64,000 nucleotides of DNA from an uncultured Nitrososphaerota archaeon (GCA_963824385.1 CAWGPD010000004.1:608001-672000); one strand, 5' to 3'. Shown: positions 1 through 64,000, counted from the first letter of the stretch. A program made the numbers and translations. The notes: generated by a model not told the origin, from the sequence alone.

Positions 1-714
1 GATGATAAAAAAATCATTGGTGTAATATGCCCTCACGCAGGATACGAGTATTCTGGTCCAATAACTGCAAATTCATACTATGCAATATCATCACAAAGAC
101 CTGAGCTGGTGATAATAATTGGGCCAAATCATTGGGGGATAGGACGAGATGTTGCCATTATGAAAGAAGGAGTGTGGAGAACTCCTCTAGGAGATATCGA
201 AATAGATACAGAACATGCAATTGAAATCAACAAGATTTGTAAGTTGATAGAGATAGATTCTTTTTCTCATACAAGAGATCATTGTTTAGAAGTGCAACTT
301 CCAATGCTTCAAGAAATATTTTCTTACAAATTTAAGATCTTACCTTTAATTTTAATCGACCAAAGTCATCATGTTACAAGTGAGATTGGTAGAGCTATAG
401 CGAAAATTGCGAAAATTAAGAAGACTATGATCATTGGTTCTTCAGATTTTACTCATTACGAACCAAATGATTTTGCCCATGCACAGGATAAATCTTTGAT
501 AGAGGCAGTAATTAGCTTGGATGTGGATAAATTTTATAATATTTTACAAGAAAAACAGGTTAGCGCATGTGGGTATGGAGCGATCGCATCTACCATGATA
601 GCTTGTAAGGAATTGGGAGCAACCAAAGGCATTTTGAACAAATACGCTACCAGTGGTGATATAACAGGAGATAAGAGTTCAGTGGTTGGATATGCATCGA
701 TAATATTTGTATGA
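1..714 (+). CDS. MEMO1 family protein (AmmeMemoRadiSam protein B), 5' end outside window
   Basis: Frame open from base 1 (DDKKIIGVICPHAGYEYSGP); GPNH, DHCLEVQLP, SSDFTHYE, SACG and VVGYASI motifs. Confidence 0.9.
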   Translation, partial: DDKKIIGVICPHAGYEYSGPITANSYYAISSQRPELVIIIGPNHWGIGRDVAIMKEGVWRTPLGDIEIDTEHAIEINKICKLIEIDSFSHTRDHCLEVQLPMLQEIFSYKFKILPLILIDQSHHVTSEIGRAIAKIAKIKKTMIIGSSDFTHYEPNDFAHAQDKSLIEAVISLDVDKFYNILQEKQVSACGYGAIASTMIACKELGATKGILNKYATSGDITGDKSSVVGYASIIFV

Positions 715-1664
715 AATCGATTGCATCTGCTCCTGGAAAAATTATCCTTTTCGGTGAACATTTTGTGGTATACGGTATCAAAGCAATACTCTGTTCCATA
801 GACAAAAGAATAACTGCAACCTCACAATTTTTGGATGAAAAGATAATCAGAGTAAGTTCTTCGTTAGGTGAGTTAGATATGAAACTAGACTCTTTAAATA
901 ATTTAGAAAAGATACCTCAAAAATTTATGAAACCATTTTTTTACATAGCAAAGAAGGCAATAGAAGAGAATTCCACTGAGAAAGGCATTGAGATAATTTT
1001 AGAGTCAGAGATACCTGCTGGAGTAGGATTAGGCTCATCATCCGCTGCATGTGTTGCAGCTACGGCTTCAGTCTACGGATTGTTTAACAAGTTATCAAAA
1101 GATGAAGTAGTAAAAAGAGCAATACAGGCAGAGCGTACTATATTTGAACAAGACTCAGGGGCAGATTCGTCTGTTTCTACATTTGGAGGATTAATGTCAT
1201 ATGATCTAAGTAATGGATTTCAAAACATACCATCAAAAAATGATTTGAGTTTTATAATATCAAATTCTGCTCAGATTCACGATACTCAAGATGTAGTAAG
1301 ACAAGTTAGGTATTTTAAAGAAAAAAATGAAGAAATTTTTAGGAAATTATGTGAACAGGAAATTGAGATAGTTTATAATGCAACAACAGCCCTAGAAGAA
1401 AATAACTTAAATAAATTAGGTGCGTTGATGTTAAAAAATCAAGAGTTGTTAAAAAAGATAGGAATTTCTACAGAAAAAATTGATCTTCTAGTAAAAGAGG
1501 CAAAGAGAACTTCCTATGGAGCAAAGATAACAGGAGCTGGCGGAGGCGGATGCATTATTTCTCTCGTAGATGATTCAAACAGAAAAAACACTCTAGACAA
1601 TTTAGGAAAAATTTCAGATTGTTTTTTGGCAAAAATAGATTACAGTGGACTAACCTATACATAA
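711..1664 (+). CDS. mvk: Mevalonate kinase
   Basis: APGKIILFGEHFVVYG, GHMP motif PAGVGLGSSSA, KITGAGGGG. Confidence 0.95.
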   Translation: MKSIASAPGKIILFGEHFVVYGIKAILCSIDKRITATSQFLDEKIIRVSSSLGELDMKLDSLNNLEKIPQKFMKPFFYIAKKAIEENSTEKGIEIILESEIPAGVGLGSSSAACVAATASVYGLFNKLSKDEVVKRAIQAERTIFEQDSGADSSVSTFGGLMSYDLSNGFQNIPSKNDLSFIISNSAQIHDTQDVVRQVRYFKEKNEEIFRKLCEQEIEIVYNATTALEENNLNKLGALMLKNQELLKKIGISTEKIDLLVKEAKRTSYGAKITGAGGGGCIISLVDDSNRKNTLDNLGKISDCFLAKIDYSGLTYT

Positions 1665-1819
1665 AATACGAGATTTAGTTTCAATTGCAAATATTTAGTA
1701 ATTTACAAGACAAGCATTGTTAAGAAAAGAAAACCTAGGTATCATATGTCAAAGAATTTCATTATCACATGAATTCAGTGATATACTTTTTAAAACCGTT
1801 CATAGTACTGGTAAAAATC

Positions 1820-2560
1820 ATGATCTTGATGAAACTTGGAGGTTCAATAATTACTAATAAAGAAAAGCCATTGACGCCCAATAGAAATTTAATCAGAAAA
1901 ATTGCGTCAAGTCTCAAAAATGTAGACGAGTCAATTGTCATAATACATGGCGGAGGTTCTTTTGGTCATCATTGGTCGGTAAAATATAACATGCATACCA
2001 AACCACAAAAATATAGTATCAAAGGAGTTGCCTCTGTAAAAAATTCAATGGTAGAATTAAACAGTATTGTACTACAGTCATTTCTTGAATCTGGTCTAAA
2101 ACCATATTGTTTACCTCCCAGTGATTTTATGATAGGTGGCAAGCCACTGACCAAGAAAGTTGAGGAAATTTCCAATATTGCAAAGACAGGATTGATCCCT
2201 ATTTCTTATGGAGATGCCATGTGGTTTGGGAAAAACAAGTTCTATATCTTGTCTGGAGATAGAATAATGGGAGTTCTTGCCAAATTGTTACGTCCACGTC
2301 TTGCAATTTTCGTTACAAATGTAGATGGAGTATATTCAGATATGAAAAGTAAGAGGCTTTTGAATGAGATTACTAAAGAAATACCGATTATTTCAGAAGT
2401 AACAATGGATGTAACAGGAGGTATGTCTCGTAAAATAAAAGAAGCTTTTCGCATATCTAAAGACGGAACGGATGTTTTCTTTGTAAATGGAAAGATTCCA
2501 AAGAGAATAACAAATGCAATAAATGGCAAGAGTTTTGAGGGAACAATATTCAGAGGATAA
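1820..2560 (+). CDS. ipk: Isopentenyl phosphate kinase (amino-acid kinase family)
   Basis: MILMKLGGSIITNK, IHGGGSFGH, SGD, DVTGGM; lies between mvk and idi; start taken at ATG 1820. Confidence 0.9.
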   Translation: MILMKLGGSIITNKEKPLTPNRNLIRKIASSLKNVDESIVIIHGGGSFGHHWSVKYNMHTKPQKYSIKGVASVKNSMVELNSIVLQSFLESGLKPYCLPPSDFMIGGKPLTKKVEEISNIAKTGLIPISYGDAMWFGKNKFYILSGDRIMGVLAKLLRPRLAIFVTNVDGVYSDMKSKRLLNEITKEIPIISEVTMDVTGGMSRKIKEAFRISKDGTDVFFVNGKIPKRITNAINGKSFEGTIFRG

Positions 2561-2563
2561 ACT

Positions 2564-3203
2564 ATGGAATATCTAATTCTTGTAGATAGTAATGATAACC
2601 AAATAGGAACTGAAGAAAAAGTGAAATGTCACTTACCAAATGGAAAACTTCACAGGGCCTTTACAATATTTTTATTCAATAAGGAAGGAAAATTATTGCT
2701 TACACAACGAAGCAAGGACAAGATGTTGTGGCCAGGAGATTGGGATGGGACAGTAGCTAGTCATCCAAGACAGTCAGAGAATTATATTTCATCTGCAGAA
2801 AGAAGATTACCCGAAGAATTAGGAGTTACATGCAAATTAGATTATTTACATAAATTTGAATATCATGTACCCTACAAGGATATTGGTTCAGAAAATGAAG
2901 TTTGTGGTACTTTAATTGGAATTTTAGATGACTCTTCCAAAATAAAGACTTGTAGAAGGTGAAATTGCAGATTTCAAGTGGGTTACACTTGAAGAATTAT
3001 TATCAGAGATAAAGAATTCACCGAATATTTTTTGCCCGTGGTTATTAGTTGCGCTTTATTTCATACCAGAGTCAAGTCAAAATATCAATGATAAACACAA
3101 AGAAATTCTCAAGATGTGGAATAGAGATGATCTCAAGAGTAAACTTGAAGAGTCATTAAAGTATCATTTTCCAGATCATAGATGGGAGCTTAAAAAAGAA
3201 TGA
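2564..3203 (+). CDS. idi: Isopentenyl-diphosphate delta-isomerase type 1 (Nudix fold); frameshift near 2950
   Basis: KCH..GKLHRAF, ERRLPEELG, ENEVC; other frame continues EGEIADFKWV..FCPW to TGA 3203, overlapping the next ATG. Confidence 0.85.
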
Positions 3204-4182
3204 AATTAGAAACGTTAGCAAAAACAGCATTTACGATAGACTCATTTCTTTCATTAAGACTGTCAGGGGAACCTAGAGATCTATACCAAGCAGCAAGTTA
3301 TTTGATTGATCATGGAGGAAAAAGATTGAGGCCATATATGGTCGTAAAAGGCTGTCAACTCTTAGGAGGAACTGTAAAACAGGCAATACCTGCAGCTGCT
3401 GCAATTGAAATGATACATAATTTCACATTAGTACATGATGATATCATGGACAACGATGAAGTAAGACATGGCGTGCCTACAGTTCATATAAAATTTGGAA
3501 TTCCAATAGGAATTCTTGCAGGTGATTTATTATTTTCAAGAGCGTTTGAAACTATTTCAAAACCTTATCTCCACAAGTCAAATGAAATTGGCATGAGTCT
3601 TGTTACTACATTGGCAAAAGCATGCACAGAAGTCTGTGAGGGTCAAGCACTTGACATCAGCATGGCAAAATCAAATAAAATTCCAAATGAAAGTCAATAT
3701 ATTAAAATGATTGAGAAAAAAACATCGTCATTATTTATAGCATCATGTTCAATGGGAGCAATAACTGCAAACAAAAATTTGTCTGACGTGACCAGATTAC
3801 TACATTTGGAAGAAATCTGGGAATTGCTTTTCAGATAATTGACGATTTAATTGGAGTAATAGGGGATCCCAAGATTACAAAAAAACCTGTGGGAAACGAT
3901 ATTAGAGAAGGAAAGAAATCGCTTCCAATTTTAATGGCAATTAAAAAAGCAAATAATCAAGAAAAGAAGACAATCCTTAACGCATTTGGTAATTCATCTG
4001 TTTCAAAAAGTGAAGTAGAAAGAGCTGTTTCTACAATATCCGCTCTGGGTATAGAAAAAGTAATAAAACAAAAGGCAACATATCATTCCAACATAGCCAA
4101 GAAATCCATATCAGTATACGATGGACCTGCAAAAAAAGAACTACTCTCTTTGCTTGATTTTGTTGTAGAGAGGAGTCTTTAG
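3200..4182 (+). CDS. Geranylgeranyl diphosphate synthase (polyprenyl synthetase); frameshift near 3800
   Basis: GGKRLRP, LVHDDIMD, EGQALD, KKT; second frame has FQIIDD and DIREGKKS. Confidence 0.9.
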
Positions 4183-5888
4183 TTGGATGATGAATTAAAA
4201 AGAGTAATTCGAGGAATTGCTCTTCTTAATGCATCCGAACATGATGGAAAGACTAGGAACGATTCAATCATTTCTAAAGTAATTGGTACTAAACCAGAAC
4301 TTCAATCAAGAATCAAGGATATCATTCCACTTATTTCACAAGAAGTAAATGATGTTAACAAATTATCATTAGAAACCCAAAAAGAGGAACTCGCAAAAAA
4401 ATATCCAGAATTACTCATAGTAAAACCGAAGCATGAGAGAGTAGGTCTTCCACTTCTTGAAGGAGCAGAACAAGGTAATGTAATTACACGTTTTCCTCCA
4501 GAACCCAACGGTTATCCACATATTGGACATGCAAAGGCATCGATAATTGATGAGGAGTACGCAAAAATGTATGGAGGTAAACTCATTTTGAGATTTGATG
4601 ATACGAATCCAGAGAAGGAACGTCTAGAGTACTATGCAGCAATCAAGGTTGGTCTTGATTGGCTTGGTGTAAAGTATGATCTTGTAAAAAATACATCTGA
4701 TGACATGGAAATAATTTACAAAAAGCTAGAGAGCTCATAGATTCTGGTGATGCATATGTTTGCACGTGTGACAAGGAAACAATTAGCAAGAATAGGAGAG
4801 AGATGTCATCCTGTAAGTGTAGAGCGGGAGATCTTAATCAAAATGTATCTCGTTGGAATAAAATGTTTGATAAGTTCAAACCAGGAGAAGCCATTGTTAG
4901 ATTTCGTGGGGATATGAAATCAGAGAATACAGTTATGCGAGATCCAACATTATTAAGAATAATAGATGAATCGCATCCAATCCACAAGGACAAGTATAGA
5001 GTTTGGCCAAACTATGATTTCGCAGTTTCTATTGAAGACAGTATTGATGGAATAACTCATGCATTTAGAACTAAAGAATATGAATTGCGAACTGAGCTCT
5101 ATAACACACTTTTAGACAAACTTGGTATGCGTAAACCAAAGATGATGGAGTTTTCCAGGTTAGAGTTTGAAGGAATGCCTGTTTCTAAAAGAGTACTAAA
5201 ACCTCTAGTAGAGGAGGGAAAAGTATCAGGATTTGATGATCCTAGACTTCCTACTCTTGAGGGATTACGTAGGAGAGGCATAGTTCCAGAAGCCATTAGG
5301 AAATTTGTTATTTCTCTTGGCTTTACTAAATCAGATACTTTACCACCATTTGAAACACTTGAATCATTTAATCGAAAGATAATAGACCCTTCAAGTGTAA
5401 GATTATTCATTGTTTTTGAACCAGTAAAATTAAAAGTTATTAACAACAATCTTACTGATATTGAGATTTCAAATCATCCACAAAATGATATGGGTAAAAG
5501 GAAAATTAAGATAGATGGAAATTTTTTCGTATCGGGTAATGATTCTAATACATTAAAAATCGGTGATGAGGTAAGATTGTTAGAATTATACAATATAAAA
5601 ATAACAAAAATAGGTTATGAAATAGAAGGAGAGATTACTAGTAGTAATTACAAATCAGATATTCCTAAAATTCAATGGATTCCAAGAAATAATCCAGTAA
5701 ACATAGAAGTCTTGATACCAAACATACTCTTCATAAATGACCAATTTAATGAAAATAGTCTTGAAGTTAAACAAGGTATTACAGAACAATACTACTTAGA
5801 GTTAAATGTGGGAGCAGAAATTCAATTCATGAGATTCGGATATTGCAGGAAAGATTCTGCGAATCAGGCGATATATACTCACAAGTGA
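4183..5888 (+). CDS. gltX: Glutamyl-tRNA synthetase; frameshift near 4730
   Basis: TRFPPEPNGYPHIGH, LRFDDTNP, THAFRTKEY, SKR, DDPRLPTL, QFMRFGY. Confidence 0.95.
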
Positions 5889-5893
5889 AGAAA

Positions 5894-6755
5894 ATGAAGA
5901 TTGCAAGATTACTTAGACAAAATATTGAAACATATGCTATTGTTAATGGCGAAAAGGTTTTGACAAGAGAAAGCATGACATCACAAACTGGAATTCCCAT
6001 ACCACAGAATATTAAAGATTTTTTGTTTGATGGATGGTATGATGAAATAAAGACTAATGCAAAAAATTTAAACTATAATGAAAATTTATCTGATTTCAAA
6101 TTTCTTGCTCCCATTCCAAATCCATCTAAAATAATTTGTCTAGCATTTAATTACAAAGATCATGCCAAAGAACAAAATTTGATTCCACCTGATGAGCCAG
6201 CCATAGTTATCAAACCAAGAACAACACTCAATGGAGACTACATCTGATATAGTTTGTCCATCATTTGTCTCAAAGCTTGATTATGAAATCGAGCTTGCTG
6301 TAATAATTGGCAAGGACTGTAAGAACATATCAGAAAAAGAGGCAAAAGAAGCAGTTTTCGGATATATGGTTTTAAACGATGCATCTGCACGAGACATTCA
6401 AGCAAAGGATAAACAGTTTACAAGAGCAAAGGGTTTTGATACTTTTGCACCTTGCGGTCCTTGGATAACCACTGCAGATGATATACCTGATCCACAAAAT
6501 CTCAAAATGATAACCAAAGTTAATGGAGATATTAGACAGAATTCTTCAACATCAAATATGCATCTTAAGGTCTATTCCATCGTATCTTTGTTAAGCAAGG
6601 CTATGACATTGGAAAAGGGCGACATCATATCTACTGGTACTCCTGCAGGAGTCATGCTCAACAAACCAGATGCCATCTTTTTGAAGGATGGTGATAAGAT
6701 TGAAATGGAAATAGAAAATCTTGGCAAACTGCAAAATACTGTGAAATTTGTATAA
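5894..6755 (+). CDS. Fumarylacetoacetate hydrolase family protein; frameshift near 6240
   Basis: KIICLAFNYKDHAKE, DYEIEL, NDASARDIQ, KGFDTF, GDIISTGTPAGV. Confidence 0.9.
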
Positions 6756-6819
6756 TTCAAGATTCTGAAATCATAGAACCAGCATTAAAATTATTAAGAG
6801 TTAAAATTTCTTATCAGAC

Positions 6820-7128
6820 ATGGGAAAAATAATTGTTGGAAAAGTAAGTGATTTCATTCCGGGCAAAATACAAAAGGTTGCAATAGATGGCAAGGATGTA
6901 CTTGTTGCAAATATCGATGGAGTATATTATGCAGTTAATGACACATGTACACATGCAGGAGCAAGTCTTTCTGAAGGAAGTTTGGATGGAACAATCATAA
7001 CATGTGGATGGCATGGAGCAAAATTTGATTGTAAGACGGGCAAGCTTTCTTCTTTTCCTGCCAAGATAAAAGACTTGAATTCGTATAAAGTAATAGTAGA
7101 ATCAGAAAATATCTTTGTAGAAGTATAA
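6820..7128 (+). CDS. Rieske-type [2Fe-2S] ferredoxin
   Basis: CTH...CGWHG motifs, 102 aa. Confidence 0.9.
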   Translation: MGKIIVGKVSDFIPGKIQKVAIDGKDVLVANIDGVYYAVNDTCTHAGASLSEGSLDGTIITCGWHGAKFDCKTGKLSSFPAKIKDLNSYKVIVESENIFVEV

Positions 7129-7175
7129 TGCAAACTTTATAAAATAAGCACAATTAGCATAGACTGGATGTTACA

Positions 7176-7448
7176 ATGGTCGAAAAAAAGGATCCAAATA
7201 TTGACACTTTAAACACGGCCATCACAACTTTGGTTGAAATTGCAGCAAATCCTTCTACTCCAAGAAACATCAAGAAAGATTTGACAGACTTGATTACTGA
7301 ATTAAAAAAGCAAAATTCTCCTGTTTCAGTAAGAGCAGCAAATGCCATAAGCGCTCTTGATGACATATCACAAGACCCTAACATGCCATCATACGTCAGA
7401 GTTACATTGTGGCAGGCAGTTTCTGCTCTAGAAAGAATAAGAGAATAA
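7176..7448 (+). CDS. UPF0147 family archaeal protein
   Basis: PRNIK, VRAANAIS.LDDISQDPNMP..R..LW..VS.LE signature. Confidence 0.85.
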   Translation: MVEKKDPNIDTLNTAITTLVEIAANPSTPRNIKKDLTDLITELKKQNSPVSVRAANAISALDDISQDPNMPSYVRVTLWQAVSALERIRE

Positions 7449-7473
7449 ATTTAGTCTAAATTATCATCATTTA

Positions 7474-8238
7474 GTGAAAATTGAAGATTACCTATCATCA
7501 CTTCCAAGTTCCATAATCAGTGGTGAGGATGTCGAATTATCAGATAAAACATTAAAAGAGATCTTTCGATTTGCAGACTTGGCTGAAAATGACGTATTTT
7601 ACCATCTAGGATGTGGTAGTAGCAACAGCGTTGCAATATCTTTACAAGAGTTCAAGGTAAAGAAAGCAATTGGTATTGACAATAATAAAGACAAGATAGA
7701 ACATGCACAGAAACTTTTTGAAGAAAAGCACATTTCAAATGGATCATTTAGATGTCAGGATGTCACAGTTTCCGATATTAGTGATGCTACTGTAATACTT
7801 TTTTGGTTTTCAGATGAGAAAGTAATTGAAAAAATGATCTCAAAATTTGAAAATCTAAAACCTGGATGCAAGATAATAACTATATGGGGACCTCTTACTG
7901 GATTCATGCCAGATAAGGTAGATTTTCCATATATCCTAAATATTACACCATTCAAGAAAGCAGAATCTCTCAGAGAGCAGATGCTTTCAATATTTAATAC
8001 TGATTGCATAGATTTTGCTGTTGCATGGGAATTTGCTGATAGATATTCAAAAGCTATCGGTCTAAAGAATTCCGAAAATGACAGGTTTTTGACTATACTC
8101 CAGACACTTGTAATATGGATAAACGCAAAAAATCTAGGCATTGCATGTGGGGATGACATACCAGATCCTGTAAAAAGCTATATAGGAATTCTCAAGACTT
8201 TTTTCAACATAGAAGTGGAGCACTTGCTTGACCACTAG
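7474..8238 (+). CDS. Class I SAM-dependent methyltransferase-like protein
   Basis: FYHLGCG motif I, GIDNN, DISDATVI, LKPGCKIIT. Confidence 0.7.
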   Translation: MKIEDYLSSLPSSIISGEDVELSDKTLKEIFRFADLAENDVFYHLGCGSSNSVAISLQEFKVKKAIGIDNNKDKIEHAQKLFEEKHISNGSFRCQDVTVSDISDATVILFWFSDEKVIEKMISKFENLKPGCKIITIWGPLTGFMPDKVDFPYILNITPFKKAESLREQMLSIFNTDCIDFAVAWEFADRYSKAIGLKNSENDRFLTILQTLVIWINAKNLGIACGDDIPDPVKSYIGILKTFFNIEVEHLLDH

Positions 8239-8286
8239 ACTGAATTCTCAGTCATGTTTTTATTTGGAAATGTCATTATAGAATCC

Positions 8287-8637
8287 ATGATGCAAGAAAG
8301 AATCAATATCAATGTATCAGCTATAGATTATGAAAATACCAGTAAAGCAATCATATTGACATTGAGCAATGCGGAAAAAATGGTTCATGGTGAAAATGAC
8401 TTCATAGTAACAGATTCAGAATTTGCTTTTGGATGGCATTTTTATGTGGTTTGTGTCAACAGATCACTTGTAAAGAAGCTCTCTGATCAAATGGGACCAG
8501 ATTTTGAAAAGATAAAGGGAAAAGGTTTAGATCACAAGTTTTTGACTTGGTTGAGTGACAAGGTTAGTCAAAAAAACTTGAAGGTAAAACTAGCCATCAA
8601 AGAAGAGATGGAATCAAGTAAATTTGGAATATTCTAA
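8287..8637 (+). CDS. Conserved hypothetical protein
   Basis: Intact ORF with protein-like composition, co-oriented with upstream genes; alternative start 8254. Confidence 0.7.
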   Translation: MMQERININVSAIDYENTSKAIILTLSNAEKMVHGENDFIVTDSEFAFGWHFYVVCVNRSLVKKLSDQMGPDFEKIKGKGLDHKFLTWLSDKVSQKNLKVKLAIKEEMESSKFGIF

Positions 8638-8660
8638 AATATCAATTATTCAAGCAGAAT

Positions 8661-8671
8661 AAATAAAAAAA
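8661..8671 (-). terminator. Oligo-T tract after tRNA-His
   Basis: aaataaaaaaa on + reads TTTTTTTATTT on the minus strand, immediately 3' of the tRNA. Confidence 0.5.
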
Positions 8672-8744
8672 GGCCCTTGAGGGGAATCGAACCCCTGTCC
8701 GGGGATCCACAGTCCCCTATACTGGCCACTGTACTACAAGGGCC
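8672..8744 (-). tRNA. tRNA-His (GTG), with genomically encoded G-1
   Basis: Minus strand G-GCCCTTG...GGGGA CT GTG GA TCCCC...GTTCGATT...CAAGGGC C; no intron, no CCA. Confidence 0.95.
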
Positions 8745-8850
8745 ACATGAAGAAAATTGTTGTCAGTCCAGTATTAATCTTAACTCAACTGAATAGATAC
8801 CAACTTTTAGGATATTCTAGTAACTTGTTTTTGCTACAATCAGAGATATT

Positions 8851-9904
8851 TTATGGATTAATGATTCCTCGGCCTATTATTTTTCCTTCTTTTAGCATTG
8901 TCAATGCTTCTGTTGCCTGATTAAGTTTAAACTTGTTTGAGATCATTGGCTTGATTATTCCTCTTCGTGCAAGAGAAATTAATTCAATCATATCAGTCAT
9001 AGAACCTGTGTATGATCCCATCAACTTGTATGCCCTAGTAGGCATTGTTACAAGATTTAATTGCAAAGAACCTCCAAATAGACCTACAAGAACAACACGA
9101 GCTCTGCGTCGTAGAATTTGCATATCAACTTCTACGGATTTTGTAGCATTAACAAAATCAATTACAGCATCAGCGCCCAAATTACCTGTTAATTCCATTA
9201 TAGCTTTTACAGGATCTTCCTTGGAGGAATTGATAGTAATGTCTGCACCACTTTGTTTTGCTACTTTTAATTTATCATCATTGACATCTAATGAAATTAT
9301 TTTTGCACCACTAATTGCTTTAGCCAATTGAATACCCATCAATCCAAGTCCTCCAGCACCTACAATCACTACATTATCAGCTGGGTTTAGTTTTGCAGTT
9401 TTAATTGCACCATAGGCAGTAAGAGCAGAACAAGATAAAGGCGCGCATATATCGGTGTCCATGTCATTTATTTTTGCCAAATATTTGTAATTTGGAACAA
9501 GAACATATTCTGCATAACCACCATCATTGTAAACACCCAAAGATCTTGGTTTATCACAAAGATTTTCCTCGCCCACCCTACAAGCAGGACATAGACCTTC
9601 ACCTATCCAAGGAAAAACTAGAACCTTCTCATTTTTTACAAATCCCTCTACATCTTCACCCATACTCTCTACTACTCCGGCAACTTCATGTCCTGGAGTT
9701 AATGGATATTTTACACCTCTATCAGTTGTTTTCATGAAAGAACCTCCAGGTCCCTCATATCCGCCATCCCAGAGATGTATATCACTATGACATACGCCAG
9801 CAGATTCCACTTTAATGAGAACTTGGGAACCCCTAGGTTTTGGAGTTTCAAGAGATTGAATTTCAGAGAGCTTCCTTTACTCGTACTATTCTAGCAGCAT
9901 TCAT
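8851..9904 (-). CDS. Zn-dependent alcohol dehydrogenase; frameshift near the 5' end (~9860)
   Basis: GVCHSD, GHE, CPACRVGEENLC, GAGGLG; N-terminus MNAARIV from ATG 9904. Confidence 0.9.
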
Positions 9905-10074
9905 GCTATGCGTTATCAGTATGTAATATAAGATAGTTTTGTGAATAATGTATATCTTTGAACTATTTCAAAATAATGTGATTTATGATATTTTAGATTA
10001 CAAAATGTACCATATTGATCGCTTCCTGATAATCAGGCGTAAGTTTATTAGAAACAAAAAAAATATCCGCATTC

Positions 10075-10203
10075 ATGAAGTCGAAAGGCTGGTTCATTGC
10101 CATGGGAATTACTACAGTTGTTATCTTTGTAAGCATGTTATACCTTGGTAAAATATGGTGTGTCCCAATGGAAAATGCTCCATGTGTATCTTTCTGGAAA
10201 TAG
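10075..10203 (+). CDS. Small (42 aa) single-TM membrane protein, absent from the ORF track
   Basis: MKSKGWFIAMGITTVVIFVSMLYLGKIWCVPMENAPCVSFWK; TTTATTA TATA-like box ~30 nt upstream; fills an intergenic gap. Confidence 0.6.
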   Translation: MKSKGWFIAMGITTVVIFVSMLYLGKIWCVPMENAPCVSFWK

Positions 10204-10244
10204 ATTAGTCTAGATTTAATTAAAACCTACTCAAAAAGTAAGTT

Positions 10245-11273
10245 ATGAGTTGCTCTGGAGAAACAGTAGAAGTTTCAAATGATTTTATCCAAATTAAGCC
10301 AATGATTTTAGATCAGCTAAAGAAAGCAAAGTATGGAGTTTCAGATCATGGAACTGTTGAGCTATGTCATTGGACAAAAAAATCATTCAAAGATGATGGT
10401 CAGTGTTACAAACACAAGTTCTATGGGATTTCAACTCACAGGTGTATGGAATTTTCCCCAGCTGGAATGTTTTGTGAAAATCGATGTGTTTACTGCTGGA
10501 GGCCAATGGAGTTTTACAGTTCTTTAGAGATGCCACCTGATAAGGTTGCACCGCCCGAGGTAATCATGTCTAATCTAATGGAAGAACGTAAGAAATTGAT
10601 CATGGGTCATTATGGTGATCTAAAAAGCAACAAGGAAAAACTAGATGAATCACTTCTTCCAAGTCATTATGCAATTTCACTATCAGGAGAACCTACTATG
10701 TATCCACAATTGCCTGAGCTTATAAAATATCTAAAGAAACTCCCTGCTACAAAATCAATATTTCTTGTAACAAACGGTCAGGAACCCGAAATGTTGCAAA
10801 GACTAGGTGACGAAGATGCATTGCCTACACAGTTGTATCTTTCGACAAATGCTCCTAACGCAGAAATATTTGATCTAGTAAACAGACCAAAATACAAAGA
10901 TGCGTGGAAGAGATGGAATACAAGTCTTGAATTACTTGCAGATCTTGATACAAGAACAGTATTACGATTCACCTTGATTAAAGATTACAATGCCAATGAA
11001 AAATTAATTCCAGAATATGCACAATTGATAAATCGTGCTAACGTACATTTTATAGAATTAAAATCATACATGCATGTAGGCAGATCTAGAAATAGATTAG
11101 AATATACAAATTCTCCAGACATGTCTGAAATAAGATATTTTTCAAATCAAATTATAAAGCAGAGTGGAATGTATTCAATTATGGATGAAAGTGAGATGTC
11201 TAGAATTGTTGTTCTTCAGAATCAGAATAGATTCATCGACCGCGTGATTTCCTCTTATTCAGATACCAATTAG
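10245..11273 (+). CDS. taw1: 4-demethylwyosine synthase (Taw1/TYW1, radical SAM)
   Basis: CHWTKKS, CYKHKFYGI.THRC, CENRCVYCWR, AISLSGEPT, FIELKSY. Confidence 0.95.
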   Translation: MSCSGETVEVSNDFIQIKPMILDQLKKAKYGVSDHGTVELCHWTKKSFKDDGQCYKHKFYGISTHRCMEFSPAGMFCENRCVYCWRPMEFYSSLEMPPDKVAPPEVIMSNLMEERKKLIMGHYGDLKSNKEKLDESLLPSHYAISLSGEPTMYPQLPELIKYLKKLPATKSIFLVTNGQEPEMLQRLGDEDALPTQLYLSTNAPNAEIFDLVNRPKYKDAWKRWNTSLELLADLDTRTVLRFTLIKDYNANEKLIPEYAQLINRANVHFIELKSYMHVGRSRNRLEYTNSPDMSEIRYFSNQIIKQSGMYSIMDESEMSRIVVLQNQNRFIDRVISSYSDTN

Positions 11274-11802
11274 CAAATTTTTTCAATGCCAAATATCTGT
11301 GAGATATCTGGTTTTTGTCCACAAGCTGAGAATATGATTGATTTCTTCCTTGAGGAATAAAGATAGGATCAAAACCCCATTTCAAACCTTGTTCTTTTTG
11401 TGATATTGTTCCCTTTACATCTGCGCTAAACAGATGTACAATGGCATCTCTCTCACAATATGCAATAATTGATCTAAATGATGCATCCCTGGGTTTTGAT
11501 ACCAATCGTAAGATTCCTTTGTTACCAATTGTATTAGATACAAATGAAGAATATGGTCCAGGAAAACCATTTAATGATTTTATGAAAAGCCCATCATCTT
11601 CTACAATTACGGGTTTTGAACAAATAGAAAATGCCTCCATGGCTTTATGCCTTGCAATTTCTTTCATATCATCTGCTTGAATTTCTTGAAGAGTGGATTT
11701 TAGAAATTTTATTTTTAAGCCAAATTTTGATGTGATACTTTTTGCCTCCTCAAATTTATTCTTGTTCGAGCTGGCAAAAAATATACTAGATGACATTTGC
11801 AT
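11233..11802 (-). CDS. rdgB: Non-canonical purine NTP pyrophosphatase (RdgB/HAM1)
   Basis: SSNKNKFEE, EDDGL, GFPGPYS, GFDPIF, KNQISHR. Confidence 0.92.
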   Translation of the reverse strand: MQMSSSIFFASSNKNKFEEAKSITSKFGLKIKFLKSTLQEIQADDMKEIARHKAMEAFSICSKPVIVEDDGLFIKSLNGFPGPYSSFVSNTIGNKGILRLVSKPRDASFRSIIAYCERDAIVHLFSADVKGTISQKEQGLKWGFDPIFIPQGRNQSYSQLVDKNQISHRYLALKKFANWYLNKRKSRGR

Positions 11803-12406
11803 ACCTGCCTCTTTTTTCTATGATCAGAACTTGATTAATGATTTTTTCCGTCATGTTTTTTCCCAATATCTTTTGATATCCTTGTATGAATAAAGTCCAA
11901 GCGTTAGCTACAATGGAAGCATGAGCACTGTTTAGAACTTCCTTGAATAAACGAAGATCAATAGCAAAATCATCAATTTTATAGGTTTTTTGTGAAAGTC
12001 CAAAGTCAAGTATTGCCAATCCCTTTTGAGATAGAATAAAATTTGAAGTGGTCAAGTCTCCATGCATAACGCCATTCTTATGGAGAATTCCCACAATTTT
12101 GCCTATTTCTTTACATGTTTTTACAATTTGTTTTACAGGAAGATCTCGAATTAATTTACCTTGTATGAACTGAAGATATATTTTGCATTTTTTCTCATCC
12201 ACAAAATAAACAAGTGGTGTAATGATTCCAAAAGATTTAGCCTCAGAGATCATTTTTGCCTCCCTTATTGTCCTGAGTGTTCGTATTCTAGTATCAAGAG
12301 AATGGACTCGATAATCTTTCTTTTTTCTGATTTTTAAAACAGAGTTTTGGCCATTCCAAGATGTAATATAGATATCAGCTTCTGCACCTTTTTTGAGCAG
12401 TTTCAA
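11786..12406 (-). CDS. bud32: KEOPS kinase Bud32
   Basis: KGAEA, RTIREA, HGDLTTSN, DFGL, DLRLF, RGRY. Confidence 0.92.
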   Translation of the reverse strand: MKLLKKGAEADIYITSWNGQNSVLKIRKKKDYRVHSLDTRIRTLRTIREAKMISEAKSFGIITPLVYFVDEKKCKIYLQFIQGKLIRDLPVKQIVKTCKEIGKIVGILHKNGVMHGDLTTSNFILSQKGLAILDFGLSQKTYKIDDFAIDLRLFKEVLNSAHASIVANAWTLFIQGYQKILGKNMTEKIINQVLIIEKRGRYANVI

Positions 12407-12531
12407 TGAAAACTATCAGAGTAGAACATAATTTAAGTCACAATCATTTCATTTCATAAAATAGTTTTTTGAAACAAAATTTATGATTTGTCAAATATAC
12501 AATTATAACATCGAATGCAAAAAGAAATAAC

Positions 12532-12855
12532 ATGGATTCTGATGAGAAACGAATAATACAAGAGGATTGTTCTGAAGACTCTTTAGGTCCAGGCATTCTT
12601 ACGTTAACAAATAAGAGAATCGCGTTTGATAAGACAGAGGGAAGAATTATTGATTTTTCAAAGAAATTTGGAAAGACAGTTCTTGAGGCTAACCTCAATC
12701 AAATAATAGAAGTTGCAAAAGAAGGCAGATTGATAACAAAAATAAAATTAAAAATAAAAACAGATGAGAGTGAAAAGACCTACAAGTTTGGGGTATACAA
12801 TACAGGAAAGTGGGAAAAAGAAGTAAAAGAGGCTATTTCTAAATATCTACCCTAG
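12532..12855 (+). CDS. Hypothetical protein, possible PH-like fold
   Basis: G.LTLTNKRIAF and C-terminal W...V..AI pattern resemble PH/GRAM-like domains. Confidence 0.6.
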   Translation: MDSDEKRIIQEDCSEDSLGPGILTLTNKRIAFDKTEGRIIDFSKKFGKTVLEANLNQIIEVAKEGRLITKIKLKIKTDESEKTYKFGVYNTGKWEKEVKEAISKYLP

Positions 12856-13835
12856 TAAAGAACTTCAACAGTATCTAGTCTCCACGATTGTTGTACAAAG
12901 GTATCTTCTAGATTCGCCCCAACCCTCTTTGATGACTCTAATAATCCAAGCCAAGATATTTGAGAACCGCAATCTCCAGCATATTCTTTTGGTGCTACAA
13001 AAAATTTGCAGTTATGTCTTTTACAGATGCTTGAAAGTATGTCAGACAATCTCTTATTTGCAGCAACTCCTCCAACAGCCAAAAGTTCTTTCTTTCCAGT
13101 AAATGAGAGAGCCCTTTCCGTTGCTTCCCCTATCATAGAAAATGCAGTTTCTTGTAATGAAAAGCATGTGGCTTCTATTCCCTTTGGAATTATTCTTTTT
13201 GTTGCAGACAAGAGACCTGAAAATGACACATCATTTCCCTTTACAACATAAGGAAGTGTAAGATATTCTTTTGATTTGGATGCAAGTTCTTCCATTTTTG
13301 GACCACATGGTGATGCAAATCCAGCATATCTTCCAATTTGATCTAGCAGTTGACCCAGAGTAATATCCAGAGTTTCACCAAAAACTCTCCATTTCTTTGA
13401 AAGAAATGCCAAGATCATTGTATGTCCTCCCGAAACAAGCAGCACCAAAGGATCTTTTGCACCAGTCAGCATTTTTCCAAGTTCGATATGACCTAGTGCA
13501 TGATTTACAGGATATATCGGAATATCATAATACGAAGAAAGTGATCTGGCTACTACTGCACCAATTCTCAAACAAGGTCCAAGACCTGGACCTGCTGCAT
13601 ATGATACAATATCAAGATCATTTATTTTCACATGTGCTTTTTTGAGACACTCCGAAAGAACTTCTGGAGAATTTTCAGCATGGTGACGTGATGCCTCACG
13701 TGGGTGAATGCCTTCCCCTTCTGGAGGTCTGTAGATTTTCCGTACATCAGATAGAATTTTCCCTTTTTTTCCCTTTTTTTCTATTACCGCACATGAAAAT
13801 GTATGAGCAGTACTTTCTATTCCAAGACTGAGCAT
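12852..13835 (-). CDS. kae1: KEOPS N6-threonylcarbamoyladenine synthase Kae1
   Basis: LGIESTAHT, GIHPREA, GPGLGPCL, VNHALGHIE, SGGHT, GETLDI, GGVAAN. Confidence 0.95.
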   Translation of the reverse strand: MLSLGIESTAHTFSCAVIEKKGKKGKILSDVRKIYRPPEGEGIHPREASRHHAENSPEVLSECLKKAHVKINDLDIVSYAAGPGLGPCLRIGAVVARSLSSYYDIPIYPVNHALGHIELGKMLTGAKDPLVLLVSGGHTMILAFLSKKWRVFGETLDITLGQLLDQIGRYAGFASPCGPKMEELASKSKEYLTLPYVVKGNDVSFSGLLSATKRIIPKGIEATCFSLQETAFSMIGEATERALSFTGKKELLAVGGVAANKRLSDILSSICKRHNCKFFVAPKEYAGDCGSQISWLGLLESSKRVGANLEDTFVQQSWRLDTVEVLY

Positions 13836-13836
13836 T

Positions 13837-15031
13837 TTATCCTCTACTTAGAGTTGATACGATTTTCAAAACATCTCCATTCTTGAGTTGATGTTCCGCT
13901 CCTACCCTTTGTTTTGTTTTTGCATCAATAGCAAAAAGAAAACCATTTGCAAGATCCTGGTGGATTGACTTTGCCAGGTCTCGTGCAGTAGATCCGGGTC
14001 GTAAGAGTTTTGCATCAGGTAGAACTTCGCCATTTTTATTAGATAGTTTTGTTTCATCTTCAACTGGAAATACCGTAATTAATTTTAAAAGATCAAAACA
14101 TGCAGAATCGAGGATCTGTTGAACTCCAGTTCCACCCAATTTAGATACAACTTTTTCTGCAAGATCAAGCGCATTTTTCTGTTGAGGGTTTAGATTAACT
14201 CCATCTTTAATCTTGAAAGACTTTTCGCCTGGTAGATATTGGATTATTCCACCTTTTGCCGCTTTTCTCAAAAGAAGTTCAGTTTCTGCACTACATGCAA
14301 TAGTTGGATGTATTTTTTTAAATTCATCCAACATACTAAGATCGTGACAAAGATCGAGCTTTATTTGCAGAAATTATTATTGGTTTTGTTCGTTTTCTCA
14401 ATGTTTTAATAAATGAAACAAGTTCATCTTCACTCCACTCATGAGGTTTCTTGGAGTGTAAATTCAAGTTGTGTATTACAGTCTCTACGTCATATTCATC
14501 GATTCCAAGTCCACTAAATCTTTGTGCAATTGCTTGAATCACCTTACCACTTTTGCTTTCTAATTCCCTAGTAAGTTTATGCCATTCTCTTTGAAGTATT
14601 TGTTTCATCCACTGATCAAATTCTTCCTCAACAAATTCAACGTCTTCAAACGGATTATGAGTTCCTACAGGGACGGGTTGACCTTGTATGTCAGTAGAAC
14701 CTGATGCATCTACTACGTGGATTAACACTTCAGATGTTCTTGCATCATCCAAGAATTTATTGCCAAGACCTTTTCCTTCATGAGCTCCAGGAACTAGACC
14801 TGCAACATCTACTAGCTTGATTGCAATAAATCTAGTTCCATCGATACATAATGGATGATTGTGATTTATTGCAAAATGTTTGCATGCACAATTAGTTTTC
14901 ACATAGGCAATTCCTACATTTGGCTCAATAGTTGTAAATGGATAATTCCCAACTTGGGCAGTTGTTTGAGTAGCGGCTGAAAAGAAGGTGGATTTTCCGA
15001 CATTGGTTTTCCCTAGGAGGCCAATTTGCAT
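13837..15031 (-). CDS. ychF: YchF/OBG-family GTPase with TGS domain; frameshift near 14350
   Basis: GKTNVGKST, NYPFTTIEPN, DVAGLVPGAHEGKGLGNKFL, NK, C-terminal LPDA..IH.DL. Confidence 0.88.
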
Positions 15032-15103
15032 GAGAATTAATCAAAGATATGCTCTTATTAGTATTCCAAAAGTGTTTAATTTCATTCCATTACATGATAT
15101 TTA

Positions 15104-15653
15104 TTGAAAATACTAACCGGCAATCCCGGAACGGGTAAACATACCATATCAAAATTGATTTCAAGAAAGCTAAACTTTGAGATTATTGATATCAATAAGA
15201 TTGCAATAAGCGAAGGATTATTCAAAGAGAATAATGAGGCTTTTGATGTAGATGTCGATAAGCTAAAAAAAATAATAGATAAAATGAATTCAAAGAATTC
15301 TATACTTGTAGGACATCTTGCTCCGTATGTCATATCACCAAAGAATGTAGAGATAGACTGTAGTTTTAAGAAAAAGCCCATACAAACTACAATCAATATA
15401 CAAGAAAAGAAAATACACTAATAAAAAATCACTTGAGAACATAGGCAGCGAAATATTAGGCATTATCTATCATGATGCAGTACAAGAGTTTGGTAGAAAG
15501 AATACTTTCCAAATTGATACGAGTGGTAAATCAATTTCTGCGACGGTAAAGAAGGTAGAATCAATTTTCAATGGAAGTAAAGTAGAAGACAATGTAGATT
15601 GGCTACAACTAGTTCTCAAGAAAGGAGATATGCGGAAATTCTTTCCATATTAG
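15104..15653 (+). CDS. Adenylate kinase 6/Fap7-like P-loop protein; frameshift near 15358
   Basis: TGNPGTGKHT, hhhGH; second frame R.Y..KK..EN..SEILG, IDT, VDWL to TAG 15653. Confidence 0.8.
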
Positions 15654-15687
15654 GTTCAAATTACGTCATATCAGATCAAAATTTAAA

Positions 15688-17202
15688 ATGTTTGAGATAA
15701 AAAAATCAGATCTTGCAGGAAGAATAGGAATACTTCATACAAATCATGGTAAAGTTGAGACTCCAGCATATGTTCCTGTAATTCATCCAGTCAAGCAAAA
15801 AATTCCCGCTAAAAAATTAAGAGAGATGGGATTTGATCTAGTCATAACAAACGCATACATCACATTAAAGAGATATGGTGATGAGGCAATAAAACAAGGC
15901 ATTCACAAGATAATTGATTATGACGGTGCAATCATGACAGATTCTGGTGGATATCAGGTTTTAGAATACGGGGACATTGATGTAGATTATAAAAAAATTG
16001 CAGCTTTTGAAAAAGGAATAGGAACTGATATTGCAATTCCTTTGGATAGACCAACAGGACTTGGACTTTCAAAAAAGAAGGCAATAGAATATGTACAACA
16101 TACACTTAGAGTATCAAAAGAGACTCTTGATACTAGAGATGATAATGGTCAGATATGGGTCGGACCAATACAAGGAAGCGAGCACTCAGATCTAGTCAAG
16201 AAATCAACAAGAGCACTAATTGATTCAGGTTTTCAGATGTTGGCCTTGGGAAGTCCTGTTGAATTTATGGAATCTTATGAATACAAATTACTTGCCAAAA
16301 TGATAATAACTGCAAAAAAAGAGATTCCAGATTCCATCCCACTTCATCTATTTGGAGCAGGACATCCACTTACCATACCTCTTGCAGTGGCACTTGGTTG
16401 TGATACCTTTGATTCTGCATCTTACATGCTATATGCAAAACATGATAGATACATCATGGAAGATGGTACTGCCCATCTCTCTGAAGTTGCATATTTTTCA
16501 TGTAATTGTGAAGTATGTACCAGATTAAAGCCAAAAGAGATGCTATCTCTAGATAAAGAAGATAGAACCAACAAGATTGCGCTCCACAATCTATATGCCA
16601 TAAAGGCTGAAGTAGATAGAGTAAAAGAGGCAATTCATGAGGGACGATTGTGGGAATATACAATAAGAAAGGCAAGAGCTCATCCCAAGTTATTTGAAGC
16701 AATATCCATTTTTACCAACAATACTTCATTCTTTTTAGAAACTACACCACGATACAAAGAGAATGCAGTGTTTCTGTTTTCCAAAGAAGATCAGTATAGG
16801 CCTGAGATTTTTAGATTCCATTCACTAGTTCGCAAATTCAAAACAAAGAAGAAGACACTAGTAATCATACCAGATGGGAGCATAAGACCATTTTATACTT
16901 CAACAGAATATAACAACCTAAAAAAGAAATTTGATTCCAAATTAGACGACGTACAATTTTGTCAATATAATCAATATCTTGGAATAATTCCTTTGGAACT
17001 ATCAGATATCTACCCTGCTGCTCATTATGTCATATCAAAGACAGACTTTAATCAAAATGAATTTCCTGAATTCACTAAAACTTGGAATATGTTTCTTAAA
17101 AACAACAAATTCAAGAAAATCTATGCTACAAATGACGAGTTCTTAAAATATCAGTCCAAAGGTCTAAAACCAAAAATCAAATTTCTCAATATCAAAAAAT
17201 AA
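15688..17202 (+). CDS. tgtA: Archaeal tRNA-guanine(15) transglycosylase
   Basis: ETPAYVPV, TDSGGYQ, PLD, HLFGAGHP, DTFDSASY, CNCEVC..H, GRLWE. Confidence 0.95.
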   Translation: MFEIKKSDLAGRIGILHTNHGKVETPAYVPVIHPVKQKIPAKKLREMGFDLVITNAYITLKRYGDEAIKQGIHKIIDYDGAIMTDSGGYQVLEYGDIDVDYKKIAAFEKGIGTDIAIPLDRPTGLGLSKKKAIEYVQHTLRVSKETLDTRDDNGQIWVGPIQGSEHSDLVKKSTRALIDSGFQMLALGSPVEFMESYEYKLLAKMIITAKKEIPDSIPLHLFGAGHPLTIPLAVALGCDTFDSASYMLYAKHDRYIMEDGTAHLSEVAYFSCNCEVCTRLKPKEMLSLDKEDRTNKIALHNLYAIKAEVDRVKEAIHEGRLWEYTIRKARAHPKLFEAISIFTNNTSFFLETTPRYKENAVFLFSKEDQYRPEIFRFHSLVRKFKTKKKTLVIIPDGSIRPFYTSTEYNNLKKKFDSKLDDVQFCQYNQYLGIIPLELSDIYPAAHYVISKTDFNQNEFPEFTKTWNMFLKNNKFKKIYATNDEFLKYQSKGLKPKIKFLNIKK

Positions 17203-17224
17203 TAAAAAAGAAGAATGAATCCGC

Positions 17225-17527
17225 TTATAGTGCGGCGTCTTCTGCCCAGCCTTTTACGAATATACCGTTCTTGTGTAGAGGTACTGGTTGTCCTGGAGTG
17301 TAAGTCATTGGTCTCATCCAGAAGATTGCTTTTGTTGGGCAAACTCCAATGCATGCTCCGTCTGAGATGCATCTTTCTGGATAAAATACAAATGCTTTAC
17401 CTCTCTTCCAACCATCTACTGGTTTTACACGAAGAACGTCTGGACCAAGAGAAGTACAGATCTCTACGCATAGCGCACAGCCTATACATCTCTGCTCATC
17501 AACGTCTGGAAGAATTGCGATTGGCAT
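17225..17527 (-). CDS. Di-cluster ferredoxin
   Basis: CIGCALCVEIC and CISDGACIGVCP motifs. Confidence 0.9.
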   Translation of the reverse strand: MPIAILPDVDEQRCIGCALCVEICTSLGPDVLRVKPVDGWKRGKAFVFYPERCISDGACIGVCPTKAIFWMRPMTYTPGQPVPLHKNGIFVKGWAEDAAL

Positions 17528-17648
17528 TCTGTTTTTGATCTTTCATCGTTTGCTATTTAAATGATCTGCAAAATCCATAACGGAGTTATAGAATTTTTTC
17601 AAGTTTTCAAAATAAAAGAAAAACAAAAAGAAAGTATAAATGATATTT

Positions 17649-17870
17649 TTACTTCTTTATTTGGCGCATTGCTTCAATCTGGCCTGATGTTACCCAGTCA
17701 AGCAATTCCGCTGATGATGGATTTAGATCTCCTTTCTGATTCATCATATTGTGAACCCAAATCCAGTTTATTTGATTCAATAATGGTTTATTTCCTTCAT
17801 CGCCTCTTCGAACTTTGTCTCTGAGGTCTTTTGGGATTGTACTCCACCATTGTTCAAAAGTTCTACCCAT
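17649..17870 (-). CDS. Small conserved hypothetical protein
   Basis: 73-aa Trp-rich ORF co-oriented with the ferredoxin; TATA-like element upstream. Confidence 0.7.
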   Translation of the reverse strand: MGRTFEQWWSTIPKDLRDKVRRGDEGNKPLLNQINWIWVHNMMNQKGDLNPSSAELLDWVTSGQIEAMRQIKK

Positions 17871-17987
17871 AATCGGATCATTTTTTTTGATCTAATTAAG
17901 TCTTTTGTAAATTATACAAGAAATATAATAAATCAGGTCGGATCTGAGTGCTAAAGATTTAAAAGTCCTTTGAAAAAGTTTTGATTC

Positions 17988-19244
17988 TTGCAAGTAAGAG
18001 TTCTAGGTGCGGCCAAAGAAGTTGGCAGATCAGCGTTTCAAGTAAATTGTGATGGGGCTAGTTTTCTATTAGATTATGGCGTAGAGTTAAAAAAAGAGTC
18101 GCTATATCCAATAGCGGTAAATCCACATGAGATAAACGCGGCTATTATAACTCACGCCCATCTTGACCACTCAGGCAATATGCCTGCACTATTTGTAAAT
18201 GGTAGCACTGATGTTTATGCTACCCCTCCTACGTTTGACCTTTCAAGATTGTTAATTGAAGATATGCTTAGAATTCAAAAAAGTCAGCTGCCATATGATT
18301 TTGCTAGTGTTTCAAAGATGATGATGCACTCAAAGGAGATAAAATATAGAGAAAAAATTGAACGTGGAAATGCTTCTTTTCAGCTTCTCGAGTCAGGTCA
18401 TGTTTTAGGAGGGGCATCAGTTATAGTTGAATCTGAAAATAAAAGATTGTTTTACACAGCAGACATCAACCCAAAAGGTTCAAGAATGCTACGAGATGCT
18501 GATCTTGATTTTGGTGAAGTAGATTTAGTGATTACTGAGAGTACATACTCTCAGACAAACCAGATGCCACGAAACGAGTCAGAAGAAAAGTTCATGGAAT
18601 TTGCATACGAAGTATTAGATAGAAAAGGCTCTCTCTTTGTACCTGCTTTTTCAGTAGAAAGATCTCAAGAAATTGCATGCGTCTTAAAGAATGCAGGATT
18701 CAAACATAAAGTAGTGATGGATGGAATGGCTGTAAAAGTAAATGAAATAATGTTGAATTATCCAGAGTATCTACGCGATCCAAAAGTTTTTGCTGATTCT
18801 GTTCACCAAGCAGTTTGGATAAAAGGAGAAAAAGAAAGAAAGAGTGCGCTAGATGAACCAGCTGTCATAATTTCACCCGCAGGTATGTTAGTAGGTGGTT
18901 CTGCAGTATTTTATTTACAGAATTTAGCATTAGATAAGAGAAATGGTATTGCACTAGTTTCATATCAAGGAGAAGGAACACCTGGAAGAAAACTTTTGGA
19001 TACAGGACGAGTGGGTGTAAGAGGAAAGGAGTTCAAGTGTGAAGCAGAAGTAAGACAGTTTGAATTTTCAGGACATGCCGATAGAGATTCACTTTTTGAT
19101 ATGATGAAGAAAATTAAGGGCAATCCCAAAGTTCTTACTGTTCATGGAGACATGGACTCTTGTACAAAGTTTGCAGATGAGATACATGAAAAGTTAGGAT
19201 TAGATGCCCGTGCACCAGATGCAGGCGAAACAATAACCGTATAA
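17988..19244 (+). CDS. Metallo-beta-lactamase/beta-CASP ribonuclease (aCPSF2-like)
   Basis: GAAKEVGRS, THAHLDHSG, SGHVLG, ESTY, FSGHAD, VHGD. Confidence 0.9.
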   Translation: MQVRVLGAAKEVGRSAFQVNCDGASFLLDYGVELKKESLYPIAVNPHEINAAIITHAHLDHSGNMPALFVNGSTDVYATPPTFDLSRLLIEDMLRIQKSQLPYDFASVSKMMMHSKEIKYREKIERGNASFQLLESGHVLGGASVIVESENKRLFYTADINPKGSRMLRDADLDFGEVDLVITESTYSQTNQMPRNESEEKFMEFAYEVLDRKGSLFVPAFSVERSQEIACVLKNAGFKHKVVMDGMAVKVNEIMLNYPEYLRDPKVFADSVHQAVWIKGEKERKSALDEPAVIISPAGMLVGGSAVFYLQNLALDKRNGIALVSYQGEGTPGRKLLDTGRVGVRGKEFKCEAEVRQFEFSGHADRDSLFDMMKKIKGNPKVLTVHGDMDSCTKFADEIHEKLGLDARAPDAGETITV

Positions 19245-19245
19245 C

Positions 19246-20094
19246 ATGCCGAAGATATCGGCAATAGACATAGAAACCACAATTAACAGCGGACAGGTTT
19301 TTCTCTGGAATAAATTCAAAGACAGTGGATAGGAATAGATGGTCAGGATATTCTCATTCTGAATCAGTCACCTTTCAGTGCTAGATCGTCATCGAACAAC
19401 ATAGATAATTTTCTTAGAACAAGCGACAATTTACAAAAAATATTGTCAAACATTAGCAAAGACAAGATGGTAGAGAAATGCTGTAAAGCAATCCCCAGGT
19501 TTGAGATTGATAAGGCAGGATCCGTTTCAATGCTATATATCATTTATCTGCTCATCAAACTCATCCATACAAAACATCAAATCAATGTTAGAAAACTTAT
19601 GCAAGAAATTTGGCGCCAAGCAAGAATTTGACGGACATGAACTACGTACATTTCCAAAAGCAGAGATTCTTGCTAATGCAACTATGAAAGATCTTGTAGA
19701 TTGCAAACTAGGATTTAGAGCAAAATATGTCAAGGAGGCAGCCCAGGCAGTTAATTCAAACAAGATCGATTTTGCATGGCTAAAAAAAACAGATTATCAT
19801 ACTGCTGTAGAATCTCTGAAAAAAATTCGGGGAATAGGTAACAAGGTGGCAGATTGTATTGCGTTATTTTCTCTTGATAAAATGGAATCTTTTCCAATTG
19901 ATAGATGGACACAGAGAATTTTGTTAAAATATTATAAGAAATTTTTTGACAACGTAACAGAAAAACCTATGACTGAAAAAAAATATGAAAAACTTCATGA
20001 AGAGATTGTAGAATATTTTGGTCCATATGCAGGTTATGCACAACAATTTCTTTTCAAGATGGAAAGAGATCTTAATGAAAAAAAATGGTTGTAA
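19246..20094 (+). CDS. 8-oxoguanine DNA glycosylase (OGG1-like HhH-GPD); two frameshifts near 19325 and 19490
   Basis: TINSGQVFLW, LIRQDP, SFICSSN, LGFRAKY, GIGNKVADC, FPID, YAGYAQQFLF. Confidence 0.85.
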
Positions 20095-20107
20095 AAACCC
20101 TTAATAT
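20094..20107 (+). promoter_or_regulatory. BRE/TATA-like promoter of tRNA-Arg(TCT)
   Basis: aaaaccc-TTAATAT about 25 nt upstream of the tRNA 5' end. Confidence 0.55.
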
Positions 20108-20129
20108 GGCTACTAATTGCCCGATATTT

Positions 20130-20204
20130 GGGCCTGTAGCTCAGCTTGGATAGAGTGCTGGACTTCTAATCCAGTGGTCAAGGGATCGAAGCCCTTCGGG
20201 CCCG
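20130..20204 (+). tRNA. tRNA-Arg (TCT)
   Basis: GGGCCTG/CGGGCCC acceptor stem, CTGGA CT TCT AA TCCAG anticodon arm, T-arm AAGGG ATCGAAG CCCTT. Confidence 0.93.
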
Positions 20205-20280
20205 TTTTCTAGATAATTTAACAAGTATCCGACGTCAGATTTCTAACAATTTAATATCTTCATTTGGAGATCAATATCAT

Positions 20281-20632
20281 ATGAAAGACATTGAACTAAA
20301 ATTAGAAAATCTTACTTTCAAGCCTCGTGAAATAATCAGAGGAAAAATCCAAGTAAATTATTCTGGAAGGTATGATGGAGTTGTAGTAAATGCTCAGATT
20401 CTAGGGTCCAATCAGACTCATAGTTTACAGATCGTATAATAACAAGTCCATATCACAGAATCTCTCAAGATTATTTATTAACAAAAATGATATGCCGCAA
20501 AATTTAGTTGAATTTACTGCATCAATTGAATTTGAACCTAAAGAGATTCATGAAATAAAATTCAGAGCATCAATAATTCAGGAACACAAAGAGATTGAAA
20601 GTGATGTTGTTTTTGGAAAATTAATGCCCTGA
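20281..20632 (+). CDS. Hypothetical beta-rich protein; frameshift near 20415 (not in ORF track)
   Basis: MKDIELKLENLTFKPREIIRGKIQVNYSGRYDGVVVN... joins LIVYRSYNNK...KFRASIIQEHKEIESDVVFGKLMP*. Confidence 0.65.
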
Positions 20633-20660
20633 TTTTCCTATAATTATTTTTGATTTGTTC

Positions 20661-21133
20661 CTAGGACGTTAAAGCCCCAGGTACAATGGTTATAGTTCCC
20701 TTCATCCATGGATGAGGTTCACAATGATATGGTATAACAGCTACCTGCGTAAAGACAAATTGGTATGTAGCACCAGGTTTGATCACTCCAGGAGATCCAA
20801 AGTCTCCATTGTAACCATCCTTGAATGGAGTATCAGGGGTAACAGTATGGGCAGGCTTCACTAGTATTCTTCCAGATTACAAGATTGTTTACTCCAAGTT
20901 GTGCTGTTTGGGTCTTTGGCGTAAAGTTTTGAGTTTGTGATGGATTTTCTGAACCAGGTACGATAATTATTGTAACCGAATCACTTGGATTAAGAACTTT
21001 GGCTGGAATTATAGGCTTGGCATTATACTCTGGGATATAGTAAAGTCTGATAATAAGAAACTCCTAGTGAAGCTCCAACAATAACTGCGATCAATCCTAT
21101 TCCATACGCATGACTGGAGGTTGGAAGACTCAA
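20661..21133 (-). CDS. Membrane-anchored blue copper (cupredoxin) protein; two frameshifts
   Basis: TTG start, TM segment HAYGIGLIAVIVGASLG, W.N..HTVT and YHCEPHPWM type-1 Cu ligands; directly downstream of cytochrome b. Confidence 0.85.
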
Positions 21134-21253
21134 CTATTTTCTAATCTTGTTTTTAGTCTTATAAAGTGTATACAAAAATAATTAAATGATTATCAATTAG
21201 GATTTATTTTCTAAGCATTGAGAGAGGTTATTAAATAAGAACAATATTCGAGT

Positions 21254-22694
21254 CTATTGAGATAAACTTCCAGAGGGTTCTTTACCGTCAAGTGCTTTTG
21301 GAGATTCTGTTGCTGCCGGGGATGGAACTGGGATCTTCTTTGCTTCATTTAGTCCATGTCGATAAAGATGGAATAATCCAGCAAATACCATAAGAATCAA
21401 TCCTGTTAGAAATAGAGCAAAGTTTTTCATCCCAGCCAGTGCTGCGTTGTATGCTGCAATGTTAAGATATACTTGGAATGCAAGTAGTGCTACAATCAAC
21501 CAGTTAATCCATTTACCTGAGAGATTAATTGGGGATGATTTATGCGGAGCTTTTGAAGCTGCCAATTTTGCCTTTCTTTCTGATTCTTTTGCTAATAATA
21601 TCATCATGTAAGAGAATCCAAATCCAATAGGAACTAACAATAACATTGTAACATAGAAGAAGATTGGATCGATTACAAGTCTAGCAACAAGCGGTTTTGT
21701 AATATCAGGTGTAATGTAAAAGCCCCAATATGTTGTCACCATGACTTGGGTAATGCCAGTAATGCCAAACGCAGTTACTATAGGTCTATCTTTCCATGAG
21801 AACTTTTTGTATCTGTCTATAAATGGAGTCATAGCTATCGCTACAATGAATACACCAGGCCACAATACACCTGTTGTAAATTTATCATACTGGGTCCTCA
21901 AGAATGCATAGATACCCGTAAGATACCATTCAGGAACCGTAATTCCTGGCGGCACTGTAGGTTCAAACTTGGAACCAAGATCAACTGGGAAAACTCCACC
22001 TGTTATAAATACAGCACCAGAAATTGCCATTACCATTGGGACATCAAAGACCATGAATCTTGGCAGGTGAACAGCCATCAATCCTAGCATTACCACTGGC
22101 AAGAGAAATACATGCATCGTATAGAATCTAAGAATAAAATCAGCAAAGCCTGAACCAAACATTGCGTCACGAATTGTAGGTCCAACTACTGGCATTGAAT
22201 TAGTAAGAGAGGCAGACTATACTGATTGCAAGTTCAGCACGTTCACTAAATATAATATCATATCCAGTAAATGCTTCCAAAATAGTTACAGTACCAAGTA
22301 TTACACCGGTAACCCAGATAAGTTCATTTCTTATTTTGTATCTCCCACTAAAGTATTGGTAATACATGTGAAGTACTGCAAGTAGAACCATTGCATTTGA
22401 AGCATGATAGTGAATATTTCGTATCATAAATCCATAAGGAACTGTGTTATTGATTTTCTGAACACTGTCCCACGCTCTATCTAATATTGGTTCATAATAG
22501 AACATCAATAGTGCGCCAGTAACTCCGAGAATTACAAACATTACAAATGTGAGCATTCCCAGGAATCCAAATGGACTTACAAATCTTGATGGAAAAGAGA
22601 ATTTAGTTCCAAGAAATACGGTTCTTTCCATTCCATCCCATATCCAGTAGAAAAAATCTACTAGACCGTTTCTACGTTTTAAGGAAACGACCAT
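21254..22694 (-). CDS. petB: Cytochrome b of complex III (b/subunit IV fused); frameshift near 22210
   Basis: GFLGML, RNIHYHASN, LHM, EAFTGY, RFYTMHVFLLP, VHL, PEWY. Confidence 0.92.
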
Positions 22695-23280
22695 ATCCCA
22701 CTATTCCGTTTTCGTTTACTGACCACACTGCTGGTTTAATCCATAAATTGCCATCATTATCAGCTTCAAAATAAAGAGTTGCCAATACATTTGAGGGAGC
22801 AGCTTGAAGTGAAGCTGGTCCTGCAAAGGCTTTTCCTGTTAACGGATTATACATGCTTCCATGACATGGACATTCCCCTCTTTTTCTACCTTCCTGAGGC
22901 CAGTATTTCCATAAACACCATAAATGTAAACAGACCATACTATATGCACGAAATGCGGTAACATCATCTACATTACCACCAAGTTCATCAGGTAATCGAA
23001 TAAACTGCCATTTTTTAAATGCCTCTTGATCAAGAACACTATCTCCAGTTTTTGGATAGGTAATAACCTCGGAGTGATTTTTGGGAAAAGTCTTGACATT
23101 TGCCTGTGTTCCATCTGGTAGTATAACTTGTGCCTTCTCCAAAGATGCATTTGATGGGTTTGGCATGAATTTACCCCATGGAATAAAAGGTGTAAAAGTC
23201 AAGCCAACACCTGCAGCAGCTAATAATTTAAGAAAATCACGTCGTGATAGAGGATCCTTGTGAGAATCTTGCTCAGACAT
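22672..23280 (-). CDS. Rieske iron-sulfur subunit of complex III with Tat signal
   Basis: SRRDFLK Tat motif, CLHLWC and CPCHGS boxes. Confidence 0.92.
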   Translation of the reverse strand: MSEQDSHKDPLSRRDFLKLLAAAGVGLTFTPFIPWGKFMPNPSNASLEKAQVILPDGTQANVKTFPKNHSEVITYPKTGDSVLDQEAFKKWQFIRLPDELGGNVDDVTAFRAYSMVCLHLWCLWKYWPQEGRKRGECPCHGSMYNPLTGKAFAGPASLQAAPSNVLATLYFEADNDGNLWIKPAVWSVNENGIVGYGRFLKT

Positions 23281-23319
23281 TCAAAGCTCCGTTTCGGAAA
23301 AATTGCATATAAACCTTGT

Positions 23320-26300
23320 CTAACTTCTTTGTGAAATTTTTAATTTTTTCCAAGTAAAAATGGTTATTGTTGATGCTATTGCAATTCCTATCACAATTTC
23401 AATCAAAGTTGTAAAATTCTGATCGCTGTTATATTGACTTGAGGATGATGCGCCAAGACCGGAATTGTCTACGGTTAGTACAATATTTGCCATTTTTATA
23501 TTTCCTGCTCTGTCTTGTGCGACAGTCTCAATAATATAATTTCCATTGGCAAGAGACGTGGTATCAAATTGAATACTTTTAACATCGTGGAATGTCTGTT
23601 TAGGAGTTTTTACAGTCAACCAATCTTGTGGTGCAAGATTCAAATCATTTACATCCAAATCAATATTGACCACTCCGGAAACTACAGAATAATTCTTTGG
23701 TGATTGCAGTATAATTTCTGGCGGAGTATTGTCTACTACAAATTTGAATTCTTTAGATATACTATGCCCAACAGTATCGGTTATTACAAATTTAAGATCA
23801 TGTTCCCCTTCTGAAAGATTTCGAATATCATTTGTTAGTTTGTTTTGATCAATTATCTGTGCTGTCTCGTTGTCAAGATAGTATTCTTTATCTTCAATAC
23901 TCTGACCAATAATTTTTGGATTGATTACATAATTACTATTTATGAAAAGTGGAATGTCTAGAATCAATTGAGGAGATGATTCTATTGGCAAGAGTGTAGA
24001 GAATTCAGTATCAATTGTGATAGGTTCTGCAATTGATCTTCCACCAAATAATGGTGCATGTATCAATAATGAATAAACTCCAGTTTGGTTTAGAGAAGCA
24101 AATAATACAGTAGATGTTGCGTTTGTATTTTTTTCTGGATAAAATCCACCACCCTCACTAAAGGCTGGACTTGGTCCGAGCCAATCACCAGTTGGCCATC
24201 CTTGAAATTGTCCAAGTACACCAGGTGGACTATTTGTTTGAATAATTCTTCCTTGTGGGTCTATCAAAAATACAGATAGATTAGTATCAGGATCTTTCCA
24301 AGATAGATTCATGGCTACTGAATTAATTGTCTTGTCAGTGACATCAAAATAATATTGTCGCCAATCTCCAGCGTTGTATCTATTTGCCATGTCAAATCCG
24401 CCTCCAATGTAACCATTTCCATATAGTGCATCACCATTTTGTCCTTCTATTACAGTAGGCAAATCTTTTGGTTGTAGTTTTTTCATTACAGCATATGATA
24501 CTGGAACATTAACTGTATGCAAATCATCTTTAAAGTTGATAAAAGCTTGATACAGTCCAGGAGTCACATCTGAAGGAACAATTAGAGTAGCTATAACATT
24601 AGCTGTTCCATGAGGTTCGATCTGAACATTTTTTGAGTCTAACAATACATCGTTCCAAGGTATTTTTTTGTAATAGCTTGCAGTCAAAGTAAAATTAGAA
24701 GATGTTGAATTTTTCTTTGTGTCCCCAGTCCAATAGGAGTATCTAGTAGGCACTGGATAAACTCCAACTAATGGCGTGTGTTTTATCTGTGCTGCAGGTT
24801 CAGAAACTCTAAGTTCTTGCACAGTTCCCCATGCACCACCTCTATTGATTAAAGAGAGATCCTTTGAGGAAGGCACAGAACTATCATTTTTTTTATTCCA
24901 ATCATACAGATACAATGATGAAATCTTCATGTCATCAGCATATGTTTTTGCAGATGAATTCATGAATTGTGAGAACGGAGATGTCAAATCAAGGATCAAT
25001 AGAGAAGCATCGTCTGGAATAGATTTTGTTTTTTCAAAAGAAGATGTAAGGCTGGTATGATTTTCTATTTCTTGTAACGGAATGTAATTTGGTCTATACA
25101 CTCCTGGTTTTTTTATGAATGGATCCTGTAATCGTACTTGAGTTGTTCCATTATAAGTATCAAGTTTTATCAATTCAAGTTTTTGTGGTTGAATATCTAC
25201 TTCCAGAGTATGATTTGTTGGATTTACTATTGTAAAAGTAGCAGATGTGTTATCTCCTGGAAATAATCTACCTCCAAACCAAGATGTTTCAGGCAATGAG
25301 GAATTTGTAAATTCAATATTCTTCAAACCTACAGAAGATGAGTTCATTGTTTGCAATGCAGGTTCCAAGATTTTCTTTATGTTAGAATATGATGCATTAT
25401 TATAAACTTCAAAGACATCATCGTTTCCTAGTACAAAATTAATGGCTCTTGTTATATTTACCAATCCGGAGCCTTGTGAAAAAGGATCATTACCCAAATC
25501 AGTCGCAGTTGACATGAGAATATTTTTTATTGTAAAAGAATTGTAAGTGATGTTGTTATCTTTTAGACTCTCCATAAGAATAGCTGCAGAACCTGCCACT
25601 AGAGGTGCTGCCAAGCTTAGTTCCTCCAAACAGTCCATATTTACCAGTACTATTTTTACTAATTTGTGACACCGATGTAGGAGTATAGCTATACTCTCCT
25701 ACGGCCATTAGATCTGGTTTAGGATCTCCTATTAGAGATGGGCCTTTACTGGAAAAGCCAGATACCTCACCATAATGAGAAGTATTGTTACCAAATCTTG
25801 GCTGATTCTTGAATGGACCATAACCAACAAAAACATTGTCAGTCACTGCTCCCACCGTTATACCAAATGGTGCAGCATCAGGAGTTCCCATAGTTCCATA
25901 ACCAGGTCCTGCATTTCCAGCACTACTAACTGTCAATATTCCAGGATAATTTACATCAAGAGAATGAGGAACTGAAAGTGCGCCAAGTAAAAGTGATTGT
26001 ACATCAAGTCCTGGAACTGATTGAAGTGCAGGAAAAGTCGATATCCCCCAACTGTTTGACAATATATCCACTCTATGATTTCCTGTGTATTTCCATTGAT
26101 TTTTTTCTTGGTCAAATCCTGCTGCCCAGAGCCAACCGTAAATTGCATCACCTAACCAAAGTGCCTTAATTGGAACAATTTTTGCACCAGGAGCAACTCC
26201 CCTTATATGATATTTGATAGATGTACCATACACGTCATAACTTTCTTTTCCAGCTGATACAATAGAACCAGCAGTTCCTGTTCCATGGCCTCCAAAATCA

Positions 26301-27574
26301 TACATCACTCCAAAGAAATTTCCATGAGGATCAAGTGGAGGAAGAAGTGTACCGTTGATTGCCCCTAAATTTTTGTTAAGTAAAGACGGTTTTGCAATAA
26401 CTCCATATACATCCAAAACATGTGCTCCAACTGTTCCTGCACTATAGTCTGATTTTCCATTATGTTTTGAATCATACACAAGATACTCATTACCGCCACC
26501 TAAAGTAATGGGCTTTTCATTGGTAAAATCAAAATCATATTTTGGTAAAATAGGATTATCGAATTTTACAAAGTCTTTCCAAGAATCTGACATGTCTGCA
26601 ATTATAGTATCATACAAACCTGGAATGTTTGAGTCAACGACAAGAACTGGCACCGTTTGCAGTCTAAATAATTCACCATAAGAGATATTCTCATATATCA
26701 TACCAAAATGGTAAACACCACTTTTTGAAACAATAAAGTGTTTTGGATCTTTTCCTATCTTATAATCATCAAAGACAGTTCCATTTAAGATAGTATTACC
26801 ACCTTTTGGGTATAGAGAGTTATAGACTTGAACATATGTTCCCTTACCTTTTTTGTTCAGATCAAGAAATACTCCTTTTGAAGTAACATAAACAGAAGAT
26901 GCTACATTTTTTGGAATAGATTTGGTATAATTTTGCATTATTCCATGACTATCTATATTTGCAACAAATGTTGTATTTGTTAATACAATTCCTTGACCAT
27001 CTGCATCAATCATCACTGGAATGTTGTTCCCATCACGAGCTACAGAATTCTTCATATCAGGATTTGAAAAATCAGTCCCAGTATCCACTATTCCAATATT
27101 GATGCCATTTCCCGAATATCCATAACTTTGGAAAACTTTGTCAGAGCCTAGAATTTGATCAATTCTTGAAACTTCAGCTATTGGAAGATCAGGTTTTAGT
27201 GAGTCAAATTCTAATGGTAAATCCTCAATTACATCATATCCATTTAATTTTAAATTGGAGACTTGATCCTGATTAAAAAAACCCATGGCAAAAGATCCAT
27301 GACCCAAGTCTGCCCCATAAGTCACATGGCTGACTTGTGATATAATGTCTGTAACAGAACCAGAGCCAAAAACTATGTATCGTTTAATTGGATTTTGATC
27401 CACAGATGGTTGAAAGTTTATGAGATCTGAGACTTGATTTACAGTAACATCTGTTGTAATTTTTGGAAGATCTACATCGTATGAACCAATTGCCGATTTT
27501 GGAAAGAGAGAAAATAACAAAATACAAATCAAAAAAAACCCTGTTTTTGAAATGATGCTTTTGTTTTTTAGCAT
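23320..27574 (-). CDS. Large surface-anchored S8 (subtilase) serine protease; frameshift near 25618
   Basis: Signal peptide, IVDTG, GHGT, SAGN, GGT-S-LAAP after removing one A; Ig-like domains, C-terminal TM plus basic tail. Confidence 0.88.
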
Positions 27575-27579
27575 GGAGT

Positions 27580-28566
27580 CTAACGTCGCCTAGCAAGAAT
27601 TGTTATTTGTAGTGCTATAATTATCGCTATAAGAGCAACAACAGGAAGAAATAATGAATTAAATTGTCCGGATGCTTCCTCAATATTTTGAACTGAATCG
27701 GACATTGTTGATACACTTTTGTTTAGGTTCTGGTTTGCCTGAATTATAGATCGTTGTCCGGTATCTAGAACAGTACCAAATCCTTGGATCTCAGTTTTGA
27801 GTATATCAAGTTCTTGTGAAGTAGAATTAAGAACAGAATTTAATTTCAATATTTGATTAGAAATTCCCTCTATGTTTTGCTTAAGAACTTGGGTAGCAGC
27901 TGAGCCATGAGAGACAGTTCCCTGATCAAAGTATACTATATGAAAAACATATGTTCCCTCTTGTGTAGGAGTATAATCTACAAAATAGAGACCCTGGTGA
28001 AGAGTCATTAAAGAATTTGCAAGACTTTCTACAGCACCAGATGGAAGATGAACATGTGAGGTAGCCAGTATTTTCGACGGATCACCTGCTACTAACAATC
28101 CGTCACTTGTGACTTGAACAAAAACTCGAAATGTTTGGTTAATTGCAGCAGTCTGAGGTGCAAATACTACAACATTTACAACTCTTTGAATAGGAATTTG
28201 TTCTAATGCTGATGATGGAGCAAATTTTACATCGACTTTTTGAGATTGCCCTTGCTCCTTTGAAGCAATTGCCTCAACAGTATAAGTCCCATATGCATAT
28301 GTCGAAGTAGCATTTGGCCATTTGATTAGTATGTGTTCAAAGTTTCCATCAGAATCAGCCGTGATCTGATCAAATTGTGATATAGTACCATCAGGTGCAA
28401 AAAGTCTTATTATAATTGGCTCACTTGGCAGACCGGTTCCATAAACTAGAAGTGGTTGACCTTCCGAGTAAACTTGTCTATCAGTAGACATTTGTAAAGC
28501 ATAAGCAGAGGTTAAGAGATTACCTAAAACGATAAAAACTATGAACATAGTTATTAGTAGTTTCAA
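27580..28566 (-). CDS. Secreted, C-terminally anchored protein with coiled coil
   Basis: Signal peptide, beta-rich region, heptad-like C-terminal region, TM helix ending in RRR. Confidence 0.7.
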   Translation of the reverse strand: MKLLITMFIVFIVLGNLLTSAYALQMSTDRQVYSEGQPLLVYGTGLPSEPIIIRLFAPDGTISQFDQITADSDGNFEHILIKWPNATSTYAYGTYTVEAIASKEQGQSQKVDVKFAPSSALEQIPIQRVVNVVVFAPQTAAINQTFRVFVQVTSDGLLVAGDPSKILATSHVHLPSGAVESLANSLMTLHQGLYFVDYTPTQEGTYVFHIVYFDQGTVSHGSAATQVLKQNIEGISNQILKLNSVLNSTSQELDILKTEIQGFGTVLDTGQRSIIQANQNLNKSVSTMSDSVQNIEEASGQFNSLFLPVVALIAIIIALQITILARRR

Positions 28567-28660
28567 TCTATTGATAATTTCGTTAACCCATAGATATTGG
28601 TTCTGTTATTGTAAATGTAGACTTGAAAAAGAATTAACGAAATATGTAATGATGAGAACT

Positions 28661-29293
28661 TTATTCCTGCTGGTATCTTTCTGAATTCATAGAATTTATT
28701 GCAACCATTGAAAAGATTGATTGTTCGTTTTTTAGTATTGTCAAAGATGCGTTTCTTATTATCATTTCATATAATGATTCAGGGCTAGGTTGAAGAATAG
28801 TCGATATTATGGATTTTATAGGATCCATGTGCGTAACAAGTAAAATAGTTTCTTCATTGTGTTTTTTTGTACAATGATCAACCATGTCCAAAATTCGTTT
28901 TTTTACATTTGAAAATGTCTCTATTCCATTATTTTCAACTACTGGATGACCTTGATAGAACTTTAAGAAAACATTTCCATGTTTTTCAAACATTTCATCA
29001 TAATGCATTCCGGTAAATGTACCCATATCTATTTCCGTTAATCTTTCATCAACATCACATCTCAAATTCACCTTGTTTGCAACTATTCTAGCAGTCTGCT
29101 CTGCTCTCTCTATAGGACTACAATATATCTTTGAAATACTGAGAGGTTTAAGAAAATCTCCTATTTTTTCAGCCTGTTGAGTGCCTAATTCTGTAAGTGG
29201 AAATCCTTTTGTGCGTCCAGCTAGAATCCTCTCAACATTATTTTTAGCTTGACCATGTCGTAGAAAAAGAAATAATGTCAATAACGATTGCAT
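28661..29293 (-). CDS. Histidine phosphatase (phosphoglycerate mutase family)
   Basis: LRHGQ, LT..G..QA, SP.ERA.QTA, LVTH, NAS. Confidence 0.9.
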   Translation of the reverse strand: MQSLLTLFLFLRHGQAKNNVERILAGRTKGFPLTELGTQQAEKIGDFLKPLSISKIYCSPIERAEQTARIVANKVNLRCDVDERLTEIDMGTFTGMHYDEMFEKHGNVFLKFYQGHPVVENNGIETFSNVKKRILDMVDHCTKKHNEETILLVTHMDPIKSIISTILQPSPESLYEMIIRNASLTILKNEQSIFSMVAINSMNSERYQQE

Positions 29294-29336
29294 TTATTGA
29301 ATAAAGATAATAATAACATTACCTGTTCAGAATTTC

Positions 29337-30009
29337 GTGAAGATTGGAATAATTGGCGGAACTGGCGGAATGGGTAAGGGATTTGCCTTAAGATGGTGTG
29401 AAAATCATGATATCATAATAGGGTTCAAGAGAAGCTACCAAGGCAGAAGAAGCTGCTAAAGAATATTCAAATCTTGCACAAAAAGAATATGGCTCTTTCA
29501 ATGGCAAGATCACTGGAAAAGACAATACTACAGTTGCAAAAGAAAGCGATGTTCTAGTTTTATCAATCCCATATGAAAATATTGATGCAATATGTTCTCA
29601 ACTTTTACCTAATGTGAGAGATGATTGTACAGTAATATCACCAATAGTTCCCTTGACAAAGACTGATGCTGGTTTTGAATTCATTTCGTTTAAAGACAAA
29701 AAACCATCAGCGTTTGAGTTGGTACAAAAACATATGAAAAATAAATCAAAGTTAGTATCTGCATTTCATACCATATCAGAGAAAAAACTGATTGATCCTA
29801 AACTCTTACTGGATTCAGACATTTTTGTTTGCGGAGATTCTGACGATTCAATAAATATAGTACGTCAGTTAATAACAGAGATAAAAAATCTTAGACCCAT
29901 AATATTAGGACCAGGTTCTTTGTCATATCTAGCTGAAGTAGCAACTCCCATTCTTCTTAACGCAATGATAAAGAATAAGATGAAGAATCCGGGCATAAAG
30001 ATAATCTAG
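29337..30009 (+). CDS. npdG: NADPH-dependent F420 reductase; frameshift near 29420
   Basis: GTG start, KIGIIGGTGGMGKGFALRW, GSR, SPIVPL, VSAFHTIS, VCGD. Confidence 0.85.
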
Positions 30010-30031
30010 TTACTATTTTACAAATATAATA

Positions 30032-30256
30032 ATGGGCAAAGTTAGAAGAAAAAATTGGTTTACAGCAATGGGTATATTGTTTCTTGTTGTAACTGTAATT
30101 CCCATAGTAAGAGATTTGCTTATTTGGGGGCCAGAATTTACTTCTGACTTTTTTACATCCTCAGACATAACAAGTGAAAAGATATCAATAGGCATATTAG
30201 GAATTGCTGGATTTCTTATTGTTTTAGGATTAAGGGGGGAAAATTATGAAGAGTAA
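30032..30256 (+). CDS. Small two-TM membrane protein
   Basis: Two hydrophobic segments; overlaps the start of the next gene. Confidence 0.65.
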   Translation: MGKVRRKNWFTAMGILFLVVTVIPIVRDLLIWGPEFTSDFFTSSDITSEKISIGILGIAGFLIVLGLRGENYEE

Positions 30257-30644
30257 GGAATTTCTCAAATCACAGAAGATTTTACGTCTTGCTTCAATAG
30301 ATCCCTCCGGAAATCCTCACATCGTTCCTGTCTGGTACATGTATGATAATGACAAATTCTATGTAGGAACCAATACAAAGACAAGAAAAGCAAAGAATAT
30401 CAAAAAGAATGCAAAGGTCTCATTTTGTATCGACGTTGGAATAAAGTCACCAGATATTGTTGGAATGATGGGAATTGGAAGAGCTAGATTAATTTTGAAA
30501 ACAGATAGAGTTGAACAATTAGCAGAAAAAATTCTACTTCGTTATTTTAAAACTCTAAAAAATCAGTCTGCCCAGCAACTCCTACACCAAACTGATTGCA
30601 TCATTGAAATTATTCCCAAAAAGATTACAAATTGGAAATATTAG
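30246..30644 (+). CDS. Pyridoxamine 5'-phosphate oxidase-like (split-barrel flavin/F420-binding) protein
   Basis: LASIDPSGNPHIVPVWY, TRKAKNIKKNAKVSF; near npdG. Confidence 0.85.
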   Translation: MKSKEFLKSQKILRLASIDPSGNPHIVPVWYMYDNDKFYVGTNTKTRKAKNIKKNAKVSFCIDVGIKSPDIVGMMGIGRARLILKTDRVEQLAEKILLRYFKTLKNQSAQQLLHQTDCIIEIIPKKITNWKY

Positions 30645-31813
30645 GTAACAAATTTTTCGATTTTGTTCAACGCCTCTTCTAAAAGGGGGATTTCTGGCAA
30701 GAAAACCATTCTAAAGTGACCTGTACCATATTGAGTTCCAAATCCAGATCCATGAACTGTCAAAATACCAGTTGTCTTCAATAATTGTATTACAAATTCC
30801 TTGTCAGAACTATACTTGTTATCTTCAATCTTTGGAAATGCGTAAAAAGCTCCTTTTGGATTTGAACAACTAATACTAGGCATGTCATTTAATCTCTTGA
30901 TGGTATAATCCCGTCTTTTTTTAAGTTCAGAGACAAATTTTGTTACATAATCTTGTGGTCCTTTGAGTGATTCTAATGCAGCATATTGTACAGGTAAATT
31001 GGTAGCAATTCTTACTCTAGATAACTTGGGTACATTCTCTCTTAGTAATTCTAGTTTTTTTGATTGATTAAATGCAATATACCCTATTCGCCAGCCAGAC
31101 ATCAGATGAACTTTGGAAAATCCATTTAACAAAATTACAGGAGAATCACCACTAACTTTTCCTATACCTGTGAATTTTTCGTCAAAGACTATTTGATCAT
31201 ATATCTCGTCACAGATGATATAGAGATCATGCTCATTGGCCAAATCAACCAAATCTTTTAGAGATTTCTCACTAAATACAACACCGGTGGGATTATTTGG
31301 GCTGATAAGACATATGGCAACAGTTTTAGATGTAATTTTTGATCTGATATCATCTAGATCAGGAGTAGAGTTGTGTAGATCTACCAAGAATTCAATTGGT
31401 TTTCCTCCAAATAATCGGACATATGATGCATAAGGAGGATAGTATGGACCAGGAATTAGTACCTCATCGCCTTGTTCCACAATGGATGCCATGATCATCT
31501 CAAGGCCTTCAGAGACTCCATTTGTTACTAGTACATCATCTTCTAAAACTCTAAGACCCTTTACTGCCTCTTTTTTTGATATTGCTTCACGTAATTCGGG
31601 TAAACCTTCTGAAGACGCATAATAATTTTGACCATCCTTTACAGCTTTGATTAGTGCTTCTTTAACTCTGTCAGGAGGCTGAAATCCATACTGGAGCGGA
31701 TCACCTATGTTAAGATAGGTAATTTTCTTGCCTTGTTTTTGTAGTTTCCTAGCTTCTAGTGCAATATCCCGTATTGCATATTCTACTCCTGCTACTCTTT
31801 GTGATATCTTCAA
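30641..31813 (-). CDS. Class I/II PLP aminotransferase (alanine aminotransferase-like)
   Basis: YAIRD, LNIGDP, NGVSE, PNNPTG, DEIYD, GFSKVHLMSGWRIGY. Confidence 0.9.
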   Translation of the reverse strand: MKISQRVAGVEYAIRDIALEARKLQKQGKKITYLNIGDPLQYGFQPPDRVKEALIKAVKDGQNYYASSEGLPELREAISKKEAVKGLRVLEDDVLVTNGVSEGLEMIMASIVEQGDEVLIPGPYYPPYASYVRLFGGKPIEFLVDLHNSTPDLDDIRSKITSKTVAICLISPNNPTGVVFSEKSLKDLVDLANEHDLYIICDEIYDQIVFDEKFTGIGKVSGDSPVILLNGFSKVHLMSGWRIGYIAFNQSKKLELLRENVPKLSRVRIATNLPVQYAALESLKGPQDYVTKFVSELKKRRDYTIKRLNDMPSISCSNPKGAFYAFPKIEDNKYSSDKEFVIQLLKTTGILTVHGSGFGTQYGTGHFRMVFLPEIPLLEEALNKIEKFVT

Positions 31814-31856
31814 TTACCTAGACAGATATTTAGCCCCGTTAAATTCTTACTTGATC

Positions 31857-31931
31857 GGACCCGTTGCATAGCCCGGATAGTGCGGATGGCTTCGGACCAT
31901 CAGGTCGTGGGTTCGAATCCCACCGGGCCCT
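31857..31931 (+). tRNA. tRNA-Arg (TCG)
   Basis: GATGG CT TCG GA CCATC anticodon arm, GTGGG TTCGAAT CCCAC T-arm; one acceptor-stem mismatch. Confidence 0.88.
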
Positions 31932-31971
31932 TGATATTATAAATAGATAGACTTTGTTACACATTATAATT

Positions 31972-32466
31972 ATGAGACTTCCGATTTCTTTATTTTATAT
32001 AGGAATAATATTGATCATATCAGGATCAATTTGGGCAGGAATTATCTTATCTGAAGCTAACAAAAGTGTAGATAGTTTTCATTTAGGAAATTCTGAGGTT
32101 GGTACTACATCATTAAAAGTTCAAGGAAATGGAATTGGGTTTTATTTGATATCTTCTGAAAGTTATCAAAATAATATTCTTGCCAAGGTGATAGATTCAC
32201 ATGGAAATTTTCTAGACATAAGAAAGATAACCAACAAAGTTACAGTAGACTATTTTCATTTTGAACACAATGACCAAGTTACATTAGAATTGACTAATCT
32301 TTCTGACAATCCTGTACAATTATCTATTACAATAGGGGATACAAGAGTTTCAGAAATCATGTTACCTGCAATACTAATATTAGCAGGAGTCTTGATTTTG
32401 GTATTTTCAGGATTTAAAAAACTAAGAAATTACATTACAGAACATCCAGATGAAAACAATTCATAA
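31972..32466 (+). CDS. Hypothetical membrane protein (N- and C-terminal TM)
   Basis: Hydrophobic helices at both ends with a beta-rich middle. Confidence 0.65.
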   Translation: MRLPISLFYIGIILIISGSIWAGIILSEANKSVDSFHLGNSEVGTTSLKVQGNGIGFYLISSESYQNNILAKVIDSHGNFLDIRKITNKVTVDYFHFEHNDQVTLELTNLSDNPVQLSITIGDTRVSEIMLPAILILAGVLILVFSGFKKLRNYITEHPDENNS

Positions 32467-33014
32467 ACTGGAATGCACAACATAGTTGCACCAACTAGCA
32501 ATGCAAGATTGAAACATATCCAAGTAGCAGAGAATAGAACATTTACAATCGCAAAAGGGATAACTTTTTTTGTCTTGTTATAACTAAATTTTGAAATTGT
32601 CAGAAAGCCGCCAATGGCGGTCAAAAGTAATCCAGATTCTATCGTAAGATGTGAAGCTGTGACTAGTCCATCAATGCCATATATTTCATGAAAATTGTAA
32701 TCAATATAACCTCCCACAAGTTGCATTATTGATCCAATTAGCAGTATGGTTATTCCCACAATGATCTTCTTGTTTTTTAGAGAAATTATAGTTCCAAATG
32801 CTGCAGAAAGTGCCACTATAGTCACTCCTGAATAGACAGAAACATGTTGAATGGTCCAAAAATGATCAGGAACCTTGAGAGCATGTGATGCAGAGTCCCA
32901 CATTCCTCCCAACAGTACTGTAGAGGTACCTAAAACAGCCATAATTGAAACTATGAGTAAAATTTCATTTTGTCTTGATAGAAACGAGTCAGAGATTATC
33001 TGCGTTATAGTCAT
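32430..33014 (-). CDS. Polytopic membrane protein with duplicated AmoC/PmoC-like D-x3-H-x12-H motif
   Basis: WDSASHALKVPDHFWTIQH and IDYNFHEIYGIDGLVTASH, each between TM helices; start taken at ATG 33014. Confidence 0.7.
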   Translation of the reverse strand: MTITQIISDSFLSRQNEILLIVSIMAVLGTSTVLLGGMWDSASHALKVPDHFWTIQHVSVYSGVTIVALSAAFGTIISLKNKKIIVGITILLIGSIMQLVGGYIDYNFHEIYGIDGLVTASHLTIESGLLLTAIGGFLTISKFSYNKTKKVIPFAIVNVLFSATWICFNLALLVGATMLCIPVYELFSSGCSVM

Positions 33015-33160
33015 ACTAAAACTCTGCAATGATCTTGCTATATAGAATTTTGTTATAGAATTTTTAGTGTTTGTGTTTACTGATTTTATGTTCATAAATC
33101 ATGAAATTTCACTTGAAAATTTAGGAAATGACTATTATACTTGTCAGAAGAAGAAATTGT

Positions 33161-33400
33161 ATGAACCCTGGCATAGGATTGATGAAACGAAGACTTCCAA
33201 CAGAAAAGGAAGCAATCCCGGTAGCAGTATCTGGAATTGTTCAGAAATATGGTGTCAAAGTAGATGATATCAAGACACTTGAAACAAAATTTGATGTGGA
33301 TAGTGGAGACTGGTACGTGGCTTTAGGATTTGGAGAAAAAAGAGCAATTGTGAAAATGGATTCTGTCCAAGGAACAATTACAGAGATTAAAGAAATTTAG
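33161..33400 (+). CDS. Small hypothetical protein (PepSY-like pattern)
   Basis: EKEA..A, WYV, VKMDSVQGTI pattern. Confidence 0.6.
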   Translation: MNPGIGLMKRRLPTEKEAIPVAVSGIVQKYGVKVDDIKTLETKFDVDSGDWYVALGFGEKRAIVKMDSVQGTITEIKEI

Positions 33401-33401
33401 T

Positions 33402-34046
33402 TTATTTTTTGAATTGTACGTTAGATACTTCGGGCTCTTTTATTATAATTAATCCGCCATCTCGTAGTTGTTGAATTAATTGTAATACCTCTTTTTCCAT
33501 TTGTCCTCTTTGCAAACCAAGTTGTTGTGAAAACGCATCAACCAGTTCGGTTATCTTTCTTTGCCCATTACATAATTTCCAAAATTCTACAATTGCCTGA
33601 TTAACCATAAATCCCTGTTGATCTTCGTTCATCAAGACAAGTGAGCCATCCTCTTGTTTTACTAGAGAGCCTATACCTTGAGGCATTGCAATTTCATAGT
33701 TTATTGGGGCTATGGTTTTTTGGTTACCATAATTTATCATTTTTTTACCCTCCTCAGACATTTTCTCTGGAGTCCACGCAGGCTCCCATACAATCTCAAC
33801 ATCAACTCCAGTTACGCCTGGAACTTTGGTTACATATCTTTTAACGTCACTAACTAATGTGGCGTGTAATGGGCATCCTCGAGTAGTCATTGTCATTTTG
33901 ATATCTATTTTGTTATCATCTTTTACAGTCACACCGTAAATCAGTCCCATGTCAACTACACTTATTGGGATTTCAGGATCCATGCACTGTTTTAACGAAT
34001 CCAGTACTTGCTGAGAAGTTACAGTCATGAATTGACTTGTTTCCAC
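33402..34046 (-). CDS. DUF59/SufT Fe-S assembly protein fused to a C-terminal PqqD-like domain
   Basis: DPEIPISVVDMGLIY, MTMTTRGCP, VWEPAWTPE; C-terminus VNQAIVEFWKLCNGQRKITELV...LRDGGLI. Confidence 0.85.
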   Translation of the reverse strand: METSQFMTVTSQQVLDSLKQCMDPEIPISVVDMGLIYGVTVKDDNKIDIKMTMTTRGCPLHATLVSDVKRYVTKVPGVTGVDVEIVWEPAWTPEKMSEEGKKMINYGNQKTIAPINYEIAMPQGIGSLVKQEDGSLVLMNEDQQGFMVNQAIVEFWKLCNGQRKITELVDAFSQQLGLQRGQMEKEVLQLIQQLRDGGLIIIKEPEVSNVQFKK

Positions 34047-34061
34047 AATAGAATAAATACT

Positions 34062-35123
34062 TTACAACTTTGATTCAAATAATTTTCGTATAGATTCTAC
34101 AAATGGAGGCTTGGCAACTCCCACTTCAGTTATAATTCCAGTTATCAGTTCAGGAGGAGTCATATCAAAGGCCGGATTAATTACATTAATGCCATCAGGA
34201 GCAGTTTTCTTTCCTGCAACTCCTGTAACCTCACTTGCTTTTCTTTGTTCAATTATGATATCATCGGGTTTATTTTTTAGATCAAATGTAGAGAGTGGGG
34301 CTGCTACATAAAATGGAATATTGTGTTGTTTTGCCATTGTAGCAACTTGATAAGTGCCAATTTTATTATACACATGACCAGTGCTTAGGATTCTGTCTGC
34401 ACCAACCACAACTTTATTCACTAGCCCCTTTGACATTGCATAACCTACAGCAGTATCAGGAATCAGGCTAACATCGATATTGTCATGTTTTAATTCAAAA
34501 GCAGTAAGACGCGATCCTTGCATCACAGGTCTTGTTTCAGTAGCTATAACCTTTATGTTCTTTCCACTATCTCTAGTTGCACGAATAACACCCAAGGCAG
34601 TTCCATATCCAACAGTGGCAAGTGCACCTGCATTACAATGAGTCATTATGGTGTCATTATTTGCAAACAATTCTGAGCCAAATTTTCCCATTCTCATATT
34701 GATTTCCACATCTTCAACAGCCATCTTCTGGGCAGTATCAACAACCATTTTTTTAATTTCATTAACATCATTTCCTTTACTTGCTACTTGCATTATTTTT
34801 TCTAGTCCCCATGCAAGATTAACAGCAGTTGGACGTGTCTCAAAGAGTACTTTTCTAGCTTTTTCTAGATCTTCAAGCAATTTTTCCTTGGTCTTTGCTT
34901 TACTTTGAAGTGATGCTAGAGCCAGACCAAAAGCTCCGGCAACTCCAATAGCTGGTGCTCCCCGTATTACAAGATCCTTTATGGCCTGTGCCACCTTTCT
35001 ATAGTCCTTGAACTTTACATATTCAAGTTTGTTAGGAAGTTTTGTTTGATCTATCATTATTACAGTATTGTTCTTCCATTCAACAGTTCGTAAACTAGAA
35101 TGAATCTTGGTTTGATCCTTCAA
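34062..35123 (-). CDS. mtnA: S-methyl-5-thioribose-1-phosphate isomerase
   Basis: DQTKLP, IRGAPAIG, TRPTAVNL, THCNAGALAT, ETRP..QGSRLTA, GADRI, NKIGTY, NPAFD. Confidence 0.93.
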   Translation of the reverse strand: MKDQTKIHSSLRTVEWKNNTVIMIDQTKLPNKLEYVKFKDYRKVAQAIKDLVIRGAPAIGVAGAFGLALASLQSKAKTKEKLLEDLEKARKVLFETRPTAVNLAWGLEKIMQVASKGNDVNEIKKMVVDTAQKMAVEDVEINMRMGKFGSELFANNDTIMTHCNAGALATVGYGTALGVIRATRDSGKNIKVIATETRPVMQGSRLTAFELKHDNIDVSLIPDTAVGYAMSKGLVNKVVVGADRILSTGHVYNKIGTYQVATMAKQHNIPFYVAAPLSTFDLKNKPDDIIIEQRKASEVTGVAGKKTAPDGINVINPAFDMTPPELITGIITEVGVAKPPFVESIRKLFESKL

Positions 35124-35210
35124 TACTGGTTCTCAAATTATGGCTTTTTTATAATCTTTGCAATGTTATACCATTAAACATTATATTGCAATCGTTATCC
35201 AAGTCAATAG

Positions 35211-36222
35211 TTGCTAAATCTTGCTACGTTGAAGAAGTATGACGTTTCTGGCATGTACAAGGTTTATGATCAATGGCCCAGAATTGCAAGAGAATCATAT
35301 TCATCTGATCAAGATGTCGTAGATTTTGACAATATAGATCATATCGTATTTTCAGGCATGGGCGGCTCTGGAACAATAGGAGATATCATATCATCAATTC
35401 TTTCAAAGACAAATATTCATGTTGCAGTAGTAAAAGGATATCATCTTCCAAATACCGTAGATTCAAAAACACTTGTTATTACCACAAGCATTTCTGGAAA
35501 TACTGCTGAGACTTTGGCTGTACTTGATGCTGCAAGAAAAACCAAATGCAAGTTAATTGCCTTTTCTTCAGGAAGTAAGATGGAAGCATTATTGTCAAAA
35601 ACACAAGATTGAACACAGGGTTGTTCCAAAGACTCACTCTCCCAGAGCATCTTTTCCAGGATTTTTATATACTATTTTAAAAGTACTTGGACCTGTATTA
35701 CCATTAAAAGAAAAAGACATTTTAGATTCCATAAAAGAACTTGAAAAGACTGGCAGAATTATTTCATCAGAGAATCTTGATAAAAACAACCCATCTTTGC
35801 AGTTAGCAGAATGGATTTCAGGAATTCCAGTCATCTATTATCCTTTTGGCCTCCAATCCGCTGCAGTAAGATTCAAGAACTCGCTTCAGGAAAATGCAAA
35901 AAGACATGCCATGATAGAAGACATCATAGAGGCAGGTCATAATGATATAGTATCATGGGAGAAAAAAGACAAGGTACAGCCAATTTTGCTTGAAGGAACA
36001 GATGACTATATCAAAACTAAACAGAGATGGGAAATAATTAAAAAATATTTCCAGATAAACAAGATTGACTATAGAGAAGTACACTCTGTAAAAGGTTCCA
36101 TAATTTCCAAGTTGATTAATTTGATCTATGTTCTGGATTATTCTACGATATACCTTGCTGCTTTATCAAAAATAGATCCATCGCCTACCAAGTCTATTGA
36201 TTTTATCAAGAAATTATCGTAG
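35211..36222 (+). CDS. Bifunctional phosphoglucose/phosphomannose isomerase (SIS); frameshift near 35585
   Basis: GMGGSG, SISGNTAET, PRAS, RFKNSLQENAK, E..HN. Confidence 0.85.
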
Positions 36223-36328
36223 ATGCTAGAATGTAATTTATTGTAATAGAGATTTAATGTAATTCATTTTTAGAGAATCGTAATACATTCAATTATTAAT
36301 TAAACATATTCTGTCCAGTATTCGATTT

Positions 36329-37116
36329 TTACTTTTTATATTTTTTTGCAATTGATTTTGCGTTTTTTACTTTTTTTGCATAGTCTGATTGATATCTTTT
36401 ATTAGATCAAGTGTCTGATTGTGAATTAGATCAAGGTTAGGAATTACACAATGTCCTCCAATAAAGCCAGGAAACATCTTTGGTCTGTTTCCCAAGAATT
36501 TGTGAATTTCATCTGAAAATGACCACATTTCATCATAATTTACATTATTTGTATTGCAATCATGTTACTAAGTTGGGCATAATTTATCAGCCATCCATAG
36601 TATGAAGTATCTACTACTATCTTTGCCAATTCCAGTGTCAATAGGGGATGACATTTGCTTTGTTTTTACTCCTGATTTTTTCATCAGTTTAGTATATTCT
36701 GAAGAAGCCCATTCTTTTTTAGGAGCATTAGTATCCTAATAGCAAAAAACTTGGTGTACCGCTTTAGATCATTCAACATTCTTTTATGCACTCCACGAGT
36801 TGCACTGTAAATTACAGGCATGTCCAGTTTCTTTTGTATTCTGTCAGTAGTACCTGGACTAATTGTGCTGTGTATCACAATTGCTTTTGGTTTATGTGTT
36901 TTGACTATATCAAAAACTGCTTTTTCAAACTTGGAAGTAAATGGAATGCAGATATGACAAAATACAGTATCAAGATGTTTGAATTTTTCATATTTGTTTT
37001 TGATCCATTAACTTTGGATTAATGTCATAACCTACAGCAATGTTATTTTTTGATATTAATTGTAATATTGGATATCCTATTTCTCCCAAACCTACAACTA
37101 TATTTTTTTGTAGCAA
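36329..37116 (-). CDS. Short UDP-glucose/GDP-mannose dehydrogenase-like protein; several frameshifts
   Basis: Rejoined: VVGLGEIG, GYDI, HICIP, IHSTISPGTT, ELAKIVVDTSYYG, FIGGHCVIPN; 3' end uncertain. Confidence 0.7.
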
Positions 37117-37222
37117 ACTAGGATATCCAATACAAGACTCCTAAATTAATCAATAGATTAGAAATATAATACAGAAAAATAATGATCAGAGAATTCTTCC
37201 TAGGCCTGTTTTTACATTAAAA

Positions 37223-38878
37223 CTAGTTATTTGATTTGACTGTAATTGGCTGGTTTAATTCTTCTCTTGCTTTACAGATTTCACAGTAACTATCCCATTT
37301 TTTGCTATGCCTCCACTGTTCTAATCCTGTCTGATCAAATCTCTGATGAGCCATTTGTAAGATTCTTTTTGTGTCATGTTGGTACATGAATTGTTTCAAA
37401 GAAAACAATTCTGGAATTGTAAAATACTGGCTTACAGTAGCAGTATACTGAGTTGCATCCCCACATTCTTGCATAAATCTATCCAAGGCCTTTAGTTTCC
37501 ATTCATCAACTGTTTTTTTGTCAATATCAGGTCTATCTTTTACAAGCTTTAATCGTTCATCATATTGTTGAAGTATGAATTCTTTATTTGCGTAATAAAT
37601 TGGGCTGCCTACATAAGGAGTGCATATGAATGGATTTATTTCGATATTATTTCGAATCCAAAATGTTACAGTCTCCATTAAATCATCGATATTTTCATGT
37701 GGATTTCCTATCATGAATGTTGTAATGGGCCTAAGTCCAGTATTTTTAATTGTATCAAGGGTTTTTTGCAAGTGGGCTTGTGTTTGTCCCTTTTGAATAT
37801 CTTGACTTAATACTTTATCTGAAGCAGATTCAAACCCAAATGAGATAAAGGTGCAACCTGCGTCTTTCATAATTTTTATAATTCCTGGCTGGACTGCCAC
37901 ACTTGGTGCATCACCCAATGTTCCCCACTTTACTTTTTCGTGTAATCCTTCCTTTACGTACAAGTCACAAAATTCCTTTGTCCATTTTAGATTGCTAGTC
38001 ATATTTTCATCAACGCAAAATACAAAATCTACATTATATTTTTCATGCAAAAATTTTACGTTATCAACTGCATATCGTACAGAAGGCCATCGTGCAGGCA
38101 TTTGGAATGTCTCATTTTTCTTGTCAACCTCTCTTACAATTGCTTCTCCTTTTTTCCTATCACCTAATCCATAGATGTTTTGTATATCTCCTCTAGACAT
38201 TCCATTATGAGAACAAAATGTACATCCACGAGGACAACCTCTTTCCCATACCACATTTATTCTTCTTTTTGAATTAAATGCCTCTACAGACATTGGAAGA
38301 GAAGAATATTTGAAATAAATGTCCATTTCTAAGAGATGATAAGCCGGATAAGGTATAGTATTCAGATCAGAAATCAATGCACGAGGTTCTGTAAACTTGA
38401 TTTCTCCATTGTCTTTTAGACACAGACCTTTTACTTTATTGAAATTTCTTGTATTTTGAATCATTTCATCGCAGACCTCAGAGAATGTCTCCTCACCTTC
38501 TCCTATGCATACCATATCAATTCCTGGAACTAGTTGCAATATTTCATCAGCATTGTATGTAGCCCAACCACCACCGCTTATGATAGTAGAATCTGGACAT
38601 GTTTTTTTCATTAATGATACAAGTTGTCTAATGCGTCTATACGCAGTAGTAAGACCTCCAATTCCTATAAGATCCCATTTCTCTGAACCCATCTCTTCTT
38701 CAATTATTTTGGTGGGAACTAGCTGTCCATCATAATTCATCCTAAGTGCATTTAAATCCAATATGCCAACTTGGGCACCTTTTTGTTCTGCGATTGCACC
38801 CAATATTCCAGCCCAAAATGGAATATCATATGGTTTATCATTTAACCTAACTTCAGGTACTACAAGCAGAACTTTCAT
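37223..38878 (-). CDS. B12-binding radical SAM protein, copy A (intact)
   Basis: N-terminal cobalamin-binding-type region (DLIGIG, GGG, GEGE), RGCPRGCTFC, DEN, GFES, FMIG.P.E, PYVGS. Confidence 0.9.
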   Translation of the reverse strand: MKVLLVVPEVRLNDKPYDIPFWAGILGAIAEQKGAQVGILDLNALRMNYDGQLVPTKIIEEEMGSEKWDLIGIGGLTTAYRRIRQLVSLMKKTCPDSTIISGGGWATYNADEILQLVPGIDMVCIGEGEETFSEVCDEMIQNTRNFNKVKGLCLKDNGEIKFTEPRALISDLNTIPYPAYHLLEMDIYFKYSSLPMSVEAFNSKRRINVVWERGCPRGCTFCSHNGMSRGDIQNIYGLGDRKKGEAIVREVDKKNETFQMPARWPSVRYAVDNVKFLHEKYNVDFVFCVDENMTSNLKWTKEFCDLYVKEGLHEKVKWGTLGDAPSVAVQPGIIKIMKDAGCTFISFGFESASDKVLSQDIQKGQTQAHLQKTLDTIKNTGLRPITTFMIGNPHENIDDLMETVTFWIRNNIEINPFICTPYVGSPIYYANKEFILQQYDERLKLVKDRPDIDKKTVDEWKLKALDRFMQECGDATQYTATVSQYFTIPELFSLKQFMYQHDTKRILQMAHQRFDQTGLEQWRHSKKWDSYCEICKAREELNQPITVKSNN

Positions 38879-38939
38879 GTGTTAGAGTATTATGAAATAA
38901 TATTTAAAGCAAGATATTGGATTAATGCACAAAATATCG

Positions 38940-40040
38940 TCAGTTTTTATACAAATCAAGAAAATCTGCAAGAGTGATACATTTGATCCTGTCTCCAAAG
39001 ATACACCCACCTTCTGTTGCATTTACTGTAGTCAGCCAGTCAGGGGAACGTGAGATAAATTCCTTTAATGCACCGCTATAATACTTGAAAATTGGATCCA
39101 AGATACAATAGCATTTGAATTCAGGATTGTAGACTTTGGGAAATACTTTGGAAAACATTGGATCACTTTCATCTATTTTTATTTCCGAATGAGTATGACC
39201 ATGAGTTTTTATCACTTCCAATGGATCATCCTCGCTCCATCCATGGTTTATTCCAATTAATGATACGGTAGAGCATTTTAGAATTTTCCAGCTTACAAAC
39301 CATGCTGATGTACCCACATTTCCTCCAGTTTGTATTGCAGGTAGACCATGTAAGCGGTTTGCTCTAACCATTAGTGCAGACATTTGGTTAAAGGATTTTT
39401 TTCCTTCGTTATAATCAAACAATGCGTGAAGCCAGTGAATTTTTATTTTTGCCTGTCTTGCACGTTCAACAGTAATTGGATTTACTACAGTTGAAAATAT
39501 TCCTTTTATTTTATCGCCATACTTGTCAACTAGCTCATCATTATAATATTCCCTAATCTCTTTTCTTGAATCAATAGTAACTACATAATATTTGGGAAAT
39601 TTATCTGGAGTAATCCCAGCTTTTAATGCATTAATGAGGGCGCCGTCCGTACACACTATGGAACCCTGATAATCACTCTTTGCCAATAATTCCAAGTGAT
39701 TATATTTCTTAATCGATGGTCCACGCCCAATTATTATAGCAGAACCTTTAGCATCAGAACTATCTTTGGTTGGATCAAGATCCTTAGCAGAAGGTTCACT
39801 CCAAATGTTCTTCAGGTTCAAGGCAAAATATTGAACCCATTCATCATAGAATTTGTTATAGTATACCTCTTCCCATTTTTTTTCTATCTTTGTTTTTATT
39901 TTATCGTCAACCAAGTGATTATTGAGAATATGGATTAGCCACTCGTCCCAATCTTTTTCTTCAAAACCCATTGCTTTTTTCTTGTCTGAAATCTTCGAAA
40001 AAGTCTCTTTCCGAATTATAAGATCTATGTTATCAGACAT
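38940..40040 (-). CDS. DUF115/Maf (MptE-like) family protein, copy A
   Basis: IIIGRGPSI, VCTDGAL, VVTID, GGNVG, NATEGG. Confidence 0.85.
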   Translation of the reverse strand: MSDNIDLIIRKETFSKISDKKKAMGFEEKDWDEWLIHILNNHLVDDKIKTKIEKKWEEVYYNKFYDEWVQYFALNLKNIWSEPSAKDLDPTKDSSDAKGSAIIIGRGPSIKKYNHLELLAKSDYQGSIVCTDGALINALKAGITPDKFPKYYVVTIDSRKEIREYYNDELVDKYGDKIKGIFSTVVNPITVERARQAKIKIHWLHALFDYNEGKKSFNQMSALMVRANRLHGLPAIQTGGNVGTSAWFVSWKILKCSTVSLIGINHGWSEDDPLEVIKTHGHTHSEIKIDESDPMFSKVFPKVYNPEFKCYCILDPIFKYYSGALKEFISRSPDWLTTVNATEGGCIFGDRIKCITLADFLDLYKN

Positions 40041-40076
40041 TTTAATTTATTTGATTCATGTGTTGTTAATTTCGTT

Positions 40077-40281
40077 TTAAAGTTCGTCTAATCCTAATTC
40101 GTCGTCTTTTTTCTGTGATCTAAAAATCATAAATGAGCCAGTCTGCTCCTGAGCGACTAACAAGTTCTTCAAATTGTTCCTCTGTAAGATCTTCTTTGGT
40201 ATTGTCAGTTGATGAATTTTTATTGTTATCTGCACTAGAAATGTTTTTTTTAGTCTCAAAATTAGTCTTCAATGACACCAT
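40077..40281 (-). CDS. Small peptide, copy A (~64-67 aa); one extra base near 40143
   Basis: Rejoined (MVS)LKTNFETKKNISSADNNKNSSTDNTKEDLTEEQFEELVSRSGATGSFMIFRSQKKDDELGLDEL*; homologous to 62160-62344. Confidence 0.75.
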
Positions 40282-40478
40282 AATCCTGTCTGAGCAATAT
40301 TAAGTTTTATAGCAAAAACAAGACTTGTCATCAACTTTACAATCATAACAAGATAGTAATTACCAGTTAATTTTTTTAGGTCATTAGAAATATTTTAGTG
40401 AAAAATATTATTCTGAATTTATGATCTAACTATCAAAAACTATATGTTGTAGCAATTTCAACAATCAACAATTTATCC

Positions 40479-41372
40479 ATGAAAAAACAATCATGTATCT
40501 TGTGTAAACGTGAGGGCCTTGATATAATTTCAAATCAAGTGAGAGATTCAAAAAAACACAAGGTCCTAAAATGCCAAGGATGTGGTCATGTCCAGCTTTA
40601 CCCCATTCCAAGCCCAGAAGAGGACAAGGTATTTTATGATAAAGATCTGCAGAACAAGAATATAAAATATTATGGAAGTATTGAAGATCACAGAAAGAAA
40701 AGCATTGATGACACACTTAGACGATGGGAATTAGTTCAAAAAATTACTCCAAAAAAAGGTAAAATTTTAGAAATCGGTGCAGGACATGGATTTTTTGTGG
40801 AACTTGCTCATGATAGTGGCTTTAAAATCACTGGCATAGAGATCTCCGAGGAAAAAAGAGAGATGGCAAAAAAAGTGACCAAGGCTGAAATTTTAGATAT
40901 AGATATAAATTTTCAAGAACTCAATATCAAGGACTTTGATACCATAGTATTGTTTCATGTATTAGAACACATTACAAACCCATTCACATTTTTGAAAAAA
41001 ATTAAAAACATGTTAAAGCCACAAGGAAAGATAGTAGTAGAGGTACCAAACTGTGATGATTTTCAGCTTGATCTAAATGATGCATATAGAAATTTTTATT
41101 GGCAGAGAGCTCATTTACATTATTTTACTCCAAAAATTCTAAAAAGTGTCCTAAACAAAACAGGTTTCAAAACTGAAATCATGGGAGTTCAGAGATACAG
41201 TATAGAGAATATGTTCAGTTGGAAATTGACAAATAAGCCGCAGTTAAATGAGCCCACTTATAGTCTTCCTAAGCCGTATGAATGGATTGAATTAACATAC
41301 AAGAGTCATCTAGAAAAAAAATTAACGTGTGATACACTTGTAGCTATAGGAATCAATTCAAAAATCAAATAA
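40479..41372 (+). CDS. Class I SAM methyltransferase with N-terminal Zn-ribbon
   Basis: CILC..CQGC, LEIGAGHG, FHVLEH, EVPN, HLHYFT. Confidence 0.88.
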   Translation: MKKQSCILCKREGLDIISNQVRDSKKHKVLKCQGCGHVQLYPIPSPEEDKVFYDKDLQNKNIKYYGSIEDHRKKSIDDTLRRWELVQKITPKKGKILEIGAGHGFFVELAHDSGFKITGIEISEEKREMAKKVTKAEILDIDINFQELNIKDFDTIVLFHVLEHITNPFTFLKKIKNMLKPQGKIVVEVPNCDDFQLDLNDAYRNFYWQRAHLHYFTPKILKSVLNKTGFKTEIMGVQRYSIENMFSWKLTNKPQLNEPTYSLPKPYEWIELTYKSHLEKKLTCDTLVAIGINSKIK

Positions 41373-41391
41373 CGCCTAACTAAATCTTATT

Positions 41392-42408
41392 TTATAATTT
41401 ATTATAATGTAGTATGATTTTCTTTTCTTTTTTACTACTTTGTTCTATAGCATCCAATACTTGGAGTATTTTTAATTCATCACTAAATGAATGAGGATAC
41501 TTTTTCTTTCTTTTTACAGCATCTAGGAAATTCTTCATCTCCTCTTCATAAAGCTCCTCTGGTGGAGTACTACCTTTGTAACCCTTTGCAACTTCACCCA
41601 TTTTTACTTTGACAGTTTTCCATTTTTCGCCTTTACCTATTTTGATATATCCTTCATTGAAATCACATAGAATGGTTCCTTTTTCGCCAATGATTTTTGT
41701 TTCTCGAATCGATGGTCTTGTAATGACATCTATTACAAGTGTGCAAAATATCCGGTTCTTAAATTCCAATATTGTTTGATAAACGTCATCAATATCAGCA
41801 TCCAACTTTGAAAGTTTCTGTATGTCTCCATATGCTGATTTTATATCAGAGAAAAGATAGTTTAACCAAACCAATTCAAATGGAATTATTTCTCTTGCTC
41901 CACCTGTTTCTCTTTTTGAGACATAGAAATTTCTGTAATCTTCCCATGGATGCCAATCAGGGAGAAAATGTCCAAAATGATGGTAAATTGTCAGGATTTT
42001 ACCAATTGAATGACTGTCTAGTAATTTTTTTAGAATTTTAATCATGGGATGAAATCTCATTGTGCATGAAGGAACTCCAACTATGGATTTACTTTTCAGC
42101 ATTGAGATCAGTTTTTTTATATCATTAGAAAAGAGGTTCACTTCGGTGAAAAAATTTATTTTATTTTTTATCGCTATCTCAGCATATTTTCTATGCAAAT
42201 CAGGAGGAGTTGAAATTACCATGACATCAGGTTGCATACTTAGCGCATCATCAAAATCTCCAATTGTAGTTACATGATATTTTTTATTTGTCTCTATTCT
42301 TCTATCTTCTCGAGGATCAAAACCAATTATGTTCGTATAACCTAATTTCAAAAGATTTCTTATTCGTCGTTTACCCATAGAACCTAATCCGACTACTAAT
42401 ATTTTCAA
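41392..42408 (-). CDS. Gfo/Idh/MocA oxidoreductase
   Basis: VVGLGSMGKR, STPP..H, RFHP, LPDWHPWEDYR..Y. Confidence 0.88.
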   Translation of the reverse strand: MKILVVGLGSMGKRRIRNLLKLGYTNIIGFDPREDRRIETNKKYHVTTIGDFDDALSMQPDVMVISTPPDLHRKYAEIAIKNKINFFTEVNLFSNDIKKLISMLKSKSIVGVPSCTMRFHPMIKILKKLLDSHSIGKILTIYHHFGHFLPDWHPWEDYRNFYVSKRETGGAREIIPFELVWLNYLFSDIKSAYGDIQKLSKLDADIDDVYQTILEFKNRIFCTLVIDVITRPSIRETKIIGEKGTILCDFNEGYIKIGKGEKWKTVKVKMGEVAKGYKGSTPPEELYEEEMKNFLDAVKRKKKYPHSFSDELKILQVLDAIEQSSKKEKKIILHYNKL

Positions 42409-42487
42409 TAATCTTCGTTTTTTGTTCTCGCATAGAGTAAATATCTGTTATGAAATGAAAATGCCCATTTTTTATAAAAATTATAAA

Positions 42488-43805
42488 TTATTTATTTGAT
42501 TTTTTTGTAGGAGATATTTTCATTGTCCATATCTTTTTAGGAAGATTTCCTTCCAAGTGTTTTTTATAATCTCCATTAGAAACTTTACTATTAAGAAAAC
42601 TACAAACTTCATCTAATGTGTGAAGAGTGTTATCAATGTCTTCTACTGAGTGAGAATACGAGATGAACGAAACACCAGGCGAGATAAAGATTCCTTTTTT
42701 TACCATCTCTTGTAAAACAAGTGCTTTCAGTGGGAGAGACTCTTCTTTTTTAGAATTATAACAATCAATTGTCATTCGAATAGGATACCCGCGTACTTTG
42801 ATATTCAGATTATGTTTTTCTGTTATTTTGTTCCAGCCTTCAAATAGTCTAGTACCAATTTTCCAACAATGAGAGATTACATCCTTTGATCTCATTTCAT
42901 TTATTGTGGCAATTGTTCCTGCAATAGATAGAGTTTCACTGTTATTAGTTGATGAAACCCACAGTTCATCAAAAATTTTCATAAATTCAGTTGGACCAGT
43001 GATTGCTGATATTGGAAGGCCATTACCCATGCCCTTACCAAAACATACCAGATCTCCTTTTATTCCAAAATACTTTTGTCCACCCGCTAGATCAAATCTA
43101 AAACCAGTAACTATTTCATCTAATATCAATAAAGAATTATTCTTGTCTGCCATTTGACGAACTTTTTTTAGAAAATCACTTGTAGGTTTTTCATAATGAG
43201 TAGGCTCTAGAACAATTGCCGCTATTTCATTTGGGTTATCCTCAAAGATTTGTTCTAGTCCGGCAGCATCATTATAATCAAAAATTTTTATCAACCCTTT
43301 GTTAAATTCTGGAACTCCACCATCACGGCTGACCATTGCTGCCTGCCAGTCATGCCACACACCTCCGCTTCCACAATATGCGATTTTTTCTCGTTTTGTA
43401 ATGGCTCTAGCTGCTCTGATGGCACCTGTAACAGCATTTGAACCTGATTTCTCCAGTTTAACCATCTCAGCATGAGGTATAGTTTTAGAAATTAATTCTG
43501 AAAGTTCTAGTTCTACAGGATGTGGTAGAGAGAACAAAATTCCTTGCTTTAATTGATTTATTATCGCATCATTGACAGGCTTTGTAATTATAACCTAGAG
43601 TTATTGGACCTAATGCCAACAAATAATCTAGATAATCATTACCATCGACATCAGTAAAATGTGAACCGTTTGCAGATTTAACGTATACAGGATATACGCC
43701 TTCAACAAATGATGAGGCTGCTCTACTAAATGTGCCAGTTAATGACGGTATTACTTTTCTTGCACGCTCTTTTAGTTTGTTAGATTCATCAATTTTTCTA
43801 TTCAA
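42488..43805 (-). CDS. Class III PLP aminotransferase (glutamate-1-semialdehyde aminomutase-like); frameshift near 43570
   Basis: DVDGNDYLDY, LGY, KSGS.A, LEP, DEIVTGFR, FGKGMGNG. Confidence 0.85.
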
Positions 43806-43904
43806 ACATAATTTGTTACATTGACTAATAATTAATGGTTTTGTACTTTGTGTTTATGCCAGTTAGAAATTGTACACAATAAAAAATTGTTTATTACAAT
43901 TACA

Positions 43905-44649
43905 TCATTTTACATTAGCATTGAATTTAACTTGATTATTAAGAAAATCTTTTTGTCGATGAAAGTTTATCTCAGAAATAGATTTGTTGTTCTCAAGAAA
44001 AGTAACTATCGCTTTACCATTTTCTAAAATATCAATATTTTCATATAATTTTCTAAAAAATTCTAGATCCTCTTGATAGTCTAATGTCAATCGTATATCC
44101 TTGTTTCTTTCAAAATCTTCAAGTGTAACATAAGTCATGGTTAGTTTTGCTTTTTCAACATATCTAGCAATCACATCAGTATTGGCATTATCATCAGATA
44201 CAACAGAAAATAATTTTACTATTGCGCTTTTTTTCATGGCATATGTAAAGAATCCTGTTACAATGTCATCAGGACATGTAATAATATCAAAATTGCTTGA
44301 TTTTAATTGGGATAATGCTCTAGTTCCTATTTCATAATTACTTGTCAGATCATCTCCATCTACAATTAGTGCATTTTCAATATGAAATGCATTAAAACAG
44401 TCATGCCAACGTTTTATCTTATTTAACAGAGAACCCCTGAAAATTTGTACGTCATGTTGTCTTTGCTACATCTTCAAAGATATCATCAGTGGGATCAGTT
44501 GAGGTTGTAATTATAACTGGTAAACCTGTTTTTTTTGCCCTCTCAACAACAATATCAATAGAGCGTAAATTTCCTTTAATTGGCATAATTGCCTTGTTAG
44601 GAAGTCTTGAGGAGGAATTACGAACGGTAACAAGTGCTGCATCTTTCAT
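43905..44649 (-). CDS. SpsF-like cytidylyltransferase; two frameshifts
   Basis: VR.SSSRLPNK, TS...DD, FRGS, VDGDD, RLTLDY.ED. Confidence 0.8.
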
Positions 44650-44721
44650 TATTATCATAGAATCACCTAATGAAGGTTTGAGATACATATGTTTTCATTA
44701 AAATCATAATTATTAGATGAA

Positions 44722-45711
44722 TTATTTATCGTAAAATGGGTCCGTTCTTAATTTATAATAATTAAGGTCGTGCTCTACCATTGTTTTTACTAGTTCCTTG
44801 AAACTCAATTTTGGTTTCCATCCTAATTCTTGCCTAGCTTTGGACGCATCTCCTACTAGTTCCACAATGTCAGCAGGTCTCTTGATGGATTCATCAATAT
44901 GGACAAAATCATGCCAATCTCCCAAACCAGTATATTCTGCTGCCAGTGAAAGAAATTCTTCCAAAGAGTGGGACTCTCCTGTGGCAATCACATAATCATC
45001 TGGTTTTGATTTTTGTAGCATCAACCACATGGCTTCGACATAATCCCCTGCAAAACCCCAGTCTCTTTTGACATGAATATTTCCTAGATGGAGTTTGTCT
45101 GTTTTATGGAATTTTATTGCTGCAAATGTATTTGTGATTTTTCTTGTAACAAATTCCAGTCCACGTAAAGGAGATTCATGATTGAAAAGAATTCCACAAC
45201 ATGCAAAGATATTGTAGGCATCACGATAATTTACAGTCATATGATGCGCAAAAACTTTGGAGGCTCCATAGGGACTCTTTGGTTTAAAAGATGAACTTTC
45301 ATTTTTTATTCCAGGATAATCGCCATACATCTCACTGGTTGAGGCTTGGTAGAATTTTGCATTAGGTGCAAATTCTTTAATTGATTCAAGAACACGGATT
45401 ACACCAATCCCAGTTACATCTGCAGTAAGAATTGGCTGCTGAAATGATGCAGTAACAAAGGATTGAGCAGCCAAATTATAGATTTCATCAGGTTGAGATT
45501 CTTTAATGGCTCGTTGAATTGAGATTTGATCTGTCAAGTCAGCTTTGATGGTAGTAATTTTTTCAAAGGTATCCATCTCTTCCAATCTTTCAAATAACTT
45601 GTGACTGGTTCTTCGAAAAGTCCCAAAAACATTATAGTTCTTTTTTAAAAGAAAATCAACTAGATACGAGCCATCTTGTCCTGTAACTCCAAAGATTAGA
45701 GCGTTTTTCAT
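44722..45711 (-). CDS. gmd: GDP-mannose 4,6-dehydratase
   Basis: GVTGQDGSYL, YNLAAQSFV, YQASTSE, SPYGASK, GILFNHESP.RG.EFVTRKI, RDWG. Confidence 0.93.
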   Translation of the reverse strand: MKNALIFGVTGQDGSYLVDFLLKKNYNVFGTFRRTSHKLFERLEEMDTFEKITTIKADLTDQISIQRAIKESQPDEIYNLAAQSFVTASFQQPILTADVTGIGVIRVLESIKEFAPNAKFYQASTSEMYGDYPGIKNESSSFKPKSPYGASKVFAHHMTVNYRDAYNIFACCGILFNHESPLRGLEFVTRKITNTFAAIKFHKTDKLHLGNIHVKRDWGFAGDYVEAMWLMLQKSKPDDYVIATGESHSLEEFLSLAAEYTGLGDWHDFVHIDESIKRPADIVELVGDASKARQELGWKPKLSFKELVKTMVEHDLNYYKLRTDPFYDK

Positions 45712-46530
45712 CCCACAACCAATCCATTTTCGACCATTTTATCTAAAAATTCCTTGAAACCAGTACCACCATGCTCATGACCCTTCCATACTTCAATAGC
45801 AAAACCTGCACTTTGATATTTGTTCAAGATAGGAATAATTTTTTCAAATGGCAAGTCACCCTCGCCATACTGTAATCCTTCACCATCAATTCCACCGGCA
45901 TCAGACAAGTGATAATGATCTACAAAGTTTTCTACTTGTAGTAGTTCATCTACTAGCGATAATTTTTTTGTATTACAGTAAAGTTGAGAATGACATAAAT
46001 CAAAACAGATGTGCAAGCCTGTCTCCTTGTGATAATTTACCATGTCGTTGAGCATTTAGAAATACATTGCAATTCCATCTACCGCCAAAAAACCATGCAT
46101 ACGGAGGCATGTTTTCTAAAAGAAAATTGACATTTTTGAGATCAAGTTGTTTTACTGCATCAACTAGCTTGTCTTTCATTTGTTGAACATCAGATGGATT
46201 TAGTTCATGTAATGAATATCCACCTGGATGAACTATCATGGTAGGTTTACCGGTAAACTGCTCATTAAGAGAGATTGTTTTGTCTATAGCTTTTTGGATT
46301 AATTCTAGTGTCTTTTCTTGAGACTGGATTTGATTTGTTTCTCCCAGGCTTACTATATCCAGTAATTTTCTGTCAAAATATTCATAGCAGTGTACAATCA
46401 ATTGTTGTTCAAAATTTCTATCAAGATTTAGTTCCAAGTCACTGTCAGAAAAATGAAACTCTAGTATCTTGGGATTATACTTTAACATGTCATCAAGATC
46501 ATGCTTTCTTACTTTCATCCCTAGAATCAT
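45708..46530 (-). CDS. Xylose isomerase-like TIM-barrel protein; frameshift near 46030
   Basis: EFH, VH, VHPGG, ENMPPYAWFFGG, CFD.CH, HLSDA.G.DGEGLQ, EVWKGH. Confidence 0.8.
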
Positions 46531-47601
46531 TTCAGATCTGCTTGTAGCAAGTATTGCCCCTTTTTTATATTTCTGGTTGACTTTTTGCCCAGCAAGTCAT
46601 AATAGTACTGCGGAGACAATCCCTTTGCAGGACCCTTTATTTCCAAATTTTGCTCTGAAAAGACATCTCCCTCTTGTATATCAGAAGAAGAGACTATGCT
46701 TTTTGCAAGAACTTCACGTTGCAGTACTTCTCCTCTAGTCATTTTTTTAACTGCCTCACCTTTTGATTTCTCAGCCTCTCGTGACATATTTTACAAGATT
46801 TTTGAATTCCTCTGGCTCTAATGATGCTGATTGGTCAATACCTTCCATTGTTTTGTCCAAGGTGATATGACGCTCAATCAATACTGCACCCATGTTTGCA
46901 GCAGTAAGAGACGGAATAATTCCTGGTTCATGTCCGCTGTAACCAACTGGTACATCAAACTTTGTCTTCAATACAGGAAGCAGATTGAGATTAAGCAGTT
47001 CAACAGGTGATGGATATGTGCTATTACAGTGCAGTAAGATAAAAGATGCATTCTCTTTTTTTACAAAATTTACTGTTTTTTCAATTTCATCCAGAGTCGA
47101 CATGCCAGTGGATATGATTATTGGTTTTTTTGTTTTTGCGACATATTTGATTAATGGTAAATTAGTCATGTCAGCAGAAGCAATCTTGTAAGCTGGAACA
47201 TTGAATTTTTCAAGAAAATCTACACTTGGTGCATCCCAAGGAGTACACAGAAATGTAATTTTCTTTTCTTTACAATAATCAATTATTTCTTTATACTCAG
47301 ATTCATTGAATTCAACTTCTTTTAGTATGCCGATTAGTATCTCTAGGCCTTGACTATCCAGATTAGGATTTACCAATACATCATCTTTGTAAATTTTTTC
47401 TAGAGTTCTTTTTTGAAATTTTACCGCATTAGCACCCGACTCGACTGCAACATCTATTAGTTTTTTTGCCAATGGAACTTGTCCGTTATGATTAATCCCA
47501 ATTTCTGCAATTATATAACAAGGCTCATCAATACCTACTAGATTATCTCCGATTTTGACTTTATTTTTATAGCTATATTCCAATTCTTGATTAATACACA
47601 A
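46527..47601 (-). CDS. neuB: N-acetylneuraminate synthase family (NeuB) with SAF domain; frameshift near 46780
   Basis: IAEIGINHNG, AVKFQ, KIASAD, STGM, LHCNSTYP, GYSGHE, ERHITLD; C-terminal KSIV...KGP..G. Confidence 0.9.
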
Positions 47602-47648
47602 TGACCTGTTTTTGTATGTTTGTTATCTAGACAATTACATCAACTAGT

Positions 47649-48935
47649 TCATTGTTTATCTTTTTTTTCAGTTAATTCTAATAGTTTATCACATATTCGT
47701 TCTCCAGCACGTCCGTCCCATTTGAACATAAATTCTCGAATGAAATCATTACGTTTTTGTTCTGTAGCTGGATTTTTTTCCAGTCCCAAATGAATCAATT
47801 CAAGTAAAGAAGATGGTTCTTTGCAATCAATAGCCAGACCTCGTTCTAAAAATGCGTCTCCTTTAAGATCAAAGAAATTGCAAATTACTACTGGTTTTTT
47901 GTATAATAATGCGTAAACTTCAGCAGTACTAGACTGGAATGAGATTACCACATCAGAATCATTAAGAAATTCCAAGATATCGCCTTTCTGGTGGACTGGA
48001 ATTGATGAATCTAGTGAATGTACTAGTAATTCATAATCAGACAAAACAGAAGAGGAGGGATGAATTTTAACTGTAACTGAAGTCTCATTTTTATTTTTTA
48101 AAAGTTCTTTAATAGTTTCTTTGACTGCAAACTCTCGTTGTTTTTCTGTCCAAAATCCATGTTCATACAATGTGGAAGGAGCAAAAAGTACATGTATTTT
48201 ATTGTCTTTTTTGTCAGACTGTTTAGAATCAGATAATTTTTGAAAAGCTAGATCATATATTGGATTTCCTGTGACAACAAGATTAGACTTGTTGTATCCC
48301 ATCTCAATTCGTTGATTTAACAGGCTTTCATTTTCTAGAAATTCAACCGTGTCATTGGCAAACCTAGGATTTAGCTTGTCCATGAAAACAAATTTCCAAA
48401 TCGTAAACAAAGTTTGTATTATATCCTTCTTTATAGCAAACTTGGTTTTTAATAAAAAAATATACTTGAACAAGATAAAATCTACCTCTTTTCATGAATA
48501 TTTTTTTACTTTTTTCTGTATCAGTAGGAATTGAACTTTGGAAAAACCGTGATACGTTTGAGGAAATATTTTCAGCAAGATTTTTTTTAATCCAAATATC
48601 ACTATACACTACACAAAATGCAGGAATACTACAAAACTTGGCGGCAGATGATAAAGCATGATCAATAAAACTCCATGTTGCATTAGCATAAACCAGATCA
48701 GGTTTTCTTTTTTTATCACGTCAACTGCATTTTCATAGTCATGTATATCCAAAACAGTAGAATCAGAATGATTCCAGTTTGTAGAATCTATTCTTTCTGG
48801 AGTATAAACTAGCCATAAAATATGCACATTTACTTTGGTTTTGAGAACAGACAACAAACTTTCAAAGAATATAGTGGTAACCGATTTTACATCAGGTAAT
48901 GTGTGAAGAGGAACTAGAATTTTTAAATTCTTCAT
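47649..48935 (-). CDS. GT-B fold glycosyl/sialyltransferase-like protein; frameshifts near 48680, 48630 and 48365
   Basis: C-terminal VTGNP.YD, VKIHP, S.ST..E, KPV, DGRAGERI; located in a NulO gene cluster. Confidence 0.6.
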
Positions 48936-48941
48936 AAGAAA

Positions 48942-49912
48942 TTATCGGTTTTGTAGAATAAATTTGAAGTGATTTCCAGAGTTTGAAGCATCAATGGCTA
49001 GGTTGAAGAGTATTGTAAAAATCACTACACATCTTTGCTTTAGATTCATCACCTAAAAGGTCATAGTAAGCTTTCAAGTCTCCTAAATCAATCCCATTTG
49101 TTTGAATATGCGCAAGATCCATTCCTACTCTCTCTGCAAGTTTTTTTACAGAATCATGAGTAAAATACTGTAAATGAGCTAGGTGGACAAATCACTTGCC
49201 ATTTTTCTTTCATAATTGTAATTGCTACAGAATCAAAGTTAGGAGTTAAAACCAATATGATTCCATCCTTCGCAAGCAATCGTTTGGCATCAGATATGAA
49301 TTTCACCGGATCAGTGACATGTTCAATTACATCAAAAATAGTAATGACATTAAATTGAATATCGGTTTTTATCTTGTCAATAGGCTCATCAAATACAGTT
49401 ATTCCTAAATGGTTTCTAGTCCATATCGCAAGATCTTTTCCCAACTCCTGACCATAAGCTTCAAAATTATTCTTGAGTGCGATCTGTAGATAATGTCCTA
49501 CTCCGCATCCAATATCAAGTAACTTATTTCCTTTAGCAAATTTTTTGATTAATTCGTATCGTTCAATCCCAAATCTTTCTTTTCTATAATTGCTTTCTTT
49601 GTCAACAGCTTCAATCATCTCAGGCAAATATCCCTCATCTGAATAAACATCGCCAACATTATTTGGAATCTTTGAAGAATACCGATGGCTGCATTCTTTG
49701 CATCCATAAATGTCAATATTGAATTTATTCAGTCTCTTTAGAATACTCGTTACTTTTGCACATTGGACATGTGTGAATGTCTTTGAATCCACTACCTTTT
49801 ACGACATTTTCCATAGCAATCTTTGCCCATTCTGTTTCTCTTTTCAGGAAACCTGTGGTCGTAATTTATCAATATCAATTGCTTTAAAAGTTTCAAGAAT
49901 TTTTGAGTACAT
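48942..49912 (-). CDS. Class I SAM methyltransferase with Zn-ribbon; several frameshifts
   Basis: CPMC..CKEC, LLDIGCGVG, FDVIEH, TPN; ends ...SGNHFKFILQNR*. Confidence 0.75.
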
Positions 49913-50153
49913 GTGTGATGTGATAAATTTCAGGTAAGATATATTAGTTTAAGTCCTTCTTATTATGAAAATACATGCATTCAATATAATTTTAAATCTT
50001 TCATATATAATTAGAAATTTTTAAGCATAAACCTGTTATTGAAAAAAAATTATTTAATTTAGTATTACAAAAAAGAAACAATCATCATAATAGGAAAATC
50101 TAAAAAATAAGGATGAAATAAAATTAGATTAAGAAACTTTTGCGAAAGGTTTT

Positions 50154-50268
50154 AGGTAATTTCTAGAGTTTGAAGCAATCTATGACAGGTTGAAGAGTAT
50201 TGTAAAAGGTATTACATATCTTTGCTTCAGATTCATTACCTAAAAGGTCATAGTAAGACTTTTAAATC
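50154..50268 (-). pseudogene. Degenerate copy of the 3' end of the neighbouring methyltransferase gene
   Basis: Direct repeat of 48968-49080 (shared agagtttgaagca, aggttgaagagtattgtaaaa, acctaaaaggtcatagtaag). Confidence 0.8.
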
Positions 50269-50297
50269 CAACTAGAATTTAGAATGTAGCACCAAAA

Positions 50298-51083
50298 ATG
50301 AATCCGAATAAAATCAAACAACATTATAATAATGAAGTTAAGGAGCACGCATTTTCTGCAAAGAGCACCATGGAAGATTTATTCGTCAGAGATTTAGAGA
50401 TTTCAAAGATTGAAAATGTATTAGAAAAGATAGTAGAACAAAATCAATCGGAATCTGTACTAGAGATAGGTTGTGGAAATGGTTATACGGTTAATGAATT
50501 AGCAAAAAAATTTCAATGTAGATTTACTGCAATTGATGCCAATGAAAAAATGATAAATGTTGCACGAAAGAGAAAATTGAAAAATGTGAATTTTTTTGTG
50601 AGAGACGTATTAAAAATGAATTTTGATGAGGAAGCATTCGACATAGTTTTTTCTGAAAGATGTCTGATAAATTTGACCAGTTGGACTGCACAAAGGAAGG
50701 CACTCTCAATGATCCACAAAATTCTTCGTAAAGGAGGACACTATGTAATGTTAGAAGCATTTAACGATGGTCTCAATGAATTGAATAAAGCAAGAAAATC
50801 ACTAGGATTAAAGAAAATAAATCCAGCATGGCATAATCTTTATTTTGACAAGAAAAAACTCGAATCACATATAAAAGGAAAATTTACCGATTGGAACAAT
50901 AATTTAGAATTACATATGACAATTTTCTAAGTTCGTACTATTTTGGGAGTAGAGTGTTGTATCCTTTTAATAGAAGGAAAAGTTCCATTGCTTTATAATA
51001 ATAGTTTTGTAAAATACTTTACTCTCATTCCAAGTGTAGGAAATTATAGTCAGTTACAACTTTGTGTGCTGAAAAAAATTTAA
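50298..51083 (+). CDS. Class I SAM methyltransferase; frameshifts after ~50910
   Basis: LEIGCGNG, ERCLINL, HNLYF; later frames give NFLSSYYFGSRVLYP and GNYSQLQLCVLKKI*. Confidence 0.8.
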
Positions 51084-51176
51084 CATTTAGAAATTATTTA
51101 AATTCAATCTGAACTCTGACACAAATGGATTAAAATTATCTGTTGTTATGATGATACCATTCTAATTAGACAAAAT

Positions 51177-52326
51177 TCAATATGAAAGATTTTTCTGGAT
51201 TAAATTTTTATTCAAATTAATTTTTTCAAGATATTCAACAATTTTTTTTGATGCGTTACCACTTCCATAAACATTTTTATTAATTTTATAATGTAATTTT
51301 TTCATTCTTAATGCATGTAATATTGCATTACTTACAGAACTAGTGGATGCATCTTTTACTTCAAAAACACCAGCACCTCTTTCTCTACCTTGTTGTCTAC
51401 TACCGATATTCACAACTGGAATCTGAAAATAGCTACCCTCAATTATTCCACTACTCGAATTACCAACTAAAGTACCACAATTTTGAAGCATTCCGAGAAA
51501 GTCTTTTCTTGGTAACGAAGCATATAATTTTATGAAATCATATTTTTTAGAGAATAGTTTCAAATGATTAAAGATATTTCGGCTTCCTGCATCACTGTTT
51601 GGAGCAATGGCTATTGTGGTCTTTTTTAAACTTATGATAGCTTTCAGGATATTATGAATATTTTTTTCATTAAGTTCTGGTTCAGTTGTGACTGGATGAT
51701 ATAGTAATAATATTTCGTCTCCCTTGAATTTTAAATTATAAATCTTTTCAAGAACCTCTTTTTTGGTAATATCCTTATCAGTTATTTCATCAATACTTGG
51801 AGAACCAGTTAAAAATACATATTTTGGATTTTCGCCCATCATGATTATTCGTTTTTTACTTTTTGGAGTGCTGGGAAATGAATATTTGACATTTTTGTAA
51901 TTGCATGCCTATTATACTCATCAATACCTCCAGATTTATCTCCACCATGTATATGGGCATTTGGTATATTCATATGATAAGCAGCAATAGCAGATGCTAA
52001 CATTTCATCTCTATCTCCTAACACCACATTAATGTCAGGTTTTAAATTTTTGAATATTTTAGAAAATGCAATTATTCCTTTTCCTAATGATTTTGACATG
52101 GAATACCCAGTATCACTTTTTGGCATCATGTTACATAGTTTTGAAAATCTTGAAACCATCTTTTTTTATTTCATTAATTGTAAGTCCATATTTTTTTGAA
52201 AATGCGTACCAGTAACAACTAGATAAAGATTCTAGTTTTCTTACTTTTTTGAATTAATTGTAAAAGAGGTCGTAAAATCCCATATTCTGCTCTTGTTCCG
52301 GTTGTTACTACAATTTTTCTTTTCAT
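51177..52326 (-). CDS. neuC: UDP-N-acetylglucosamine 2-epimerase (hydrolysing, NeuC/LegG); several frameshifts
   Basis: TGTRAEYG, LGDR.E, HIHGG, DE..RHAITK, YHPVT, PNSDAG, GNSSSGIIE, IG.RQ.GR. Confidence 0.88.
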
Positions 52327-52361
52327 TGTGTATCAAATATAATGTTTAACCTAATAATACC

Positions 52362-53514
52362 TAAGTATTCAATCTCATTTTACTAGATCCTAGTCCAACC
52401 TTGAATTTCGGATGCCAAACTCCATCCCTATCTTGTTCAAAAAATTCACGGTTATACCATTTATCCATGGTCTTCCAAAATTCTCTTACTGACATACCTG
52501 TAAACTCACAGAATTTATCAACTACACCTTGATCTAGTTTTCGTCAATTTTCTCAACTAAGAGGAATCATTTCTTCTCTTGTTTTGAAGCCATAACTTAT
52601 CCAACGTAGATGCATTATCAGTTGCTACAGAGTGAGCAAATTTCAAGATATTTCAAGATAAGGATTGAGTAAGTAACTTAAGAGATCTATTTGATCATAG
52701 TTATCAATAGAACCTTCTCTTTCGTATTCATGGCCTAGATGACGAAATCCCCAACGCTTTGCAACTTCATAGTTATGGATAGAATTCCAAGGAAGAAAGT
52801 AGACTTAGATAAATTGGTTCAAGTCCAAAATTCTTACATTCTTCTACAGTGGGAGCCACTTGCAGAATGTAAGATCTTTTTCAGTTATTTGTACCATGCT
52901 GTAAGCCATTCTTCTGAATAGGGTTTTACAACATCATTTATGAGGTTGAAGCATTGCAGATGGTGTTTCTTCATTGAATTTTCCTCCGTATGTATATTTA
53001 ACATCTTCACCATAAACCAGTAATTTAACACCCAATTGCATAGTCATTCTATATGGAAATGCATAGATCAAAGAATCAAGATACCATGATGGTTGACCAA
53101 TTTCTTCAAATGCTTTTCTGAGTCATTATTCTAGTAACATTCGTCTATTTGGTTGTAATCTGAATTACTTCACATCCAAAAACATCAGATATATTGTCCA
53201 AGGTTTTTTCTTCCTGTTTCAGTCCAATCAATATTTCCCACTGTAATAAGAATCGGATTCATTTTCATTACTTCTTTCATGATATACGTTTGAAAATGAG
53301 AATCTTTTCCCCCTGATACTGCAATTGCACAATCATATCCATTTCCATTGAAACCCCTATATTTATCACAAAGTGTTTCAAGTTCTTTTAAGCGTTTTTC
53401 CCAATCTGTTGTTTTTTGTTTTTCATAATTGATACAAGCTGCACAAATACCAGATTCATCAAAAGTTAATCCTGGTCTAGTATCAGGCATCAGGCATTTT
53501 TTACAATATTTCAA
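52362..53514 (-). CDS. N-acetyl sugar amidotransferase (PseA/PtmG/WbpG-like); many frameshifts, 3' end approximate
   Basis: MKYCKKCLMPDTRP, C.AC, YDCAIAVSGGKDS, YGE, REGSIDNYDQID, YLKF. Confidence 0.8.
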
Positions 53515-53684
53515 TTTTCATTTTATTGTTATTGATTAGATATATATCAATTTGACTGATTTTCTTCAAATATTTATCATTTAGAGAGTCATAATTGGTC
53601 TAGTTTTATCATTTTATGAGGACAATTTGAAAAATCAAAATTATTTTAAAAAGTATTATACCTCAAGAAATGAAATATCAAGAT

Positions 53685-54383
53685 ATGACATTCATAGTAG
53701 CAGAAATAGGAGTGAATTGGGATGGAGATTTTAACCTAGCAAAAAATATGATGGAAAATGCAAAAATTGCAGGATGTGATGCTGTAAAATTTCAGGCATT
53801 CAATAAACAGATCTTGGGAAATCATCCTGAAAATGAGAAGTTACTAAAAACTTCAATTTCTCATGAAAATGTAAAAACTATTGATGAGATATCAAGGTCC
53901 GTAGGAATAGAGTGGTTTTGTACTCCCATGTATGTAGAAGCAGTAGATTTCCTAGGTCACTATGTAAGAAGATTCAAGATAAGAGAAGGTGATGGAAGAC
54001 CTTTACTTGAAGACAAAACTACAGATTTAATTGAACGAATATTTGATACTGGTAAAGATGTGATAATAAGTAGTAAACAGTCTCCACACAATTGCAAACT
54101 TTACAAACATCCTAAAATAAAATGGTTATATTGTGTTCCAAAATATCCATGTGATTTAACAGATTTAGATTTTGGAGAATTAGATAAATTCAATGGATAT
54201 TCAAATCATTGTCCTCAGATTATAGCACCATTAACTGCAGCCATTTTAGGTGCAGAGATAATAGAAATGCACATCACATCCGATAAATCCAAAAATTTTG
54301 TTGATAATAGCGTAAGTTTTGACTATCAAGAGCTTGCAGAAATTGTTAAATTAATTCGACTCTCAGAGAAAATAAAAAGGTAA
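53685..54383 (+). CDS. Short NeuB-family synthase lacking the SAF domain
   Basis: IVAEIGVNWDG, AVKFQ, YCVPKYP, GYSNH, IEMHIT; ~232 aa. Confidence 0.8.
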   Translation: MTFIVAEIGVNWDGDFNLAKNMMENAKIAGCDAVKFQAFNKQILGNHPENEKLLKTSISHENVKTIDEISRSVGIEWFCTPMYVEAVDFLGHYVRRFKIREGDGRPLLEDKTTDLIERIFDTGKDVIISSKQSPHNCKLYKHPKIKWLYCVPKYPCDLTDLDFGELDKFNGYSNHCPQIIAPLTAAILGAEIIEMHITSDKSKNFVDNSVSFDYQELAEIVKLIRLSEKIKR

Positions 54384-54420
54384 TAAACACAGAGAAAGAA
54401 GATAAGATGGGTTTTTACAA

Positions 54421-55125
54421 ATGAAATCAATTTGTTTCATAGGAGCACGCGGAGGATCAAAAGGAGTACTCAAAAAAAATGTTCGGTTACTAAATGGAAA
54501 ACCGCTAATATCTCATTCAATAGAATCTGCTCTAGATTCAAATATTTTCAGTAATGTTATAGTATCTACTGAAGATAATGAGATTGCAAAAATTGCAAAA
54601 CAATATGGTGCAGAAGTTCCTTTTATGCGTCCCAAGAAATTAGCAACAGATACAGCTGGAATGTATGATGTTATAATTCATGGAATAAACAATCTAAGAA
54701 ACCTAGGTTACAAATTTGATATTCTAGTTAATCGTGACTGTACTGTTCCTTTTATTCGCAATAAAGACATACGGGGTTCAATCAATTTACTACAGAAAAA
54801 GAATTGTGATGCAGTATATGGTGTGTATAGACAACATCATAATCCTTACTTCAACATGATGGAACCAGATTCCAATGGTTTTTTGAGATATTCTAAAAGT
54901 ATTGGAAAGAAAATAAAAAGTAGACAATCTGCACCAGTAGTATATCAATTAAATGGATTATTCACAATTTATGTTGATAAATTATTAAAACATGGAAAAT
55001 GGCATATGCCTAAAATACTTCCATATGAAATTCCACCAGAAACTGGTTTTATGATTGACACAGAGTTTGAATTTCAAATTGCAGAGATGATAGCTAAAGG
55101 AAAAATCAAAATTCCACGAATATAA
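54421..55125 (+). CDS. neuA: Acylneuraminate cytidylyltransferase
   Basis: ARGGSKG..KN, KPLI, VSTED, PFMRP..LA.D, Y.LNG, IDT..EF. Confidence 0.9.
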   Translation: MKSICFIGARGGSKGVLKKNVRLLNGKPLISHSIESALDSNIFSNVIVSTEDNEIAKIAKQYGAEVPFMRPKKLATDTAGMYDVIIHGINNLRNLGYKFDILVNRDCTVPFIRNKDIRGSINLLQKKNCDAVYGVYRQHHNPYFNMMEPDSNGFLRYSKSIGKKIKSRQSAPVVYQLNGLFTIYVDKLLKHGKWHMPKILPYEIPPETGFMIDTEFEFQIAEMIAKGKIKIPRI

Positions 55126-55150
55126 AATTAAGAAATCTTAAGTTTTCTAT

Positions 55151-55962
55151 TTACCATGCAGTCCATCCTCCATCAACTATCAAATTACTTCCTGTCATGT
55201 ATGATGAGGCATCAGATGCTAGGAATAGTATTGGTCCTTCATAATCCTCTTTTTGAGCCATTCTTCCCAACATTGTTTTTTGAGAATAATTTTTCAAGAA
55301 ACTCGTACCTTTGTGTAAATTTTCATCAAAAACTCCACCAAGCGTAAGAGTGTTTACTCTTATGTTTTTTCCTTGCCAATAAGCTGCTAGATAACGAGTT
55401 AAATTTACCATTGCTCCCTTTGTGGCAGCGTAAAAGGCAGGAGAATTCAATCTACTGTTACCATAAATTCTTTGATCTGCTCCAACAATTCCATAGATGG
55501 ATGAGACATTAACAATTACTCCTTTTTTCTGACTGACATTATTTTACCAAATTCTTGACAACAAAGGAAGAGTCCACGCATGTTAGTCATTATTGTTTTA
55601 TCCCATAATTCTAATGGATATTCTTCAAACGGTGCATCTCTTTTAGGATGGTCACGTGGAACAAAATGCGCATTATTAATCAGAATATCAACTTTTTTGT
55701 AGTTTGTCGATATTTTTTTAATCAATTTTTTAATGTCGGATGCTTCGCTTATGTCAATTTGTAACGAGATTGGATTAGTACCATATTTAGCAATCAATTC
55801 TTTTTCTAGTTTTTTATTGTTGATCTTTTCAACATCTACTAAAACAACATCTGCTCCTGCTGCACTTAGTACATGTGCAAATCTAGTTCCAAGTCGTCCT
55901 GCAGAGCCAGTAAGAACGGCAGTTTTATTTTTTAAATTAAATAATTTGTTAATGTAATCCAT
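55151..55962 (-). CDS. SDR oxidoreductase (PtmA-like); frameshift near 55525
   Basis: [44 protein letters not shown]. Confidence 0.85.
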
Positions 55963-55963
55963 T

Positions 55964-56957
55964 TTATCTACCAACTACTTGTAATCTCCTAAGTTTTGAG
56001 GATTTTTTGATTGCAAGTGCAACTTTCAGTGTATAAGTCCCTTCCTTTAAATCATTTATGGTTTTCTTTCTCTTACGTATACAATCAACAAAATGGTGTA
56101 ATTCCTCAAGATAAGTCATGATTCATATCATAATTAGGCAATTTTAATTTTTTAGTCCAAGTTTTATTTTTTGTATTATAATATATAACATCATTAGTAG
56201 TCATATCCCAACTAAGTGTTCCTTTAGTACCAATTATTTTACAATTTCTTGCATTTGGGCTCTGGAAATAGTCAAGATGAGCTTCTCCAATTATATTATT
56301 TTTAAATCGTCAATAATATGGCTGACAAATCTTCTGCTTGTATGTTAAGATTACTAAATTTTCCAGTAATAGAATAGACTTCGTGAACATTTCCAAAAAA
56401 CCAGTATAGATAATCAATTTCATGAATACATGTAAGAACAACTCCGCCTCCCAAATCATCTCTTGCAGCATAACTTTTTTTATAATTTTCTGATGGATGC
56501 CAGTCAGGTAAAAAAGAACCATTCTCTACTCTAACTGAAATTATTCTTCCAAGTTTTCTGCTAGAAATAATTTCTTTCATCATCTGTTATAGAAGGATGG
56601 AATCTGAGATTACATCCAATCAGAGTTATTAGTTTATTTTTATTTGTTATATTCAATAATTCATTAATCCCTTTCAAAGAGTTTGAAAGTGGTTTTTCTA
56701 TGAATAGATGTATTCCAGCTTTTGCCAATTTCATTGCCGTTGCAATGTGAAGATGTGTTTCATTTGTTATTATAGCAAATTCTGGTTTTTCTTTTATACA
56801 ATCATCTAACGATTTAAACAGTTTACAATGTTTTTCTTTTAAAAAATTATCATATTTTCTTTTGCTACATACCAAGATTTCCATATTTGAGAACGAGGAT
56901 GAGATTTTCTATGTGACGCTTTCCAATAGAACCATAACCTACTACCAGAGCTTTCAA
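55964..56957 (-). CDS. Gfo/Idh/MocA oxidoreductase (PtmF-like); several frameshifts
   Basis: VVGYGSIGKRH, IEKPL, NLRFHP, LPDWHP..Y, GGGV....HEID, HLDY. Confidence 0.82.
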
Positions 56958-57186
56958 CACATTTCAAGTAGAAATGAATCGATATTAGTCTTATTTCTAT
57001 GAAGTATTTTTCAGATCATATCAGATCATCAGTCCACAAAATTTGCTAGAGAATCTGTCTAATGAGTTATGCAAGTATTTGAAAAATGACAGAAAATCAA
57101 ATCATAGTCAGAAACTTAAGGAAAAGTTATTATCTCTTGCCAAAAAAGTACAAATTAAGGGATTAGAAGAAATTCATGTTTGATTT

Positions 57187-58059
57187 ATGATAGACAAAAA
57201 AAATACCGCAACCATTAGCAAGGAATTAAAAAATAAAACAGTTCTAGTAACTGGAGGAGCAGGTAGTGTAGGTTCAGTTTTAGTAAAAAAGATTCTAGAA
57301 TTTCCAGTAAAGTCAGTCAGAGTTTTAGATATTGATGAACATGCATTATTCAAATTAAACCGTTCACTTAATGATCCAAGATTAAGATTGCTACTTGGAA
57401 GTATAACTGATAAAGACAGGATGGAGATGGCAGGCAATCAGGCGGATATCATATTACATCTTGCAGCAATAAAGAATATTGAAATTTCAGAATTCAATCC
57501 AATTGAAACTATTGATACCAATGTTCAAGGCATGATAAACTTACTTAAAATGTCAATAAGAAACAAGCCAAGAAAATTTTTGAATATCAGTACAGACAAA
57601 GCTGCCCAAGCTTCTACACTATATGGAACAACTAAACAGATTTGTGAGAGATTAACCAGTTGGGCAGGAGTTCACATAGGTGATACCAAATTTGCATCAG
57701 TACGTTTAGGAAACATCATGGAGACAAGAGGAAATGTATTTGAAATTTGGGATGAAGAAGTAAAAAATAACAAACCTCTATCCATTACACATCCATCTAT
57801 GGAGAGATATTTTTTCCATGTGGAAGAAGCAGTTGATTTTATCATAAAATGTATTCCACTTGTAAACCAAGGAGAGATTTTTGTTCCAAAGATGAAATCA
57901 TACAAAATTAAAGATTTAGCATCCAAGATTTCAAAGAAACATAGAATCATAGGATTAAGACAAGGAGAAAAATTAGAAGAAATACTTATCACAGAAGAGG
58001 AAAAAAAGATTGCTCAAGAAAAAGACAACATGTGGGTAATCCGCCAGTATTCTCGTTAA
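57187..58059 (+). CDS. UDP-GlcNAc 4,6-dehydratase-like (PseB/CapD, polysaccharide biosynthesis family)
   Basis: VTGGAGSVG, HLAA.K, ISTDKA, YG.TK, VR.GN..TRG, MERYF, GLR.GEKL.E. Confidence 0.88.
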   Translation: MIDKKNTATISKELKNKTVLVTGGAGSVGSVLVKKILEFPVKSVRVLDIDEHALFKLNRSLNDPRLRLLLGSITDKDRMEMAGNQADIILHLAAIKNIEISEFNPIETIDTNVQGMINLLKMSIRNKPRKFLNISTDKAAQASTLYGTTKQICERLTSWAGVHIGDTKFASVRLGNIMETRGNVFEIWDEEVKNNKPLSITHPSMERYFFHVEEAVDFIIKCIPLVNQGEIFVPKMKSYKIKDLASKISKKHRIIGLRQGEKLEEILITEEEKKIAQEKDNMWVIRQYSR

Positions 58060-58070
58060 AAAATTAGAAC

Positions 58071-59209
58071 TTATTTAGACTCAAAAAATTCAGATATTGA
58101 ATCAACAAGATATTCTTTTTCTTCCAGAGTCATGTTTGGATATAATGGAATTGTCAAAACTTGTTGTGATACTCTTTCAGTAACTGGCAAATCTTTAGAA
58201 TCTGTTGGGAATTTTTCTTTATAGAATTGTGTTAGATGTATTGGACTAAAATATACTCTAGAAAATATTTTTTTTCTAGTCAAATGTTCATGTAGTTCAT
58301 CACGAGTTTTAGAATCTGGCATTCTAATTGTATATAGCTGATAAATATGATCATAACCTGGCGGAGGATTAGGTACTTTAATTTGTGAAAATTTTGAGAG
58401 TCTTGATGAAATGTATTTGGCATTTTCCTGTCTCATTTTTATTATTTTATCTAGTTTATGCAGTTGAGAAATACCTAGAGCGGCAGTTAGTGTAGACATT
58501 CTCCAATTGTATCCTAGATACGTATACTGAGATTCAGAAGGATTATCAAAATAGGCAACTGTGTCAACTCTTCCATGAGAGCGTATCAGTTTTATTTTTT
58601 CATAAATTTCCTTTGAGTTGGTTACTATTGCACCTCCTTCACCTGTTGTCAAGACTTTATTTCCACAGAAACTAAAAATGGACAAGTCTGCAATTGAACC
58701 AACTTTTTTACCGTTAACTGAAGATCCTAAAGATTCTGCCGAATCATCAATCAATACAAGATTATTCTTTCTTGCAACTTCTTTTATTTCAAAAATATTA
58801 CAAGATGTTCCACCATAATCCATTGGAATTATACATTTTGTATTTTTATTAATTTTAGTCACAATTGAATTAGGATCTAATCCAAAAGTGGTTTCTTCAA
58901 TATCAGCAAAAGTTGGCTTGGCTCCTACAAAAAGAACAGAATTTGCAGTAGATATGAAAGAAAATGAAGGCACTATGATTTCATCATTCGGGCCAAATCC
59001 GTATGCTAAAGAGATGCATGTAATGCAGATGTTCCAGAGTTTAGAGCAAGACAATAATCAACACCTACATAATTTGAGATTGCTTTTTCAAATTCTTCAA
59101 TCTCAGGCCCTAATGCCCAACCACTTCCGCGTCTTACTATTTTTGTAATTATTGAAACATCTTCGTCATCACTGTATATCTTGTATAACGGAATTTTCCA
59201 TGATTCCAA
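58071..59209 (-). CDS. DegT/DnrJ/EryC1/StrS sugar aminotransferase; frameshift near 59020
   Basis: NSGTSALH, DDSAESLG, FSF..NK.LTTGEGG, GYNWRM, LTIPLYP. Confidence 0.88.
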
Positions 59210-59276
59210 TTTATTTTCCTCTTACTTGAAATAAAAATTCATTTCAGGATATAAATGACTCATAATAGTAGTCAGA

Positions 59277-60935
59277 TTAATTATTAGAGTGAACTTGAAT
59301 TCTTGGTTGTAGATCTTCTTTTGCCTTACAGACTTGACAGTATTTTTCCCATTTTTTACTATGATTCCATTGTGTCAATCCAGTCTTGTCATATTTTTCA
59401 TGAGCCATCTGTAACAATCTTCTAGTATCATGTTTGTACATGAATTGCTTTATTGCAAAAAGTTCAGGTATTGTAAAATATTGACTCACAGTTGCAGTAT
59501 ATTGTGTAGCATCACCACATTCAGTCATGAATTTGTCAAGTGCATCCCATTTCCATTGTTTTACTAATTCATTAGGAACTTGATATTTTCCATCCTTTAG
59601 TAACTTTAGTCTTTCATCATATTGTTGCAAGATGTAATCTTTGTTATCATAATATAATGGACTTCCAACATATGGTGTGCATATGAACGGATCAACTTCG
59701 ATCTCCATTTTGAATCCAGAAATCTAATGTTTCCATCAGATCATCAATGTTTTCATGAGGATTTCCTATCATGAATGTTGTAAGAGGTGTAAGATTAGCA
59801 TCTTTTACAGTATCAATAGTTTTTTGTAAATGAGTTCTAAGTTGTCCTTTTCTAATATCTTGATTCAGAACTTTATCTGATGCAGATTCAAATCCAAATG
59901 AAATGTATACACAACCAGCATCTTTCATTACTTTTACAATGTCAGGTTGTACTGCTACACTAGGAGCATCTCCAAGTGTTCCCCATTTTATTGTCTTATC
60001 CAATCCTTCATCCACATAAAGTTGACAGAATTCTCTAGTCCACTTTAGATTACTTGTCATATTTTCATCAAGAATAGAAATAAAATCAACATCAAATTTT
60101 TCTTTTAATAATTTTATATTATCTACTGCATATTTTGGAGAAGGCCATCTTGCAGGTAATTGAAAGTATCATTTTCTTTATCAACAATTCGAACTAATTT
60201 CTCTCCCTCTATACGATTTCCAGAACCATAAATATTCTGTAGATCACCTCGTGACATACCATTATGAGAACAGAATGTACATCCTCGTGGACATCCTCTT
60301 TCCCAAACCGTTGAAGATCTTCTTTTTGAATTAAAAGATTCAACAGATAACGGTAATGAAGAATATTTGAAATAGATATCAGTCTCCATCAAATCATAAG
60401 CAGGATAAGGAATCTCATCAAGATTAGAAATTAATGCCCTAGGTTTAGTGAATTTGAATGAATCTTTATCTCTCAAACATAATCCATTTACTTTTTCAAA
60501 ATCCTTAGAACCCTTGTCTATTTCATCATAAAGATCTGAAAATGTTTCTTCTCCTTCACCTATACAAATCATATCTAATTCAGGTACTAGATGAAGAATT
60601 TCATCTGGATTGTATGTACTCCATCCACCACCGCCAAGTAAAATGGAATCAGGAGAATATCGTCTAATCAGTGGAACAAGTTGTTTTATTCTAGAATAAG
60701 TGGTAGTTAAACCACCAATTCCAATTAAATCCCATTTTGCAAGAGATATTTCTTCTTGGATAACTTTGTTTGGAACAACTTTTCCACCATAATTATCTCT
60801 CATAGCATTTAGATCTAGTATTGCAACTTGTCCACCTTTTTTTTCTGCAATAGCTGCTAATATTCCAGCCCAAAATGGAAAATGATTAGGACCACTATCA
60901 ATTCTAACTTCTGGAACTACAAATAAGACCTTCAA
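59277..60935 (-). CDS. B12-binding radical SAM protein, copy B; frameshifts near 60155 and 59705
   Basis: Collinear with copy A: WERGCPRGCTFCSHNGMSRGD, KWGTLGDAPSVAVQP, TTFMIGNPHENIDDLMET, ECGDATQYTATVSQYFTIPELF. Confidence 0.88.
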
Positions 60936-60999
60936 TTTACAGTTATTTTAGCACGTAATTGTTATTTAAGTTAATGTCATAAATAATCAACTAGATTCT

Positions 61000-62129
61000 C
61001 TAGTTTTTGTATTTTTCAAGAAAGTTTTTCATGGTCATACATTTTATTCTGTCACCAAAAATTGAACCACCTTCTGTAGCATTTATTGTTGTTAACCAAG
61101 AAGGAGATCGTGAAATGAATTCTTTCAGCGCTTCACTATAGAATTGAAATAAAGGATCTAGGATACAATAACATTTGAATTCAGGATTGTAGACTTTTTT
61201 AAATAATTTTTTGAATGCTGGACTATTTTTATCAATTTCTACAGAAACTTCATTTCCAAAAACTCGTGGATCATTTTTTCTCCCATGTGTAATTATTGTT
61301 TCCCATGAATCATCTTCTTCCCAACCATGATTTATTCCGGTAAGAGTCACTGTAGAGTTTTTGAGAATTTGCCATGAAATGAACCAAGATGAGGTTCCTA
61401 CATTACCACCTGTTTGAATAGCTGGTAGACCGTCAAGATGAGTATTAGATCTTACCATTAGAGCAGATATGCTGTTAAATGATTTTTTTCCCTCACCATA
61501 ATCAAATAATGAGTGAAGCCAGTGTATCTTTATACCAGATTGTCTAGCTCGCTCAACTACAGTTGGATTAGAAATGGTACTAAATATTCCTCTAATTTTT
61601 TTACCATATTTATCAACAATTGGATCATCATAGAATTTTCTTGCCAAATGATAAGGATCTACTGTAACAACAAAATATTTTGGAAACTTGTCTGGAGTAA
61701 CACCTGCTTTTAGTGCATTAATTAAAGCACCATCACAACAAACTATTGAACCTTATAGTCACTATTGGCAATCAATTCCAAGTGTCCATGTTTTTTTAAT
61801 GATGGTCCTCTTCCAATCACTATTGCGGAATTATCGGTATGTGATTTTAGATTTGGAGTAGGATCAAGATCTCGTGCAGAAGATTCTTTCCAAATATTAC
61901 TCAAATTTAAGGCAAAATTTTTAACCCATTCATCAAATGATTCATAATGAAGTTTTTCCATTATGTTTTCTATTTCACTTTGTGATGTTTTTTTCACAGA
62001 TTGAGTTAGTAAATGATCAAACCATTCATCCCAAGATTTGTCACTAAAACCATCATTTTGTTTAAAAGAAGATAATTTTTTCAGAGTAGTCTCGTTTATT
62101 GATAATTCATCTTTATCAGACATGCTCAT
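61000..62129 (-). CDS. DUF115/Maf (MptE-like) family protein, copy B; frameshifts near 61745 and 61650
   Basis: IVIGRGPSL, CCDGALINALKAG.TPDKFPKY, GLPAIQTGGNVGT, NATEGG. Confidence 0.85.
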
Positions 62130-62159
62130 AAAATGACGTGTTTTGTTTAATTTCTTTTC

Positions 62160-62344
62160 TTATAATTGTTCTAAACCAAGCTCATCATCTTGTTTAGTAG
62201 ATCTATATACCATGAATGATCCTTTAGCACCAGATTTTATTATGAAATCTTCAAATTCTGAACGAGATATTTCCTTATTTTACTAGAATTTTCCATCGGT
62301 TGTTTTTCTTTATCAGTATTGGAAATCTTGAAGTTTGCTTTCAT
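62160..62344 (-). CDS. Small peptide, copy B (~61 aa); one missing A near 62280
   Basis: Rejoined MKANFKISNTDKEKQPMENSSKNKEISRSEFEDFIIKSGAKGSFMVYRSTKQDDELGLEQL*; CTTAAATA TATA-like box upstream. Confidence 0.75.
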
Positions 62345-62468
62345 TATTTAATATAGAGTATAAGGATATTTAAGAATGTAGTTAGAGATCTGAATTTTTA
62401 ATCAGTTATTTGTCTATTTGTTTTGTAACCCATTTTTGTAGATTCTTAAGCACGGGTATTTTTAAGGA

Positions 62469-63989
62469 TCACATTGTGTGTTCCATTGTTATACTGCCAA
62501 ACTCATTTTCCATCGTACTATAAGATTCAGCATGTGTTGCAGGACTGTATATTGTAAACCAACCAAAACCTTCTCCAAGAAACTTTTCTACATCAGGAAA
62601 TATTTCATTGAGATATCTTCCATTTCTAATTTCTAATGGGTTAATTGTAATTTCCATATGTTTATCATTAATACTTGAATAAAGTCTAACAGTAACAGGA
62701 GTTCTGATTATGTCAACATCTTGGAATACCTTGTATTGTTGAAGCATTATTTGCGATTTTATTTTATTGTTATAAGCACAAATTCCCCAGAAAAAATGCT
62801 TTGGTGGAACTTCTTCATGATTAAATCCAACACATGCCTCTGAAGGAATTCTTGAATTGGAGACACGTAATGCAGTATGAAACCTATTTTGAATTTGACC
62901 TTGAATCTTTTCAAATGTAAATAAATCAGAATCATCACATTGAATTGGAATTACCTTGGGACTTTTTTCATCAAAAAATACAGTATTTTTTGATAGTGAC
63001 GTTGCAGCATATTTCCCTTCAACACAATCTGGATATATAATAACAGATTGTTTCGAATTTTGAACCAGAGGAACAACCATAAATGCTTTTTTTCCAACTC
63101 CAAGTATTCCAGTTGAATGCTTTGATAAATTAAAAAATGAGTGAGTCAATTGCAGATCGGTTCCATCATGATTTTGATTTATGGTAATCATCCTTGGAAA
63201 AGCACCCTTATTGAGATGAAAAGAATATGATGAATATCCTATTTCACCATCAAGAAAATTAAACAAATCTGGAAAATGATCTTTTAATCTTATTTTTACT
63301 GTTTCATAAGGATTAAGTTCATGAAGTTCAATAATTTTTTCTTTTTTCTGTCCTTTAGTATTAACAATTGAAACAATCAATTTTTGTTTGGGACATGACA
63401 AGATTCCATTATGAAATATCGCAAATGATTCGTCAGTTTCATTCATTAAGGCGGTATAACAACTCTCTTCCGCCTTTGCAAGTACTTTATTTTCTTCAAT
63501 TTCGTGTTGTGAATACGTCCTCCCATAAGTATGAACCATTGAAATACCATATTTTGTTTGATATACTGCAATAATTCCAGCATATGGAATTACCATGTGC
63601 TGAATTGAAAGGGCTTCAATCTCAATACTTCCCTCAAAATTATCATCTGTTACTTCTGGAGAATAATTGATCACATTAGAATTACTAAATGTTAAAACAT
63701 CACGATTTACCAATGAACCATCCATTTTTCTTAACGATGCAACTATTGTAACATTCAGATCTCTTTTTATTTTCCAATAATTTAGCATGCTTATTGTAGT
63801 TTTCATATTAGAGTTCTTTTTAAAATAAAATATTCCAGAAGAGCGAAATACATAACCATGATCATGTGTGTTGTATTTTATTTCAATTTTTTTAGAATTC
63901 ATTCCTAATTCAGCATCTTTTTCTCTAATGGCTTCATCTACTTCAGAATTTTTTTGAAATATATCTTTAACCTTACTTAAAAGTGCCAT
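62469..63989 (-). CDS. Hypothetical protein (506 aa) with internal repeats
   Basis: Long intact ORF; no family recognised. Confidence 0.7.
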   Translation of the reverse strand: MALLSKVKDIFQKNSEVDEAIREKDAELGMNSKKIEIKYNTHDHGYVFRSSGIFYFKKNSNMKTTISMLNYWKIKRDLNVTIVASLRKMDGSLVNRDVLTFSNSNVINYSPEVTDDNFEGSIEIEALSIQHMVIPYAGIIAVYQTKYGISMVHTYGRTYSQHEIEENKVLAKAEESCYTALMNETDESFAIFHNGILSCPKQKLIVSIVNTKGQKKEKIIELHELNPYETVKIRLKDHFPDLFNFLDGEIGYSSYSFHLNKGAFPRMITINQNHDGTDLQLTHSFFNLSKHSTGILGVGKKAFMVVPLVQNSKQSVIIYPDCVEGKYAATSLSKNTVFFDEKSPKVIPIQCDDSDLFTFEKIQGQIQNRFHTALRVSNSRIPSEACVGFNHEEVPPKHFFWGICAYNNKIKSQIMLQQYKVFQDVDIIRTPVTVRLYSSINDKHMEITINPLEIRNGRYLNEIFPDVEKFLGEGFGWFTIYSPATHAESYSTMENEFGSITMEHTM

Positions 63990-64000
63990 AATTGTATTTC

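What the first reader, a model, noticed from the sequence alone, without database searches (positions are those of the whole stretch)
37223..40281. Duplicated cassette: hidden small peptide + Maf/DUF115 + B12 radical SAM (second copy at 59277-62344)
Seen: the same three genes occur twice, in the same order and strand, about 22 kb apart, bracketing a nonulosonate biosynthesis cluster. The enzyme paralogues are collinear but diverged, so this is not an assembly duplicate. Known: B12-binding radical SAM enzymes often methylate unactivated carbons, including on RiPP precursors, and Maf/DUF115 proteins transfer pseudaminic or legionaminic acid from CMP-sugars to Ser/Thr. Inference: a co-inherited module in which the peptide is a substrate, carrier or partner. 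It could be an archaeal methylated/nonulosonylated RiPP-like system or a new sugar-tailoring complex. I know of no described system with this layout.
Basis: partly seen in the sequence, partly recalled or inferred. Interest (0 to 1): 0.85.

Follow-up and report, generated by a model that had tools for sequence, protein, structure and literature searches.

The report
Peptide-assisted sialic-sugar methylation module
A tiny conserved protein, a sialic-acid-type sugar transferase and a vitamin-B12 radical enzyme are encoded together in ammonia-oxidising archaea and in bacteria; they likely add a carbon to sialic-acid-like surface sugars, which would explain unassigned ten-carbon sugars reported in a magnetic bacterium.

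Summary
Confirmed. Peptide, Maf-like (PF01973) and B12 radical-SAM genes occur twice, 70.6% identical. The frameshifts are assembly errors. Another genome has the same two-copy layout.

All three genes co-occur in 87 of 87 testable loci, down to about 30% enzyme identity, including 10 of 10 alphaproteobacterial loci read. The peptide matches no Pfam or NCBIfam family; a Gly-Ser pair is present in 192 of 192 examined. The transferase folds like the Maf catalytic domain (Z 22.7). A NeuB-family gene is in 22 of 23 cassette genomes versus 88 of 328 others.

New lead: Magnetospirillum gryphiswaldense encodes the peptide, and two papers report an unexplained C10 (Pse/Leg + CH2) ulosonic acid in it. 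Its neighbouring genes could not be checked.

Best reading (0.42): radical C-methylation of a nonulosonic acid, with the peptide as a Ser-linked sugar carrier. A secreted RiPP is less likely. No activity, binding or expression is shown; co-folding was unavailable. The scan noted this module twice before in other archaeal genomes.

The parts
40077..40281 (-). Small conserved peptide, copy 1 (about 65 aa; one spurious extra base near 40142 breaks the frame in this assembly)
   Evidence: family alignments
38940..40040 (-). Maf-like PF01973 (DUF115) protein, copy 1, 366 aa; Maf catalytic-domain fold with an N-terminal helical extension
37223..38878 (-). B12-binding radical SAM enzyme, copy 1, 551 aa, CxxxCxxC at 215-222
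62160..62344 (-). Small conserved peptide, copy 2 (frame broken near 62283 in this assembly)
61000..62129 (-). Maf-like PF01973 protein, copy 2 (frame broken near 61750)
59277..60935 (-). B12-binding radical SAM enzyme, copy 2 (frame broken near 60165 and 59700)
40479..59221 (.). Nonulosonate biosynthesis island between the copies: methyltransferases, Gfo/Idh and SDR oxidoreductases, class III aminotransferase, GMD, NeuB (46530-47601), short NeuB-like (53670-54383), NeuC, WbuX-like, PseF-like cytidylyltransferase (54421-55125), PseB-like, DegT

Best explanation
The three genes form one co-inherited module that likely C-methylates a pseudaminic/legionaminic-type nonulosonic acid to a ten-carbon sugar, with the peptide predicted to act as a sugar carrier. 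Step 1 (inferred): the Maf-like protein transfers the sugar from CMP-NulO to the peptide's conserved Gly-Ser serine. Step 2 (inferred): the B12 radical SAM enzyme abstracts a hydrogen from the tethered sugar and adds a methyl group from methylcobalamin. Step 3 (inferred): the sugar returns to the CMP pool by reverse transfer, or by release and re-activation by the neighbouring cytidylyltransferase, and goes into surface glycans. Shown here: gene linkage, folds, conserved residues and the association with nonulosonate genes. Not shown: any activity, binding or expression.
For: Trio intact in 87 of 87 testable loci (86 within my cut-offs, plus L147 where two genes intervene). The peptide stays when gene order changes (L037, L038, L118, L075). 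The trio persists at 47%, 32% and about 30% enzyme identity, into Alphaproteobacteria. A CMP-sugar synthetase-like gene lies beside the cassette in 9 of 10 bacterial loci read. NeuB or a cytidylyltransferase is in 66 of 76 loci of 10 kb or more. NeuB is in 22 of 23 cassette genomes versus 88 of 328 others. The transferase model matches Maf 5mu5 residues 238-513 (Z 22.7, rmsd 3.1, 248 aligned), above MptE (Z 14.6), and covers only Maf's central domain. An acidic residue is kept at 157 in 63 of 64 rows and N/D/E at 266 in 64 of 64; these fit, by spacing only, the Maf catalytic positions in bioRxiv 10.1101/2020.06.03.131540. Gly-Ser is present in 192 of 192 peptides (187 by pattern, 5 by eye). 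M. gryphiswaldense MSR-1 encodes the peptide (CDL00638.1). Its dominant ulosonic acids are C10 (PMC8157484; bioRxiv 10.64898/2026.04.20.719630), and the de-O-acetylated form equals Pse/Leg5Ac7Ac + CH2. Two other Magnetospirillum samples gave only C9 hits.
Against: I could not see the genes beside the MSR-1 peptide, so the C10 link rests on the peptide alone (searches found no usable gene table). PMC8157484 also reports the C10 species at low level in 'Methanococcus', not checked here, and its authors suggest a promiscuous synthase. The rSAM fold does not pick the chemistry: top match is the diol dehydratase AprD4 (Z 26.8), then OxsB 25.4, TsrM 24.6, CysS 24.5, TokK 24.4, all at 15-18% identity. 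By sequence the transferase hits only MptE in the PDB. The Ser reported as essential in Maf seems to be Asn here (by spacing). Gly-Ser invariance is partly by construction, since peptides were found with profiles containing it; MAFFT aligned the bacterial and archaeal motifs one residue off my register. 10 of 76 long loci lack NeuB and cytidylyltransferase nearby, and G440's cassette stands apart from its NeuB. Four cassette genomes have only the short NeuB-like paralogue. Loci and genomes are related, so the counts are not independent.
Confidence: 0.42

Rival explanations
1. The module methylates a nonulosonate or its precursor, but the peptide is a non-covalent subunit or adaptor (like GlfM for Maf-2). 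The rSAM acts directly on CMP-NulO, or on an earlier nucleotide-hexosamine, held by the Maf-like domain.
For: Same linkage and C10 evidence. The peptide has several separate conserved patches: an N-terminal K-x-N-F motif, a predicted helix and a hydrophobic strand-like stretch, as expected of a binding partner. GlfM precedent (bioRxiv 10.1101/2023.12.03.569772, abstract). Fom3 acting on a CMP-linked substrate is recalled knowledge. SugarBase also lists small CMP-linked species of 203 and 217, which differ by CH2.
Against: The one hydroxyl residue kept in all peptides examined is a Ser, the residue type Maf enzymes modify. The transferase keeps acidic residues at plausible catalytic positions, which a pure binding domain would not need.
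Confidence: 0.25
2. The module does other radical chemistry on a sugar or related metabolite: AprD4-like deoxygenation, OxsB-like ring change, or Fom3-like methylation of a phosphonate; or the PF01973 protein is an MptE-like kinase. The MSR-1 C10 sugar would then have another origin.
For: AprD4 and OxsB are the top fold matches. Oxidoreductases are frequent neighbours. Phosphonate genes flank the cassette in L152 and L157. MptE is the only significant PDB sequence hit.
Against: The N-terminal B12-binding domain passes the Pfam cut-off. Phosphonate gene families were not among the neighbour families seen in 4 or more of 88 loci. The fold is much closer to Maf than to MptE.
Confidence: 0.2
3. 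The peptide is a RiPP-like precursor whose end product is a glycosylated, methylated peptide.
For: Small peptide beside a B12 rSAM and a Ser/Thr glycosyltransferase fold. A helix ending in Gly-Gly in bacterial members loosely recalls double-glycine leaders (recalled). Weak sub-cut-off hits to RiPP rSAM models such as ApyD.
Against: One peptide per cassette, with a core nearly invariant across 120 top hits and no variable core. No peptidase among the 33 neighbour families annotated (33 of 56 families seen in 4 or more loci). Archaeal members lack the Gly-Gly. Neighbours are sugar-pathway genes that change from locus to locus.
Confidence: 0.12

Closest known systems
Maf flagellin nonulosonate transferases (M. 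magneticum Maf, PDB 5mu5; Maf-2/GlfM system)
   Same: PF01973 domain, same catalytic fold (Z 22.7), location in nonulosonate islands, a small co-encoded partner protein in the GlfM case.
   Different: About 330-370 aa and matching only Maf's central domain; always paired with a B12 radical SAM enzyme; partner is a 50-70 aa peptide with a conserved Ser; far below the PseD model cut-off (42 vs 670 bits).
Class B cobalamin-dependent radical SAM methyltransferases (TokK, CysS, TsrM, MgmA; Fom3 and GenK recalled)
   Same: B12-binding plus radical SAM domains, CxxxCxxC in 114 of 114 rows, matching fold (Z 23-25). The TokK and CysS structures carry pantetheine-tethered substrates, per PDB titles.
   Different: 15-18% identity; no NCBIfam family cut-off reached; no described member found that acts on a nonulosonic acid or travels with a Maf-like protein.
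AprD4 and OxsB (radical sugar dehydratase; ring-contracting enzyme)
   Same: Best fold matches (Z 26.8 and 25.4); act on sugar or nucleotide substrates.
   Different: 16% identity; antibiotic pathways; no peptide or Maf-like partner known to me.
MptE / archaeal HPPK (PDB 8sd5)
   Same: PF01973 family; sequence hit E 2.7e-6 over the N-terminal strand region.
   Different: Shorter, weaker fold match (Z 14.6); folate-type cofactor role, whereas this gene is patchy (23 of 351 family genomes carry its rSAM partner) and sits in glycan islands.
Carrier- or scaffold-peptide systems (acyl carrier proteins, LysW-type carriers, pearlin scaffolds; all recalled)
   Same: Small, conserved, single-copy peptide proposed to hold a substrate for tailoring enzymes.
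   Different: No sequence family match; the proposed cargo is a sugar on Ser via a sialyltransferase-like enzyme, for which I found no description.

Membership tests
Class B (cobalamin-dependent) radical SAM enzyme | N-terminal B12-binding domain plus radical SAM domain with CxxxCxxC | tested here: met
   PF02310 54.8 bits and PF04055 63.3 bits, both over cut-off; CxxxCxxC in 114 of 114; fold
Class B (cobalamin-dependent) radical SAM enzyme | Methyl transfer from methylcobalamin to carbon | not testable with these tools
   Fold matches methylases and non-methylases about equally
Named NCBIfam B12-rSAM families (BchE, ApyD, HpnJ, KedN5, PhpK, AprD4 and others) | Score at or above the curated cut-off | tested here: not met
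   Best 125 vs 481 bits (BchE); none reach cut-off
Maf flagellin glycosyltransferase | PF01973 catalytic domain with Maf fold | tested here: met
   PF01973 55.5 bits over 34.6; 5mu5 Z 22.7, rmsd 3.1, 248 aligned
Maf flagellin glycosyltransferase | Catalytic acidic residues and conserved Ser (AMB-1 E324/D415; CbMaf D272/S334/D357) | tested here: inconclusive
   D/E157 in 63 of 64 and N/D/E266 in 64 of 64 fit by spacing; invariant Asn where Ser is expected; no residue-level alignment to Maf was made
Maf flagellin glycosyltransferase | Full-length architecture with additional N- and C-terminal acceptor-binding domains | tested here: not met
   366 aa, aligns only to residues 238-513 of 632; PseD model 42 vs 670 bits
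Maf flagellin glycosyltransferase | Flagellin or archaellin as acceptor | not tested
   None among the 33 neighbour families annotated; no dedicated search
MptE / HPPK | Closest solved fold and pyrophosphokinase role | tested here: inconclusive
   Only significant sequence hit but second by fold, Z 14.6 vs 22.7; activity not testable
RiPP system | Precursor with conserved leader and variable core | tested here: not met
   Variable part is a central linker; both ends and the core are conserved
RiPP system | Co-clustered protease or exporter; RRE domain | tested here: inconclusive
   No peptidase in 33 of 56 neighbour families annotated; not universal in RiPP clusters; RRE not searched
Maf-2/GlfM tripartite system | Small four-helix-bundle specificity factor binding Maf | not tested
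   Peptide not folded; co-folding tool unavailable; only the abstract and outline of the paper were seen
Any catalogued small-protein family | Pfam or NCBIfam match | tested here: not met
   58 archaeal members: no match near a cut-off; 4 bacterial members: 0 NCBIfam families; 30 of 30 ESM Atlas hits have no common Pfam

The most novel reading that the evidence does not exclude
This is a carrier-peptide pathway for sugar tailoring shared by archaea and bacteria: a stripped-down Maf loads a nonulosonic acid on a dedicated peptide's serine, a B12 radical enzyme extends its carbon skeleton, and the product is the orphan ten-carbon ulosonic acid of Magnetospirillum gryphiswaldense. Ammonia-oxidising archaea with the cassette would carry the same class of sugar, and the two paralogous copies here would tailor two different sugars or positions.
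Probability: 0.35. Interest if true: 0.95.

Novelty: categorically new. Interest (0 to 1): 0.86.

Why it matters
Two mass-spectrometry papers report a carbon-extended sialic-acid-like sugar and name no enzyme for it in the parts I read. This module is a concrete candidate, and a deletion in the genetically tractable MSR-1 would test it directly. If the peptide carries the sugar, it adds a new kind of carrier logic to glycan biosynthesis and a new substrate class for B12 radical SAM enzymes. It would also predict C10 surface sugars in some ammonia-oxidising archaea and many uncultured bacteria, and defines a large unannotated small-protein family.

Tried and rejected

Assembly duplicate: rejected (70.6% identity; each copy has its own counterpart in G065). 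Pseudogenes or programmed shifts in the window: rejected.

Peptide fused to an enzyme: not seen among 46 profile hits in 1.84 billion representatives. One 130-aa hit looks chimeric; three long proteins with repeated weak matches were not examined further. The bacterial profile search covered only 30-104 aa.

Viral contigs and plasmids: no match. No RNA holder listed, which says nothing on expression.

MSR-1 gene neighbourhood from paper supplements: nothing usable. Same-genus search: 0 of 36, later 2 of 56.

Paper searches for the system: searches gave 0 papers; some searches gave one listing each, none on this system by title and abstract start; one search gave only SugarBase as relevant among 15 listed of 137. 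The library omits most subscription papers, and bioRxiv supplements (SugarBase SI) could not be seen; they may name candidate genes.

Full report
Observation. The window holds two minus-strand copies of peptide, PF01973 protein and B12-binding radical SAM enzyme at the stated coordinates. They are 70.6% identical over 2,647 nt and are the only copies in the assembly. Nonulosonate genes lie between them. Both peptides and both copy-2 enzymes are broken by small indels. The extra base in peptide 1 is absent from otherwise identical contigs of 4 of 4 runs (2 studies), related contigs lack the copy-2 shifts, and 9 of 22 other genes compared are split too. These are assembly errors. Genome G065, of another genus in the family, has the same two copies about 20 kb apart, one closer to each window copy (81%; 72-89% by piece), so the duplication is real and shared.

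Co-inheritance. The rSAM was found in 23 of 351 family genomes, 8 of 9 loci from the genome collection were close orthologues, and 80 of 163 confirmed metagenome stretches were kept. Of 108 distinct rSAM loci, 87 had enough upstream DNA; 86 had peptide and transferase within my cut-offs and the 87th (L147) has the transferase two genes further on. The usual order is peptide-transferase-rSAM (54 of 56 triples, median gaps 37 and 60 nt). When the order changes the peptide stays. Loci were chosen by the rSAM, so the converse (peptide without enzymes) is untested, and related loci are not independent.

Range. Four tiers appeared: 63-83%, 46-48% with a shorter peptide, 32% (L149, L150) and a bacterial tier with named Rokubacteria and Elusimicrobia members. 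The bacterial enzyme was in 3 of 400 genomes of one alphaproteobacterial class draw, 2 of 6, 8 of 15 and 1 of 1 in three orders picked from those hits. All 10 bacterial loci read have the trio, 9 with a CMP-sugar synthetase-like gene beside it. A profile of five distant peptides gave 2,587 clusters at E <= 10 of 5,381 candidates; I saw only the best 120 (all E < 1e-19), which include M. gryphiswaldense MSR-1 and Labilithrix.

The peptide. It is 50-70 aa: an N-terminal K/R-x-N-F motif, a variable linker, an F-E helix-like stretch, then Gly-Ser and four mostly hydrophobic residues. Gly-Ser is in 192 of 192 examined, though retrieval by profile favours this. The core shows third-position-biased change. 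It has no Pfam or NCBIfam family, the Atlas clusters are unnamed, and no enzyme fusion was seen among 46 profile hits.

The enzymes. The transferase model (pLDDT 88.8) matches the central domain of Maf (Z 22.7) well above MptE (14.6) and sialyltransferases (7-8.5); by sequence only MptE hits. Acidic or amide residues are kept at two positions that fit Maf's catalytic residues by spacing, while the Ser reported as essential appears as Asn. The rSAM model (G065 orthologue, pLDDT 92.7) matches AprD4, OxsB, TsrM, CysS, TokK and MgmA at Z 23-27 and 15-18% identity, and reaches no NCBIfam cut-off. The fold shows a B12 radical enzyme but not its reaction.

Link to nonulosonates. NeuB or a cytidylyltransferase lies in 66 of 76 loci of 10 kb or more. 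On the same 351-genome draw, 22 of 23 cassette genomes have a NeuB-family gene against 88 of 328 others; the miss (G294) is 85% complete, and four have only the short paralogue. The other neighbours vary, so the module behaves as an optional tailoring unit. Against this: 10 long loci lack these genes nearby, G440's cassette is apart from its NeuB, and two loci sit beside phosphonate genes.

An orphan product. PMC8157484 (passages; ESI parts 4 of file 2 and 5, 6, 11, 12 of file 1) reports a C10 ulosonic acid, C16H26N2O9, in M. gryphiswaldense; all its listed hits are class '9+', while strain J10 and M. magneticum gave only C9. The de-O-acetylated form is Pse/Leg5Ac7Ac + CH2. bioRxiv 10.64898/2026.04.20.719630 (abstract, passages, sections 12 and 13; supplements not seen) finds CMP-linked species at 679.198, 693.214 and 707.230 with a marker at m/z 311.10 instead of 297.09, and argues for a longer backbone rather than O-methylation. 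Neither text, as read, names an enzyme. MSR-1 encodes the peptide. Since the peptide had both enzymes beside it in every bacterial locus read, MSR-1 likely has the trio, but I could not check this. The first paper also reports the species at low level in 'Methanococcus' and suggests a promiscuous synthase; both are unchecked here.

Mechanism. I favour radical C-methylation of a nonulosonate with the peptide as Ser-linked carrier (0.42). The transferase has only Maf's catalytic domain, its constant partner carries a conserved Ser, and a CMP-linked C10 pool means the carbon is added before final glycan assembly. Reversibility of sialyltransferases is recalled knowledge. Rivals: peptide as non-covalent subunit (0.25), other radical chemistry (0.20), RiPP end product (0.12). 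The first two together give about 0.67 for 'methylates a nonulosonate or its precursor'. Co-folding was not available, so binding is open.

Other papers: bioRxiv 10.1101/2023.12.03.569772 (abstract and outline) and 10.1101/2020.06.03.131540 (passages); PMC7676999, PMC9549626 and PMC5459824 (supplement term searches only).

Novelty. Each part belongs to a known superfamily, but the module meets no described system's definition. Searches found no description; the library is incomplete. Two earlier scan notes saw the module in other archaeal genomes; their summary lines do not mention the bacterial tier or the C10 sugar. Verdict: real, conserved in archaea and bacteria, undescribed as far as searched, with a directly testable candidate product. 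Interest 0.86.

Noticed in passing
L149:11791-12011 and L150:8297-8520: In the 32% tier the transferase frame is conserved, with synonymous changes, upstream of its first ATG/GTG and overlaps the peptide's stop codon in the +1 frame in both genomes. Either an ATA start or a frameshift fusing peptide and transferase.
   Followed up: partly
L157:7411-7811: A partial tandem duplicate of the peptide gene precedes the intact one; the copy keeps the N-terminal motif but loses the Gly-Ser core.
   Followed up: no
window:39900-40040: The longer transferases carry about 45 extra N-terminal residues, helical in the model, that resemble a ribbon-helix-helix domain (recalled resemblance, not tested). Many marine members lack them.
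   Followed up: no
window:62469-63989: 506-aa ORF just upstream of copy 2 with no Pfam or NCBIfam match and no second copy in the genome.
   Followed up: partly
window:53670-54383: Short NeuB-like protein (237 aa, 102 bits). In four cassette genomes this type is the only NeuB-family gene found.
   Followed up: partly
L152:11029-17221 and L157:16583-19264: Phosphonate genes (PEP mutase, decarboxylase subunits, nucleotidyltransferase; in L152 also Fe-ADH and an HTH-cupin protein) lie near the cassette.
   Followed up: partly
L168:991-6696: In G440 the cassette abuts genes that look like a TonB receptor and ABC uptake system, possibly for cobalamin (by inspection only).
   Followed up: no
L031 and L033: Archaeal-type cassette genes (68-69% identity) on contigs filed under an alphaproteobacterial and a Nanoarchaeota MAG; probably mis-binned.
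   Followed up: no
L075:8705-11659 and 18477-21415: One metagenome contig carries two cassettes of different tiers (67% and 46%) in different gene order.
   Followed up: partly
window:1-64000: The assembly has many single-base indels; annotation from this window will undercount and split genes.
   Followed up: yes
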